Shown one piece after another: positions 1-64,000 of a stretch of 64,000 nucleotides of DNA. Each line of letters begins with the position of its first letter. Positions within the stretch are counted from its first letter, which is position 1. The DNA lies in the NCBI RefSeq assembly GCF_006345805.1, contig NC_043004.1:93000001-93064000 (forward strand), in the 5' to 3' direction. The DNA comes from Octopus sinensis. Taxonomy: Eukaryota. The notes under the pieces are model-generated. The model ran no database searches. It was not told the DNA's origin and saw only the letters and a program-made list of their open reading frames with translations. Made by a program: the position numbers and the translations under genes.

Positions 1-781
1 CAAAATAAAAAGTTTGAGACAAATAATGACCTGTTAAAAAAAATATATCCAATTAAAATTAAATTTAAAATGAACCAATGTATGAGTTTCTACATGGCTA
101 CACAAGCTGTTAGAATTAGCAGCCTAATCTCTGAAATTACACTCTATCACCTCTAAAATTAAATGACGGACATATTGGATAATGTAGTTTGCAATAAATT
201 ATGCGTGGAAAGTCAGTGTGGTCATACCTAGAATGTCTTTGATTATAGTTCTACTCAGTCAAGGCTGACTGGGAGCTAAACATACCACTATCATCACCAC
301 TCAACTAACATGTCCATATTCCATACACTCATATCCTGTACAAATCTTAAGCCAATGAGAGAGCTGCTTCATAGTTGCTGAACCTGTTAAAAAATAAGTC
401 AAATCTCTTATATAACAGGCTACCAATTTTTTTTTTAAAGTCCTTGGGCATCCATATAAGATTTTCTTGTTAGAATTATCTGCAATAAACTAGTTATACT
501 TTTATAAAACAGAATATTTTAACAATTTCTTTTTATACAATTTCTAATAATATTTAATTCTAAAAATATAATGATTTTTTTTAAACATTGTATGGCTAGG
601 AGGGTCCATTCGAGTAAAATAGGAATGAAAAGGGTTCAAAGATAAAAAAATGGTTGAGAAATACTGCTCTATAATGTTTCAGTTACATAGCAGTGATAAA
701 GTGTGGTTCAGTGCTGTGGGATGAAACCCAGAATTATATGATTGCAAAGTTGACTTCTTAAACATGTCTCTACTTGTGTGT

Positions 782-1300
782 ATCATCATCATCTTACGTC
801 CATTTTCCATGCTAGCATGGGTTGGACGATTCGACCGGGGTCTGGTAAGCCATGGAGGCTGCACCAGGCTCTAGTCTGATTTGGAAGTGTTTCTACAGCT
901 GGACGCCAACCACTCCATGAGTGTAGTGGGTGTTTTTTACGTGCCACCGGCACAGGGGCCAGGGAAGGCTGGCAAACGACCACGATCGGTTGGTGCTTTT
1001 ATGTGTCACTGACATGCACACCAGTCAGGCAGCGCTGGCATCTGCCACGTTCGGACGGTGCTTTTTACATGTCACTGGCACGGGTGTCTTAACTACAATT
1101 TCCATTTGATTTTTATTTTGATGTTGACATACTTGACTCACTAGGTCCCCTTAAGAAAGGCGGGTCACTCTACGATCCAAGGTCAGCACAGCAGGCCGTC
1201 CTGCAAGCCATGAACTCATTTCATTTGTCAGGTCTTCACAGTAACAGCATATCTCAGGGGTCTCGGTCTTCGTCATTTCCTCAGTGAGGCCCTACAAGCC
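782..1300 (-). mobile_element. 3' end of RTE-clade LINE (family 1): last coding codons, 3' UTR and (GAT)n tail
   Basis: The reverse complement contains ggcctcactgaggaaatgacgaagaccgagacc, similar to + strand copies at 61630-61660, followed by the common ...aacccatgctagcatggaaaa...gatgatgat tail. Confidence 0.75.
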
Positions 1301-1389
1301 ACCAGCACGGGTATCACAACTACAATATATATTTATATAAAACGCTTGATTCAATAGCACTGTGTACAAACTCTATACATGGAATGACC

Positions 1390-1592
1390 AATTTTAAATA
1401 CTATTGGATTTTACTCACAAGGTATTGGAATCTTAATTTTAAATACTATTGGATTTTACTCACAAGGTATTGGAATCTTAATTCTAAATACTATTGGATT
1501 TTACTCTTGGATTTGAATCTTAATTTTAAATACTATTGGATTTTACTCTTGGATTTGAATCTTAATTTTAAATCCTATTGGATTTGAATCTT
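1390..1592. repeat. Minisatellite: 45-bp x2, 42-bp x2 and a 29-bp partial unit
   Basis: Unit aattttaaatactattggattttactcacaaggtattggaatctt and shorter variants. It generates the repetitive ORF 1384..1587. Confidence 0.92.
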
Positions 1593-1732
1593 ATATGTAT
1601 ACCATACTGCCTAAATAATGGATCTGCAAATGCAATATCCCTGCATATCTCTCATCTATTTTCATTCCTCCACTTCACTCTCTATTTCATATCTTATCTA
1701 AATTAACTATTGCTTAACCATTTTCTCACACT

Positions 1733-1780
1733 GTTTCCGATGAAGGGATATAAAAAATATCCTGAAAACAGCTGTAAGAC
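1733..1780 (+). ncRNA. Degenerate minimal type I hammerhead-ribozyme-like motif (Penelope-like element type)
   Basis: gttt-CCGATGA-a-gggatat/atatcct stem II-GAAA(a)-c agct g TA-agac. Stem I gttt/agac, palindromic stem III acagctgt. Has U4C and one extra A. Confidence 0.5.
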
Positions 1781-2884
1781 CTATTTATAAATGTTCAAAA
1801 ATCTTCACAGCCTTGATTTTTTGTATATACACATGCTGATATATGATCTACGTTGGACTCCTTATTTGCATAATCACCGAACCTGGAGCTTAACTATGGT
1901 CTATCCAAAGCACTTACTCAGCATTATCTGACGCCTTTGGGTCTTACTGACACCATTACCTTTCATAACCTAATATATATATATATGCTTATATGTGTAT
2001 ATATTTGTGTGTTTCTATATGTGCATGTTTATGGTTATACATTTGTAGAGCAGAATATGCACATATTTCAACCCCCCTTTTGTGCTACTAGTTACCCCCT
2101 TCTCTCGCTGGAACCACTTTTAGAATCTATTCCTCATTCTCAATATCATCCCTTCCCACTATATTTTCCACTGATTACTTCTTGTGCCTCCCTGAGATAC
2201 ATCTGAGAACTGTCGTTACCTTACTTTTAACTCCATCTCTTATATGCTACGATTCTCATCACCTTGGCATAGCTGCCCTTGATTGCCTTTCTCCCACCTT
2301 TCTCTCTCCCACTCATTATAGCCACCCCTGTATACTTCTGACATCCATTTCTGTCACTGTACATCTTTCTCCCCCTCCTCCCAACCACCACACTTCCTAA
2401 TCTATTGCTCTCCTCCTTTCATTTTTAACCTCTTATCATTTCCTCCTTCCTGAACCACTTCTATTCTTTCAGCCGCCATACTGATATTTAACATCTGCCA
2501 CACCTCCATTCATTCACATTCGCATCCATCTTTCACCATCTGTCACTCTCTCATTTTCTAATGAATTCATCAATCCACTCTTCCTGGTTCATTATCTGCT
2601 TCTTTCCATCTACTCTCACTGACCCTTGTATAATATTGGGTAGTCATGTATCTCCTCCATAGTAAGCTGCCTTTGCCTATCCCTCTGTCATTTTAGCCTC
2701 TCAGTGACTGGCATAAAGCCACCTCCCTCTCTGCTACTACCCCACTTAGTCAAGGGGTCTTTTCTTTGTCTTGTGAGTTATTTGGCAACCTCATTAATGC
2801 TGGAGCCTGTCAAACTGTCTAAATCATACCAGCTTGGAATATGGACAATAATAATCATGATATATATATATATATTTGTGTATG

Positions 2885-3235
2885 TTGCCGACCGTGGCCG
2901 TTGCCAGCGCCGCCCCGACTGGCCTCCGTGCCCGTGGCACATAAAAAGCACCATCCGAACGTGGCCATTGCCAGCCTCGCCTGGCCCCCATGCCGGTGGC
3001 ACGTAAAAAGCACCATCCGTCCGTGGCCGTTTGCCAGCCCCGTCTGGCACCTGTGCCGGTGGCACGTAAAAAGCACCTACTACACTCACGGAGTGGTTGG
3101 TGTTAGGAAGGGCATCCAGCCATAGAAACATTGCCAGATCATACTGGGCTTGGTGCAGCCTTCTGGCTTCCCAGACCCCAGTTGAACCGTCCAACCCATG
3201 CTAGCATGGAAAGCGGACGCTAAATGATGATGATG
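2885..3235 (+). mobile_element. 5'-truncated RTE family-1 3' UTR with three ~60-bp internal tandem modules and (GAT)n tail
   Basis: Three copies of gtggcac(g/a)taaaaagcacc with mutually homologous spacers, then the shared tail ending atgatgatgatg. Confidence 0.75.
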
Positions 3236-3584
3236 TGTGAGTGTCCGTGCTATATATATATGTATGAGTGTCCATACTGGCTACATACATTTTCTTCCAT
3301 GCTATCTTGTTTCTTTCATATTAAAAGTTCTTTTCATTTCCTTTGTACTTGGATGTCTTTCCTGCTGCTAAGCACTTTCAGCTTTAACTGAAAGCAACAT
3401 CTATGCTTAGTAAGGTAAATTAAAGTAATGAGTGTAGCCTCATTTACTCATTGACACGCCTAGTGGGTTGTGTTATTTATAGGTTTGAACTAATTAATCT
3501 TGTAGTCAGCTGGAATCTTCTGCAGTGTGGGTTGTGTAGAACAGTGATCTACTTACTACTGCTACTACAGCCAGTAATAATAAT

Positions 3585-4385
3585 AATAATTCTTTCTACT
3601 ATTTAAGCACAAAGCCTGAAATTTTGTAGGGAGAGGGCTTGTCGGTGACACCAATCCAAGTACTAGGTTGCTACTTTAGTTTTTTGATCCCAAAAGAATG
3701 AAAGGTGAAGTTGATCTTGGCAGAATTTGAACTCAGAACCTAAGTTGGAAATGTTGCTAAGCATTTTGTCCAGTCTGGTGTACTAATGATTCTACCAGCT
3801 TGCTACTTTACCAATAAATTACAATGGTTTCAAATTTTGGCACAAGGCCAGCAATTTGGGGGGATAGGTAAGTTAAGTGCATCGATCCCTGTACTTGGCT
3901 GGTACTTATTTTATTGACCCTCAAAAGGATGAAAGGTAAAGTCGACCGTGACAGAATTTGAACTCAAAACGCAAACACAGATGAAATACTACTAAACATT
4001 AAGCCTGGCATGCTAACAATTCTGCCAGCTCACTGCCTTACCAATTATAATAATCCTTTCTACTAAAGGCACAAGGCCTGAAATTTTGTTGGGAGGGTTA
4101 AGTCGATCACATTGACCTCAGTGCTCAACTGGTACTTATTTCATCGACCCCAAAAGGATTAAAGCCAAAGTTCACCTCAGTGGAATTTGAACTCAGAACA
4201 CAAAGAGGGACGAAATACCACTAAGCATTTCATCCGATGTGCTAACAATTGTGCCACCTCACCACCTAAATGACGATGATGATGATAATAATAATAATGG
4301 TTTTAAATTTTAACACAAGGCCAGCAATTTTAGTGGGAGGGATAAGTCAATTACATTGACCCCTAGTGTTCAACTGGTACATTAA
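3585..4385 (-). mobile_element. Head-to-tail cluster of about 3.5 tRNA-derived SINE-like copies (family A)
   Basis: Repeated aggatgaaaggyaaagtcgac...gaatttgaactcagaa...attctgccagct blocks separated by (ATT)n tails. Confidence 0.8.
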
Positions 4386-4635
4386 TGCCTTGATATACAA
4401 GTTAATTTGTTCCCAGAGACCACTTGTAACTTGAAAACTTGTGAAGCAGAGCAATAATTTCCCATAGTAGCAATGTTGTAAATCATAATTCGTTGGCGGA
4501 AAAATATTTTACCTATAAAATTTATAATACCTGTAAATAAGTGGCAGTAGGACGACAGTAGAAAGGTAAAGAATATTTTATGTAAAGTAAAAAGAATGTC
4601 AAGATCATTTATAATAAAAAATATTCCCAATGACT

Positions 4636-5988
4636 GAGAATCAGTTTAGATGAGATGCAGTTTGGGTCCGTACCAAGAAAAAGCACCACTGGTGCTGTAT
4701 TTCTGGTAAGACAGCTGCAAGAGAAATACCTAGCCAAAGATAAACCTCTGTACCTGGCTTTCGTTGACATGGAGAAAGCTTTTGATGGGGTCCCTTGATC
4801 CCTTATCTGGTGGTCAATTAGGAAACCAGGGATAGATGAAGATGAATGGTTAGTGATAGCTGTGCAAGCCATGTTCAGGGATGCTGTCAGTAAGGTGAGG
4901 GTTGGCAACAAGTACAGTGAAGAATTCCAGGTAGCGGTAGGAGTCCACCAAGGTTCAGTCCTTAGTGCCATCATATTTATCACAGGCAATAACAGAGGAA
5001 TTCAAGACAAGATGCCCCTGGGAGCTCCTCTATGCTGACAACCTTGCTCTAATTGCTGAGTCACTATCAAACAAGAGAAGTTTCAGGTGTGGAAGCAAGG
5101 ATTAGAATCGAAGGGCCTTAGAGTCAACCTATCTAAAACCAAAGTCCTAATAAGTAGGAAGCCAGACAAGCCACAAATCCCTTCAGGTAGATGGCCCTGC
5201 TCTATCTGTAGAAAAAGCGTAGGTAGAAACTCTATAAGATGTACCCAGTGTAAGCTATAGACACATAAGAGGTGCAGCGCAGCAATATAAAAAGGAAGGC
5301 TAACTGGGAAGTTAGTTTTTGTATATGGCAATAAACACTGAAATGTGCAGAGAACAACTTCTGCCACATTCCAGGGAGAAAAACTAGAAGTAGTTGATAG
5401 CTTCCATTATCTAGGTGACCAAATCAGTAGTGGGGGTGGGTGCACTGAAAGTGTAACTACTAGAATAAGAATAGCCTGGGCAAAGTTCAGAGAGCTCTTA
5501 CCTCTGCTGGTAACAAAGGGCCTCTCATGCAGAGTAAAAGGTAGACTGTATGACACGTGTGTACGAACAGCCATGCTACATGGCAATGAAACATGGGCCA
5601 TGACTGCTGAGGACATGCATAAGCTTGCAAGGAATGAAGTCAGTATGCTCCGTTGGATGTGTAATGTTAGCGTGCATACTCAACAGTGTAAGTACCTTGA
5701 GAGAAGAGTTGGACCTAAGAAGCATCAGATGTGGTGTGCAAGAGAGACGACTGCGCTGGTATGATCATGTGGTGAGAATGGATGAGGATAGCTGTGTGAA
5801 AAAGTGCTATATCATAGCGGTTGAGGGAACTTGTGGAAGAGGTAGTCCCAGGAAGACCTGAGATGAGGTAGTGAAGCTGTAGAAACTGCCAGATCAGATT
5901 GGAGCCTGGTGCAGTCATTTGGTTCGCCAGTCCCCAGTCAAATCGTCCAAGCCATGCCAGCATGTAAAACGGATGTTAAATGATGATT
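4636..5988 (+). mobile_element. Decayed RTE-clade non-LTR retrotransposon (family 1), RT and C-terminal ORF2 fragment
   Basis: Interrupted frames give MQFG...RQLQEKY...LAFVDMEKAFD, GVHQGSVLS, ELLYADNL, LEVVDSFHYLG...RIRIAWAKFREL, RRLRWY.HVVRM, with stops and frameshifts. Confidence 0.93.
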
Positions 5989-6710
5989 ATTATTATTGTT
6001 TTCTGAATCATTTTCACTCACACTAGACTTGTGCACACCTTCACTTGTAGACGCAATCGCTGATTCACAAGCACTCATAGGTGACTTGTTGATTTCTTTT
6101 TAAAAAAACAAGTTCAGAGTTGTTTGCTTAGAAGTTTTTTTTCACTCTATAAATTTGTCAGTAACATGCAAAAGCATTTGTTATGGTAGTAGAAACTTTT
6201 GCTCTTCATTCAAAATTTGGATCTTGTGCTTGAAAAATAAAACTCGTAAAGTGAGGTATTGTATTTATTTTACTTAACCTGAAAAGACGAAAGGTGCAGT
6301 TGACCTTGGAAGAAAATTTGAATTCAGAAGTTAAAGAGCTGTAAGAAATGTTGCTAAGTATTTTCTCCAATCATCATCATTGATTAATGTCTGCCTTCCA
6401 TGCTGGCATGGGTGGAACAGTTTGACAGGAGCTGGCCAAGCAGAAGCCTGCATCAGATTTTTGCAATACCCTTAAAGCCAGGAACTTTTCAGTACCCCCT
6501 CGTATGTATCTTAACATCGACAGTTGTTAACAAGTGTCTCAGTCATACAAGCAGTGTCATTCATCTCCAATGTTGTACATGAACATATCAGTGAGGAAGT
6601 CTCACTTTGCTTGGAAACAAGATGGTTGGTGATAGGAAGGGCATCCAGCCATAGAAAATCTGCCTCAAACTCCATCCAACCCAGGCAAACATGGAAAAGT
6701 GGATGCTCAA

Positions 6711-7063
6711 TACTCTTTACTGTTTTACTTGTTTCAGTTATTTGACTGCGGCCATGCTGGAGCACCGCCTTTAATCGAGCAATTCGATCCTGGGACTTAT
6801 TCTTTTGTAAGCCCAGTACTTATTCTATCGGTCTCTGTTGCCGAACCGCTAAGTGACGGGGACATAAACACACCAGCATCGGTTGTCAAGCAATGCTAGG
6901 GGGACAAACACAGACACACATACACTCATATATATATATATGTACATATATACGACGGGCTTCTTTCAGTTTCCGTCTACCAAATCCACTCACAGGGCTT
7001 TGGTCGGCCCGAGGCTATAGCAGAAGACACTTGCCCAAGGTGCCACACAGCCACTCCTGCGCC
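6711..7063 (-). mobile_element. SINE-like family B copy with an internal deletion in the head
   Basis: Homologous to 9053-9457 and lacks the gcagtgggactgaacc... segment. Confidence 0.8.
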
Positions 7064-7639
7064 AATCATCATCAATGATGATGATTTCAATTTTTGTTGC
7101 ACTTGGCTATTTTTTGTCTACATCCCACTGATAATTTCTGACTTTAGTGAACTACATTGGCTGTGTTGTGTATGACAGGCCTTCAATTCTTCATAACGAC
7201 AAACAAAACACTTCTCTGCTTAATTATGCTCCCAGGTTCAGTTCTGTCAAGGTCGACTTCACCTCTCATCATTTGTAGTGCGGTTGGGGGGGGGGGAGGA
7301 GTCATAAAGTGAAAGTACCAGTTAAATAGGGAGAGATGGATTGAAATAACTGATTCCACCCCCTCCTCCCACTCCAGTATGTGTGGCCCTGTGCCTTTCT
7401 TAGAAATCATATGGATTCTTGGGAAGAATTCTCTTTTGTTGATGTTATTATTTTTGATGGGTTCTGTCGTAATATTTTGTGTGGTTTTGGTTGTTATTGT
7501 TGTTGCCCTGAATTGAGAACTTCTTGCTTGCTAGCCTAGTTAATAATTTTTTTCGTGTTGTAACATGAATTGAATTGTCAGACAAAATGTAGTACTGTTT
7601 TGCTTGTGGTACAAAAAAAATCTTTGTATCTTTTTATCC

Positions 7640-7830
7640 CAATATCATCATCGTCATCACTGACATTATCATCACCATTAGCATCATGACCGTCATCATC
7701 ATCATCGTTCTCATTACCACCACCACCACCACAACTTCTATTTTCATCAACAGTACTGCCATCTCCATCACTGTCATCACCAACATCATCACCACCACCA
7801 CTTTCATCACCATTACCATCATCGTCTTTT
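7640..7830. repeat. Degenerate (CAT/CAC)n trinucleotide tract
   Basis: Directly visible. It gives rise to low-complexity D/G and T/I ORFs. Confidence 0.9.
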
Positions 7831-8287
7831 TTTTCCTTTCCCTTTACCCTCTTCAGAGTTGGTTTCCATGTATACCAGATATAACAAACAAACACAATGA
7901 CAATATGAAAACCCCTCATGTTTTCTCTCTCTCCTCTTTCTCACCACTGTTATCCATCATCCTCCACCTGTCAATGCTGATTTGTCTCCACCTTGGCAGC
8001 AGTTGCCATGCCCACAGAATGATACGAGAGAGAAGGAAGCCGCTTGGACAGATGTATAGCTAGCTGCTAGCTATATGATGATGATGATGATAGTGGTTTA
8101 GACACATAAATGAAAACAAATAAAATAAAATCAAGAAATTACTCAACAGTTGACATTCTTTTTTCCTTTATTAATCTGTTTATAAATAAATAACTATTAC
8201 CACCACAGTCACCACCACAACCTCAATCACTAACATTACTATCATCATCATCATCATCCACACCACTCATTTTACTCTTGTTGTAGA

Positions 8288-8395
8288 TCTCTCTCTCTCT
8301 CTCGTTCACTCACACTATCTCTCTCTCTCTCTTGTTCACTCACACTATCTCTCTCTCTCTCGTTCACACACACTATCTCTCTCATACCCTCTCTC
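8288..8395. repeat. Three ~30-bp units (CT)n-gttcactcacactat
   Basis: Directly visible tandem repeat. Confidence 0.8.
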
Positions 8396-9052
8396 TAGTT
8401 CTCTCTATCTCTAATGCATGCTTTTTATGTGTGTGTGTGTGTGTGTGTGTGTACTGATTGTTATATGCCTCCACTCTTGTTAATCACTCACTGCATTCAC
8501 CTCTACCCCCACCTCCTATATCCATTTGTTTCTCTCTTCTCTTTTACGAAATTATCCCCCACCCTCCTTATATCCACTGTCCATATTCTCTCTTACACTC
8601 ACCTTTGTGTTTATACCTTGAGAGTTTGCTCTGGCACCTTGTCACGCTTTTTTTACCTTCTCAATTACTCCCACCTACCCTCCTATAATGCAGGTGAACC
8701 ATGTACCTCTCTAGGAAGGCATCTATATTTGTCTCTCTATCGTAGTTTAAGCCTTTTAACATCTGGCATAAACTCAATGCCTCCTCTCTCAAATACCCTC
8801 CCCCTATTTAGTCGAGGTGGGGGGGATCTTCCTTTTGTTTTGTTGTCTTCTAAGTTACTTGGTGTCCTCACGAGGCAAAAAGTACCTAGTACACTCTTTA
8901 AAGTGGTTGGCACTAGGAAGAGCATCCAGCTGTACAAATCACTCCAAAGCTAACTGGAGTTTGGCACAGTCTTGCAGTTTATCAGATTCTATCGAATTGT
9001 CCAACCCATACCAACATGGAAACTGGGTATTAAAGGATGATGATAATCATAC

Positions 9053-9214
9053 GTGGCTGTGTGGTTGGTAGCTTGTTTACCAACCACATGGTTCCGGGTT
9101 CAGTCCCACTGTGTGGCATCTTGGGCAAGTGTCTTCTGCTATAGCCTCGGGCCGACCAAAGCCTTGTGAGTGGATTTGGTAGACGGAAACTGAAAGAAGC
9201 CTGTCGTATATATG

Positions 9215-9250
<36 letters not shown>

Positions 9251-9457
9251 AGTGAGTTTGTATGTCTGTGTTTGTCCCCCCAACATTGCTTGACAGCCGA
9301 TGCTGGTGTGTTTATGTCCCCGTCACTTAGCGGTTCGGTAAAGAGACCGATAGAATAAGTACTGGGCTTACAAAGACTAAGTCTGGGGTCGAGTTCCTCG
9401 ATTAAAGGCGGTGCTCCAGCATGGCCACAGTCAAATGACTGAAACGAGTAAAAGAGT
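9053..9457 (+). mobile_element. SINE-like family B (tRNA-like head, conserved central domain, internal (TA)/(TG)n, ...gtaaaagagta tail)
   Basis: Near-identical copies at 17442, 29720, 35042 and 60993. ggttccgggttcagtccc resembles a Pol III B box. Confidence 0.85.
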
Positions 9458-9993
9458 AATATATGTATGTATATCTCCTGCATTTCAGTTTGGTTGACTG
9501 TACCTCCTTATGGTACCTATTTTTAGTTTGATGGTCTGTATTTTTTTTTATACAATTATCATGGAATTTACATTTGTATAGTGCAGTCTACATAGCTGTA
9601 GAAATTGTGCTTCATCATTGTACTTGTTTACGAGTCAACGCTGAGTGAGCAGGATTATAATTAATGGCATTTCAACCATGACCATACCATCATTTTGTAC
9701 ATCAAGGATTATATTCAATTTCAATATAAATGATTTATCTCAACCACAAAATTACAGCATATTAATGATGTATGAACAGATAAAACAGAGAACAGAACAA
9801 TTGTGGTTGCAGGTTTGTAACAAAGACAAAGAATTGGTTGCAAGCCGTCAAGAAGCCATTGTGATTTTTATAGCTGAAACTGTAGCAAAAAAAAAAAAAT
9901 AAAAAATATAAAGAAATAAGTATTTAAAATTGGATTGAAATATTTACAATTATGAAGGCACATGGCTCAGCAGTTAGTGTCTGGCTCACAATC

Positions 9994-10189
9994 TGTTTCT
10001 TTATTACCCACAAGGGGCTAAATATAGAGGGGACAAACAAGGACAGACAAACGGATTAAGTCGATTACATCGACCCCGAAAGGATGAAAGGCAAAGTCGA
10101 CCTCGGCGGAATTTGAACTCAGAACGTAATGGCAGACGAAATACGGCTACGCATTTCGCCCGGCGTGCTAACGGTTCTGCCAGCTCGCC
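9994..10189 (-). mobile_element. SINE-like family A copy nested in another SINE head, with 15-bp TSD
   Basis: gtctggctcacaatc at 9979-9993 and 10190-10204. Confidence 0.88.
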
Positions 10190-11992
10190 GTCTGGCTCAC
10201 AATCATGAAGTAGTGAGTTCAATTCCTGGACTGGGCTGTGTGTTGTGTTCTTGAGCAAGACACTTCATTTCATGTTGCTCCAGTTCACTCAGCTGTAGAA
10301 ATGAGTTGTGACATCACTGATGCCAAGCTGTATCAGCCTTGGATAACATCAGTGGTGTGGAGGAGGGGGGCTGGTTTGCATAGGCATCTGCTGGTCTTCC
10401 TTAAACAACCTTGCCTGGATTTGTGCCTTGGAGGGGAGCTTTCTATGTGCAAATCCATTGTCATTCATGACCGAAGTGTGTATTTACCCTTTACCATTTA
10501 CAGTTAGACTGACTAGCTCACTTAGTTGTCTTGAGCCAATGCGAAGGACAACATTGTTGTTGGGAGATTAAATACTGACTCTTTAAGCAACATCCTAGTC
10601 ATTTAAGAAATCATAGTGTTCAGTTTCTTACAAGCTCAACATCAGCTGGAAAACTCATGCTTGGGTCGTAATGGAAGAAAGTTCTTGTATAACCATCAAT
10701 ACTTGATTAAATGTCTTGGACAAATGAACAATGAGTGTAATCTTAGCTGTATAGTTAGTTTGTGTTTAATATTGAACTCTTCATGTACATATTTGCAACC
10801 ACTGGTGCAATCACACCCACCTGTTCCTTCAAAACAATGCTCCAGCATGGCCACAGCCTCTGATTGAAACCAGTAAAAGTAATTGCTTTGTTGAGCATGT
10901 GAACAGGCCAATCAGTTTGTTCACATCTGAAGGTTTTGGTAAAGGGAGGTTTGATAAATTCAATCTGAGTGTGACAACTGTCATGGTTCTGCACATATCT
11001 CTGGTGACATACATCCAAGTGCAGCATGCAGGTTAATGAGATAACTGTTATTTTTTGGTGCCTTGACTAAGATGGTGGAATTGTGTCCTAAGGTGTTTTT
11101 GGAGGAGTTGTAGCTATGTTTGGACTAAGCAGTGTAGTTTTCTTAGGATGGGTGCTGTATTAGTGTTTAGACTCAGGTCAGCCTTGAAGAAGATTTATTG
11201 TCAAAAGTATTCTATTGGTGACCATCCTGTTTTCTTTGCATATCCAGGACTGTGTCATATCAATGTATTTGTTTGTTTTTTTTAAGACAATAGTCAGCAA
11301 TTGAGGGAATTTTGCTGCTATTCCTAGTAGTTCGAATGACCACATAGAGGTTCTCTCATTGGCTTATTATTGATGCCTGAGACTTGAGAGTCATTGTGCA
11401 TGTAGTGGCAGGCGCTGTATAGGTTTGATCTTGCAGTAATAATGAATAAAGCACCTAACACATCTGTATAGCTTTATATTTTGTGCATTTCATTTCATTG
11501 TGCAGATGATCTGTAGAAATGCAGCATTTGTGATTTTGTTTTCTTTTCATTTGTTATTGGAAAGATTGTGGCTCAAGACAAATCTATGCTGTATCTATGT
11601 TGTTTGCACACTAATGTTGCTTGTTTCTTTCTGTTGGCTCAATGTGGTAATTGTGAATGCTTTAGTCAAATTTGTGTTATTTTGCTTTTTAGATTACATC
11701 TATTTGTTCTGTGAATATTGTAGATAGTTGTATAGAATTGATACCGTTTTAGTCTCCATTATGTTGAGTGTGATGGTGGAATGTATCTGATGTTTTCTGA
11801 TATAAATATTTTTTAGTATCCTTTGGAAGTCAAAGATATATATATATATATATATAATATCCACTGTGGGATCAATTCTACAGCACAACACACCTTGGGC
11901 AAGTGTCTTCTATTGTAGCCCTGGATCAAAGAAAGCCTTGTGAGTGAACGTCATAGCTGGATACCAAAGATGCTCATTGTGTGTGTGTGTCT

Positions 11993-11994
<2 letters not shown>

Positions 11995-12053
<59 letters not shown>

Positions 12054-12244
12054 TATATAATATACATACATACACATATATATATATATATAATACATAT
12101 ATATATATATACATACATACACATATATATATATATATACATACATACATATATATATATATACATACATACATATATATATATACATACATACATATAT
12201 ATATATATAATATATATATATATACATACATACTATATATATAT

Positions 12245-12293
<49 letters not shown>

Positions 12294-12561
12294 CTTACAT
12301 ACATACATATATATATATATATACATACATATATATATATATATATACATACATATATATATATATATACATACATATATATATATATACATACATACAT
12401 ATATATATACATACATACATACATACATATATATATATACATACATATATATACATATATATATATATATATACATACATATATATATATATACATACAT
12501 ACATATATATATATATACTACATACATACATATATATATATATACATACATACATATATAT

Positions 12562-12648
<87 letters not shown>

Positions 12649-12650
12649 CA
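11995..12650. repeat. About 650-bp compound (TA)n/(TACA)n microsatellite
   Basis: Directly visible. It is the source of the long IYIY ORFs. Confidence 0.98.
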
Positions 12651-13290
12651 TGTTTGCATGTGTGTGTTTACCCTTGTCTTGACATAGAAGTTCCTTTCCA
12701 GTCTTCTGTGAGAAACATGTCTGGCCATGGGGAAATATCTTCTTTGTAAAAGGTGAGGGTTGGCAGCAAGAAGGGCATCCAGCCATAGAAAGCTTCCTCA
12801 ACAAATTCCATCTGACTCATGCAAGCATGGAAAAGTGAGTGTAAAATGATGGTTTTATATATACATATCATCATCATCATTTAACGTTCGCTTTCCATGC
12901 TAGCATGGGTTGGATGAGTGAGGGCTGGCGAACCAGATGGCTGCACCAGGCTCCAATCTTGATTTGGCAATGTTTCTACAGCTGGATGCCCTTCCTAACG
13001 CCAAGATATAAACCCATCTCTGTAATGTATAAAAACATTTTCTCATTTTTTTAAAACTGAGTGAGAATGCTGACAGAAATGACACTTGAAAAAGTATCAA
13101 GAATAACTGATAAGATTTGGAGCATCATCATTTGTCATCATATCCATATTTGGTGTAAAATGTGATACATAAATGTGTTATATATTGCAGAGATTTTTAG
13201 GTTTGGAAAAAAAAAAGAAAAAAGAAAGAGAACAGTTTTGCTGATTAGCAAAAGAACACTACTTAAATATTGTTTTGTTTTCCATTCCAG

Positions 13291-13435
13291 ACAAGGAACA
13301 AAAGCTTCCTCAGCTTTGCCCCTTCCGAAATCTGCATCCGAATTTGTTGAAACTGACAAGTATTTCTTGCCCTTTGAACTTGCATGTCAGTCAAAATGCA
13401 ACCGCATTGTCAACACTGCTTTGGACTGTTTACAG
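13291..13435 (+). CDS. ARFGEF1: BIG1/BIG2-type Arf-GEF, DCB-domain exon (145 nt, phase 2 to 0): [48 protein letters not shown]
   Basis: Acceptor ttttccattccag, donor gtgag. The translation matches the BIG1/BIG2 motif [27 protein letters not shown]. Symbol is nominal; the invertebrate gene is probably a co-ortholog of ARFGEF1 and ARFGEF2. Confidence 0.96.
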
Positions 13436-13452
13436 GTGAGTACATCGTTTAA

Positions 13453-13863
13453 CTGTTTAGCATTTTAACTGGCCACATCCGGCCCAAGTATGCTACCTGT
13501 TTTATGTTCTAACCAGCCAGATCTAGCCTGTCACACCTACCCTTCAATGCCATTATAAAATATACAATCACATCATCAAAATTTCGAAGTTACAAAATAA
13601 TGCATAATTAATTAAAAGCAATGTGAATGAAAAACCATTAGACCAGTGCTTTTCAACCTTTTTGCTGGAGCGGAACCCCAAGGAAACATTCCACTGGCTC
13701 GAGGAACCCCTGTGCAATAATTTAATAGTCTTATGCACTCATATCTGCACAGGAGAATTAAAAAGTACTGCCGATTTTAGCAGTTTTGTAACTTCTTGCG
13801 GAACCCCTGGACTGGACTGCCGGAACCCTGGTTGAAAACCACTGCAATTTGAATGCTCAAGGG
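13453..13863 (+). mobile_element. TTAA-flanked MITE (piggyBac-like) carrying a nested hAT-like MITE
   Basis: Homologous to 50597-50815 in reverse. Ends ...aaggg|ttaa and begins 17 nt after the exon donor at 13436. Confidence 0.7.
13644..13844. mobile_element. hAT (Charlie/Buster-like) MITE, 201 bp
   Basis: TIRs cagtgcttttcaacc / ggttgaaaaccactg (14/15). No intact 8-bp TSD. Confidence 0.75.
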
Positions 13864-15318
13864 TTAACAACCTGTCCATCTCTCCGCACGACATACTAAT
13901 GTCGTTGTTTACATACTTCTCTAGCCCCTAGTCATCTTTACTTATTACTAGGGTCTATTTCCTGCCCCCTCTTTCCATGTTTCTTTTTTTCATTGCCCTT
14001 TACTTTCTTACCATTTTCTTTCTTTCATCCCTGTCCCTGAATGTTTGTGGCCTAGTGGTTAAGGTGTTGCACTCATGACTGTAAGATCACAGTTTCGATT
14101 CCAGGTTCAGGTGGTGCATTGTGTTCTGGTGTAAAACACTTCAGCACATGTTGCTCCAATCCACTCAGCTATTGATGAGTTCCAGCAATAGCTGGGAAGC
14201 TAACCCTGTGACGGACAGATGTTTTGTTCAGCAGGTAGTTTTCTAATCTCAGTTGCTTATTCACCATGCAAACCTGGTTAAGTTCCAGTTTTATGAGTTG
14301 TAAGGCTAATCCTAAGTCTGTACCTCCACTTTCTCTCCTGCTTTCTTTTATCCCTCTTTTTTTTTTCTTTTCTCCATTGACTACTTTTTATCATTGCTAT
14401 CCTTTCTCTGTTCTCTTTTCATCTCATTTCTTCATTAAATCTCTTTCCTTTCTTTTTACAAACAAATAATGGCAATGAGAAAAAGAACAGGCTTGCTCTC
14501 CTTGCCCTCTTTCTTTCATTCTTCTAATACCAAAAACCTCCATTCTTTCAGATATGCCCTCCATTTCCCACCACAAATCATTTCATTATAATAGGATCTA
14601 CTGTTATTTGATCTGAGACAACAACTATAATTTATTCCATAAATATCACTAATATAACTTACATATACAAACCACAAATCCCTTCAGGTAGATGGCCCCG
14701 CCATTTGAGCATGGCCATTGCCTGTACTGCCTGACTGGCCCTCGTGCTGGTGGCACGTAAAAGCACCCTCTACACTCTCGGAGTGGTTGGCGTTAGGAAG
14801 AGCATCCAGCTGTAGAAATTCTGCCAGATCAGATTGGAGCCTGGTGCAGCCATCTGGTTCGCCAGTGCTCAGTCTAATCGTCCAACCCATGCCAGCATGG
14901 AAAGCGGACATTAAACCATGATGATGATGATAATACATTTATGTATTTGTTTTGCAAAATTCAAATCGTGTGCTGAAATAGATATTGTTATACCTGGTGA
15001 TGGTTATATTTTGCCAATAAAATACATGCACTATAGATTTGGTCTTCATTCCATTTTGGGAATAAGCAGAACAAGAGGAGACATGAGGGATAGAGAGTCA
15101 CTGAAGAAATCACTGGATGTGTGATGAAAGAACTTTGACAAAGAAACTAAAATAATAGTGACAAGGGTAAAGTGAGGACCAAATATATAGCAAGTGTGTT
15201 TGACAAAATGTGGCCAACCCCAAGTATAACAGTAACTTATATTATACATGCAAACATTTATGTTTTAATTTTATGTATGTTTATATAACTTTGTATATCT
15301 GTATTTTTCCTCCACCAG

Positions 15319-15465
15319 AAACTCATTGCCTATGGTCACCTGACTGGCAATACTCCAGAGTCTTCTACACCTGGCAAAAGGCTTATTGACCGTATTGTTG
15401 AGACAATATGTGTTTGTTTCCACGGGCCGCAGACTGATGAGGGCGTCCAACTGCAGATTATTAAG
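15319..15465 (+). CDS. ARFGEF1: ARFGEF DCB exon (147 nt, phase 0-0): [49 protein letters not shown]
   Basis: Acceptor tttttcctccaccag, donor gtaac. Not in the ORF track; translated by hand. Matches BIG1 [10 protein letters not shown]...[13 protein letters not shown] and is in frame with both neighbouring exons. Confidence 0.97.
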
Positions 15466-16038
15466 GTAACTTGTTTTTCACAGATTCATTGCTACCAGAC
15501 TTGATGTTTTTAACAAAATCCTTCTTAATATTGTTATGTTCTGGAATCTTGTTTCCACTGCTCTCTGTTACTGTCATTTCATTCTGGTTTTTGTTGCTGC
15601 CATCCTTGATGCTGTTAGTTTCGTCATCTTTCATCTCTATCATTGTTATTACACTTAACATCTATGGCCTTGTTGCTATTGTTGTTGCTGTTATCAATTT
15701 TCTTATCATGGTCATTTATAGCTTTGTTGTAAGCATCAATCTCATCGTTTCCATTGTCTGCCCTATACTCTAGATCTGTCAGCAGTACAGTTTCAGTACA
15801 ATTAAACACACATTATGTAGTCTAATTGAACTAAGCAATATAAATACATGTCATTATTTTGTTGATCTTGGTGAAATTTCTTTACTGTTTTGAGTTTAGA
15901 TCTTACCACAGATAACTTCACCTTTCATCCCTCTAAGGTTGGTAAGAGTAAACTTCCAATCTAGTATTGGGTCAATGTAATAGGAACCGAACCCATTTCT
16001 CACCCATATGTGTGCCTAAATTAGAAACAAGTTGTTTG

Positions 16039-16274
16039 TGTAAGGCGGCGAGCTGGCAGAAACGTTAGCACGCCGGGCGAAATGCTTAGCAGTATTTCGT
16101 CTGCCTTTACGTTCTGAGTTCAAATCCCGCCAAAGTCGACGTTGCCTTTCATCCTTTTGGGGTCGATAAATTAAATACCAGTTACACACTGGGATTGATG
16201 TAATTGACTTAATCCCATTATCTGTCCTTGTTTGTCCCATCTATGTTTAGCCCCTTGTGGGCAATAAACAAATA
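16039..16274 (+). mobile_element. SINE-like family A, near full length, 16-bp TSD
   Basis: agaaacaagttgtttg at 16023-16038 and 16275-16290. Head ggcggcgagctggcagaa...gagttcaaatccc. Confidence 0.9.
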
Positions 16275-17441
16275 AGAAACAAGTTGTTTGTTGTTCAATG
16301 GACAGGGCCACTATCACCTATTACTGCACTTGGAAACAAGTGGATAATTGGTAATAGGAAGGGCATTTGGCTGTAGAATAATTCTGCCTCAACATACTCT
16401 TGCAGGCCTGGAAATGTAGATATTAAATTGCTGAAGAGGAAGAGCATATGTATATATAAAATTTATAATTCTGCCAAGTTTGATTTTTTAATTTCACCAT
16501 TAAGGTTGATAAAGTTATTGTAGTCAAGTAATTGTTGATTAAATAGACATTTATCTTCTCAAATCTCTGGCCATGTGCATATGTGGAGCTGCAGTAACTG
16601 ATACTTTGCAGTATTTAATTACACATGCTTTCAGAGCTGTAAAGAAATCATTATTGTTATTTTTTGTAGTTGTTGCTCAAATCATGCCTGGTTAAATCAT
16701 TAACTTTGCATTTCATTCATCTGGAGTCAATAAGCTCCTTATCAGTTCCATGTGCTGGGATCATTATGTTACCATCTGGCCTCATGCCAGTTTTAGCAAT
16801 CGCTGTGCTACAGTAATAATTGTAACAATAGATCATCTGGCAAAATGCTGTAGATGTGTTTGTTTATGATCTGAGTTGAGAAACTTCTATGATGGACTCA
16901 ATCTTTCAAACTTCTGGGACTAGTAAAACAAATACCAGTCGATTACTGGGGCCAATATAGGCATTGGTGTGGCTATGTAACTGAGAAACAGGTTCAATTC
17001 CAATGCATGGCACCATGGGCAAGTGTTCGATTCTATTAGCCGCAGGCCAATGAAACCCATGTGAGTGGATTTAGTAAGGAGAACATTGAAAGGAGCCGTG
17101 TGTGAGGATTTCAGACATTTTTTTTAGTCCAATAAAACCCAGATTTTAAATAGCTATTGCTATATTTACAATTGGGTCGAGCTTTCGCATTATTATCACT
17201 ACGCTTAGTTGCTTTTGATGAATGTTCACTTTCAGATTCATAATCGCCATGGTTATGTTTCCTCTTAATAAACTTTTCCATTTTATGGGTAATTTACTCT
17301 GTTAATATGAATTGTATCGCACAAAGAGCACAGATTGCTAACAGAGTCAAACTGAGACTGAGATAAGTGACCTCTGAGCACATATTGGACTCTTTTGAGA
17401 AGTTTTTCAAAATTATTTGAAAAGATGAAAATTCTTGCCAT

Positions 17442-17831
17442 GGAGTGGCTGTGTGGTAAGTAGCTTGCTAACCAACCACATGGTTCCGGGTTCAGTCCCA
17501 CTGCGTGGCATCTTGGGCAAGTGTCTTCTGCTATAGCTCCGGGCCGACCAATGCCTTGTGAGTGGATTTGGTAGACAGAAACTGAAAGAAGCCTGTCGTA
17601 TATATATATATATATGTGTGTGTGAGTGTTTGTGTATGTGTGTTTGTTCCCCTAGCATTGCTTGACAACCGATGGTGGTGTGTTTACGTCCCCGTCACTT
17701 AGCGGTTCGGCAAAAAGAGACCGATAGAATAAGTACTGGGCTTACAAAGAATAAGTCCCGGGGTCGATTTGCTCGACTAAAGGTGGTGCTCCAGCATGGC
17801 CGCAGTCAAATGACAAACAAGTAAAAGAGTA
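17442..17831 (+). mobile_element. SINE-like family B
   Basis: Homologous to 9053-9457. Confidence 0.85.
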
Positions 17832-19382
17832 TATGAATGAAAAAAATTAAGATACATGAGGACATATTAAAAGATTTCGTTCCACATTGTATATTTAGAT
17901 TAAACAGTTTATTTTTCACATTTATTATTGAAATGACAACTGCTGAGGCTACGCCCGAAATAAACTGAAACAGAGTCGTGCACTGAATATGTCCATAAGA
18001 TGTCAATTTCAAGGATAGTTTTATGCTAATTTAGTTCTTATCCTTATGAAATTTCAGATTCAAAATTGAATTGCACTGTCATACCATAATTAACCTAAAT
18101 AAATTGAATGACACACATCCACCGCTCTTTCTTAGTTTAGAACTTAATATTTAGTTTTTTGCCACTTTGACATTTATATACCAACTTTCTAGTGAATCTC
18201 TGTTTGTATTTTTCATATTTTGAAATACAACTTAACTTTCTTGAGGCACACCTAATTACATCTTGTAATGCACCAGTGTGCCATAGCGCACGGTTTGAGA
18301 ACCACTGGACTAAGCCCTACCTCCTAAAAGCATTACCATTAAGGCAGCTAGCTGGTAGAATCATTAGCTCATTGGTCAAAATGCTTGGCAGCATTTCTTC
18401 TGACCCTTTATGTTCTGAGTTCAAAAACCACTGGGATCAGCTTTGTCTTTAATCCTACCCTTTAAAACTGGGGTTGATGTAATCACTTTCCCACCCATCA
18501 AAAATTACTGGCCTTATCCCAAAATTTGGTAGAATAATTATTATTGTGTTAGATTGGTGGAATTGTTAGAGATTTGGACAAAATACCTAGCAGTATTTCT
18601 TTTGGCTCTTTGTTCTGAGTTCAAATCCGACTGAGGTCAAATTTGACTTTCATCTTTTGAAGGTTGATAAAATAAAGTGCTAATCAAATACTGGGGGGGA
18701 AGGGTGTCAACGTAAGTGACTAACCCCCTTCCCCCTAAAATCGATGATATTGTGCTTAAATTAGAAACTTTCATCATTGTAGACAGATCTTAGTTTTTAC
18801 ACTCCCAAGGTTGAGTCATAATCAATGACAAAGAGCTATTTGAGATTTTTTTATCAGCCAAATTTTTTAGTGACTTCTTTTGTAGTTGTTAATTATGTCA
18901 TTTTCTATAGTAGCTATATACAAATCTCAGGTCCAGTCTTCTGCAACCATGATTTCATTTTCTTTGTTATTTTACCAAGAGTGTCCATATTCGTAGCACA
19001 ATTTCAGCATTGTTTTTGCAGTAATAATTGTAACACTAGATCTATTTTCAGATCTTTGTATTTATCAGTTTAGATTATTATTATTATTGTTGTTGTTGTT
19101 ATTATTAGATTTTAGTTCTCAAAGCTCTCGATCTTACTTGCTCCTGTTAATTCTGTGAGAGTGGACTGCAATCTGTTGTCAAGGGTCTCTTTCTACAAAT
19201 TATAAGACTACCTACTTACATGTTATGACTCCAATAAGTCTGTCCAGAGTTGCCTCTCTTTAGTATTTCCCATTCATAATGCCTAAAGAGCTAGAAATGC
19301 ATCTGGGAATCCTACAGGAGGCAACACTGGACAGATATGGACAGAATTTTTTTCCTTGGTAACTGCAGTGAATTTGCCTTTT

Positions 19383-19610
19383 AAGGCAGTGAACTGGCAA
19401 AAACATTAGCAAGCCGTGTGAAATGCTTAGCATTATTTCGTTTGTTGTTACGTTCTGAGTTCAAATTCCACCGAGGTCAACTTTGCCTTTCATCCTTTCG
19501 GGGTCGATTAAATAAGTTCCAGTTACGCACTGGGGTCGATATAATCGACTTAATCTGTTTGTCTGTCCCCTCTGTGTGTAGCCCCCTGTGTGCAGTAAAG
19601 AAATAAGAAA
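19383..19610 (+). mobile_element. SINE-like family A
   Basis: Homologous to 16039-16274. Confidence 0.85.
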
Positions 19611-19809
19611 TGTTAAGTATTGTGGAACACACATATACCAATCTCAAAATCCTCACTATCCCTGATAGAGCAGTTTTTTTTAGCATATTCTACCCTCATG
19701 TCAATTCTAATTTTTGTGACATATCTCAAACTTGCTTGTTAGTGCTCCAGGTGCCCCTACAACTACTAGGATGACAGTTACCTATTATTATTATCATCGT
19801 CATCGTCAT

Positions 19810-20695
19810 CATCTCTGCCTTTATTGAAAGCGGAGGTATTGTTTTCTCTCATGTTTGTTTGTTTGTCCATGGACAAAATCTCAAATACTGCTGGATGGAT
19901 TCAGATGAAAGTTTCAGGGGTGTTTGGCCTCGTGACTGGCACGAACTGAATAGATCTGGTACTGGACAAGGATTCTGGATTGTTATATTTACTTTACTTT
20001 ACATGATTACGATCTTGTGTTGACTTTTAAGTCCTTCTCAATTATCTCCCTTTTGGCTGTTTCCAAAGTTTTATTTTCGTTTCTCTATTATTAATTTTCC
20101 TCGCGTCTCTATCTTAGTAGAAACTGGTGGATAAAGAAATCAAACTACATAAACAAACGGCAGCAAAACCATTCAGAAATTAAACAGCATTAACATATTT
20201 ATACTACATATTAACACTTTACAATATACTTACATATATACATACATTTGTACATCGATCTAAAACAGGAATAAAGGAAGGCCGGAATTTAAGAGAAGAG
20301 AAAACCAAAAGGTCTCATGCTATTTGTTTAAAAATTCCTGAGTAGAACTTATTATTATTACCTCTGCCTTTGAAACTATTTTGAATGGTAAATTTGTTAA
20401 CTTTGGCTTGTATTAGATATGGATAGACTATTTATTACAGTTGCTAAAATTTCTACAGCCACCTTCACATTCCATGACTACCATTGTGATCAATCAGGTA
20501 CCAGACAAGGATTCTGGATTATTTTTCTGGGTTTTTTTACTTAATTTTTGAGAGCAGTTAGGTTCATTTTTAGTATTCTTGCTTGTGAGAGCAGTTGAGT
20601 TTATTTCAGATATTCTCATTTTAAAAATCATCTCTGGCTAATCGTTGAGAGGACATTGGTGTTGCCTTGGCAGAGGCTTGCACTCTTCGAGTGAG
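19810..20695 (+). mobile_element. Possible Helentron/DINE-like non-autonomous element with internal insertion
   Basis: 5' tctctgccttt...aaagcggagg subterminal palindrome, 3' ccttggcagagg...cactcttcgagtg, and an internal gacaaggattctggatt duplicated at about 19965 and 20505. The class is assigned by resemblance only. Confidence 0.4.
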
Positions 20696-20897
20696 CTGGC
20701 AGAATTGTTAGCACGCTGGATGAAATACTTAGTGGTATTTTGCCTGTCACTATGTTCTGAGTTCAAATTCCACCGAGGTTAACTTTACCTTTCATCTTTT
20801 TGGGGTTGATAAAAAAAGTATCAGTTACGCACTGGGGTCGATGTAATCAAATCATCCCCTCCCTCAAAATTGCTGCCCTTGTGACAAAATTTGAAAC

Positions 20898-20928
<31 letters not shown>

Positions 20929-21152
20929 GAAGGTAATATGTTGAGAGCATAGTTACTAGACAAAATGTTTATAGCGTGCCTTCCAACTTTACTTTGGGAG
21001 TTCAGATTCTGCCAAGGTTGATTTTGCCTTTCATCTCTTCAATTGAGCACTGGGCTCAGTGTAATCAGTTATCCCCTTCTCACAAAATTTCAAGCCTCTT
21101 GCCTTTTGCAGAAAGAATTATTATTGTTATTATTATTATTATTTCTCTTTGT

Positions 21153-21367
21153 AAGGCGACGAGCTGGCAGAATTGTTAGCACACTGGATGAAATGCTTAG
21201 CAGTGTCTTGCCCATCGCTACGTACTGAGTTCAAATTCTGCCGAGGTCAATTTTGCCTTTCATCCTTTCAGTGTTGATAAATTGAGTACCAGTGAAACAC
21301 TGGGGTTGATGTAATCGAATAGCCCCTTCCCTCCAAATTTCAGGCTTTGTGCCTTTGGTAGAAAGGG
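21153..21367 (+). mobile_element. SINE-like family A with ~17-bp flanking direct repeat
   Basis: ttattatttctctttgt at 21136-21152 and 21368-21384. Confidence 0.85.
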
Positions 21368-21495
21368 TTATTATTTCTCTTTGTCAAGTCCTCCATTGTA
21401 AATTTGAAATAAAAAGAAATTATTACAGTTATTAATGTTATGATTATCAATATTATCATTGCTGTTATTGTTATCATTCTTGCTGTCTCATTTAG

Positions 21496-21675
21496 GCTTT
21501 GCTAACTGTAGTGACATCAAACAACTGTGAGATCCATGAAGGGACTGTTCTACAAGCAGTACGTACCTGTTACAACATCTACTTGGCCAGCAAGAACCTA
21601 GTCAACCAGACAACAGCCAAGGCCACGCTCACTCAGATGCTTAATGTTATCTTCTCCAGAATGGAATCCCAAGCT
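21496..21675 (+). CDS. ARFGEF1: ARFGEF DCB exon (180 nt, phase 0-0): [60 protein letters not shown]
   Basis: Acceptor gtctcatttag, donor gtgag. Contains the [41 protein letters not shown] motif of BIG1/BIG2. Confidence 0.97.
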
Positions 21676-23102
21676 GTGAGTTTCTTTTGTCTTTCCACAT
21701 CTTGTATCCATGAATTGTGACAGTTATTGATGCTTGTGTAAATGTATTGTTATTCTTCACCCCAGTAAACTGAGCCACATTGAATTCTGTCTTGCTGATT
21801 GATTATGAAATAACTGTAGTGGCATGTGAACCCGTGACTTATGGTTTTCTTCCTCATACACCTAATCATTTTGCTTTATCCATGTGCGTGTTTATGTATG
21901 CATGTATATGTGTCGATGTATGATTTTGATGTAATGATATTTGTTTGCATCTATTGTATGTGTGTGTGTGTGTATGTATAATTTCTTCAAAGACTCTAGC
22001 ATGAATCATTAGATTCCACCTTTCCTTACATGTGAACTTAGATATCTTACCAAACTTGTGTGTAGCCTCAGGCCAACCAGAGCCTTGTGAGCCAATTCAG
22101 TAGATGGAAATTGAAAGAAACCCACTGTATATGAACATATATAAATATATATTTCTTTTTAGAATTTAAAATATGTCACAAATTTATTTTAACTAACCGA
22201 AAGTTTGCTCATGCCTAAACACTGCTTGGTACTGATACTGCTGTAATTTTTACCACACTGGTGGTCTAATGGTGCAACTCAGTCAATGTGGACTGTGTTT
22301 TAGTCAAAACTATGACTCTAATAAGTTTGTCCAGAGTTGCCTCTCTTCAGTATTTCCCATTCATAATGCCTAAAGAACTAGAAATGCATCTGGGAATCCT
22401 ACAGGAGGCAACACTGGACAGATATGGACAGAATTATTTTCCTTGGTAACTACAGTGAATTTGCCTTTAGAGGTTGAAATATGTCACAAACATTTTAACT
22501 AACCTAAAGTTTGCTCATGCCTAAAGTGCTTGGCCTTGATACATGTGTGTGTGTGTGTGTTTTCCTTGTCTTGACATTGCATGATAATTGTAAAATGGTT
22601 GTCACTGTCATACAAGCAGTGTCATTCATTTCCAATATTCTACAAGAACATGTCTAGGCTTGGAGGAAATTTTTCTTGCTTGAACACAGGTGAGGAATGG
22701 TGACAGGAAGGATATCCAGCTGTAGGAAATCTGCCTCAATAAACTCCATGAAAAAGTGAACACCCAAATAATGATATACATATATGGTACAAATTACGAT
22801 AAAGGCATGACCATCCTTTGTTCTCCACGTATGTTTCACCATTGTGGTTATTAGCATCCTCAGCGGTGAATGTTCTCTCTTTGCAGTTGGATGTTGGATC
22901 ACAACAGTTCATAGGGGAGATATGTGTAACATAATGCAATAAAGTGTTTCACTGATAAGCTGTTGTGGTTCAGTATCCAATTGCACATGAGACATCCACT
23001 TCAGAGATGCAAGTAACCACAGCATGGAACATGCATAGGGAAAAAATTATATTAACTGCATTTTGAGTTTCTCCTACGTTTGCTCTGTATGTTGTAACTA
23101 CT

Positions 23103-23712
23103 GACTGTCTAATATGATAGCAATCCCTCAAGGTCAAGGATGATGGTCTTCGCGCAAATTTACTGGTGAGTCCGTAGGTGACCAATAAGACCAATTCTTG
23201 CTTGAAAAGATCGGTCGCAGTGCAGACATCTAGTGCCGGAAGGGAGAGTCGCACGTGGTTGTTGTTGGCGCTCCTTCCGTCGTCGTCTTTTCTCCTCCAG
23301 CTCTGCAGACCTTTTCGACTCGAAAGTCACCGTTCCCTTATGGATGGTGGTTTTCCAGAGTGGTCTGTTTTTTGCCGTTTCCTCCCAGTTAGTGAAGTCG
23401 ATGTCACACTTTTTGAGGTTCGTTTTCAGGGAGTCCTTGTAGCGTTTCTTCTGGCCTCCTTTTGTACGCTTGCCGTCTTTGAGTTGGGAGTAGAAGATCT
23501 GTTTGGGAAGTCGTTCGTCAGTCATTCTAACCACGTGGCCGCTCCATCTTAGTTGGCCTTTGATGACATAGGCTTCGATGCTGGTCGTTTTTGCTTCTTG
23601 TAGCACGCTGACGTTAGTTCTTCTGTCTTCCCAGCTGATGTTAAGGATCTTCCGAAGACAGCGTTGGTGAAATTTCTCGAGCGTTTTCAGGTGGTGACTA
23701 TACGGGGTCCAG
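23103..23712 (-). mobile_element. 5'-truncated RTE/BovB-like LINE (family 2) with open ORF2 C-terminus and terminal C2H2 finger
   Basis: ORF 23160..23726: LEKFHQRCLRKIL.ISWEDR.TN..VL...LRWSGHVVRM...RLPKQIFY..L..GKR..GGQKKRYKD.LK...CLHCDRSFQARIGLIGHLRTH*. Direct repeat gtaactact at 23094-23102 and 23713-23721. Confidence 0.93.
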
Positions 23713-26700
23713 GTAACTACTAACATTAACTACTAACTACAATACTAACCACGTTACTATATTGAAAGTAGATTGGGTGATGATATTCTGCATGGAGCTC
23801 TAAACTCACCAGTAGTAGTCATACATTTAATGGTACATGCGACATACTATATAGAAAATCTGCCTCAAACTCTCTCCAACGTTTGCAAGCATGGAAAAAG
23901 GAAAGGTGTCGTTTAAATAATGGTGGTGACACATGTCAAGCTTAGTAAAATTCTGTATGCAAGGACAACCACAATTTTACCTTGCTTGACGTGTGTGCTT
24001 GAGAAGTCATGTCTAGCTAAGTAAAGTTGTGGTTGTCGTTGCATACAGTCTTGTCCCTTGCATTCCTTTCCAGCTGAGCATTCTGAATCATGTAGGCTCA
24101 TGGGTGCTAGTGCCACATAAATGCACCTATGCCAGTGCTGTGTAAAAACATCCAGTACACACTGTAAAGTGATTGGCGTTAGGAAGGGCATCCAACTGTA
24201 GAGACCATGCCAAAATAGATATGGAGCTCAGGCAGCTCTTTCAGTTGGCCAGCTCCTGTCAAATTGCCCAACTCATGCCAGCATGGAAAACGGATATTAA
24301 ATGATGATGATTATATACACTTTATTGCATTATGATGATGTTAGTGGTTTAGCTGCTGGGTTAAACGATTGTTTGTTCAAAACTTAGTGCTGTAATGTTG
24401 TCAAAGAACAGGGCACCTAATTCTGCTTTCTTTGGTTTGTGTAGTTGGAGAGAAATGGGTTTTGCAACTACCTCTCTAGCTGAATGGTTAGCCATAAGGA
24501 TGATCCAACAGTAACAACAATTTACCTGACAAAAAGAAAGAAAAAAATGAGAGAAAAAGACATCTCACCCAGTAATACACACATGTATATAGACATGGAC
24601 ACACGCTCATTAATATGCATATAGTATTTGTAAGTTTGTTTGGAGGTTCATGTTGGAGAGTAATATATATTTTTTTATTCGTAGATGAAACAATCTGCAC
24701 CTTCAGTGAGTTAGAATACATACACGGAGGCACATGTGTATACACACACACACACACACACACATGTACTATTTGTACCTGTGTGTATATGACTATTTTA
24801 ACATATAGGATCAGTCAACAAATGTTTGCTGTAAAAACTTACCTGGCATAACACATACTTGCTCTCTCTTTCTTTCTTTCATGTGCATGCATACAGACAT
24901 AAAAAGTACATATAATAAACATGGAAACATAAAAAAGGAAAAAAATATATATATATATTGAAAATTCACAGAATGAACTGTGAATGATCGTGCAGGTATT
25001 GTTAGTTAATTGGTAGTGGTAGTAGGGTAAAGGAAGTAAAGAAATAAACTAATGAACTTTGTTCCTTTTTTGTTTGTTTTTTCTTCCTTTTTCTCTTCTC
25101 TATATAACATGAAATGACACAGTTTAGCTGTATTGAATTTAGGCTAAAACCTTTTAAATGAAACATAGCACTTGTTGTACAATCAGAAGAGATAGTTTGA
25201 CATATTGAAGTATTCTCAAACTGCCAGCTGAGTTTAGAAATGCTACTTCACATTTTTGTTCACATTCCGTCAATAGGAGAACAAACTTGTGCTTTTTACC
25301 ATTTTTACTTTTTATTTTATTTTATTATTTTTTTTTTTGTTTCAGGCTTGGTTATAAGATAATTAATTAGATGTTAGTAGTGTTAGAAACATGGCATTTA
25401 GGAAATCAAAATTTAACCTTTGATGATGAAATAGGGCTAATTAAAAAAAAAAAATAAATAAATAAATAAAATGTTGAAACATCATAAGAATTTGTAAACT
25501 TTGAGAAAACATGAAATAATTCTGTTTTTGGAATGGTGAAACTTGAAGCAGGTAAAGTTATAAATCATAGTTTTTAAGCTTTTAGCTCTTTTACTTGTTT
25601 CAATCATTAGACTGCAGCCATGTTGGCACACCACCTTGAAGTTTAGTCAAGTGAATTGAGCCTGGTACTTATTTATTTATTTTTTTAAGCTCAGTGCCTA
25701 TCCTATTGGTTTCTTTTTACCCAACTGCTAAATTATGGGGATGTAAACTCACCAACACCAGTTGTAAAGCAGTAGTGGAAAATAAACAGACACAAAGATG
25801 CACACAGGCTTCTTTCAGTTTCCATCTATCAAATTCATTCACAAGGCTTTGGTCAGCCTGAGGTTATAGTCGAAGACATTTGCTCAAGGTGTCACACAGT
25901 GGGACTGAACCCAGAACCATGTGGTTGGGAAGCAAACTTCTTACCATGCAGCCACACCTGCACCTATAGTGTGTAAATATTAGGTTTAAAAAAATCCTTT
26001 TGGATTGTGAAAGTCGAATGATATTATTTATAGCTTTATTTGCTTCAAGTTTCACCATTCCATAATCTTAAGGTTTGTGTCATAGGTAGAAGGGTAGTGT
26101 CCATGATTTTATGCATGGGGTCCGAGACTGGTAGGAAAAGGTGGAGTTATTTTCAGCCCAGAAACCTAGCTTGAATGCTTGCAACAACAGAATGGACTCC
26201 ACTAAGGACCAAGTGTCAGTGTTAAAGCAGGCAATGGATTAAGTCTACTACACAGGAACAAGTACAGTTTAAGGGCTTTCCATACTGCTTCTGTTCTCCC
26301 ATTTTCATTCAGAATGTCTTCTACAATACCCCAGGGTATTGTAGAATAATGCAGTCATGCCTGCTGTTATTGTTGTTACTGTATATGTATAACAACTCCG
26401 ATCCAGCCCTGACCGTCTCCTCTTTTTTCAGACAGTGTATCTAGGTCTGCAGGAAGTTCATTATGTGTGTGTGTGTGTGTGAGATTATGTGTGAATGTTG
26501 ACATTCCACATTTGTCCCCATTTAAGTGAGATGATGATGATGATGTTAACATTTCTTGTTGATATTGTGATCAGTTGCTCTGCAGTGTCAGAGATCTCCA
26601 TTAATAAAAAAAAAATATATATATATATATATAAGCACCTACTTGAAAAAATAGTCAAGGGTTAGCAACAGGAAAAGCACCCAGCTGTTAAATCCTGCCT

Positions 26701-27936
26701 CATGTATGTCTCCATCTAAATTCTTGCTTGCTTGGGTAAAAACAAAACAAAAACCAACATTGAATGACCAAATAGATACTATGTAAATTAAAATCTTAAT
26801 TATAAAACAAACATTCCATGTATGTTATTAAGTATAAATCACCCAGATAGCAAACAACTGAGAAAATTGTGTTGAGTTTCTCATGAGAAAAGGAACAATA
26901 TTTTCCACCAAAATCTCAGCAAGTAAATCTTTTTTGTTGTACATCAACATAAAAGTTTTTGAGTATTTCATTTGATTGCATGGTGTGTAATAGGAGTTTT
27001 AGTATTCTTAATGAATACTCATTTGCAACTGACTTGGGTGAACAACTGGCTTAAAAGATATTTATAAGCTAAGAACAAATTTGAAGGAAACGACAAACCA
27101 GACATATCTTACATGATGTTCCGAGCATGAAACGCAAACTGGAATTTATATTGAATTTGAAGTATGTGCAGTTGTGATTCTAAGGGTCTGTTTGTTGTAA
27201 GTTCACCATTCAAAGTTTTTGGAAAGTGGTCAAAGTTTAGGATAAAAGACTGCTATTACTTAAGATCTTGTCCAAACCTAAACTGCAGATGTTTGTCAAG
27301 GTTTCTGGTGACAACTCATCTCCCTTGGATTCTTTGAAACAGCCTGGATCAAAACATATTGTCTTGTCTTCTTTTACAGTTTCACAGAAGTTAGAAATAC
27401 TTGTAGTGATTTTGTTGAAAGCTCAAAGAAATATTTCTATCATGTAATGATCCACTCACCATCAACACTTTCATCATTATTGAGTCCACTTGACATTTGT
27501 TACCTCCCTGATGTTACCTCCGCATTTTATTACAATGTCACTTTCTACATCTGATTTATTGCTTCAACGAAATGTCTTGTTTTAAAGCCTCTTTCACATT
27601 TTCTACCACTTCTTAACATTCATCATTCTCTCATCTCGATCATTCTGTGTACTGTCACACACTTGTTCTCTCCTCACCCATCCTAGTTCTTTCACAGCTG
27701 TTTTTGTCTATTCAGCTCCTAATTACATAGTCGCTGAGTGAATGAACATGTTATAGAGCAGCAAGGACTCCCCAATCACACAGGGTATAAGGCGTCCCTG
27801 TTTGTGTTGGTACCACTGTAACTCCAACCAGAACTATAAAGTGGTTGAGGGGACATTTTAGTATTATTGTCTAGGACATGGCAACCTTCTCTAATGCTGG
27901 TGCCACAATAGAATTCACTCAGTACATACTGTAGAG

Positions 27937-28979
27937 CAGTGGATCTCAACCTTTTTTACCAACAGCACACTTTGGAATACATGAAAAAATTGCAGCACAC
28001 CTGGCTAAATATACACGAAAAAATATTTGAATTTTGCAAAATACAAACATGGCAAGCCATAGATGGCATACAACCATAGACACAGATCAGTCAGAGACAC
28101 AGAATAACTCAAACTAAATAAAGAAAAACACAGCTATGAACTTAGTTTATTGCAGTGTTTCGAGTTTCATCGATCAAGTAACTGGCTTCTTTAGTGAGAA
28201 ATTTGTGCCTGGCTTTTATTCATAATTTCCGTATTTCTTTTTCTGTTGTACATAATCTCTCACACTTCTTTTTTGATGTTGTTTAATGTTGAGAAGCCTA
28301 ATTCACATGTATAAGAAGTTGAAAATTGTAATAAAATTGCTAAAGCTCTTTTACATAATATGGGATACTCCTCTTGAATTGAAATCCAAAATGAATAAAT
28401 AGGCAGAGTTGAATTTTAACCCTCAGTCACTAGAAAGGGTGGCCAATTCTTCTTCTTCCTATAACTCAAGTTCAGTGTTGGAAGAATGTTTTATGAAATG
28501 ATCTCTAATCCAATCATACTTTTCTGTCTTTAATGATGGAAAGTAATTATTGATGCTTTTGTCCAGGGCTGTCAGATGAGTAAAAAGCCAGAAAATCAAC
28601 CCATATTGAACAAGCAAATGCACATCGAGCCTCCTTATCTCAATTTTAGAGGTAGATTCTACCATGAATATGAAAAAAATACAGTACTTTTTTTCTATCA
28701 GGGGGTCCCACCTTAAGACAAGTATTGACCAATATCCATTGCTGTAATCAATACTAATGACGAACGAAACCATAAAAGATATAGAATTTTTAGCATTGTG
28801 ACATTTGGAAGCATTTCGCTCATCCCTAAATGAACAAAGCTATGTGGTGCAACATGTTACACCACAGACTGTGAATACTCAATTGGGATCATGTGGGTTT
28901 CTGCATTTCCTTAGTGTGTCGTTCAAAATTTCGCAGTTCACTTAGGAAGATCTCATGGCACACTGGTTGAGAATCACTG
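27937..28979 (-). mobile_element. Internally deleted hAT (Buster/Charlie-like) DNA transposon with TIRs, 8-bp TSD and a dimerization-domain remnant
   Basis: TIRs cagtggatctcaacc / ggttgagaatcactg, TSD ctgtagag on both sides. The minus strand near 28270-28420 reads FWISIQEEYPILCKRALAILLQFSTSYTCELGFSTLNNIK. Confidence 0.92.
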
Positions 28980-29719
28980 CTGTAGAGTGATGAGGTTTGG
29001 GAAGGGCAAGAAGCTGTTGAAACTAAACTGGAAAAGAAAAATAATTAAATGGAATGTAGTCCTTCAACTCCTTTAGGAGAGTTGTAACAACCTGCTCAAT
29101 CCATACCAGCATGGAAAAAGGACATAAAACAATGATGATAACGATTCAAGGTTCTAAGATAATAAGATCTTCAGTTTGTTAATTTTCCAAATATACACTT
29201 ACTATATCCCTCCCAGTACTTCCTCTTAGTAGTGGGAGCTTTTTTTTCATTTCCTTTTCCTCTGTTCTTTTCTTTCTTGCAAGTTACATGGCAACTTCAC
29301 TAGTGCTGGTCGCACAAAATAAATCACCCAGCGCATTCTATAGAGTGGTTGGTGATAGGAAGGGTATCTACATGTAGAAGCCATGCCAAAGATGACATTG
29401 GAGCTCTGTGCAACCCTGCAGCCTGTTGGTTCCCTGTCAAAACCATCCAAGCCATGCCAGCATAGAAAGTGGGCATTAACTAATGCTGATTCTAATCACA
29501 TATCCATAATACCTTTTGCACATGCAATAAACTGAGGCATGAAAAGTTGCAGCAAGGATAGTAAAAACATCCAAAGCTAAGTCATGGGAGGTCGTTGGGG
29601 TTAAGCTGGCTTCTGACTTTAGATTGGCCAATAAAATATTCTGGTTGCCCATCTGCCAACTTTGTAACAAAATAATAAATTCCTGCCCCATCAATGCTGT
29701 GTCTTGAGTACTATCCATT

Positions 29720-29916
29720 TACTCTCTTTTACTCTTTTCAGTCATTTGACTGTGGCCATGCTGGAGCACCGCCTTTAGTCGAGCAAATCGACCCCGGGAC
29801 TTATTCTTTGTAAGCCCAGTACTTATTCTATCGGTCTCTTTTGCCGAACCGCTAAGTGACGGGGACATAAACACACCAGCATCGGTTGTCAAGCAATGCT
29901 AGGGGGACACATAAAT

Positions 29917-29949
<33 letters not shown>

Positions 29950-30120
29950 CATATATATGACAGGCTTCTTTCAGTTTCCGTCTACCAAATCCACTCACAA
30001 GGCATTGGTCGGCCCGGGGCTATAGCAGAAGACACTTGCCCAAGATGCCACACAGTGGGACTGAACCCGGAACCATGTGGTTGGTTAGCAAGCTACTTAC
30101 CACACAGCCACTCCTGCGCC
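29720..30120 (-). mobile_element. SINE-like family B
   Basis: Reverse-complement homolog of 9053-9457. Confidence 0.85.
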
Positions 30121-30655
30121 TATTTGTGTAGAATTTTGCCAATTCCATTAGTGATGTTTGACTTCATAATGATTTAGTTGGCTGTTAGTATATGCATTGG
30201 CATAGCTATTTAATATGCTGTTTACTGTTGTTTTGGGTAACATCAATACCAATTTTCCATATCCTTTGGGTTTTCTTTTCAGTTGGGTTCTTTTCCCAAC
30301 CTTTACAAACTACGACTTAGCATATATGGCAAAGTGATGGGAGCAAGAGAGAGAGAGTGAGAGAGAGTCATTACAGTGATATGATAGTTGTTAGTAAGGA
30401 GATTGTACATGACCATGAAGGTGATTGAACTAGAGCGAGGGGAGAGAAACAGAGTGGTTGGATTAAGAGAGTAATGGAAGACAGTGAGCGATAGTTATAT
30501 GATGGTTATGGGACAGAATATTGAGTGGAAATTGTATGAGCAAGGGAGAAATAAGTGCCAGCGTCTGCATATTTGGCTCAGAATTTACTGGGGTTTAAAA
30601 AGAGAATAACAGTAAAGAGACAGGATGATAAAAGAGGGAGTAATGGGTAAAAAGA

Positions 30656-30686
<31 letters not shown>

Positions 30687-30771
30687 TAAGAAGTGATAGA
30701 GGAGAGTGAATGGTGGATAGCAATAAAGATAGGTAATACTAAGATATTTGTATATGTATATTGTTTGCCAG

Positions 30772-30837
30772 GATCAAGAGAAACAGAAAGATAAGCAAGT
30801 CCAGAAAACGGAAAGGAAAAGTGAATCTGATTTGGAG
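30772..30837 (+). CDS. ARFGEF1: Duplicated linker mini-exon copy 1 (66 nt): DQEKQKDKQVQKTERKSESDLE
   Basis: attgtttgccag acceptor, GAG|gtgagt donor, no stops, phase 0-0 compatible with the upstream exon. Confidence 0.8.
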
Positions 30838-31439
30838 GTGAGTGTCATGTTTAGGACATTTGACCTGCTGGAAGGTACTGGTTTAATTTAGGATCTCTGC
30901 CATTTATAGAAGTATCCTGTCAGGACCACAGCTGTCATACGGGGAAGAAATCTAGCATGATTCTAATGTAGTCAAAGATTGTTTATTGAGAAAATAAGCT
31001 ATTTTTATTGAATATTTAATTTTAAATGCTTTAGCTCTCTTTTTTTTTTTTTTTTTGGTTTTTGCACCTGCTGGGTCTGGAGGAAGTGGCAGTGCATATG
31101 GACTTTGCAGGCCCTCTTAGACCAGTGGGATTGATGCTATGAATGTTCCTCATGAGCTCTTTTAAGTTAACAATTGCATGAATGATAACGAGCAGAGTGG
31201 GAATTCCTGAGGGCTGATGATTTGGGAAGGGCAGAATGTGCATCGTGAATAGTGTGAGACCAGACTGTTGGACACTACAAGGATTATGAGCTGAAGAGAG
31301 ATGAGTAGAATGCTTGAATTGAAGTGACAGGAACCTAATCAACTTTGAGAAGCAAGGGCCAGTATCGCATCAATAGGATAGGAAAAGGCACAGAAGCGAT
31401 GGAACACCTGTAGGTAGGTGGATAAAGCGTATCTGTAAG

Positions 31440-31778
31440 CTCAGAATTTCTGGAACCACTGTTGACACTGGCTTATGTATATTGTCTTATCCCCACATAC
31501 TGCATTAATATTCCTCACACTTTCCATTGTGTTGTTGCCTTTATTGAATTCATAAAGCAAAATATGCCGAATATGGTCCTTTGTCACTTCCATTATAGCT
31601 TTGAAAAAATATCTGTTAAATTTGAACTGCACTCTTCAAAACTTGTGCTAAGAATAAGGACAAGGTAAAATTACTACCTGCTTTGATAGCAAGTTGGTGC
31701 AGGTAGTTTACCCTGTCCACCTCCAACTTTGAGTTCATGCAATTGAAAAAACTGCATTATTTATGGGATGACCCAATA
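31440..31778 (-). mobile_element. Mariner transposon 5' fragment (TIR plus N-terminal HTH)
   Basis: ORF 31441..31632 MEVTKDHIRHILLYEFNKGNN...RNINAV.G...CQQWFQKF. TIR tattgggtcatcccataa on the minus strand at about 31778. Confidence 0.85.
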
Positions 31779-33379
31779 CATGTTGTTCTATCAGCCACTT
31801 ACTACTATATGTAGCTCTCATATTCTCATGTACTAGAATGTAGTTGACCTTATTAGCTTCCATAACAGCTATAAACCATTGAGTAGCTTCTTTATAGCTT
31901 GAAACTGTTTAATTCATCAACTGGACAGATTATATATTACATTACTCATGAAAATATGACCATAATTTGCATGTTTTATTATAGTGATTGGCCTGCCTTA
32001 TCTATATATTTGTTTCTTTTGCTTATTTTTGAATTGAAGTGTATACAATTTAAATATTATACACTCTATAAAGTAACTTAAATGTTGCAGCTTGCTTTAC
32101 AGAACCAGACTGAAATAAATTTTAGTTTAATTATCATAGAACAACAATTAAATCATGAAGAAATAATAATAATCATCATCATTTAACGTCTGCTTTCCAT
32201 GCTGGCATGGTTTGATGGTTTGACTAAGGACTGGAAAACCAGGAGGCTGCACCAGGCCCCAATCTGATCTGGCAAGGTTTCTACAGCTGGATGTCCTTCC
32301 AAATGCCAACCACTCTGAGAGTGTAGTGGGCACTTTTTACGTGCCACTGGCACAAATACGATGATTGAAAATAAGATATATTCTTCAGTAAAAAAGACAA
32401 AACTGAGAAATAATTCTTTTCCAGAGCAATCATATATATTTACAAATATTCTACCATCAAAGAAATGCCTAACTTGAAGAGAGCCACCAGATTTCCCTTT
32501 ATCCACACTGGAACTGCTATGTAGTTATCTATGTACAATTGTGTATGTGTGTGTATATATATATGTTTGTGCTTCCCTGTCCTGATGCCGTGTGATATTT
32601 GTAAATGAGTGTCGTTCATTTCCAATCTTCCATGATAATATGTCTGGTCATGGAGAAGTACTATCTTGCTTGAGGGTTGGTGACTGGAAGGGCATCCAGC
32701 CTTAAAAAAATTTACCTCAAAGAACCATGTTTGACCTATGAAAGCATGGAAAACTGGATATTGAAACATTGCTGATCATACATAGATAACAGACATACAC
32801 ATTACACATGCTTATATTCATACATATATATGTATGTATATAAATACATAGAGAGGTTGAAGATCATGTCTACCCTCACTTTACATTTGGATGCCATACC
32901 AATGCCCAGCATCTTTATTAAATGCTCTTGTGGCATTTATTGTGGCATGTCCTTAAGACTAATGAGTCCTCAACACCTTATGCTGTCTGCATTCATTCAC
33001 TGATCAGCATCAAAGAAGTCAATTCCCCCACAAGACAAATGAGAATACTTTCCATCAAGCATTGTCTCCATTCATTGGTTCTTTACTTTCTCCACATAAT
33101 TGGATGAGGCTGAGTGAGATTGTGATGAAAGAAAAAGTTACAGAAGAGAACAAAGGTGATAGAGGAGAGAGCATTAGAATAGTGATTGATTGTGATTACA
33201 GGTATATGAGGTTTGTTGGTCAGGAGGTTGAATAGAAGTAACATGTCAAAGTGGATATAATAGAAGAGGGAATAATGGAGGTAGATAATTGCTGACAAGT
33301 AGAGAGAGAGTTTGAGGTATAGCAATAAAGATAGTAGATGGTAAGGTATATATAAATATATATGTATATTGTTTGCTAG

Positions 33380-33439
33380 GATCAACAGAAAGATAAGCAA
33401 ATACAGAAAGCAGGAAAGAAAAGTGAATCTGATTTGGAG
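33380..33439 (+). CDS. ARFGEF1: Duplicated linker mini-exon copy 2 (60 nt): DQQKDKQIQKAGKKSESDLE
   Basis: attgtttgctag acceptor, GAG|gtgagt donor. Has an in-frame 6-nt deletion relative to the other copies. Confidence 0.75.
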
Positions 33440-33461
33440 GTGAGTGTCATGTTTAGGACAG

Positions 33462-34148
33462 GTGTGGTTGAGCTTTTTCACTTTTACCAAGCCACTGTTT
33501 ATGATGTTTAACATTTCGATAGAAGATCCATTTTTCGTCACCAGTCACAAGTCTATCCAAGAAGGGTGAAATGAGTTCGCAAGAATGGAGAGAAGAGCAG
33601 ATGTCAACTCGGGATTTGCGGTTGCTTTTTGGAAAATTCATGAGGCACCCATTTTCCAAGTTTAGGAACCTTTCCAAGTTGTTGAAGATGATGATGAACA
33701 GTTGTATGGTTTGAACTAAGCTTTATTGCCAATTCTTCAACTGATAATGCAGGATTTTCTTCAAGTAATGCCTCAAGTTCAATCTTCATCTTCAAGGCTG
33801 ACATCTCCACTTCTGAATTTTGCAAACCATCTTCTGCAAGTTCTTTCATTCAAGCATTCTTTCCCATAAACTGAGTGTATGTTTCAAGTTACTTCAGGTG
33901 CAGTTTCCTTTTTTCGTACTCATAAAGCATTATGTGCCTTAAATGCTCTTTGGATACTTCTATGTTAGAAAGGGTTTTAAAGAAATTTTAATTCTATTAT
34001 TCTGTAAAATGATATTTAATTAGTTTAAATGTTCACAAATACATAAAAAAAAATTTTAATTCCATTAGACATTCTAAAATACTATTAAATTTCTTTCAAT
34101 TTTTGAAAAAAAATAAAAATCAGATAGAACTTATGGGATGACCTGATA
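33462..34148 (-). mobile_element. Mariner transposon 5' half, decayed
   Basis: LEALLEENP...VEELA...HLQQLGKVPKLGKWVPHE and FLDRLVTGDEKWIFY.N in split frames. TIR tatcaggtcatcccataagt at about 34148. Truncated at 33462. Confidence 0.92.
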
Positions 34149-34523
34149 TTACAGGGACCTTTTGTTCCTTTCTCTCACAGATTATTGGATGAGGATAGTC
34201 AGACCAAGAGGGTATAGAAGTGAGTAGGTGATAGCGAGTGAATAATGTGATTACAAGTATATGACAGGTATTGGCAAGGAGGTTGAATAGATGGAAAATG
34301 ACAGAAGTGTATCAGATAGAATGTTGGGAGAGAACCAATACAATGGTGATAGAAGAGAGTATTATAAGAGAAGCAGAATGGTAAGAGAGAGAGAAATTGT
34401 CTTTTGTGTGATACTGATAGCCAGAGAGAGAGAGAGAAACAGTAATGTGAAAAAAGTGATGAACAGCAATATAGATAGATGATAATAAGCTATATATATA
34501 TGCATGTATATATTGTTTGCCAG

Positions 34524-34589
34524 GATCAAGAGAAACAAAAAGATAAACAGGTTCAGAAAACAGAAAAGAAAAACGAATCTGATTTGGAG
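34524..34589 (+). CDS. ARFGEF1: Duplicated linker mini-exon copy 3 (66 nt): DQEKQKDKQVQKTEKKNESDLE
   Basis: attgtttgccag acceptor, GAG|gtgagt donor, open phase 0-0. Confidence 0.8.
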
Positions 34590-34652
34590 GTGAGTGTCAT
34601 GTTTAGGATAGTTGTCCTGTAGGAAAGCACTGACTCAATTCAGGACCATTTT

Positions 34653-34687
<35 letters not shown>

Positions 34688-35041
34688 CGTTAGGAAGGGC
34701 ATCCAGCTGTAGAAACATTGCCAGATAAGACTGGAGCCTGGTGCAGCCTTCTGGCTTCCCAGATCCCCGGTCGAACCGTCCAACCCATGCTAGCATGGAA
34801 GCATATCAGTTACCCTCATATTTTTATATTCAATGAAGGAGACAGTTAAAACATTTAAATAAACATATATAATATATTCAAATTTCACTTGGGCAGTGAA
34901 ATACACAAATAATACACACAGATACAGACACATATGGCTTGACTAGTTGACAACTACCAGCATGGATTATATCATTCAGGCCTTCTATCAGATTGCAGAA
35001 TGCTCCAGTTGAGAAGCCACCAATAAAATATACACTATGGC

Positions 35042-35456
35042 ACAGGAGTGGCTCTGTGGTAAGTAGCTTGCTTACCAACCACATGGTTCCGGGTTCAGTC
35101 CCATTGCGTGGCACCTTGGGCAAGTGTCTTCTACTGTAGCCTCGAGCCGACCAAAGCCTTGTGAGTGGATTTGGTAGACGGAAACTGAAAGAAGCCCATC
35201 GTATATATGTATGTGTATATATATATATATATATATATGCGTGTGTGTGTTTATGTGTCTGTTTGTCCCCCACAACATCGCTTGACAACCGATGCTGGTG
35301 TGTTTATGTCCCCGTTACTTAGCGGTTCGGCAAAAGAGACCGATAGAATAAGTACTGAGCTTGCAAAAAAAGAATAAGTCCCGGGGTCGAGTTGCTCGAT
35401 TAAAGGCGGTGCTCCAGCATGGCCGCATTCAAATGACTGAAACAAGTAAAAGAGTA
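35042..35456 (+). mobile_element. SINE-like family B
   Basis: Homologous to 9053-9457. Confidence 0.85.
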
Positions 35457-36072
35457 TGTGCAAAAGCAGAGGGTACATAATTCCCACTATACTGTGCATA
35501 TCTTTCATTTTTTGACACTAGCATGTAACTAATCTCAGATTTAAGTGACAGTATTAAGCTACTTGAATAAGTAACTTTACATTGTTAAATTCAACAACTA
35601 GACAGATTATTTAATATTGGATTATTCATGAAATTAGAAGCATAACTTGTAAATATTTCTTCTATTATCAGCTTGCCTTCCCATGTAGTTTAGTTCTAGT
35701 TTGTTATTTCTTAAAATGTTGCTTAATTTTGAATTAAGTGAAATAGAATTTAAAATTTAAGGTTGTGTGTTGCAGCTTGAAATACAGGTTCAAAAACTGA
35801 TCTAAAATGAATTTTAAATTAATTATCGCATAGCAACAATAAATAATCGGTTATAAAAAACATGAAATATAATTAAAAATGACGAAGCAGTAAGAATGAA
35901 AGATTGAGAATTCCTTTTTTTTTTCAAAGCAAACATATATACATATACCATCAAATATTCTATCATCAAAAAAAGGGGGCTCAACTTAAGGCTCACTAGG
36001 AGATTTCCTAATATCTTATTGGACCAGCTCAACATTGGTATGTAGTTATTTATGTGTATTTGTATGTCTGTT

Positions 36073-36115
<43 letters not shown>

Positions 36116-36164
36116 GCTTTGTATGTATGTGTGTGTGTATGTATATATCATAATAATAATAATA

Positions 36165-36415
36165 TTAGGGAATATTTTTTCAAACTTACAGGGAAAAATT
36201 CAATTTAGTAATACTAAATCAAATTTCACAATATATAATATATGTATATAAATTAGAGAAGAACCATCTTTTATCAATTCAACAATGAAATAATGATATA
36301 ATTAAATTATACCATATAGAAAAGAATTAATTTTTTTCTATATGGTATAATTTAATTATATCATTGTTATTTCATTGTTGAATTGATAAAAGGTGGTTCT
36401 TCTCTAATTTATATA
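36165..36415 (-). repeat. AT-rich fold-back element: ~170-bp palindrome plus asymmetric tail, in (TA)n
   Basis: Arms 36245-36328 and 36329-36415 are reverse complements apart from 2 mismatches and a 3-nt indel. The tail is homologous to 40947-40985 and 59410-59496. Confidence 0.88.
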
Positions 36416-37684
36416 TATATATGTGTGTTTGTACATACATATGTGTGTTAGTGTGTGATGATCATAATATTATGTCTGCTTTTGCATGCTGGCATGGGTT
36501 GAATGCTATTCCACTCTGAGTCAGTTCTTATTTTGTAGCTATAGCCTATTTGATTTGTAGACTACATGATTTGTATGTTGAATTCTTTTGTCATAATTTC
36601 TACAGCTGGACACCCTTCCTTTGATCAACCACCTTACTGGCTGTCCTTGATGCATTTTATATCTCTAGTACCAGAGATGTTTTTGTTTTTTGTTTCTGGC
36701 AGCTAAAGATTTCTCTCAATTGAATGTTGTCTCCAATTTATCAGCAGTAGAAAGATAGCTTTGCCCCTCAGCAAGACTAAAGATAGTTACCTTATCCCTC
36801 CGTTGTCCCTGTTTATTCCTTTCTTTCCTGCACTATCCAGTGCAAGAGAGTGAAAGAAATGAGAGGATGTGTGATAGCTACATGATGGTTATTGGCAAGG
36901 ATATTGAATAAAAGCAACATAATCATGAGTGTGACATGAGAGAGAGAGAGAATGAGAGACTAATAGAAAAAGACCAGAGTGGTAAGAGTGAGAATAATGC
37001 AAAAGATGAATTGGCAGAGTTGTTAGAATTACAGTGTTTCTTATGACTGAATTTATGTCACACCAAGGTAAACTTTGCTTCTCATCTCCATAAAAAAAAT
37101 GTACAAGCCCAAGGCTGTTGATCAGTTGAACTGTTAGATTGTTAGGCACAGTGTTTTGAAGTCCGTTTTGACAGCAACGCTTGTGATTTCATTGATATCT
37201 AAATGTATTGGCTCATGTTGGCAGTTTCTCTTTTAGATAAGCATTAATATTGTGGAGAGGAGAGACTGGTGTCCAAAGGCAACTGATAGTTTCTTCACAA
37301 AATCTTGCCTTAGGGTTTGCATACATGTGCATATGTATGATGGAAGATATATATAATAGAAAAGCGAATGAGAATGTGATAGACAGCCTTATGACTGCTG
37401 TTGGTTATGAAACTGATGAATAGAAATAGCCATAAGTGAGATTTAACTGCAAATATTTAACATCCAATCCTCTTGGGCACACCACAACGATTATGTTTGG
37501 TTTGGAATTTACTAAGGTGGCATGACGAGGGAAGAGAGATTAATAGGAGAGTCATAAGTGGGTTGGCTGAGAGAGTGATGGTTGTCAATAATGAGTGTTA
37601 GAAAAGAGTAATGTGAGAGAGTTAAGGAAAGCAATAAAGGAAGTAGATGGTAAGATATATTTATATGTGTATATTGTTTGCCAG

Positions 37685-37750
37685 GATCAAGAGAAACAGA
37701 AAGACAAACAAGGTCAGAAAACAGAAAAGAAAAGTGAATCTGATTTGGAG
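37685..37750 (+). CDS. ARFGEF1: Duplicated linker mini-exon copy 4 (66 nt): DQEKQKDKQGQKTEKKSESDLE
   Basis: attgtttgccag acceptor, GAG|gtgagt donor. The peptide is visible inside track ORF 37595..37783. Confidence 0.8.
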
Positions 37751-38967
37751 GTGAGTGTCATGTTTAGGACAGTTGACCTGTAGGAAAGTACTGGCTTCAT
37801 TTAAGGTCACTAAAAAGTGACCTGTTGGAACCACTGTTCTAAGACTTGCAAGATCTCGAGCATATTCTGGTGACAATTCTGGGCATCATTGCTCATCTGC
37901 AGGCACTGTCTTCCCGAGTAAAAGTAAACTACGGAAAAATTGTTTATCGGAAAAATAAACTGTTTTATTGAATTTTCTTTTATTTTAAACACTTCAGCCA
38001 CCCCCATATTTGTATATTTAATGAAATGGTTGTTTGTTTAAATCATTCAAATATATATAATATATTCAAATTCTTCTCCTCGTGCACATGGGCAGTGAAA
38101 TACACAGATAACCATAAGACACACCTGGTTACTGTCAGGTGGCAACTATCAATTACGCTATTCAGGTTCTTCCACTAAGTGTTTGTACAGTGTTTGACAT
38201 TAAGGAACTGTCAATAAAGTATACAATATGTGCAATAATACAATATACATACACGATTCAAATGGTGTATGTGAAACTGTAGCAGCTACTAACTATGCAT
38301 ATCGCTCACTTTCTGGCATTAGTATGTCACTGTTATTATAGGCTTATATGAACAGGAACAGTACTTTACACTAGGCAATGTAATCAAACACTTGTAGTAG
38401 TAAAATTGGTGGTTTCACAACTAACTTATTTAAAATTTCTTAATCCAATAAAAGACCCATAAACTGAGTAATATAGAGAACAATTGAGGTCACTCCTAGA
38501 ATGAAGAAGGATGACGGATATACATGAGAAGGTTGGGTGTGAGTTTTTGTATGGTGTTATGTCCTGTCACATAATTTGAAGTGTAATATTTCAAATTTTG
38601 CCTGGTAACAGTGATATGCATGATCATAAAACCATAGCTTTCTTGTTTGCAAGCTAGTTATACTTTTCAACTGCATTTTCCAGTTTGTGTTATGATTGCT
38701 TGAGGTTTTTGTGAGTAAAAATATGGAAAAGGAGGGTTTCATTGGAGGACTGGAAGAAGCGCATGCATTTTCGATAACTGGGATGAAGCAGTACATATGC
38801 TCAGGCTAGCCTGATGGCTTGGTATCAGCATCATCTTCATCATCGTTTAACATCCGCTTTCCATGCTGGCATGGGTTGGACAATTTGACTGAGGACTGGC
38901 AAACCAGATGGCTGCACCAGGCTCCAATCTGATCTGGCAGGCTTTCTACAGCTGGATGCCCTTCTTA

Positions 38968-39007
<40 letters not shown>

Positions 39008-39921
39008 TAGTTATGTGTATGTAAAAACAGCTATATATGTATCTCATTTTATGCCAGTTTTTACACACTGGCAAGGGTTGGTTGGCATTACAGTTGAAGT
39101 CAGATGTTATTTCAAGTTACTGATTTGCTAGATTAATCAGAGACTACATCTTTTGTATGTTGAATTTTTTGGACTAATTTCTAAACCTCTTTGCTCTTTC
39201 ACATTATTGGTCAACCACCTTATTGTGTGTCCTTGGTGAATTTATCATGATATAAGCTCTAGAAAGGTTGTCTTGTCCTGGAAAGATTAAAGAGTCCTCT
39301 CTACGTAATGTTGATTAATTAGCATTAGAGAGTCACCTCTTTCCTGTAGTCTCTGCTTATTCTTCTCTTTCCTGCATAAGTAGATGAGACTGAATCTAGA
39401 GCTAGAGGGTAATAGAATACAGTGAAAGAGTAACAGCTTTATGATGGTTGTTGGTAAGGATATTGAATAGAAGCATGATTGTTGTGAGGGTGATAAGAAG
39501 AAAGGATAATGGAAGAGAATCAGAATGGTGTGAGTGAGAGTATTGGAAAAAAGAATGAGAGAGTGATAGTTAACCGCTTCATGGTTTTTGGTCAGAAAAT
39601 TAGCTACAAAGAACTCAAAAGAATGAGTTTTAAACATAACTACTTGACATCCTATCTTCTTAGGTACATCCACAATTGTGTGTTTGGTATAGAATTAGAT
39701 AAGGTGGTAGAAGAAAAGTGACAGTCATCAGAGAGAGAGAGAGAGAGAGAGAGTGAGTGGTGGTTGTCATTAATGAGTGATAGAGGAAAAAGTCATTTCA
39801 GAGTCTGTTGTGTCTGGGGAGAGTCATTTTCTTTTTGTACCTTATAATGTAACACACCCATTTCAGAGTGTTGGATAGCAATAAAGGTAGATGATAGTAT
39901 GATATGTATCTTATTTGCCAG

Positions 39922-39987
39922 GCTCAAGAGAAACAGAAAGATAAACAAATCTTGAAAATAGGAAAGAAAAGTGAATGTGATTCAGAG
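39922..39987 (+). CDS. ARFGEF1: Duplicated linker mini-exon copy 5 (66 nt, most diverged): AQEKQKDKQILKIGKKSECDSE
   Basis: cttatttgccag acceptor, GAG|gtgagt donor, open phase 0-0. Confidence 0.72.
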
Positions 39988-40661
39988 GTGAGTGTCATGT
40001 TTAGGACAGTTGACCTATAGGAAACTGCAGATTTTAGGATCACTATTCTTTATAAAGAAGTAACCTGATAGAACAACTATCATAGAGAGGTCATCTTGTA
40101 AAATACATCTGATATGGTCAGAAGACATTTTTGAACTTCTCTCATTTTTTGTGGTGACTCATGCAGACACTGGTGTACTAATGATGAACTTGTTTGTGTG
40201 TAGTGCTCAGGTACATTACTATGTGTAAGAAAAGGTTAAAAAAGGGACAGAAAGGATACATAAAGCCAAGAAGACATCAATGAAGGGTAGATGTTCACAG
40301 TACACAGAATAAAAGACAAAAGGATTGAAAAGGAACATAAAGAGGGAAAGCATGCATTGGTACATCAAGAATAATGTTGAATTTCCAGAAGCATCGAGTT
40401 TTGAAGGATGAGGTGTACTGAGAGCTGGTAACTGACACAAGCTGTTTCACTCTGTGTGTCAACAATTCTGAGTGCTCATGGGTGCTGTACTGTTTTTTGT
40501 TTTGTTCAAATTTTTTTAAGCATATTCACAAATCGTGAAGATATTGAATTCAGAATGGTAGCCAAAATTGTTTATTGAAAAAAATGAACTATTTTATTGA
40601 ATTTTAAATTTTAAACACATCTGCTTGAATTTAGATTTAATGAAGGAATCAGTTAAAATAT

Positions 40662-40715
<54 letters not shown>

Positions 40716-40729
<14 letters not shown>

Positions 40730-40985
40730 TAGAAAAAACCCACCTTTTATCAATTCATAATGAATAATTAAATTACACTATCTAGAAAATTACATATAAT
40801 AGAAAAATTAAAATAACAATTAAAATTACTTTTTAATTGTTATTTTAATTTTAACTTTTCTATTATATGTAATCTTCTAGATGGTGTAATTTAATTATTC
40901 ATTTTGAATTGATAAAAGGTGTTTTTTTTCTAATATTTTATATATATTATATTGTGTGGAATTTGATTTAGTATTTCTAAATTGA
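40716..40985 (+). repeat. AT-rich fold-back element (arms ~110 bp, 5-nt loop) plus tail, in (TA)n
   Basis: Arms 40716-40825 and 40831-40946, same family as 36.2 kb and 59.1 kb. Confidence 0.88.
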
Positions 40986-40987
40986 TA

Positions 40988-41038
<51 letters not shown>

Positions 41039-41040
41039 AT

Positions 41041-41284
41041 ATCACGTGACCGACCAGACCATCAGATGTTGTTACACATCGCTGGTCACAATGCGTTCGC
41101 ATTGTTTTAGCCTTCGAATGACGCCACCCCGCTGGCTAAGCGAGCAGGCCAACAGAAGAAAGAGTGAGAGAAAGTTGTGGTGAAAGAGTACAGCAAGGAT
41201 CACCACCCCTTGCCGGAGCCTCGTGGAGCTTTTAGGTGTTTTCGCTCAATAAACACTCACAACGCCCGGTCTGGGAATCGAAAC
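41041..41284 (+). mobile_element. GC-richer interspersed repeat, probably a third SINE family
   Basis: atcacgtgaccgaccagacc...gggaatcgaaac. Single copy in the window, recognised only by composition and a terminal tRNA-box-like motif. Confidence 0.45.
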
Positions 41285-42984
41285 TTCTATCATGCATTTA
41301 GGCAATGAAATAATAAACAGACATACATGGTTTGGCTTGTAGGTGACAGCTAAGAAGATGCTTGACCCTATTTCTACCAAGACTTAGTAGTATGTTCCAC
41401 ATTGAATAACTACTAATTAAATATACAAGATGTGCAAAAACACAGCAGATATGATCGCATAAAATGAGTATGCAGTCATATAACAGCTAATAACAATACA
41501 TACCTCTCATTTTCTGACACTTAGCTTGTAACTGACCTTATAAGTTTATGTGACAACAATAAATCTTTAAATGAGTAGCTTCTTTATAGCTTTAAAACTG
41601 TTAAATTGAAATCTAGACAGATTATATAATTACATACTTTTCATATAATTATTATAATTTGCAATTTTTTTTCACTCTAATCAGCCTACACAACTTAAAA
41701 TTTAATCTGTTCTATTAACTTGTTGCAGTTCACTTTACAGAACTAAAATCCAAACTGTATAACAGGAATAAATAATTTCATTTAAAATAGTAAATATCAT
41801 TAAAAATGATAAAACAGTGTGAGAAATTGAGAAATGAATTGTTTTTTAAGGCAACAATATGTATTAGGTGTACTTATTTGTTTGTGGGTATATATATATA
41901 TATATATATATGAAAAAGATTAACACAAAATGCACTTTATACCATTTGTTCTCTTGGCATGTTTCACCATTGTGGCTATTTGCATCTTTTTGCAGTGGGT
42001 GTTCATAGTACATTTAGGTGCAGATGCACAACAGCTCTTCAAGGAAACATGTTGACACACAGCAAACGTGTGTGTATGTGTGTATATATATTTCAGCTGT
42101 AAAAATCATGCCTTAACAGACACAGAAGTTTGGTGCTGGCTCCTGCCTGGCCAGCTCTTGTCAAACCATCAAACCCATGACAGCATGGAAGGTAGACTTT
42201 AAACAATGATAATATATATATCATCATCATCATAATTTTATGTCATTTTTAGCATTCTGGCATTGGTTTGATGGTATCGCAGTGCAAGTCAGTTGTTCTT
42301 TTGACTTGTATGCTGAATCTATTGACATGATTTTTGTAGCTGGATGCCCTGCTCATGACCAACCACGAGATTTTGTATTCTTGACACATTTAGTCATACC
42401 ACCAACCCTAGAAAGGTTATCTTTCTCCTGGCAAATTTAAACATTCTTCTTAATGTTGTCTCCATCAGCATCAAAGAGGTGGTCTTTGTCTCAGCAAGAC
42501 TATAGAAATTTACTTCTCTTTTCATTCTTTTCTTTACTGCTTTTGTGGAAGGGAATAGATCCAGCACTTGAGGGTGATTGAAGAAAGAATGATAGAAGAG
42601 AACTTGAGTGATATGAAGACGGAGGTAGAATAAAGTGAGTGATGGTTGTTGATCAAGATATTGACTATAAACAAGGCAAAGAATAAGCTTTGTATATAAG
42701 TAACATACTCTCTTTCTGGGCACATCCAGTATGTTTGGCTTAGCATTTGGTGAGATGGCATGAGAAAAGAGAAAGAGAGAGAGAGCAAGAGACAGGAGTG
42801 TTGGTAGAGAGAGTGATGGTTGTCAGTGAGTGGTAGAGGAGAAAGGGCAATGTGAATGAGTGAGATTGCTGCTGATAATGAGAGAGAGTGAGAGAGAAAT
42901 ATGAGAAAATGATGAATACCAATGTAGATAGATGATAGTAAGATATATATATATATATATATGTGCATGTATATTGTTTGCCAG

Positions 42985-43050
42985 GATCAAGAGAAACAGA
43001 AAGATAAACAAATTCCGAAAACAGAAAAGAAAAGTGAATCTGATTTGGAG
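42985..43050 (+). CDS. ARFGEF1: Duplicated linker mini-exon copy 6 (66 nt): DQEKQKDKQIPKTEKKSESDLE
   Basis: attgtttgccag acceptor, GAG|gtgagt donor, open phase 0-0. Confidence 0.8.
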
Positions 43051-44169
43051 GTGAGTGTCATGTTTAGGACAGTTGTCCTGTAGGAAAGCACTGATTTAAT
43101 GAAGCATCACTATCATTATAGAGAAGTAACTTGGCAGAATAATTGTCTTGTGAGGAAGTCATCTTGCAACATTTCTGACACAGATGGCATTTTTGGGTCT
43201 CTGTCATCTATTCTGGCGACACTTGGGGGATGCTGTCATCTTTTGTAGTGAACCTTGGGGATGCTGACTATTATAGTAACTTGTGGGGGCGTTGTCATCT
43301 GTTATGGTAAAACTTTATTTTATGAATCCTGAAGGGATGAAAAGTAAAAGTTGGCCTTGATGGGGTTTACACTCATAATGGAAAGAACCGGAACAAACAC
43401 CACAAGGCTTTTGTTTTTCTTTTCTTTTTAATGCTGTAGCAATTCTGTTAATCCACTGCCATAACAATAATAATGGTCACTCTTGTCAATATTGCTGTCT
43501 GAGTTTTTGAAGCAAAGAATATACAAAAAAAAAAAAAAGATTAAAAATAAAGAAGTTGCATTTATTTGGAATGGATGCATAAATGTAATCCAAGTTCAGG
43601 TATGGATTTTGCTATGAAGTCACAATGAGGTAAAATGATGATTTCAATTTTGCCTGGGATTGGACAATGATTAATGACTTTTAATTAAAGTCATACAGCC
43701 ACGGAATTGACTGGGACTGCAAAAAGATGAATAGTGAAGTTGGTCTCTTGCAGGATTTGAACAAAGTGATGTTATTAAATACCATAATGCATGTAATCTA
43801 TTATTGTAATTGTTCTGGCAGTCCACTCGCCTTCATTAGACACTTACTAGGTCACAAATTTGAGAGAGAGAGAAGTTAGAGTTGATTAAACTGCTGGTAC
43901 ATAATTTATCAACTCTGGCAAGATGACACGATCCTGGTAGGATTTGAACTTAGAACATTAAAGAAAGCAATGAAGTACAGCCCTGCTTTTTGGTGAACAC
44001 TTTTCTGGTCTCTCTCAAAATTATCTTGACTCTTTAGTTGTCTTCTCCTAAAATGTCCTCAGGTTTTGTTTGGTACTATCTTGGTTTGAAAAAGTATGAA
44101 GAATAAATGAAAAATAGTGGGGAAAAATATCGTGTGTGCAATCATCTAAATTGTCTTTCGTTTTTACAG

Positions 44170-44296
44170 GATACAAAAGAATCCAGTCCTGTATCACCAG
44201 ATAACAAGGAGAACTGTGCAGAGTCACCAGCTCCAGATAAAGAAACTGGGTCCACACCTCTGTCAGATGGGAATCAGAAAAGCTTGGAAAATAATT
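44170..44296 (+). CDS. ARFGEF1: ARFGEF linker exon (127 nt, phase 0 to 1): DTKESSPVSPDNKENCAESPAPDKETGSTPLSDGNQKSLENN
   Basis: ctttcgtttttacag acceptor, gtaag donor. S/P/acidic-rich like the disordered DCB-HUS linker. Supported by phase fit, not by conserved motifs. Confidence 0.8.
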
Positions 44297-44595
44297 GTAA
44301 GCTTTTCTTTTTTCATTTCATCATCATTTAGTGTCTGTTTATCCATGGTTGCAGGAGTTGGGTAGGTGTTCTTCAGCAGATCATTTCACTACTTTTTCAG
44401 CCTTTCTTCTTCAGATTTTTCCCCACTTGTACTGCTTCTTTCACATGTGTGTGTGTATATACAGTAATCCCTCACCATACCGTGGTTCTCCTATCACGGT
44501 TTATTATTTAAGCTTATGTTGATTCCTCCATTGTGATGTTTTGCATTTATAATAAGATATATACAAATGATAAAAATAAAATATATAGTACGGCT

Positions 44596-44868
44596 TCTGA
44601 CCTTGCCTGGCTTCTGTGCCGGTGGCACGTAAAAAGCACCATCCAAACGTGGCCGATGCCAGCGCCGCCTTGACTGGCTTCTGTGCCGGTGGCATTTAAA
44701 AAGCACCCACTACACTCACGGAGTGGTTGGCGTGAGGAAGGGCATCCAGCTGTAGAAACACTGCCAGATCAGACTGGAGCCTGGTGCAGCCTCCTGGCTT
44801 CCCAGACCCCGGTCGAACTGTCCAACCTGTGCTAGCACGGAAAACGGACATTAAACGATGATGATGAT
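44596..44868 (+). mobile_element. RTE family-1 3' UTR/tail copy
   Basis: Two gccggtggca..taaaaagcacc modules plus the shared tail ending acgatgatgatgat. Confidence 0.8.
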
Positions 44869-47800
44869 TACTGTTTCTACTCCATGGATTTTCACCTATT
44901 GTGGTGGGTTTGGAAACATAACACCTGCTATAGTCAAGAGACGACTGTATATATATATATTATATATATATATATCTCCATCCTTAAACATTTTGACACC
45001 TGAATGATTTCGTGTGGCAAGAAGCAGCATAGTAACAGTGGATCAACAAATTTCAGTAATTACTTCCATTTTCAATTATCAATGAATACACATATACACA
45101 TGAAGTCTTTTAGAAATACTTTAGTATATTAGTTAATATAGTTGTCCTGTATGCAACAGATACAGGGTTTGATTCTGCTCACTGTCTTATACATGAAAAT
45201 GTGTATTTAAGTTTTATTATATGACGTGTGGTTTTGTGTATATAAGTGTATTTTCATCATCACCTAATCTTTTCCACGTTCAGGATCTTGAATTTGAAAC
45301 ACTATTCCTTCAGATGCACACACAGAGAGAAAATAACACATCTTTTAGATTTTGATGGCTATGATATTTTTGTAGTACAAAATACATGTGAACACTGACC
45401 ATTAATGCAGACAACTAACCTGATCTATGTACGTAGCAGCACAATTGTATCAGGAACATCATTGATAAGAACTTTTAAACTTTACGTGGCATAAGAGGCT
45501 GGGATTGAATTCACAAGTTTGCATGTATCTGTAAGAATTGTAGCTGTTGGTAAATAGAAATGGGTCTGTTCAAAGTACTGTACTAATATTTTCATAAAAA
45601 CAAAAGAAACAAAGAAATTCAGTAGAGCCATTTCTTGTTTATAAGAAATAAATCCATTATCGACACTGTTCTTTTCTACAGCAATTAACACACACAAAGA
45701 ATTAGTGGGGGAAAATTGAATCAAATTCTAAAGCACCAACCTAGTTGCTTTGTAGTGACTAGTACCTCACTATTTTGATTTCAAACACAGTGAGCTGCCT
45801 ATTTCAGCATTTATATATGAATACCAATATAAGTAGACAGTGAGCTGGTAGAATTGTTAGCACACCAGGCAAAATGCTTTGAGGAATTTCGTCCATCTTT
45901 ACAGTCTGAGTTCAAATTCCACTGAGGTTGACTTTGCCTTTTTTTCCCAGGGTCGATAAAATAAGTACCAGTGGAGCACTGGGGTTGATGTCATTGGCTT
46001 AACTACTTCTGGGCAAGAGGATGCAACCTGCGGCCCTCTGCCAAGCCATGTCAAGCTAGTGTGGCAGAGTAGGCTCATCAAACCAATATGATCTCAAACT
46101 CGAATTCATGGTCTCCACATCAGACCGTGGTTGGTGGAGAGACCATGCTGAGGTCTGTCTTGCAGTAGACTGAACATAGGTGATCCAATCCAACCCATCA
46201 ATATAAAAATGAATTCTAAAGTGTGAAACCTAAACCAGGACACACTACTTTGTGTAAATACATCAGATTATCTAACACCAATATTACGATGAATGCTGAA
46301 GGAATGAACTTAAGATGTGATTAAGAAGCTCACTTTGTAAACATTTTTTTTCAGGTTCAGTCCCACAGCATGCCACTTTGGGCAGATGTCTTTTATTATA
46401 GGCCTGAGCTGACCAATGCCTTGTGAGTAAATCTTATAGGCAGAAACTGTATGGAAGCCAGTATCAGGACACAATTCTCTGGACAAATTTTAAACAAAAA
46501 TATCAACTAATGAAAATTTAAAAGTTCTTCGTAAAATTTCACTTTCCTATTTTCACTTTCCAATATTTTTATTGGAAAGAAAGAACAATATCCTGGGGGA
46601 TTTCGTCCTAGTACCATGAAAGCCTGTTTTGTGTATGTGTACATGCGCGCGTGTGTGTGTAACTGCCACCACCACTACTTGACAACTGGTGTTGGTTTGT
46701 TTACATCCCTACAAGTTAGCAGTTTGACAAAAGAGACTATAGGATGATTACCAGACTTATAAAAACATTAGTACTGGATTCAATTTATTTGACTGAACAC
46801 CCTTCAAGGTAGTTTGCCAAAATGGCTACAGTTCAATGGCTGAAACAAGTAAAAAATAAAAGATAAAAGTTTTTAATATACTTGAGTGATTTTGAAGACA
46901 AACAAATTTGACACTTTATCATTGGGTTTCTGATGTCATTTCTGTGACATAAGTTGTATGCAATACCTATAGAATTCCTCTATATTGATAAGATTGAATT
47001 TTTTGTTCTCAACAAAGTTTCCATTAATAGTCTTGTTGATGTACTCTTGTCTATTTTTAGACCTGGCCCAGTTTTTTTTTTTTATTATTATGGAAATGAT
47101 ATATGATAATCCAACAAAAATATAAAAGCACCTTAGCTTAGCTATGCAATTAATGTCAGTTCCCTTCTCTGTTTCATTGTTGAGTGGTTCGTGATTGTCA
47201 TGATCATCACTCAGCTGTAAAGGCCCAGACATTGAAAAGTAGATGTAAGTTTATATCTTAGGCGTCAACGTTTGTCTACGTTGAAACAATGTCCACATTT
47301 CTCAGTATATGTTTTCTTGTATTTGCACACAAATTTAAAATCATCCGTGGTGCCCCAGCATGGCCGCGGCCTTCGGGCTAAAACATTTTAAAGGATTTTA
47401 AGGATATTAATGCATGAAATAAAACAACCAGGGTCAAGTGCCTTGTAGGTAAACAGTTTATATTATACTGATATTTGTAATGGAGTACTAAGTACTCCCT
47501 TACTACTCCATTTCAACTATCAGTACCCCTGTCTCACTAATTCTCTCTCACACACAACCATTTTCATATTCAGAGGCTATTTGCACAATCTTGCGGGGAT
47601 TCATGCATAAATGTGTGTATTCATGTCTCCTTATCTTGACATCATGCACAAACTGTATACAAATGTCACTATATAAGTGCTGTTCACTTGCAATCTTCCA
47701 TGAAAACATGTCTGACTATTTTGTTGTACCTGTTCAAAGGACTAGCAGAAATATTATCTTGTTTAAAATTTATAACTAGGTGGTGCTTGGCTATAGAAAA

Positions 47801-48028
47801 TCTGCCTCAAAATTCCCCTCTAACTCACGGAAGTATGGACTATTGCATGCATTTAAATGAGGATGATGATGATATATCATGCACATTCACACATATACAC
47901 ATTCTTCTCTCTGCTCTCCTGCCTTAACATTCTTCCCTGTAGTCCCACCTATACCTCATAGGGGTACCATCATGACATCTGGCATGTATTGGACATTTTA
48001 ACCTGCAGGGGACCATCCTTTTCTAGGT

Positions 48029-48172
48029 TACTGCTCCACAACTTTTTTTCATTTGCGGTACACTTATATTCTTTTCAAAATTCGGCAGCACACCTGAACT
48101 AAAAATATAACTAAAAGTATAGGGAAAAAAATTATATTCAGGTTCCATTGACATACCAGTTGCAGAGCACTG
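48029..48172. mobile_element. Degenerate hAT-like MITE
   Basis: Imperfect TIRs tactgctccacaac / gttgcagagcactg, flanks ttctaggt / ctttaggt (6/8). Confidence 0.45.
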
Positions 48173-49231
48173 CTTTAGGTTTGAACATACTCCGTTTCTT
48201 TCAAGAAGCAAGTGTGTATGTAAGAGAGAGAGAGAGAGAGAGAAGGAGAATAGGAAGAATTGCTCCTAGTATTTGATTGGTACATTATTATTTGAACTGG
48301 AAAGGAAGAAAAACAAAGTTGATCATTGCAGTATTTGATCTCAGAGTGTAGAGAGCTAAGACAAATGCCGCAAAGCATGGTATCTGGTCCTTATGATTTT
48401 GCCAATTGACCTCTTATATATGTATAAATACACACACACCCATATATAGTAGATGTGGTCATAGCAAGAAAAATGTAATATATTTGTCACCTATCGCCTA
48501 CATTTGCTGTGACCATCACTGTCATTGCCTATCTCACCCTTCTCATTTCTATTCCAACATCTCTGTCTCTGCTGTCCGACTTTTGCTGCTTTTTCCCTCC
48601 CATTCTGGCTTTCTGTTGTACAAACTCCTCCTCAGTAACATTTCCTGAGCATAAGTACATGTTTTAGGCTCTTATATACTTACAGTATATAAACACCCAT
48701 CCACCTGTGGTTGTGTCATGATTGAAAACTCCTCTCTACATATTCTCTAGAGGAATCGGTGAGTGAGCAGAGGTGGGGTTGAGATGATCCATAGTCCAAT
48801 CTTGTCAAGGACTTTACGACATCCCTAATGCTGATGCCTTGAAAAATACACCCAGTCCTTTTTGTAAAATGAATTACAAACAAGTGAAGAAAGCGTGGTG
48901 TTGTGAGATCCCTTTAGTCCTGTTTTGTCAAGTATTTACAAACCTCTTTATTTCTAGTGCCACAAGAAAATGTATTTGGTACACTCTCTTGAGGGGTTGA
49001 TGATAAGATGGACATCTGGCCAAAGAAACCATACTGAACATAGAGACATTGTTTGAGTCCTGCTGGGGAACCTGTTTCTCATTTCTGATATAAACTGGTG
49101 CTTATAATATATAATTTCTTCATTGTGCAACCTATACTCATCTATTACTAATAAATATATCTGTGTGCACATGTGAAAATAGCCTTGTATTCTAATTTGC
49201 TGATCAATGGTGTTTTCTTTCTATTTTTAAG

Positions 49232-49321
49232 ATGAAACAGAAAAGAGTGAGAAAATAGAAGAAAATGGTAAGGTAATAGCTGAAGCTATACTGAATGACA
49301 TTCTGGATAAAGTTACAGGAG
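49232..49321 (+). CDS. ARFGEF1: ARFGEF linker exon (90 nt, phase 1-1): (Y)ETEKSEKIEENGKVIAEAILNDILDKVTG
   Basis: ttttctttctatttttaag acceptor, gtaag donor. The amphipathic helix resembles the one in the vertebrate BIG linker (BIG1 DIVQNIVEEMVNIVVG, recalled). Confidence 0.85.
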
Positions 49322-49614
49322 GTAAGCTTGTTTCTAACCCACCTTTCATTACCAGTTTCCCAACTTCTCATTTATTTATTTCTCTGTCCTTGAGATCATG
49401 TTACCTACCAGCTCAGCCAGGAATGTTTACCTCTCTATAATACAATATCAACTCATCACAGTCTTTCCATGGTGCAATGATACTTTCTCACCCAAAGTGT
49501 TCCTTTTCTAATTAAAATCTCAGCCAAAACTCTGTTGTTACTTGAATACTAATTGAAAAATTTCCATCACAGTTTTATTTTTGCATTAAGTTGTATTCCA
49601 AACACCAGTTTAAT

Positions 49615-50050
49615 TATCATCTTCATTTAATGTCTGTTGTCCATGTTGGCATGGGTTGGACAGTTTGACTGGGCTGGAAGGCTGCGCCAAACTCCAGTCT
49701 GATTTGGCATGGTTTTCTAGGGCTGGAGGCCCTTCCTAATGCCGACCACTCAGAAAGTGTAATGGGTGCTTTTACATGCCACTGGCACAGATGCCATTTG
49801 CGTGACACTGGTATCTGCCACGACTGCGATTTTGCTCAGTGTGATAGGTCTTCTCAAGCATGACATAATGCAAAAGATCTTGGTCATTGGCTCTGTGAGT
49901 CCCAACACTCAAAAGGAACTCGGCCACTTTGCCTCCATGAGGTCCAATGCTCAAAAGTAACTCAAGCACCTCGCTTCTGTGAGAGCTGCTCAAAAGAAAC
50001 TCAGCCAGCCATCCTCTGTGAGGCCCAACACTCAAATGGAACTCAGCCAC
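49615..50050 (-). mobile_element. RTE family-1 3' UTR copy with four ~40-bp internal tandem repeats
   Basis: Tail at 49615-49790. Units similar to tgtgaggcccaacactcaaaaggaactcagccac at 49894-50050. Confidence 0.7.
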
Positions 50051-50596
50051 AGCTCACCAAGTTCCTGTTATTTTTAGATACCAATTAAAGTTGGCAGTCT
50101 TTGATGAAAGTCATGAAAGAGTTCAGTTGAATCCATTTTTCTGCTTTAGTATAAAAGCTCAGTTTAATAAATGTTACATTAAAATCTTCAATAAGCTCCC
50201 TGTAGTCTTAGAAAGGAGAGCCCATAGAAGTCATCAGTGAGTTTTTCTATATAGTTGATTAACCTGCTTGATGTTGCAGTTAAGATCTTATGTAGGTAAC
50301 TGCAACTTTAAAATGGAGAATCACAAGAGTCATTTAATATTTAATTTTTGTGTTTTTCCTTGAAATTTTCTTCCCTGCACAGATAAGTGTGTTGATATAT
50401 TATTTGGCTCATCTGTTTTTGTATCTGGCTGGTACCCTTTCTTAGCTGGTATCTACCTAACTGTGAATGAGTATGAAACTTGTTTTATTCTGTCAGGGAA
50501 ACTAGAACAAGCAGAATTAAGTACCTTGTTCAGATATATAGCAGTGTGTAAAGATTTATGATCATGTGGTCAATACAGTAGACAGCAGTATCTTAA

Positions 50597-50815
50597 CCCT
50601 TTAGTGTTCAGATTATTGTATCAAACATAATGCCTATTGATTCACATTGATTTGAATTAATCATGCATTATCTCATATCTTCAAGATCTTGATGGTGTAA
50701 TTACCTAATGTAGAATAACATTGTAGGGTAGGTGTGAGGGCCTGGATCTGGTCAGTTTGAACATAAAACAGATTAACTATTTTGGCCGGATATGGCCGGT
50801 TTAAATACTAAAGGG
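50597..50815. mobile_element. TTAA-flanked MITE (piggyBac-like), 219 bp
   Basis: TTAA|ccctttagtgtt ... aatactaaaggg|TTAA. A partial copy lies at 55560-55648. Confidence 0.82.
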
Positions 50816-51467
50816 TTAAACTTGCATCAGAATAGACTGGGACATTTCACAATTAACTGTCTTGACCATATTCTCAGTAGCGCTATTGACAGCCTGCAAA
50901 GCACTGATCACTCATGATGGTTGTCTGATACCCTTGTCAATCTGACCAACCGCATACATAGCTATTTAGCTAAGTAGTTTTTATTAGTCCTGGAAACGGA
51001 ACTTTCAAAGGCCAGCTGTGTTTAGCTCCAAGTCGGCCCTAATTATGCAAATGCTTTGGTCAGTCCAATTTTTCTATACATAGGGTTACACTATCCAAGG
51101 CATGTCTGTTTACAAAATAGTAGATTGTGATTTCAGGAACTCTTAGCTATTTATTGCAGATTGCACAATTACATACAAGCTCCTATTTTGATGTTGTACT
51201 CTTTATGATTGTTATTGAAGTGTTGACTTCTTGGTTAGTTTTGCTTGAACACATGTATGCTATGAAGGTGGGTAACTAGTCAAAATACCTGAGAAGATCC
51301 TACAGGTCCAGCATCCTTACTTATATGGATATAAAATGTATAGTATATCAGTGTCTGTCAGTATTTTGGCTCTTGTTGCAATTTTGGTTTTAAAGAGCAG
51401 CCTATCTTAAGAAGTAGTAAGATTTGTGTGAAGTTATATTTGGGCTACTAGATTTGAGTAGACCAAG

Positions 51468-52088
51468 ATGCTCCGATGGATGTGTAATGTCAGTGTTCAT
51501 ACTCAACAGTGTAAGTACCTTGAGAAAAAAGCTGGACCTATGAAGCATCAGTTGTGGTGCGCAAGAGAGACGTTTGCACTGGTATGGTCATGTGGCGAGA
51601 ATGGACGAAGATAGTTGTGTGAAAAAGTGCCACACCCTAGCGGTTGAGGGAACCTGTGGAAGAGGCAGACCCAGGAAAACCTGGGACAAGGTGGTGAAGC
51701 ATGACCTTCAAACTTTGTCTCACTAAGGAAATGACTAGAGACCGAGACCTTTGGAAGTATGCTGTGCGTGAGAAGACCCGGCAGGACAAGTGAGACCATA
51801 ACTCGTGGCCGCTACATGGGATGTAGCCAGTCCACTTATGCATACCTTTCCTTCTTGGGACACAAAACTCTACTTGTGAAGACCTCATCTGGCACCTGTG
51901 CCAGTGGCACGTAAAAAGCACCCACTACACTCACGGAGTGGTTGGCGTTAGGAAGGGCATCCAGCCGTAGAAATATTGCCAGATCAGTCTGGGCCTGGTG
52001 CAGCCTTCTGGCTTCCCAGACACCAGTTGAACTGTCCAACCCATGCTAGCATGGAAAGCGGACGCTAAACGAAGATAATGATGATGAA
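51468..52088 (+). mobile_element. RTE family-1 3' fragment (ORF2 C-terminus, UTR and tail)
   Basis: Homologous to 5640-5870 (MLRWMCNVSV...RRLHWYGHVARM...GRGRPRKTWD). It continues into the shared tail, which shows that tail is the LINE 3' end. Confidence 0.88.
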
Positions 52089-52327
52089 GAATTTATATAG
52101 AAGATTCCTCATTGAGCCTTTTCGTTTTATTTTATGGAGAGCAAGGAAATTTAGATGAAGAAACTTTATGAAGGTCCACTTGCTGTTTCATGTAGTTCCT
52201 ACTTAAAAGGAAGGGAACTTCTGTACACTTTCAGTCTTTTCAACATGCTTTCACAAATTTCAGGGAGTGGGGATTTTTGGAGAAATTGAGCCTATAAATA
52301 AAAACTCTCTTCGCAGATGTATATAGA

Positions 52328-52682
52328 TCATCATCATCATCATTTAACGTCCGTTTCCGTGCTAGCACGGGTTGGACGGTTCAACCGGGGTCTGGGAAGC
52401 CAAGTGGCTGCACCAGGCTCCAGTATGATCTGGCAGTGTTTCTACAGCTGGATGCCCTTCCTGACGCCAACCACTCCGTGTGTGTAGTGGGTGCTTTTTA
52501 CGTGCCACTGGCACAGGTGCCAGGGGAGTCTGGCAGCAGCCACGATCGGTTGGTGCTTTTAACGTGCCACCGGCACAGAAGCCAGTCATGGCGGCGCTGG
52601 CATTGGACACGTTCGGATGGTGCTTTTTACGTGCCACCGGCACAGAAGCCAGTCAAGGCAGTGCTGGCATCGGCCACGTTCA
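52328..52682 (-). mobile_element. RTE family-1 3' UTR/tail copy with three modules
   Basis: ggtgcttttta.cgtgcca modules plus tail. Confidence 0.8.
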
Positions 52683-53652
52683 GAGGTATATGTCTCTCAG
52701 ATATTTCTGTTGGCAATAAAGGTTTATCTGTTTTTCTACATATAAAATGTGTGATGCTACATGGTAACTGACTAGGCTCAGGTACTGAATGCAGAGTCAA
52801 AAGAGAAAGTGAGCATAATCTGTTGGATGTGTCATATTAATTTACATCGAAGGTGAACTGTGAGCAAAGGGAATAGCAGCTAGGTGCTAAAGATATCAGC
52901 CAGTATGTGCAGAAGAGACAGTTACACTGTTATAAGGATCGACATATGATGAGTATTAGATAAAAGATGTGGCATGTGCTGATGGCAGAAGGCACATGCT
53001 GCTGCTGCAGAAGATCAAGAAAGATATAAAGAGTGAGGAAGAAAGTATCAGGATGCTGAGTTTTGTAGCTCAGCTGAGAAAGTATACAGATAAGTGATAT
53101 AGCAGATCTGACCAACAGGTCTTTTTTCCCCCGCTACTGTTAAAATCTGAAGACAGTTTAACATCCCGCACTTGCAATGTCTCAATTCACTGCAGCCAAA
53201 ATGTAGTTTTAAATAGTCTTTAGTGTTTGTGTCATTATCATCATTGTTTCTGTGTTTGCTTTTCTTTGTTGACATGAGTTGTATGAGGCTTTTGTTTTAT
53301 GGCTGAATTTCCTTCCTGGCACCTTTAATGTGTCTTACTAAGTATTGACATTCACCACTAACATAAACACCAGTTTATTTCATCAAAACAAAACTTTTCA
53401 TTTTGTTTTTCTTCTTTTCTTTTAAACTTTTTTTCTTTTGCTTTGTTATTTTTACTCTCCATTTCTTATGTTTATTTTATAAATTTTTCATTTTAACTCT
53501 TTTCCTCTATCACCTAATGTCTTTTTGTTCTTTTCACTCTGTGCTTATCCCTCTGTCTCTCTCTCACTTTGTTTCTGTCTCTCTCCATCCATATTACGGA
53601 GATGTACTCGCATAGCAAGTGATTTGATCTGAGATCGTGTGCTGGAACGAAA

Positions 53653-53880
53653 ACAATTGCAGCGTGGAAGGTGTTTGTAAGCCATTTAAGAAACACACAA
53701 AAGCCGTTCGATTCACTTCAACATTTAAGTTTAATTTGTCAAAATATTTTTGTCAGTGAACAGGTCACGGATTTTAGCGACGAAAATATTTTGACAAATT
53801 AAACTTAAATGTTGAAGTGAATCGAACGGCTTTTGTGTGTTTCTTAAATGGCTTACAAACACCTTCCACGCTGCAATTGT
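53653..53880. repeat. Perfect 98-bp inverted repeat with 32-nt spacer
   Basis: 53653-53750 read base by base equals the reverse complement of 53783-53880. Confidence 0.93.
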
Positions 53881-54212
53881 CTCCATCCATACTTATATAT
53901 CTATTTATAACTTTCTATCTGTTTATCCTTACCTTTGTTTATATGTGTATCTCTGCTTTTCTGTATTTGTATTTGCTACCGTTTTGTCTTTGTCCATTAA
54001 TCCTTAATTTCTCTTTCTGCCTATCCATCTTTGCTACTTTGTTTGTCTATTCTTGCATCTCTCTCTTTCTCTCTCTTCTCTTCTCTCTCTCTTTATTATT
54101 AAGCATGGTAAGATAAATTGTCCTCCTATATATATATATGTATATGTATTTATTCATTCCTGTGTTCATATATTTTTTTTCCACTCCAATCCATTTTTAT
54201 TTTTGCTGATAG

Positions 54213-54320
54213 AGCAGGACAAGAGGCCAAGTGAGAAAGGTGTTGAGGTGGTATCCCCTAGCGTTCCAGCTGCTGAACCAAGGAAGACCTCTCTCACTAC
54301 TCTATCCCCCGTACTGGGAG
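54213..54320 (+). CDS. ARFGEF1: ARFGEF linker exon (108 nt, phase 1-1): (E)QDKRPSEKGVEVVSPSVPAAEPRKTSLTTLSPVLG
   Basis: tttttatttttgctgatag acceptor, gtgag donor. GC-richer island with an open frame, and the phase fits both neighbours. Confidence 0.75.
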
Positions 54321-54967
54321 GTGAGGAGATTCATGCTGTGCTCATGTCACCCTTGCACATTCTAGTTATTGTTGGTGTTGTTATTGGTGGTGGTGGTGTT
54401 GGTGTTGTTGTTGTATTTGTGGTTTTTGTTATTGGTGGTGGTGGCATTGTAACCATTACCGATGCTGCTTTGCTTCAGGGAAATTTTGCTCACTGTAGAC
54501 AGCACTGTTGTTAATGTTAGAAAAACAGCAGAATTCATTGACTTATTGGTATTGCCTCCTCATAACCACTGGACATTTAGGACTTATTTCTCTTTCTTGT
54601 TAAAGACAAATGTTCATTCATTGAAACACTACTCTTTTAATCACTGCTGACTTGTGTCCTCTCTCTACTTTTTTTCTACCACTACTACTATGTTCTCTGC
54701 TCCTTTGAACTTGCCAAGTGTGCACTGACCAAAGCATATATCTCATCACTTCCCTTTTTCTTCATTTCCCACCTGTGTCTCACCTCCAGACTCAAACATA
54801 ATCACACTTCTCACTAATTCTTCTTTTCAGCACTAGCTCTTTCAACTAACATGCACATTTTATACTCACACTTGCTCTCTCTCTCTCTCTCTCGATATAT
54901 ATATATAGTATTTCTAAATTGAATTTTTTTCCCTGTAAGTTTTGATTTATATTCCCTCAAATAATAA

Positions 54968-55002
<35 letters not shown>

Positions 55003-56559
55003 AGAGAGAGAGAGAGAGATCTTTTATTGCATTTTCAGTCATTGGATTTAGACTATGTTGAGGTACCACTTGTTTTAGGGTATAGTCAATTATATTAACC
55101 CCCACCCACCCAATGCTTAGTCTATTCGCATTCAAAAGATGAAAGACAAAAGTAGACTTGGGCAAGATCTTAACCGAAAATACTAATGGATGTAACCAAA
55201 TGCTGCTTCTTTGGTCCATCTGCTGTAATATATCCACTTTATTTTTATTATAATATAAAACAAAGAAGAATGATAAAAGCCATCACTGAACTGTAGAAAC
55301 AGAGGAAAAAACCCCACTTAAATCCATATATCAGCATTAATAAATTTTAAGGGATTCTGTTTCTTTTAGGGGACAGTGGGGTTCTGTTTCCTTTACTATT
55401 TTCCAATAAGCAGTTCTTTAATCCTTTAGGATTTAGATTACTCTGTTAATTGTGATGCTTATTTATTCACAATGTTTTGAGTTTGTCATGCATTGTCTCA
55501 CAGTTTTGAGATTTCTACAATGTAATTGTTTATTTATAGTATGACGTTGTAGAGTTAGTGTAAGAGGCTGGATGTGGCCAGTTTGAAAGTAAAACAGGTA
55601 GAATATTTTGGCTGGATATGGCTGGTTTAGTTGCTAAAGGGTTGAATTAACTTATATTTGAGTTTACTGTGATGTGTTGGTTGCAGCAGTGATTCAGACT
55701 GGATAAGCATATGGTCACTCATTTTTATTAAACTAGAATCCAAGGAGAGAACTGAATTAATTCCTGCAGGCCAATGAAATACTCATTGTTTAACACTCCT
55801 GTTGCATACACAATGAGCTATGCCTCTTTATGGTATCCTTTTTGACAGCTAGATGGACTGGGCCATACAGGCTAATAGCCCTTCAGGCTTTCAGCTTAGT
55901 ATCATGAAGGTGATGAGGTACAAATCTTTGACCCTCTGCTTGTTGTTCTGACAGCATGTCTACCGAACCAAGTTCAAGATTAGATGTTGAACCATGGTAT
56001 ATTTTAGCTAAATAGTTAATGTTTTTAGACATTGAATTTGGATACCTACATATTACATAAAATGAATTCATAAATATCACATGATCATACCATGTGACAA
56101 TGGCAAATCCTCTTTTTGTTTTTCATTTTTTTTCTCTATTTGATCAACTTTATTGTTCATTTATCTGGACCAGGGTTAATTCAATCAACTGTATCCTCTT
56201 TTCCAAAATATATGACCTTGTGCCTATGTTTCTATCATTATAAATTTTAAATTTATTAATGTAATTAAATTAATCTGTTCTGATTGTTATTTAAGTATTT
56301 TGCATGCTATGCTGGTTTTGCACTAATTTAAATGCAGATATTACTCAAATACTGAAAATGTATTCACTGAACATATACAATGGAAAGATAGATTCTCTTT
56401 TGGCAACCTTACTTTTCATTGATGTGGTTGTTGAAGGATTCTAAATGAATGTTAGAGGCAGTTCTACAGGAATGTTAGGGTGGAGTTCTATACAGAATGG
56501 TATATGGGTTTTATAGGCATGTTCTAAGAGGTTCTAAATGGTTTTTAGAGGGTGTTTTA

Positions 56560-56722
56560 TATATATATATACACCGGAGTAAGCACATAAATGTGAAACA
56601 AGGTGGAAAAAAGAGTACTCAAGTACCAGAGGTAGAGTAATATGCTTTATTTAAAAGCAGCACAAATATAACAAAAGCTGTTACTCGGAGTTTCACGTTC
56701 CCGTTCGTCGGACAGTTTGTAT
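56560..56722 (-). mobile_element. Short Penelope-like pLTR remnant between (TA)n tracts
   Basis: On the minus strand, a hammerhead-like motif is followed by aataaa, which resembles PLE pseudo-LTR organisation. No RT or GIY-YIG coding sequence is seen. Confidence 0.55.
56678..56715 (-). ncRNA. Minimal type I hammerhead-ribozyme-like motif
   Basis: Minus strand: ctgt-CCGACGA-acg ggaa cgt-GAAA-ct ccg ag-TA-acag. All three stems pair, GUA cleavage triplet, U4C core variant. Confidence 0.65.
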
Positions 56723-59090
56723 ATTTATATGTTTGAGGGAGTTCTATAGGAATGTTATGGGGATTCTGTAAGAATTTAGAGGAGGTTCTACTTGAATACT
56801 AGAGAGGGTTGTTTAGCAATTTTAGAGGCAATTCCATTGGATTGTTAGAGGTGGTTGTATAGGAATGCTAGTAGTGGTTCTGTAGGTTAGAGGGAGTTTT
56901 GTAGAAATGCTGGAAGGGATAATTCTGGCTTCTATAACAATGTTGTGTATGTTATTGGTGGTGGTGGGGAGTCTCTAGGAATTTTAGAGCAATGTTAGAA
57001 GGGTTCTGATTGAATGTTTGAGGTGTTTCTATGAGAATGTTAGAGTGGGTTCTATAGGAATGTTAGTGGGTTTTGAAAGGATCTAAGAGATAGTTATGCA
57101 GTATTGTTAGAGAAGGTTCTATCAAAATGTTTAGCAGCTCTACAATAGATAGTTCAGTGTGCGCTGTAGCACTTTAATCTCGACAGTAAGTTTGCATGAT
57201 TTGCATGTTCCATATGTAGACCACTACTTATAACACAGTGAACAGCATTTAGAAAAAAAAAGAAAAAAAGCTAATCCCTACCATCATAAAACAAGGTCTT
57301 GTGTCACATGGATATACACTCCAGCAAAACTCTTGCTTGTTTCTCTGTTTGGCTAACAGGCTTCACTTCTCTGTTACATTGTTCGGTCCTTGTTCGGTAG
57401 GAGTATAAGTATTGGTATCTGGCTAAAAACGGTTGCTACCAAATTACACATGTGACAAATATTTTCTAGCATATTAAATAATGAATGATAGAAACAGTTT
57501 TTTTCTAAAATGAAATAAAAGCAAACAATAAGTTTGATAGTAGCCTGAACAGGTAGATATGAACTGGCTGTGACAGATAAAATTTAAAAACAAAAATGAA
57601 TTTTTTGTCAATGATTTTCAAAATAGAACCAAACATTGCATCCATAGGCATTGTTTCATAATTTTACTGGTAGATGCTGTGATGATGATGATTATTATTG
57701 TTTTTATTCGAGAAACAGGTGGCAGAATTTATAGAACATCACATGAAATACCTTATAGTATTGAGTTCAAGTTTCTGGGGTAGTTAAAATAAGTAGTAGG
57801 AGTCAATAAAAATAATTATGACCACACCCTCTACCACACCCCTCTACAAAAATTGCACCCAAACTTAGGAATTATTATTATCATTATAAAGCAGTGAGCT
57901 GGCAGACTTGTTAGCATGCTGAACAAAATACTTAGCCATGTCCAGATCTTTGCATTCTGAACTCAAATTCCACTGAGGTCTGCTTTGCGTTTCATCCTTA
58001 TGGAATCAATATAGTAAAGCACAAATCAAGTACTGTAGTTTATGAAAATGACTCACTCCTTCCCATCAAAATTGCTAGCCTGGGACCAAAATTAAGAAAA
58101 GATTATTATTATTATTACTATTATTATCAATTCCTGTAGAGATTAACTTTGCCGTTAATGTTTTCTTGTACCAGTAAAATAGTAGAATTGGTTTAATCAA
58201 TTATTTCCTCTCTCAATATGTGTAATCTTGGACCTGCATTATAAATCATTATTATTATTATTGATGATGATGATGATGGAAAGTTGGCAGAATTGTTAGA
58301 GCATCAGAATAAATACTTTGCAGTATTTCTTCTGACTTTTTACATTCTCAGTTGAAATCCTGCCAAGGTCAGCTTAGCCTTTTATTTGTCCAGGGTCAAT
58401 TGTATAAAATACTGGTCAAATACTAGTGTTGATGTAATCAATTACCCCTCCCCCTTTCACAGTTACTGGCCTTGTGCCTAAATTAGAAACACTGTTGTAT
58501 TATTGAGAACTTTTGTCTATTTGTATTTGTTGTGCCAAAATATTCACACAGTTGAAAATTTTTAACTTTAGTCTTTCTTTGTAAGTTGCTAGTTGGAGGT
58601 CTTGTGGTCTCAGATGGCTGAATTGATGGGGTTGGCAGATCATATCTCTTCACTGGCTCTCTCCTGTATCTGCAGTCAAGATGACCTGAAACAGAACCTA
58701 CCCATACAGCTATAAAAAAAAGGTGCAATGGAATGTATTGTCAGTTGAGAGTTGGTTGCAGTGAGAACTTTCTAAAATTATACAGTTCTTCAACCACCAA
58801 CAAGCAATTGTTCCATTAGCTTGTGTCTATGAGTTCAATTTTGCCAATGGGCTGGATAATGCAGCAGGAACAAGTTTCTATAGTTAATCTGAGACCAGTC
58901 TATTTGTCAGACTTACTTTTCATTCTGATTATAGAATATATGTGATGGTGTAGGACATGATGAGCAATGGTTTCCTACATAACTCACACAGCAATGTGTG
59001 TGCACATTGAATAATTCATTCATGTACCCATGATGAGTGGTATATACATGGATACAGACATATACATACGTGTGTGTGTGTATATATATA

Positions 59091-59496
59091 TATATAAAAT
59101 TAGAAAAACACCTTTTATCAATTCAAAATGAACAATTAAATTACACCATCTAGAAAATTACATATAATAGAAATATTAAAATTAAAATAACAATAAAATA
59201 TCAATGATTAAGTAAATTGCAAAAAGAATAATAAAAATGTATATAGACCAATTATATACGTTTTTATTATTTTTTTGCAATTTACTTAATCATTGACATT
59301 TGTTATTTTAATTTTAATATTTCTATTATATGTAATTTTCTAGATGGTGTAATTTAATTCATTTTGAATTGATAAAAGGTGTTTTTTTTTTCTAATTTTT
59401 TTATATATAGATTATATTGGGTGAAATTTGATTTAGTATTTCTAAATTGAATTTTTTTCCTTGTAAGTTTGGATTTTATTCCCTCAAATAATAATT
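59091..59496 (+). repeat. AT-rich fold-back element (arms ~155 bp, 7-nt loop) plus tail, in (TA)n
   Basis: Arms 59091-59245 and 59253-59409. A tail-only copy lies at 54907-54970. Confidence 0.9.
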
Positions 59497-59499
59497 ATT

Positions 59500-59560
<61 letters not shown>

Positions 59561-59827
59561 ATATATGACAGTGAAGACGAAATGATAGATTTTATTATGA
59601 TACTGCTCAGGATTGAAACCCAGACATCCATATATTGAAGAAAGTAAATGATCTTCAATCCTGTTAACTCTAGATTAAAAATCTGGATTTTTTAATTACT
59701 ATTTATACAGATTGTTACAAAATACAATAGGCTCTTCACTGGAAAGACCCTATTGTTGATCCCATTAATAAGTTTCTCGTCAGTAAACAACGTATTTATC
59801 TGTATTATTAATTTTCTTCCTCTCTAG

Positions 59828-59996
59828 GTTCAACAAGTCACCGCATATCAGATGACAACCTTGACAATTGTGCAGATGGAGCAGAGCCTGCTGCAGGTGC
59901 ATTTGCTCACATTCTACAGAAAGATGCTTTCCTCGTGTTTCGCAGCCTGTGTAAACTTTCCATGAAACCCCTTTCTGAGGGGCCACCAGATCCCAA
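59828..59996 (+). CDS. ARFGEF1: ARFGEF exon entering the HUS region (169 nt, phase 1 to 2): (G)[55 protein letters not shown](K)
   Basis: ttttcttcctctctag acceptor, gtgag donor. Contains the BIG motif [29 protein letters not shown]. Confidence 0.96.
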
Positions 59997-60471
59997 GTGA
60001 GTTTTTCTTTCAATAAGAGGTAGACTTGTAAATATATGATAGTTCCTCCTCCTCATCATCATCGTTTAACGTCTGCTTTCCATGCTAGCATGGGTTGGAC
60101 GACTTTGACTGAGGGCTGGCAAGCCAGATGGCTGCACCAGGCTCCAATCTTAATTTGGCAGAGTTTCTACAGCTGGATGCCCTTCCTAATGCCAACCACT
60201 CCGAGAGTGTAGTGGGTGCTTTTTACGTGCCACCAGCAGGGGGGGCAGTCAGGCAGCACTGGCAAATAGTTCAATAGATGTATATTTAGAAATATTGTAG
60301 ACTTGTGTACTCAAGAAGACCCGTACTCTGTAGCACAAGTGTTAAGACCAGTCTCTCTAGTGGTGAAAAGCACTCATGGCAGTGCCATGTAAAAGCACCT
60401 GTACCACATACAAGCGCCCGTGCAGTGCCACATAAAAACACCTATGTGGTGTCATGTAAAAGCACCCATGT

Positions 60472-60812
60472 CATCATCATTGTTCGACCGTGGTTGAGAC
60501 AATGGAATTTACCATGCTACGCCAGACTTCACGGTCCATCATGGCATTACGGAGGTCCTGTTGCTGGATGCCTGTATCCCTGGAGATGACACAGGTGGTA
60601 GTTTCCCATATATTTGCATTTTAGTTGGATGGCACTTCCACGAGAGATTTTGAGCTCTCATAAGGAGGCGAGTGTAGGTTCCATCCAACCACCTCTCAAG
60701 CTTCTTTGATAACGTCCAGGTTTCTGAGCCATATAGTAGAATTTGTTCGACTGTGGCTTTGAAGATTTCAAGTTTGAAGTCTCTACTTAGATTTGATGAC
60801 CAGATCTTATGC
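60472..60812 (-). mobile_element. RTE-clade LINE family 3, decayed 3' fragment
   Basis: ORF 60539..60874 KIWSSNLSRDFKLEIFKATVEQILLYGSETWTL...LDGTYTRLLMRAQNLSW. The 3' end DREVWRSMV... is followed by a (GAT)n-type tail. Confidence 0.85.
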
Positions 60813-60992
60813 ATGTCATGTGGTACCACATAAAAAACCACACTCTGTAAAGTGGTTGACATTAGGAAGGGCATCCAACCATAGAAACCATGCCAAATCA
60901 GACTGGAGTCTGATGCAGCCCACTAGCTTGTCAGCTTTGGTCAAATTGTCTGACCCATGCCAGCATGGACAACAGATGTTCAATGATGATGA

Positions 60993-61376
60993 AGCTTGCT
61001 TCCCAACCACATGGTTCCAGTTTCAGTCCTGCTGCTAAGTACCTTATACAGGTGTCTTCTACTATAGCCTCAGGCACCTTGTGAGTGGATTTGGTAGACG
61101 AAAACTGAAAGAAGCCCTTTGAGTGTGTGTGTGTGTGTGTGTATATATGTATGTGCATATATATATATATATATGTATCTATTGTGTTTGTCCCCCACAC
61201 CATCGCTTGACAACCAATGTTAGTGTGCTTATGTTCCCATCACTAAGTGGTTCAGTAGAAGAGACCAATAGAATAAGCACTAGGCTTACAAAGAATAAGT
61301 CCAGTGATCGATTTCTTTGACTAAAAAGCAGTGCTCCAGCATGGCCACAATCAAATGACTGAGACAAGTAATAGAA
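60993..61376 (+). mobile_element. SINE-like family B, diverged, 5'-truncated
   Basis: Homologous to 9053-9457. Confidence 0.75.
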
Positions 61377-61597
61377 TATCTTAGATATTATGTATGTGGT
61401 GTCTGTGTTCATAACATAAACATTGGTCAATGGATCCTTAACTGTCATCTTTGTTATAGAAAGACTTCTCATTTGCCATCATCTTTTTGGCCTGTTTCCT
61501 GGTGACCGTGCATTCTATCTAGCTTGTATATTGACCTGATTGGTAGGTGATGAGGTGAATCATATTATATATGAAATATAATAATAATATTTAACGA

Positions 61598-62527
61598 AGG
61601 AGGTGGTGAAGCACGACTTTCGAACTTTAGGCCTCACTGAGGAAATGACCAGAGACCGAGACCTTTGGAAATATTCTGTACGTGAGAAGACCAGGCAGGA
61701 CAAGTGAGCCCAGCCCACTTATGAATGCCTTTCCTCCCTTGGACACAAAGACCGGTTGAGGCAAGCGAAGTCGATATAGAACCTCATCCGACGACAGACA
61801 CCCATGCCAACACCCCATGCTTGCGAAGACATGTTGGGGCAAGCGAAATCGAAATCGAAACCGAATTGAACCAGCCAGGATCCCTGGCCTGGTGGTACGT
61901 AAAAAGCACTATCCGACTCGTGGCCGTGGCACGTAAAATACTCCAATGCGACCGTACGACAGGCACCCATGCCAACCCCCTTGCTTGTGAAGACATGTTG
62001 GGGCAAGCAAAATCGAAATCGAATTGAACCAGCCAGGATCCCTGTCTGGTGGTACGTAAAAAGCACTATCCGACTCGTGGCCGTGGCACGTAAAATACTC
62101 CAATGCGACCGTACGACAGGCACCCATGCCAACCCCCTTTGCTTGTGAGGACATGTTGGGGCAAGCGAAATCGAAATCGAATTGAACCAGCCAGGATCCC
62201 TGGTCTGGTGGTACGTAAAAAGCACTATCCGACTCGTGGCCGATGCCAGCACCGCCTCGACTGGCTTCCGTGCCGGTGGCACATAAAATACACCAATCTG
62301 ACCGTGGCCGTTGCCAGCCCCGCCTGGCACCTGTGCAGGTGGCACGTAAAAAGCACCCACTACACTCACGGAGTAGTTGGCGTTAGGAAGGGCATCCAGC
62401 TGTAGAAACATTGCCAGATTAGACTGGAGCCTGGTGCAGCCTTCTGGCTTCCCAGAACTCCGGTCGAACCGTCCAACCCATGCTAGCATGGAGAACGGAC
62501 GTTAAACGACGATGATGATGATGATGA
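61598..62527 (+). mobile_element. RTE family-1 3' end whose UTR holds about 2.8 tandem copies of a ~160-bp unit
   Basis: ORF2 end at 61598-61710. Units start at 61799, 61964 and 62121 (cacccatgccaacccc...). Shared tail ends gatgatgatgatgatg. Confidence 0.85.
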
Positions 62528-62773
62528 ACATTGGAATGCAATGCAAACTTTGAATCTGTCAAACTGTCTTACCCATGTTAGCATGGAACATGGATGGTAA
62601 GTGGTAATCTGTGAGAGATATATATAATAAATATGTATATATATCATCATCATCTTCGTTTAACGTCTGTTTTCCGCGCTAGCACAGGTTGGATGGTTCG
62701 ACCAGGCTCCAGTCTGATCTGGCAGTGTTTCTACAGCTGGATGCCCTTCCTAATGCCAACCACTCCACGAGTG

Positions 62774-62833
<60 letters not shown>

Positions 62834-62900
62834 AATCAAAAAACATAAAAATAAACAAGTTTTTGACGGTTTTATAGATATTTCAAAATTATGATGCTAA

Positions 62901-63245
<345 letters not shown>

Positions 63246-63454
63246 TAATTTTCACTGCAAAATAGTTCTATCTGTTAATTCATTCCTTGTACAAGTTGTT
63301 AGTAACATACTTTTAAAATGTTCTCTGTTTGATTATTAGTTGAGCAAACATATTTTACAAGCACAAGGACACAGACTTTAGAGGAGGTTTTAATTAGTTT
63401 TATCAACTTTAGTACTTAGGTGATACTTATTTCAGCAATTCAGCTCGCTCCCAT

Positions 63455-63670
63455 CATAGTCCTTTCTACTATAGGCACAAGGTCTAGATTTTGTGGAGAG
63501 GGGAACAAGTGATCACATTGACCCCAGTACTCAACTGGTACTTAATTTATTGATCCCAAAAGGATGAAAGGCAAAGTCGACCCTGGTGGAATTTGAACTC
63601 AGAACATCGTGGCAAATGAAATACTGCTAAGCATTTCACCTGATGTAATAATTCTGCCAGCTCGCCATAA
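63455..63670 (-). mobile_element. SINE-like family A
   Basis: Reverse-complement homolog of 16039-16274. Confidence 0.8.
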
Positions 63671-64000
63671 TAATGAAAGCTTCCTTTGAGGGGATTTGAA
63701 CTCTGACTGTGAAGAGATATGGTTATTTGCTACAAGGCATTTGTCTGCTGCTCTACTAATTCTGCTGTCTATTACTTGTAAAATATGATAAAAGCACCCG
63801 TACCAATGCCACATGAAAAGCACCCATGCCAGTGCCACATAGGAAACACCTATGCCTGAGCCACATAAAAAGCACTCGTGTTGGTGCCATGTAAAAAGCT
63901 CTGTAAAGTGGTTAGTGTTAGGAAGGACAACCAGCTGTAGAAACCATACCAAAACAGATGACTAGAGCCTGGTGCAGCCCTCTGGCTTGCCAGCTCATGT

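What the first reader, a model, noticed from the sequence alone, without database searches (positions are those of the whole stretch)
30330..43130. Array of six tandemly duplicated frame-symmetric mini-exons building a tunable charged repeat in the BIG/ARFGEF DCB-HUS linker
Seen in sequence: six copies of a 60-66 nt exon (30772, 33380, 34524, 37685, 39922, 42985). Each has a tt(g/a)tttgc(c/t)ag acceptor and GAG|gtgagt donor, is phase 0-0 and has no stop. The only indel is an in-frame 6 nt, and several differences are synonymous (cag/caa, gat/gac, acg/aca). The flanking intron units, spaced 1.1-3.2 kb apart, are visibly much more diverged. Established: the DCB-HUS linker of BIG1/BIG2 is a variable region between the Arl1-binding/dimerisation DCB domain and HUS, and I know of no such repeat in vertebrate or fly orthologs. 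Inference: whole exon-plus-intron duplication created a cassette array. Any subset keeps the frame, so splicing could vary linker length from 0 to about 130 aa and its charge, with up to 64 combinations in principle. Most copies also carry S-x-x-D/E (CK2-like) sites in SESDLE.
Basis: partly seen in the sequence, partly recalled or inferred. Interest (0 to 1): 0.9.

Follow-up and report, generated by a model that had tools for sequence, protein, structure and literature searches.

The report
Six duplicated mini-exons in octopus BIG1
The octopus gene for the Golgi traffic regulator BIG1/ARFGEF1 carries six tandem copies of a 22-codon exon, and public gene models already include them in varying numbers, so this is a real but fairly ordinary case of exon duplication with alternative splicing.

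Summary
Six 60/66-nt, phase 0-0 exons lie at the stated coordinates, each with a ttgcYAG acceptor and a GAG|gtgagtgt donor. They are the only copies in the 2.72-Gb genome. The window is Octopus sinensis ARFGEF1 (BIG1). The array sits between the Pfam DCB and HUS domains. The unit is not a new insertion: it is homologous to the conserved start of the linker (QE.KQ.ER..S.K) in other animals.

Alternative use is already in RefSeq models. O. sinensis isoforms carry 0, 1 (c1) or 2 copies (c1 plus c2, c4 or c6). O. bimaculoides isoforms carry 0 to 3. Argonauta (one listed isoform) and unnamed cephalopod-like transcripts show one copy. Copies 3 and 5 appear in no model I could read.

Five copies show an excess of synonymous changes (9 syn, 8 nonsyn; P 0.0004-0.02). 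Copy 5 looks neutral. Intron bases +7..+25 are more conserved than the neighbouring intron.

Each copy is nearly charge-neutral, so "charge tuning" fails, and "64 combinations" has no support. It is a new member of a known kind. I found no paper on it.

The parts
21496..21675 (+). Constitutive upstream exon; encodes the end of the DCB domain (…[13 protein letters not shown]) and ends in phase 0
   Evidence: In-frame junction and 100% match to XP_036361490.1. The same exon end (…RME.QA|) occurs in the bivalve Pinctada and the annelid Ridgeia.
30772..30837 (+). Copy 1 (66 nt, DQEKQKDKQVQKTERKSESDLE); present in every O. sinensis model I read that has at least one copy
   Evidence: Differs from the consensus by 3 synonymous and 1 nonsynonymous change.
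33380..33439 (+). Copy 2 (60 nt, DQQKDKQIQKAGKKSESDLE); TAG acceptor; used in isoform X3
   Evidence: XP_036361493.1 reads …c1-c2-DTKESS….
34524..34589 (+). Copy 3 (66 nt, DQEKQKDKQVQKTEKKNESDLE); intact splice sites; in no public model I could read
   Evidence: The exact look-up of a c1+c3 construct was negative. 3 synonymous and 1 nonsynonymous change.
37685..37750 (+). Copy 4 (66 nt, DQEKQKDKQGQKTEKKSESDLE); used in isoform X2
   Evidence: XP_036361491.1.
39922..39987 (+). Copy 5 (66 nt, AQEKQKDKQILKIGKKSECDSE); the most diverged copy, probably decaying; in no public model I could read
   Evidence: 7 nonsynonymous and 3 synonymous changes, which fits neutral expectation. Highest pN, 0.12-0.15. 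The c1+c5 construct is not in the collection.
42985..43050 (+). Copy 6 (66 nt, DQEKQKDKQIPKTEKKSESDLE); used in isoforms X1, X4, X5 and X8
30838..30862 (+). Conserved intron start gtgagtgtcatgtttaggacagttg; repeated after every copy (33440-33464, 34590-34614, 37751-37775, 39988-40012, 43051-43075); candidate intronic splicing regulator
   Evidence: Differences from the consensus at +7..+25 are 3 of 114, against 50 of 264 at +26..+75 (Fisher P 7e-6) and 29 of 228 at -70..-19 (P 0.0015).
44170..44296 (+). Downstream constitutive linker exon (DTKESSPVSPDNKE…SLENN; 127 nt)
   Evidence: In Pinctada the homologous sequence is contiguous with the unit in one 129-nt exon.
49232..49321 (+). Linker exon encoding the conserved amphipathic helix (…AEAILNDILDKVTG)
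   Evidence: Predicted as a helix in both AF2 models.
54213..54320 (+). A second, unrelated cassette exon of the linker (EQDKRP…SPVLGG; 36 aa)
   Evidence: Skipped in O. sinensis X8, in Argonauta X8 and in most of the unnamed cephalopod-like transcripts; present in others.
59828..59996 (+). First exon reaching the HUS domain

Best explanation
The window holds part of Octopus sinensis ARFGEF1 (BIG1). The exon that encodes the first ~22 residues of the DCB-HUS interdomain linker, directly after the last DCB helix, has been duplicated in tandem with about 70-300 nt of flanking intron. The result is six symmetric (phase 0-0) 60/66-nt exons spread over 12.3 kb.

The exons behave as independent cassette exons rather than a mutually exclusive set. 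Annotated transcripts carry none, copy 1 alone, or copy 1 plus one of copies 2, 4 and 6. In O. bimaculoides up to three copies are joined in series. Each included copy inserts a 22-residue, nearly charge-neutral K/Q/E/D-rich segment ending in an acidic serine cluster (SESDLE). This lengthens a surface-exposed part of the linker that the literature describes as poorly conserved and disordered.

Shown here: the exons, the splice sites, their position in the protein, their uniqueness in the genome, their presence in public isoform models, the excess of synonymous change in five copies, and the extra conservation of intron bases +7..+25.

Inferred: (a) the peptide is selected for and is not only tolerated; (b) the conserved intron start helps control inclusion; (c) copy 5 is decaying; (d) the functional effect is a stepwise change in linker length and in the number of SESDLE motifs, which may modulate how DCB and HUS or their partners interact.
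For: Structure and uniqueness.

Gene identity: one search gives 96% identity to XP_036361493.1, and the exons are 100% identical. Pfam places DCB at residues 8-154 and HUS at 426-530 of the 530-aa window model, with the repeats at 158-287.

Isoforms: O. sinensis X1/X4/X5/X8 = c1+c6, X2 = c1+c4, X3 = c1+c2, X6 = c1, X9 = none. O. bimaculoides has three, two, one and no copies.

Ancestral single unit: one listed Argonauta isoform and 13 unnamed cephalopod-like transcript assemblies have one copy. The other orthologues have QE.KQ.ER..S.K once.

Selection: pooled pN/pS is 0.23, and pS (0.36) is about equal to intron divergence. Five copies show 9 synonymous against 8 nonsynonymous changes where a synonymous fraction of 0.16-0.27 is expected (P 0.0004-0.019). 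Exon against flanks gives P 3e-5.

Linker context: about 100 aa, poorly conserved, predicted disordered, and the junction helices project out of the solenoid (PMC4764562, PMC4956616).
Against: I saw no RNA reads. Usage rests on automatic RefSeq (Gnomon) models, and I could not inspect their read support here. Two searches for independent transcript fragments found nothing.

Only 15 of the 42 cluster members could be listed, so isoform X7 and other species' isoforms were not seen.

The selection test rests on 27 differences in 66 nt. It uses the consensus as ancestor and counts shared changes more than once. With a strong transition bias (kappa 4), the test on all six copies is only P 0.08.

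The structural state is unresolved. AF2 draws a helix through the repeats, with pLDDT 65-90 in the O. bimaculoides construct but 48-59 in O. sinensis, ending before Pro242. The charge pattern is not that of a stable single alpha-helix.
Confidence: 0.75

Rival explanations
1. Tolerated splicing noise. The duplicates landed in a disordered loop that tolerates insertions. They keep good splice sites only because they are young, and they are included stochastically with no functional difference between isoforms.
For: The linker is poorly conserved and variable in length (133-209 aa) across animals. Each copy is almost charge-neutral. Copy 5 evolves neutrally. Copies 3 and 5 are absent from the models. 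Pairwise distances between copies are roughly star-like.
Against: Synonymous changes are in excess in five copies, while pS is about equal to intron divergence. Intron bases +7..+25 are kept almost invariant although the neighbouring intron has diverged. At least three copies are also kept and spliced in O. bimaculoides.
Confidence: 0.3
2. One working exon plus relics. Only copy 1, the ancestral one, matters. The other five are cryptic or pseudo-exons used at trace level, which the annotation pipeline promoted to isoforms.
For: Copy 1 is in every O. sinensis model I read that has any copy. Its peptide is identical to the first O. bimaculoides copy.
Against: In O. bimaculoides there are models with the second copy alone and with the second plus third copies, without the first (X10, X7). 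Four of the nine O. sinensis isoforms, including X1, carry c1+c6. Copies 2, 3, 4 and 6 retain intact frames and splice sites and show few nonsynonymous changes.
Confidence: 0.15
3. Dscam-like regulated choice. Copy 1 is constitutive, and exactly one of copies 2-6 is chosen through competing RNA base-pairing between a docking site and selector sequences.
For: All O. sinensis two-copy models are c1 plus exactly one other copy. There is a nearly invariant 25-nt element after each exon.
Against: O. bimaculoides joins three copies in one transcript, and models with 0 or 1 copy exist. A duplex scan of the conserved element against 21676-44169 gave a best energy of -23.3 kcal/mol, no better than 12 shuffles of the element (-20.9 to -26.1).
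Confidence: 0.05
4. Artefact or transposon. The array is an assembly duplication or an exonised dispersed repeat.
For: The introns are full of simple repeats and a dispersed ~112-nt repeat.
Against: The six copies all differ from one another, and their spacers differ in length and content. Four distinct copy sequences occur in RefSeq proteins, and an independent assembly of another species has at least three. The unit occurs nowhere else in the genome. It is homologous to the ancestral linker start.
Confidence: 0.02

Closest known systems
Tandem exon duplication giving alternatively spliced exons (general phenomenon; Kondrashov & Koonin 2001 and Letunic et al. 2002 from my own knowledge; reviewed for human genes in PMC8373072)
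   Same: Adjacent homologous exons of equal length and phase, created by local duplication of exon plus intron and used alternatively.
   Different: Most described cases are pairs used in a mutually exclusive way, substituting one for the other. Here six copies act as additive cassettes (0 to 3 in series).
Titin PEVK and nebulin repeat exons (from my own knowledge, not tested here)
   Same: Arrays of short, symmetric, tandemly duplicated exons that encode a charged low-complexity segment, with length set by differential exon inclusion.
   Different: Those arrays have dozens to more than 100 exons in elastic muscle proteins with a shown mechanical role. This one has six exons in a Golgi Arf-GEF loop with no known mechanical role.
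Dscam1 / Mhc / 14-3-3 mutually exclusive exon clusters
   Same: Tandem arrays of paralogous exons with conserved intronic elements next to each variant.
   Different: There is no one-of-N rule, since transcripts with 0, 1, 2 or 3 copies exist. No docking-selector complementarity above chance was found.
DCB-HUS interdomain linker of Sec7/BIG1/BIG2 (PMC4764562, PMC4956616)
   Same: Same position in the protein. The literature describes the linker as about 100 residues, poorly conserved and predicted disordered, between two helices that project from the solenoid.
   Different: No internal repeat or exon array is reported there. The other orthologues read here have one unit.
ER/K single alpha-helix (SAH) spacers
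   Same: Highly charged K/E-rich sequence. AF2 draws one long helix continuous with the preceding DCB helix.
   Different: i,i+4 pairs are mostly of the same charge (33 same, 11 opposite). Four of the six copies have Gly or Pro in the centre. pLDDT is low in the O. sinensis construct.

Membership tests
BIG1/ARFGEF1 (large Sec7 Arf-GEF) | N-terminal DCB domain followed by the HUS domain | tested here: met
   Pfam PF16213 (E 5.7e-36) at residues 8-154 and PF12783 (E 3.4e-33) at residues 426-530 of the window's spliced model.
BIG1/ARFGEF1 (large Sec7 Arf-GEF) | Sec7 catalytic domain plus HDS and BIG2_C regions in the full-length product | tested here: met
   The matching RefSeq protein XP_036361493.1 carries PF01369, PF09324 and PF20252 (precomputed). 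These regions lie outside the window.
Tandemly duplicated alternative cassette-exon array | Two or more adjacent exons that are homologous to each other, with homologous flanks | tested here: met
   Six copies; exon p-distance 0.125; flanks alignable for about 70-300 nt.
Tandemly duplicated alternative cassette-exon array | Each exon is symmetric (length divisible by 3, same phase), so any subset keeps the frame | tested here: met
   60 or 66 nt, phase 0-0.
Tandemly duplicated alternative cassette-exon array | Transcripts exist with different subsets of the copies | tested here: met
   RefSeq isoforms with none, c1, c1+c2, c1+c4 and c1+c6. This is indirect: these are models, not reads.
Mutually exclusive exon cluster (Dscam-type) | Exactly one variant of the cluster per mRNA | tested here: not met
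   Models have 0, 1, 2 and (in O. bimaculoides) 3 copies.
Mutually exclusive exon cluster (Dscam-type) | Docking site complementary to a selector sequence next to each variant | tested here: not met
   The best duplex, -23.3 kcal/mol, lies within the range of the shuffled controls. No cross-species test was possible.
Transposon-derived (exonised) exon | The same sequence dispersed at other genomic sites | tested here: not met
   Only the six local copies were found in the 2.72-Gb genome.
ER/K single alpha-helix | Dense i,i+4 opposite-charge pairs and no helix breakers | tested here: not met
   0.08 opposite against 0.25 same-charge i,i+4 pairs per residue. There are 3 Gly and 1 Pro in the six copies.
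ER/K single alpha-helix | Isolated stable helix | tested here: inconclusive
   AF2 predicts a helix at 184-266 with pLDDT 65-90, but at 184-240 with pLDDT 48-59 in the O. sinensis isoform.
CK2-type phospho-acceptor cluster | S/T-x-x-D/E motif | tested here: met
   Two motifs in c1, c2, c4 and c6; one in c3 and c5. The motif is weak and common in acidic sequence.
CK2-type phospho-acceptor cluster | Actual phosphorylation | not testable with these tools
   Needs phosphoproteomics or a kinase assay.

The most novel reading that the evidence does not exclude
The array is a regulated length-and-valency module. Tissue- or stage-specific splicing, directed by the invariant +7..+25 intron element, sets how many 22-residue units extend the helix that projects from the DCB domain. 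This sets the number of phosphorylatable SESDLE motifs. That number in turn changes DCB-HUS opening, dimerisation or partner binding of BIG1 at the trans-Golgi in octopods. It would be a lineage-specific way of diversifying a core trafficking regulator.
Probability: 0.12. Interest if true: 0.6.

Novelty: new member of a known kind. Interest (0 to 1): 0.3.

Why it matters
The array gives a clean, datable example of how tandem exon duplication turns a constitutive segment into a set of additive cassette exons. The unit occurs once in every other orthologue read here, including the unnamed cephalopod-like transcripts. At least three copies are used in O. bimaculoides, and six are present in O. 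sinensis. The array sits at a structurally interesting point, the junction between DCB and HUS, where earlier authors speculated that the two domains might separate.

For Arf-GEF biology it offers natural length variants of the linker. For splicing biology it offers six near-identical exons with different usage and a sharply conserved 19-nt intron element to dissect.

The finding is not surprising in kind, and the isoforms are already in RefSeq, so its value is as a model case rather than a discovery.

Tried and rejected
- Independent transcript evidence. A 411-aa construct scored over the array and a 94-aa query of c6 plus the next two exons found no fragment proteins. The first may have been swamped by low-complexity candidates.
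- Genomic DNA of the O. bimaculoides and Argonauta loci. None was returned because the genes span 165 kb and 107 kb, so copy numbers there are known only from protein models.
- Exact look-ups of hypothetical isoforms. c1+c3, c1+c5 and two c1-only variants are not in the collection; the no-copy form is (X9).
- Docking/selector RNA pairing. No signal above shuffles.
The two natural isoforms gave discordant confidence.
- SAH reading: rejected on the charge pattern.
- Transposon or assembly-artefact readings: rejected.
- The species behind the Logan transcripts (SRR8281690 and SRR8281694) could not be identified.
- No tRNA or Rfam family lies in the window.
- Literature. No paper holds both 'ARFGEF1' and 'octopus'. 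One paper holds 'tandem exon duplication' and 'octopus', and it concerns human genes.
- Several mollusc orthologues could not be fetched because only the longest isoform is indexed.
Full report
**Observation.** Reading the window at the six stated starts shows six near-identical units on the + strand. They lie at 30772-30837, 33380-33439, 34524-34589, 37685-37750, 39922-39987 and 42985-43050.
- Five are 66 nt and copy 2 is 60 nt. The difference is one in-frame 6-nt deletion.
- Each follows ...ttgcCAG (ttgcTAG in copy 2) and precedes gtgagtgt.
- Frame 0 is open in all six and reads DQEKQKDKQVQKTEKKSESDLE with small variations. Frame +1 is also open in five copies, but it is not the frame set by the neighbouring exons.
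- A profile HMM built from the six units finds exactly six matches in the 64 kb (E 1e-42 to 1e-52); the next hit has E 0.7.
- In the whole assembly (2.72 Gb, 13,516 contigs; the window is C8:93,000,001-93,064,000) the unit occurs only at these six places. All other matches cover only the (AT)n tract in front of copy 6.
- So this is not a dispersed repeat, and it is far beyond chance.

**Host gene.** Splicing the obvious + strand exons gives an uninterrupted 530-residue frame. The exons are 13291-13435, 15319-15465, 21496-21675, the six copies, 44170-44296, 49232-49321, 54213-54320, 59828-59996 and 62969-63203.
- Pfam places DCB at residues 8-154 and HUS at 426-530 of this model. The six copies occupy residues 158-287, so they lie in the DCB-HUS linker. 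The repeat alone hits no Pfam family.
- The protein database allows only candidates of similar length. I therefore queried with the 530-residue model written three times and scored only the first copy.
- The best hit is XP_036361493.1, 'brefeldin A-inhibited guanine nucleotide-exchange protein 1 isoform X3 [Octopus sinensis]'. The individual exons match the RefSeq protein at 100%.
- The window is therefore O. sinensis ARFGEF1/BIG1.

**Usage.** The 90% cluster of that hit holds 42 proteins, of which I could read 15, plus one found by exact look-up.

O. sinensis, parsing the linker:

| Isoforms | Copies included |
|---|---|
| X1, X4, X5, X8 | c1 + c6 |
| X2 | c1 + c4 |
| X3 | c1 + c2 |
| X6 | c1 only |
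| X9 (XP_029639861.1) | none |

- Constructs with c1+c3 or c1+c5 are not in the collection.

O. bimaculoides:

| Isoforms | Copies included |
|---|---|
| X1-X3 | three copies in series (...VQKTERK..., ...VQKAEKK..., ...ILKTEKK...) |
| X6 | first two |
| X7 | last two |
| X10 | middle one |
| X11 | none |

- The array is thus already annotated as alternatively spliced in two species, in an additive (cassette) fashion, not a one-of-N fashion.
- I could not see the reads behind these automatic models. Two attempts to find independent transcript fragments in the protein collection failed.

**Origin.** The unit is not a novel insertion.
- In the 16 orthologues from other phyla whose linker could be read (molluscs, a brachiopod, an annelid, vertebrates and unnamed transcript assemblies), the linker begins, right after ...RME.QA, with one copy of a related motif. 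Examples are AQEEKQRDRSGSKMSAKAEGE, AQETKERERSDSKSSRKEDAG and LQEAKQMEKERHRQ.
- Thirteen unnamed transcript assemblies have one copy, DQERQK EKNALKALSKSESEGE. They come from Logan runs SRR8281690/694 and are 83-84% identical to octopus over the N-terminal ~500 residues. They are probably decapodiform cephalopods, but the species was not identified.
- The one Argonauta hians isoform I could read also has one copy.
- In the bivalve Pinctada imbricata and the annelid Ridgeia piscesae the upstream exon ends at the same point (...RME.QA|). The next exon is longer there (43 and 49 codons). In Pinctada it continues through the position where octopus has the intron after the unit.
- So the intron in front of the unit is ancient. 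The intron behind it is not shared with these outgroups.
- Whether it arose before or with the duplications cannot be decided without squid and Nautilus genomic DNA.
- The O. bimaculoides and Argonauta loci could not be fetched because the genes are longer than 100 kb.

**Conservation pattern among the six copies**.

| Segment | Differences from consensus per site |
|---|---|
| -70..-19 | 0.127 |
| -18..-1 | 0.056 |
| exon | 0.069 |
| +1..+6 | 0 |
| +7..+25 | 0.026 |
| +26..+75 | 0.189 |

- Beyond about -70 and +75 the sequences no longer align reliably in a fixed window. BLAST still detects 76-80% similarity up to about 290 nt upstream in some pairs.
- The exon is more conserved than its flanks (Fisher P 3e-5).
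- The 19 intron bases after the donor hexamer (gtcatgtttaggacagttg) are more conserved than the adjoining intron (P 7e-6 and 0.0015).
- That element is a candidate intronic splicing regulator. Its role is an inference.
- A scan for a complementary 'docking' sequence in 21676-44169 gave nothing better than shuffled controls.

**Selection on the peptide.**
- Nei-Gojobori counts over all pairs give pS 0.36, similar to the alignable intron (0.22-0.33), and pN 0.08, a ratio of 0.23.
- Relative to the consensus, copies 1-4 and 6 together carry 9 synonymous and 8 nonsynonymous changes. Random mutation would give a synonymous fraction of 0.16-0.27, so P is 0.0004-0.019 depending on transition bias.
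- Copy 5 alone has 3 synonymous and 7 nonsynonymous changes, as expected under neutrality. It changes the otherwise invariant first residue and the SESDLE tail, and it is in no model. It is probably decaying.
- Copy 3 looks constrained (3 synonymous, 1 nonsynonymous) but is also absent from the models I could read. Its status is open.
- The data are few, the consensus is only a proxy for the ancestor, and shared changes are counted more than once.

**What a copy adds to the protein.**
- Each copy has 5-6 basic and 5-7 acidic residues (net -1 to +1). All six together are net -3 in 130 residues.
- The array therefore changes length and motif number, not charge, unless the serines are phosphorylated.
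- S-x-x-D/E motifs occur twice in c1, c2, c4 and c6 and once in c3 and c5. The motif is weak, and phosphorylation is untested.
- The literature describes the DCB-HUS linker as about 100 residues, poorly conserved and predicted disordered. It connects two helices that project from the solenoid, while DCB and HUS pack as one unit (PMC4764562, PMC4956616).
- AlphaFold2 on the N-terminal 559 residues of the three-copy O. bimaculoides isoform draws one continuous helix from 184 to 266. This is the last DCB helix running through two and a half copies, with pLDDT block means of 65-90.
- The same calculation on the O. sinensis c1+c6 isoform ends the helix at residue 240, two residues before the proline of copy 6, with pLDDT 48-59.
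- The i,i+4 charge pattern is mainly same-charge (33 against 11 opposite), and four O. sinensis copies have Gly or Pro in their variable centre. The repeat therefore does not meet the criteria of a stable ER/K single helix.
- I take it as a flexible, perhaps transiently helical, extension next to the DCB domain.

**Verdict.** Its core interpretation, tandem exon-plus-intron duplication producing frame-neutral cassette exons in the BIG1 DCB-HUS linker, is supported. The extrapolations are not supported by what I could read: charge tuning, 0-130 aa and 64 isoforms.

The phenomenon belongs to a well-known class: tandem exon duplication with alternative splicing. The closest functional analogy is the differentially spliced repeat exons of titin PEVK, a comparison from my own knowledge that I did not test. 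The exons and isoforms are already in RefSeq. I found no publication that mentions them.

I rate it a new member of a known kind, of modest interest.

Noticed in passing
window 54213-54320: A second, unrelated cassette exon in the same linker (36 aa, EQDKRP...SPVLGG). It is skipped in O. sinensis X8 and Argonauta X8 and is variably present in the unnamed cephalopod-like transcripts, where it reads EQNNKKFVKA...SPVLGG. This alternative exon therefore appears conserved across cephalopods.
   Followed up: partly
window, e.g. 805-907(-), 3102-3211(+), 12893-13000(-), 14791-14902(+), 32195-32303(-), 34688-34800(+), 38859-38968(-), 44731-44842(+), 51946-52056(+), 52355-52466(-), 60078-60189(-), 62381-62492(+): A dispersed ~112-nt repeat, 75-97% identical between copies, occurs on both strands throughout the introns. 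It looks like a SINE-type element. No tRNA or Rfam match was found in the window.
   Followed up: partly
window 4799-5858 and 51544-51723: Open frames resembling the C-terminal part of retrotransposon reverse-transcriptase proteins (...RLRWYDHVVRMDEDSCVKKC...GRGSPRKTW). These are likely LINE fragments in the introns. The reading is by eye only.
   Followed up: no
window 11919-12746: An ~830-nt imperfect TA/TATG-type microsatellite block in the intron. It reads as YIYIYI... in three frames.
   Followed up: no
L011 / P0002, P0141, P0145 (Logan transcripts): Some of the unnamed cephalopod-like BIG1 transcripts carry an extra 10-residue insert (SAELKEHQNE) in the poorly conserved loop of the DCB domain, after ...ACEVALE. 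It looks like an alternative micro-exon. No octopus model I read has it.
   Followed up: no
window 30772-43050, frame +1 of the copies: The +1 frame of five of the six copies is also open and would encode a very basic peptide (IKRNRKINKFRKQKRKVNLIW). It is not the frame set by the flanking exons and is probably a by-product of the A/G-rich composition.
   Followed up: no
O. sinensis and O. bimaculoides isoforms, C-terminal part (outside the window): Further small alternative segments distinguish the RefSeq isoforms: VSDSV (5 aa) and PADWLNTH (8 aa) are present or absent. The gene has several independent small splice variations.
   Followed up: no
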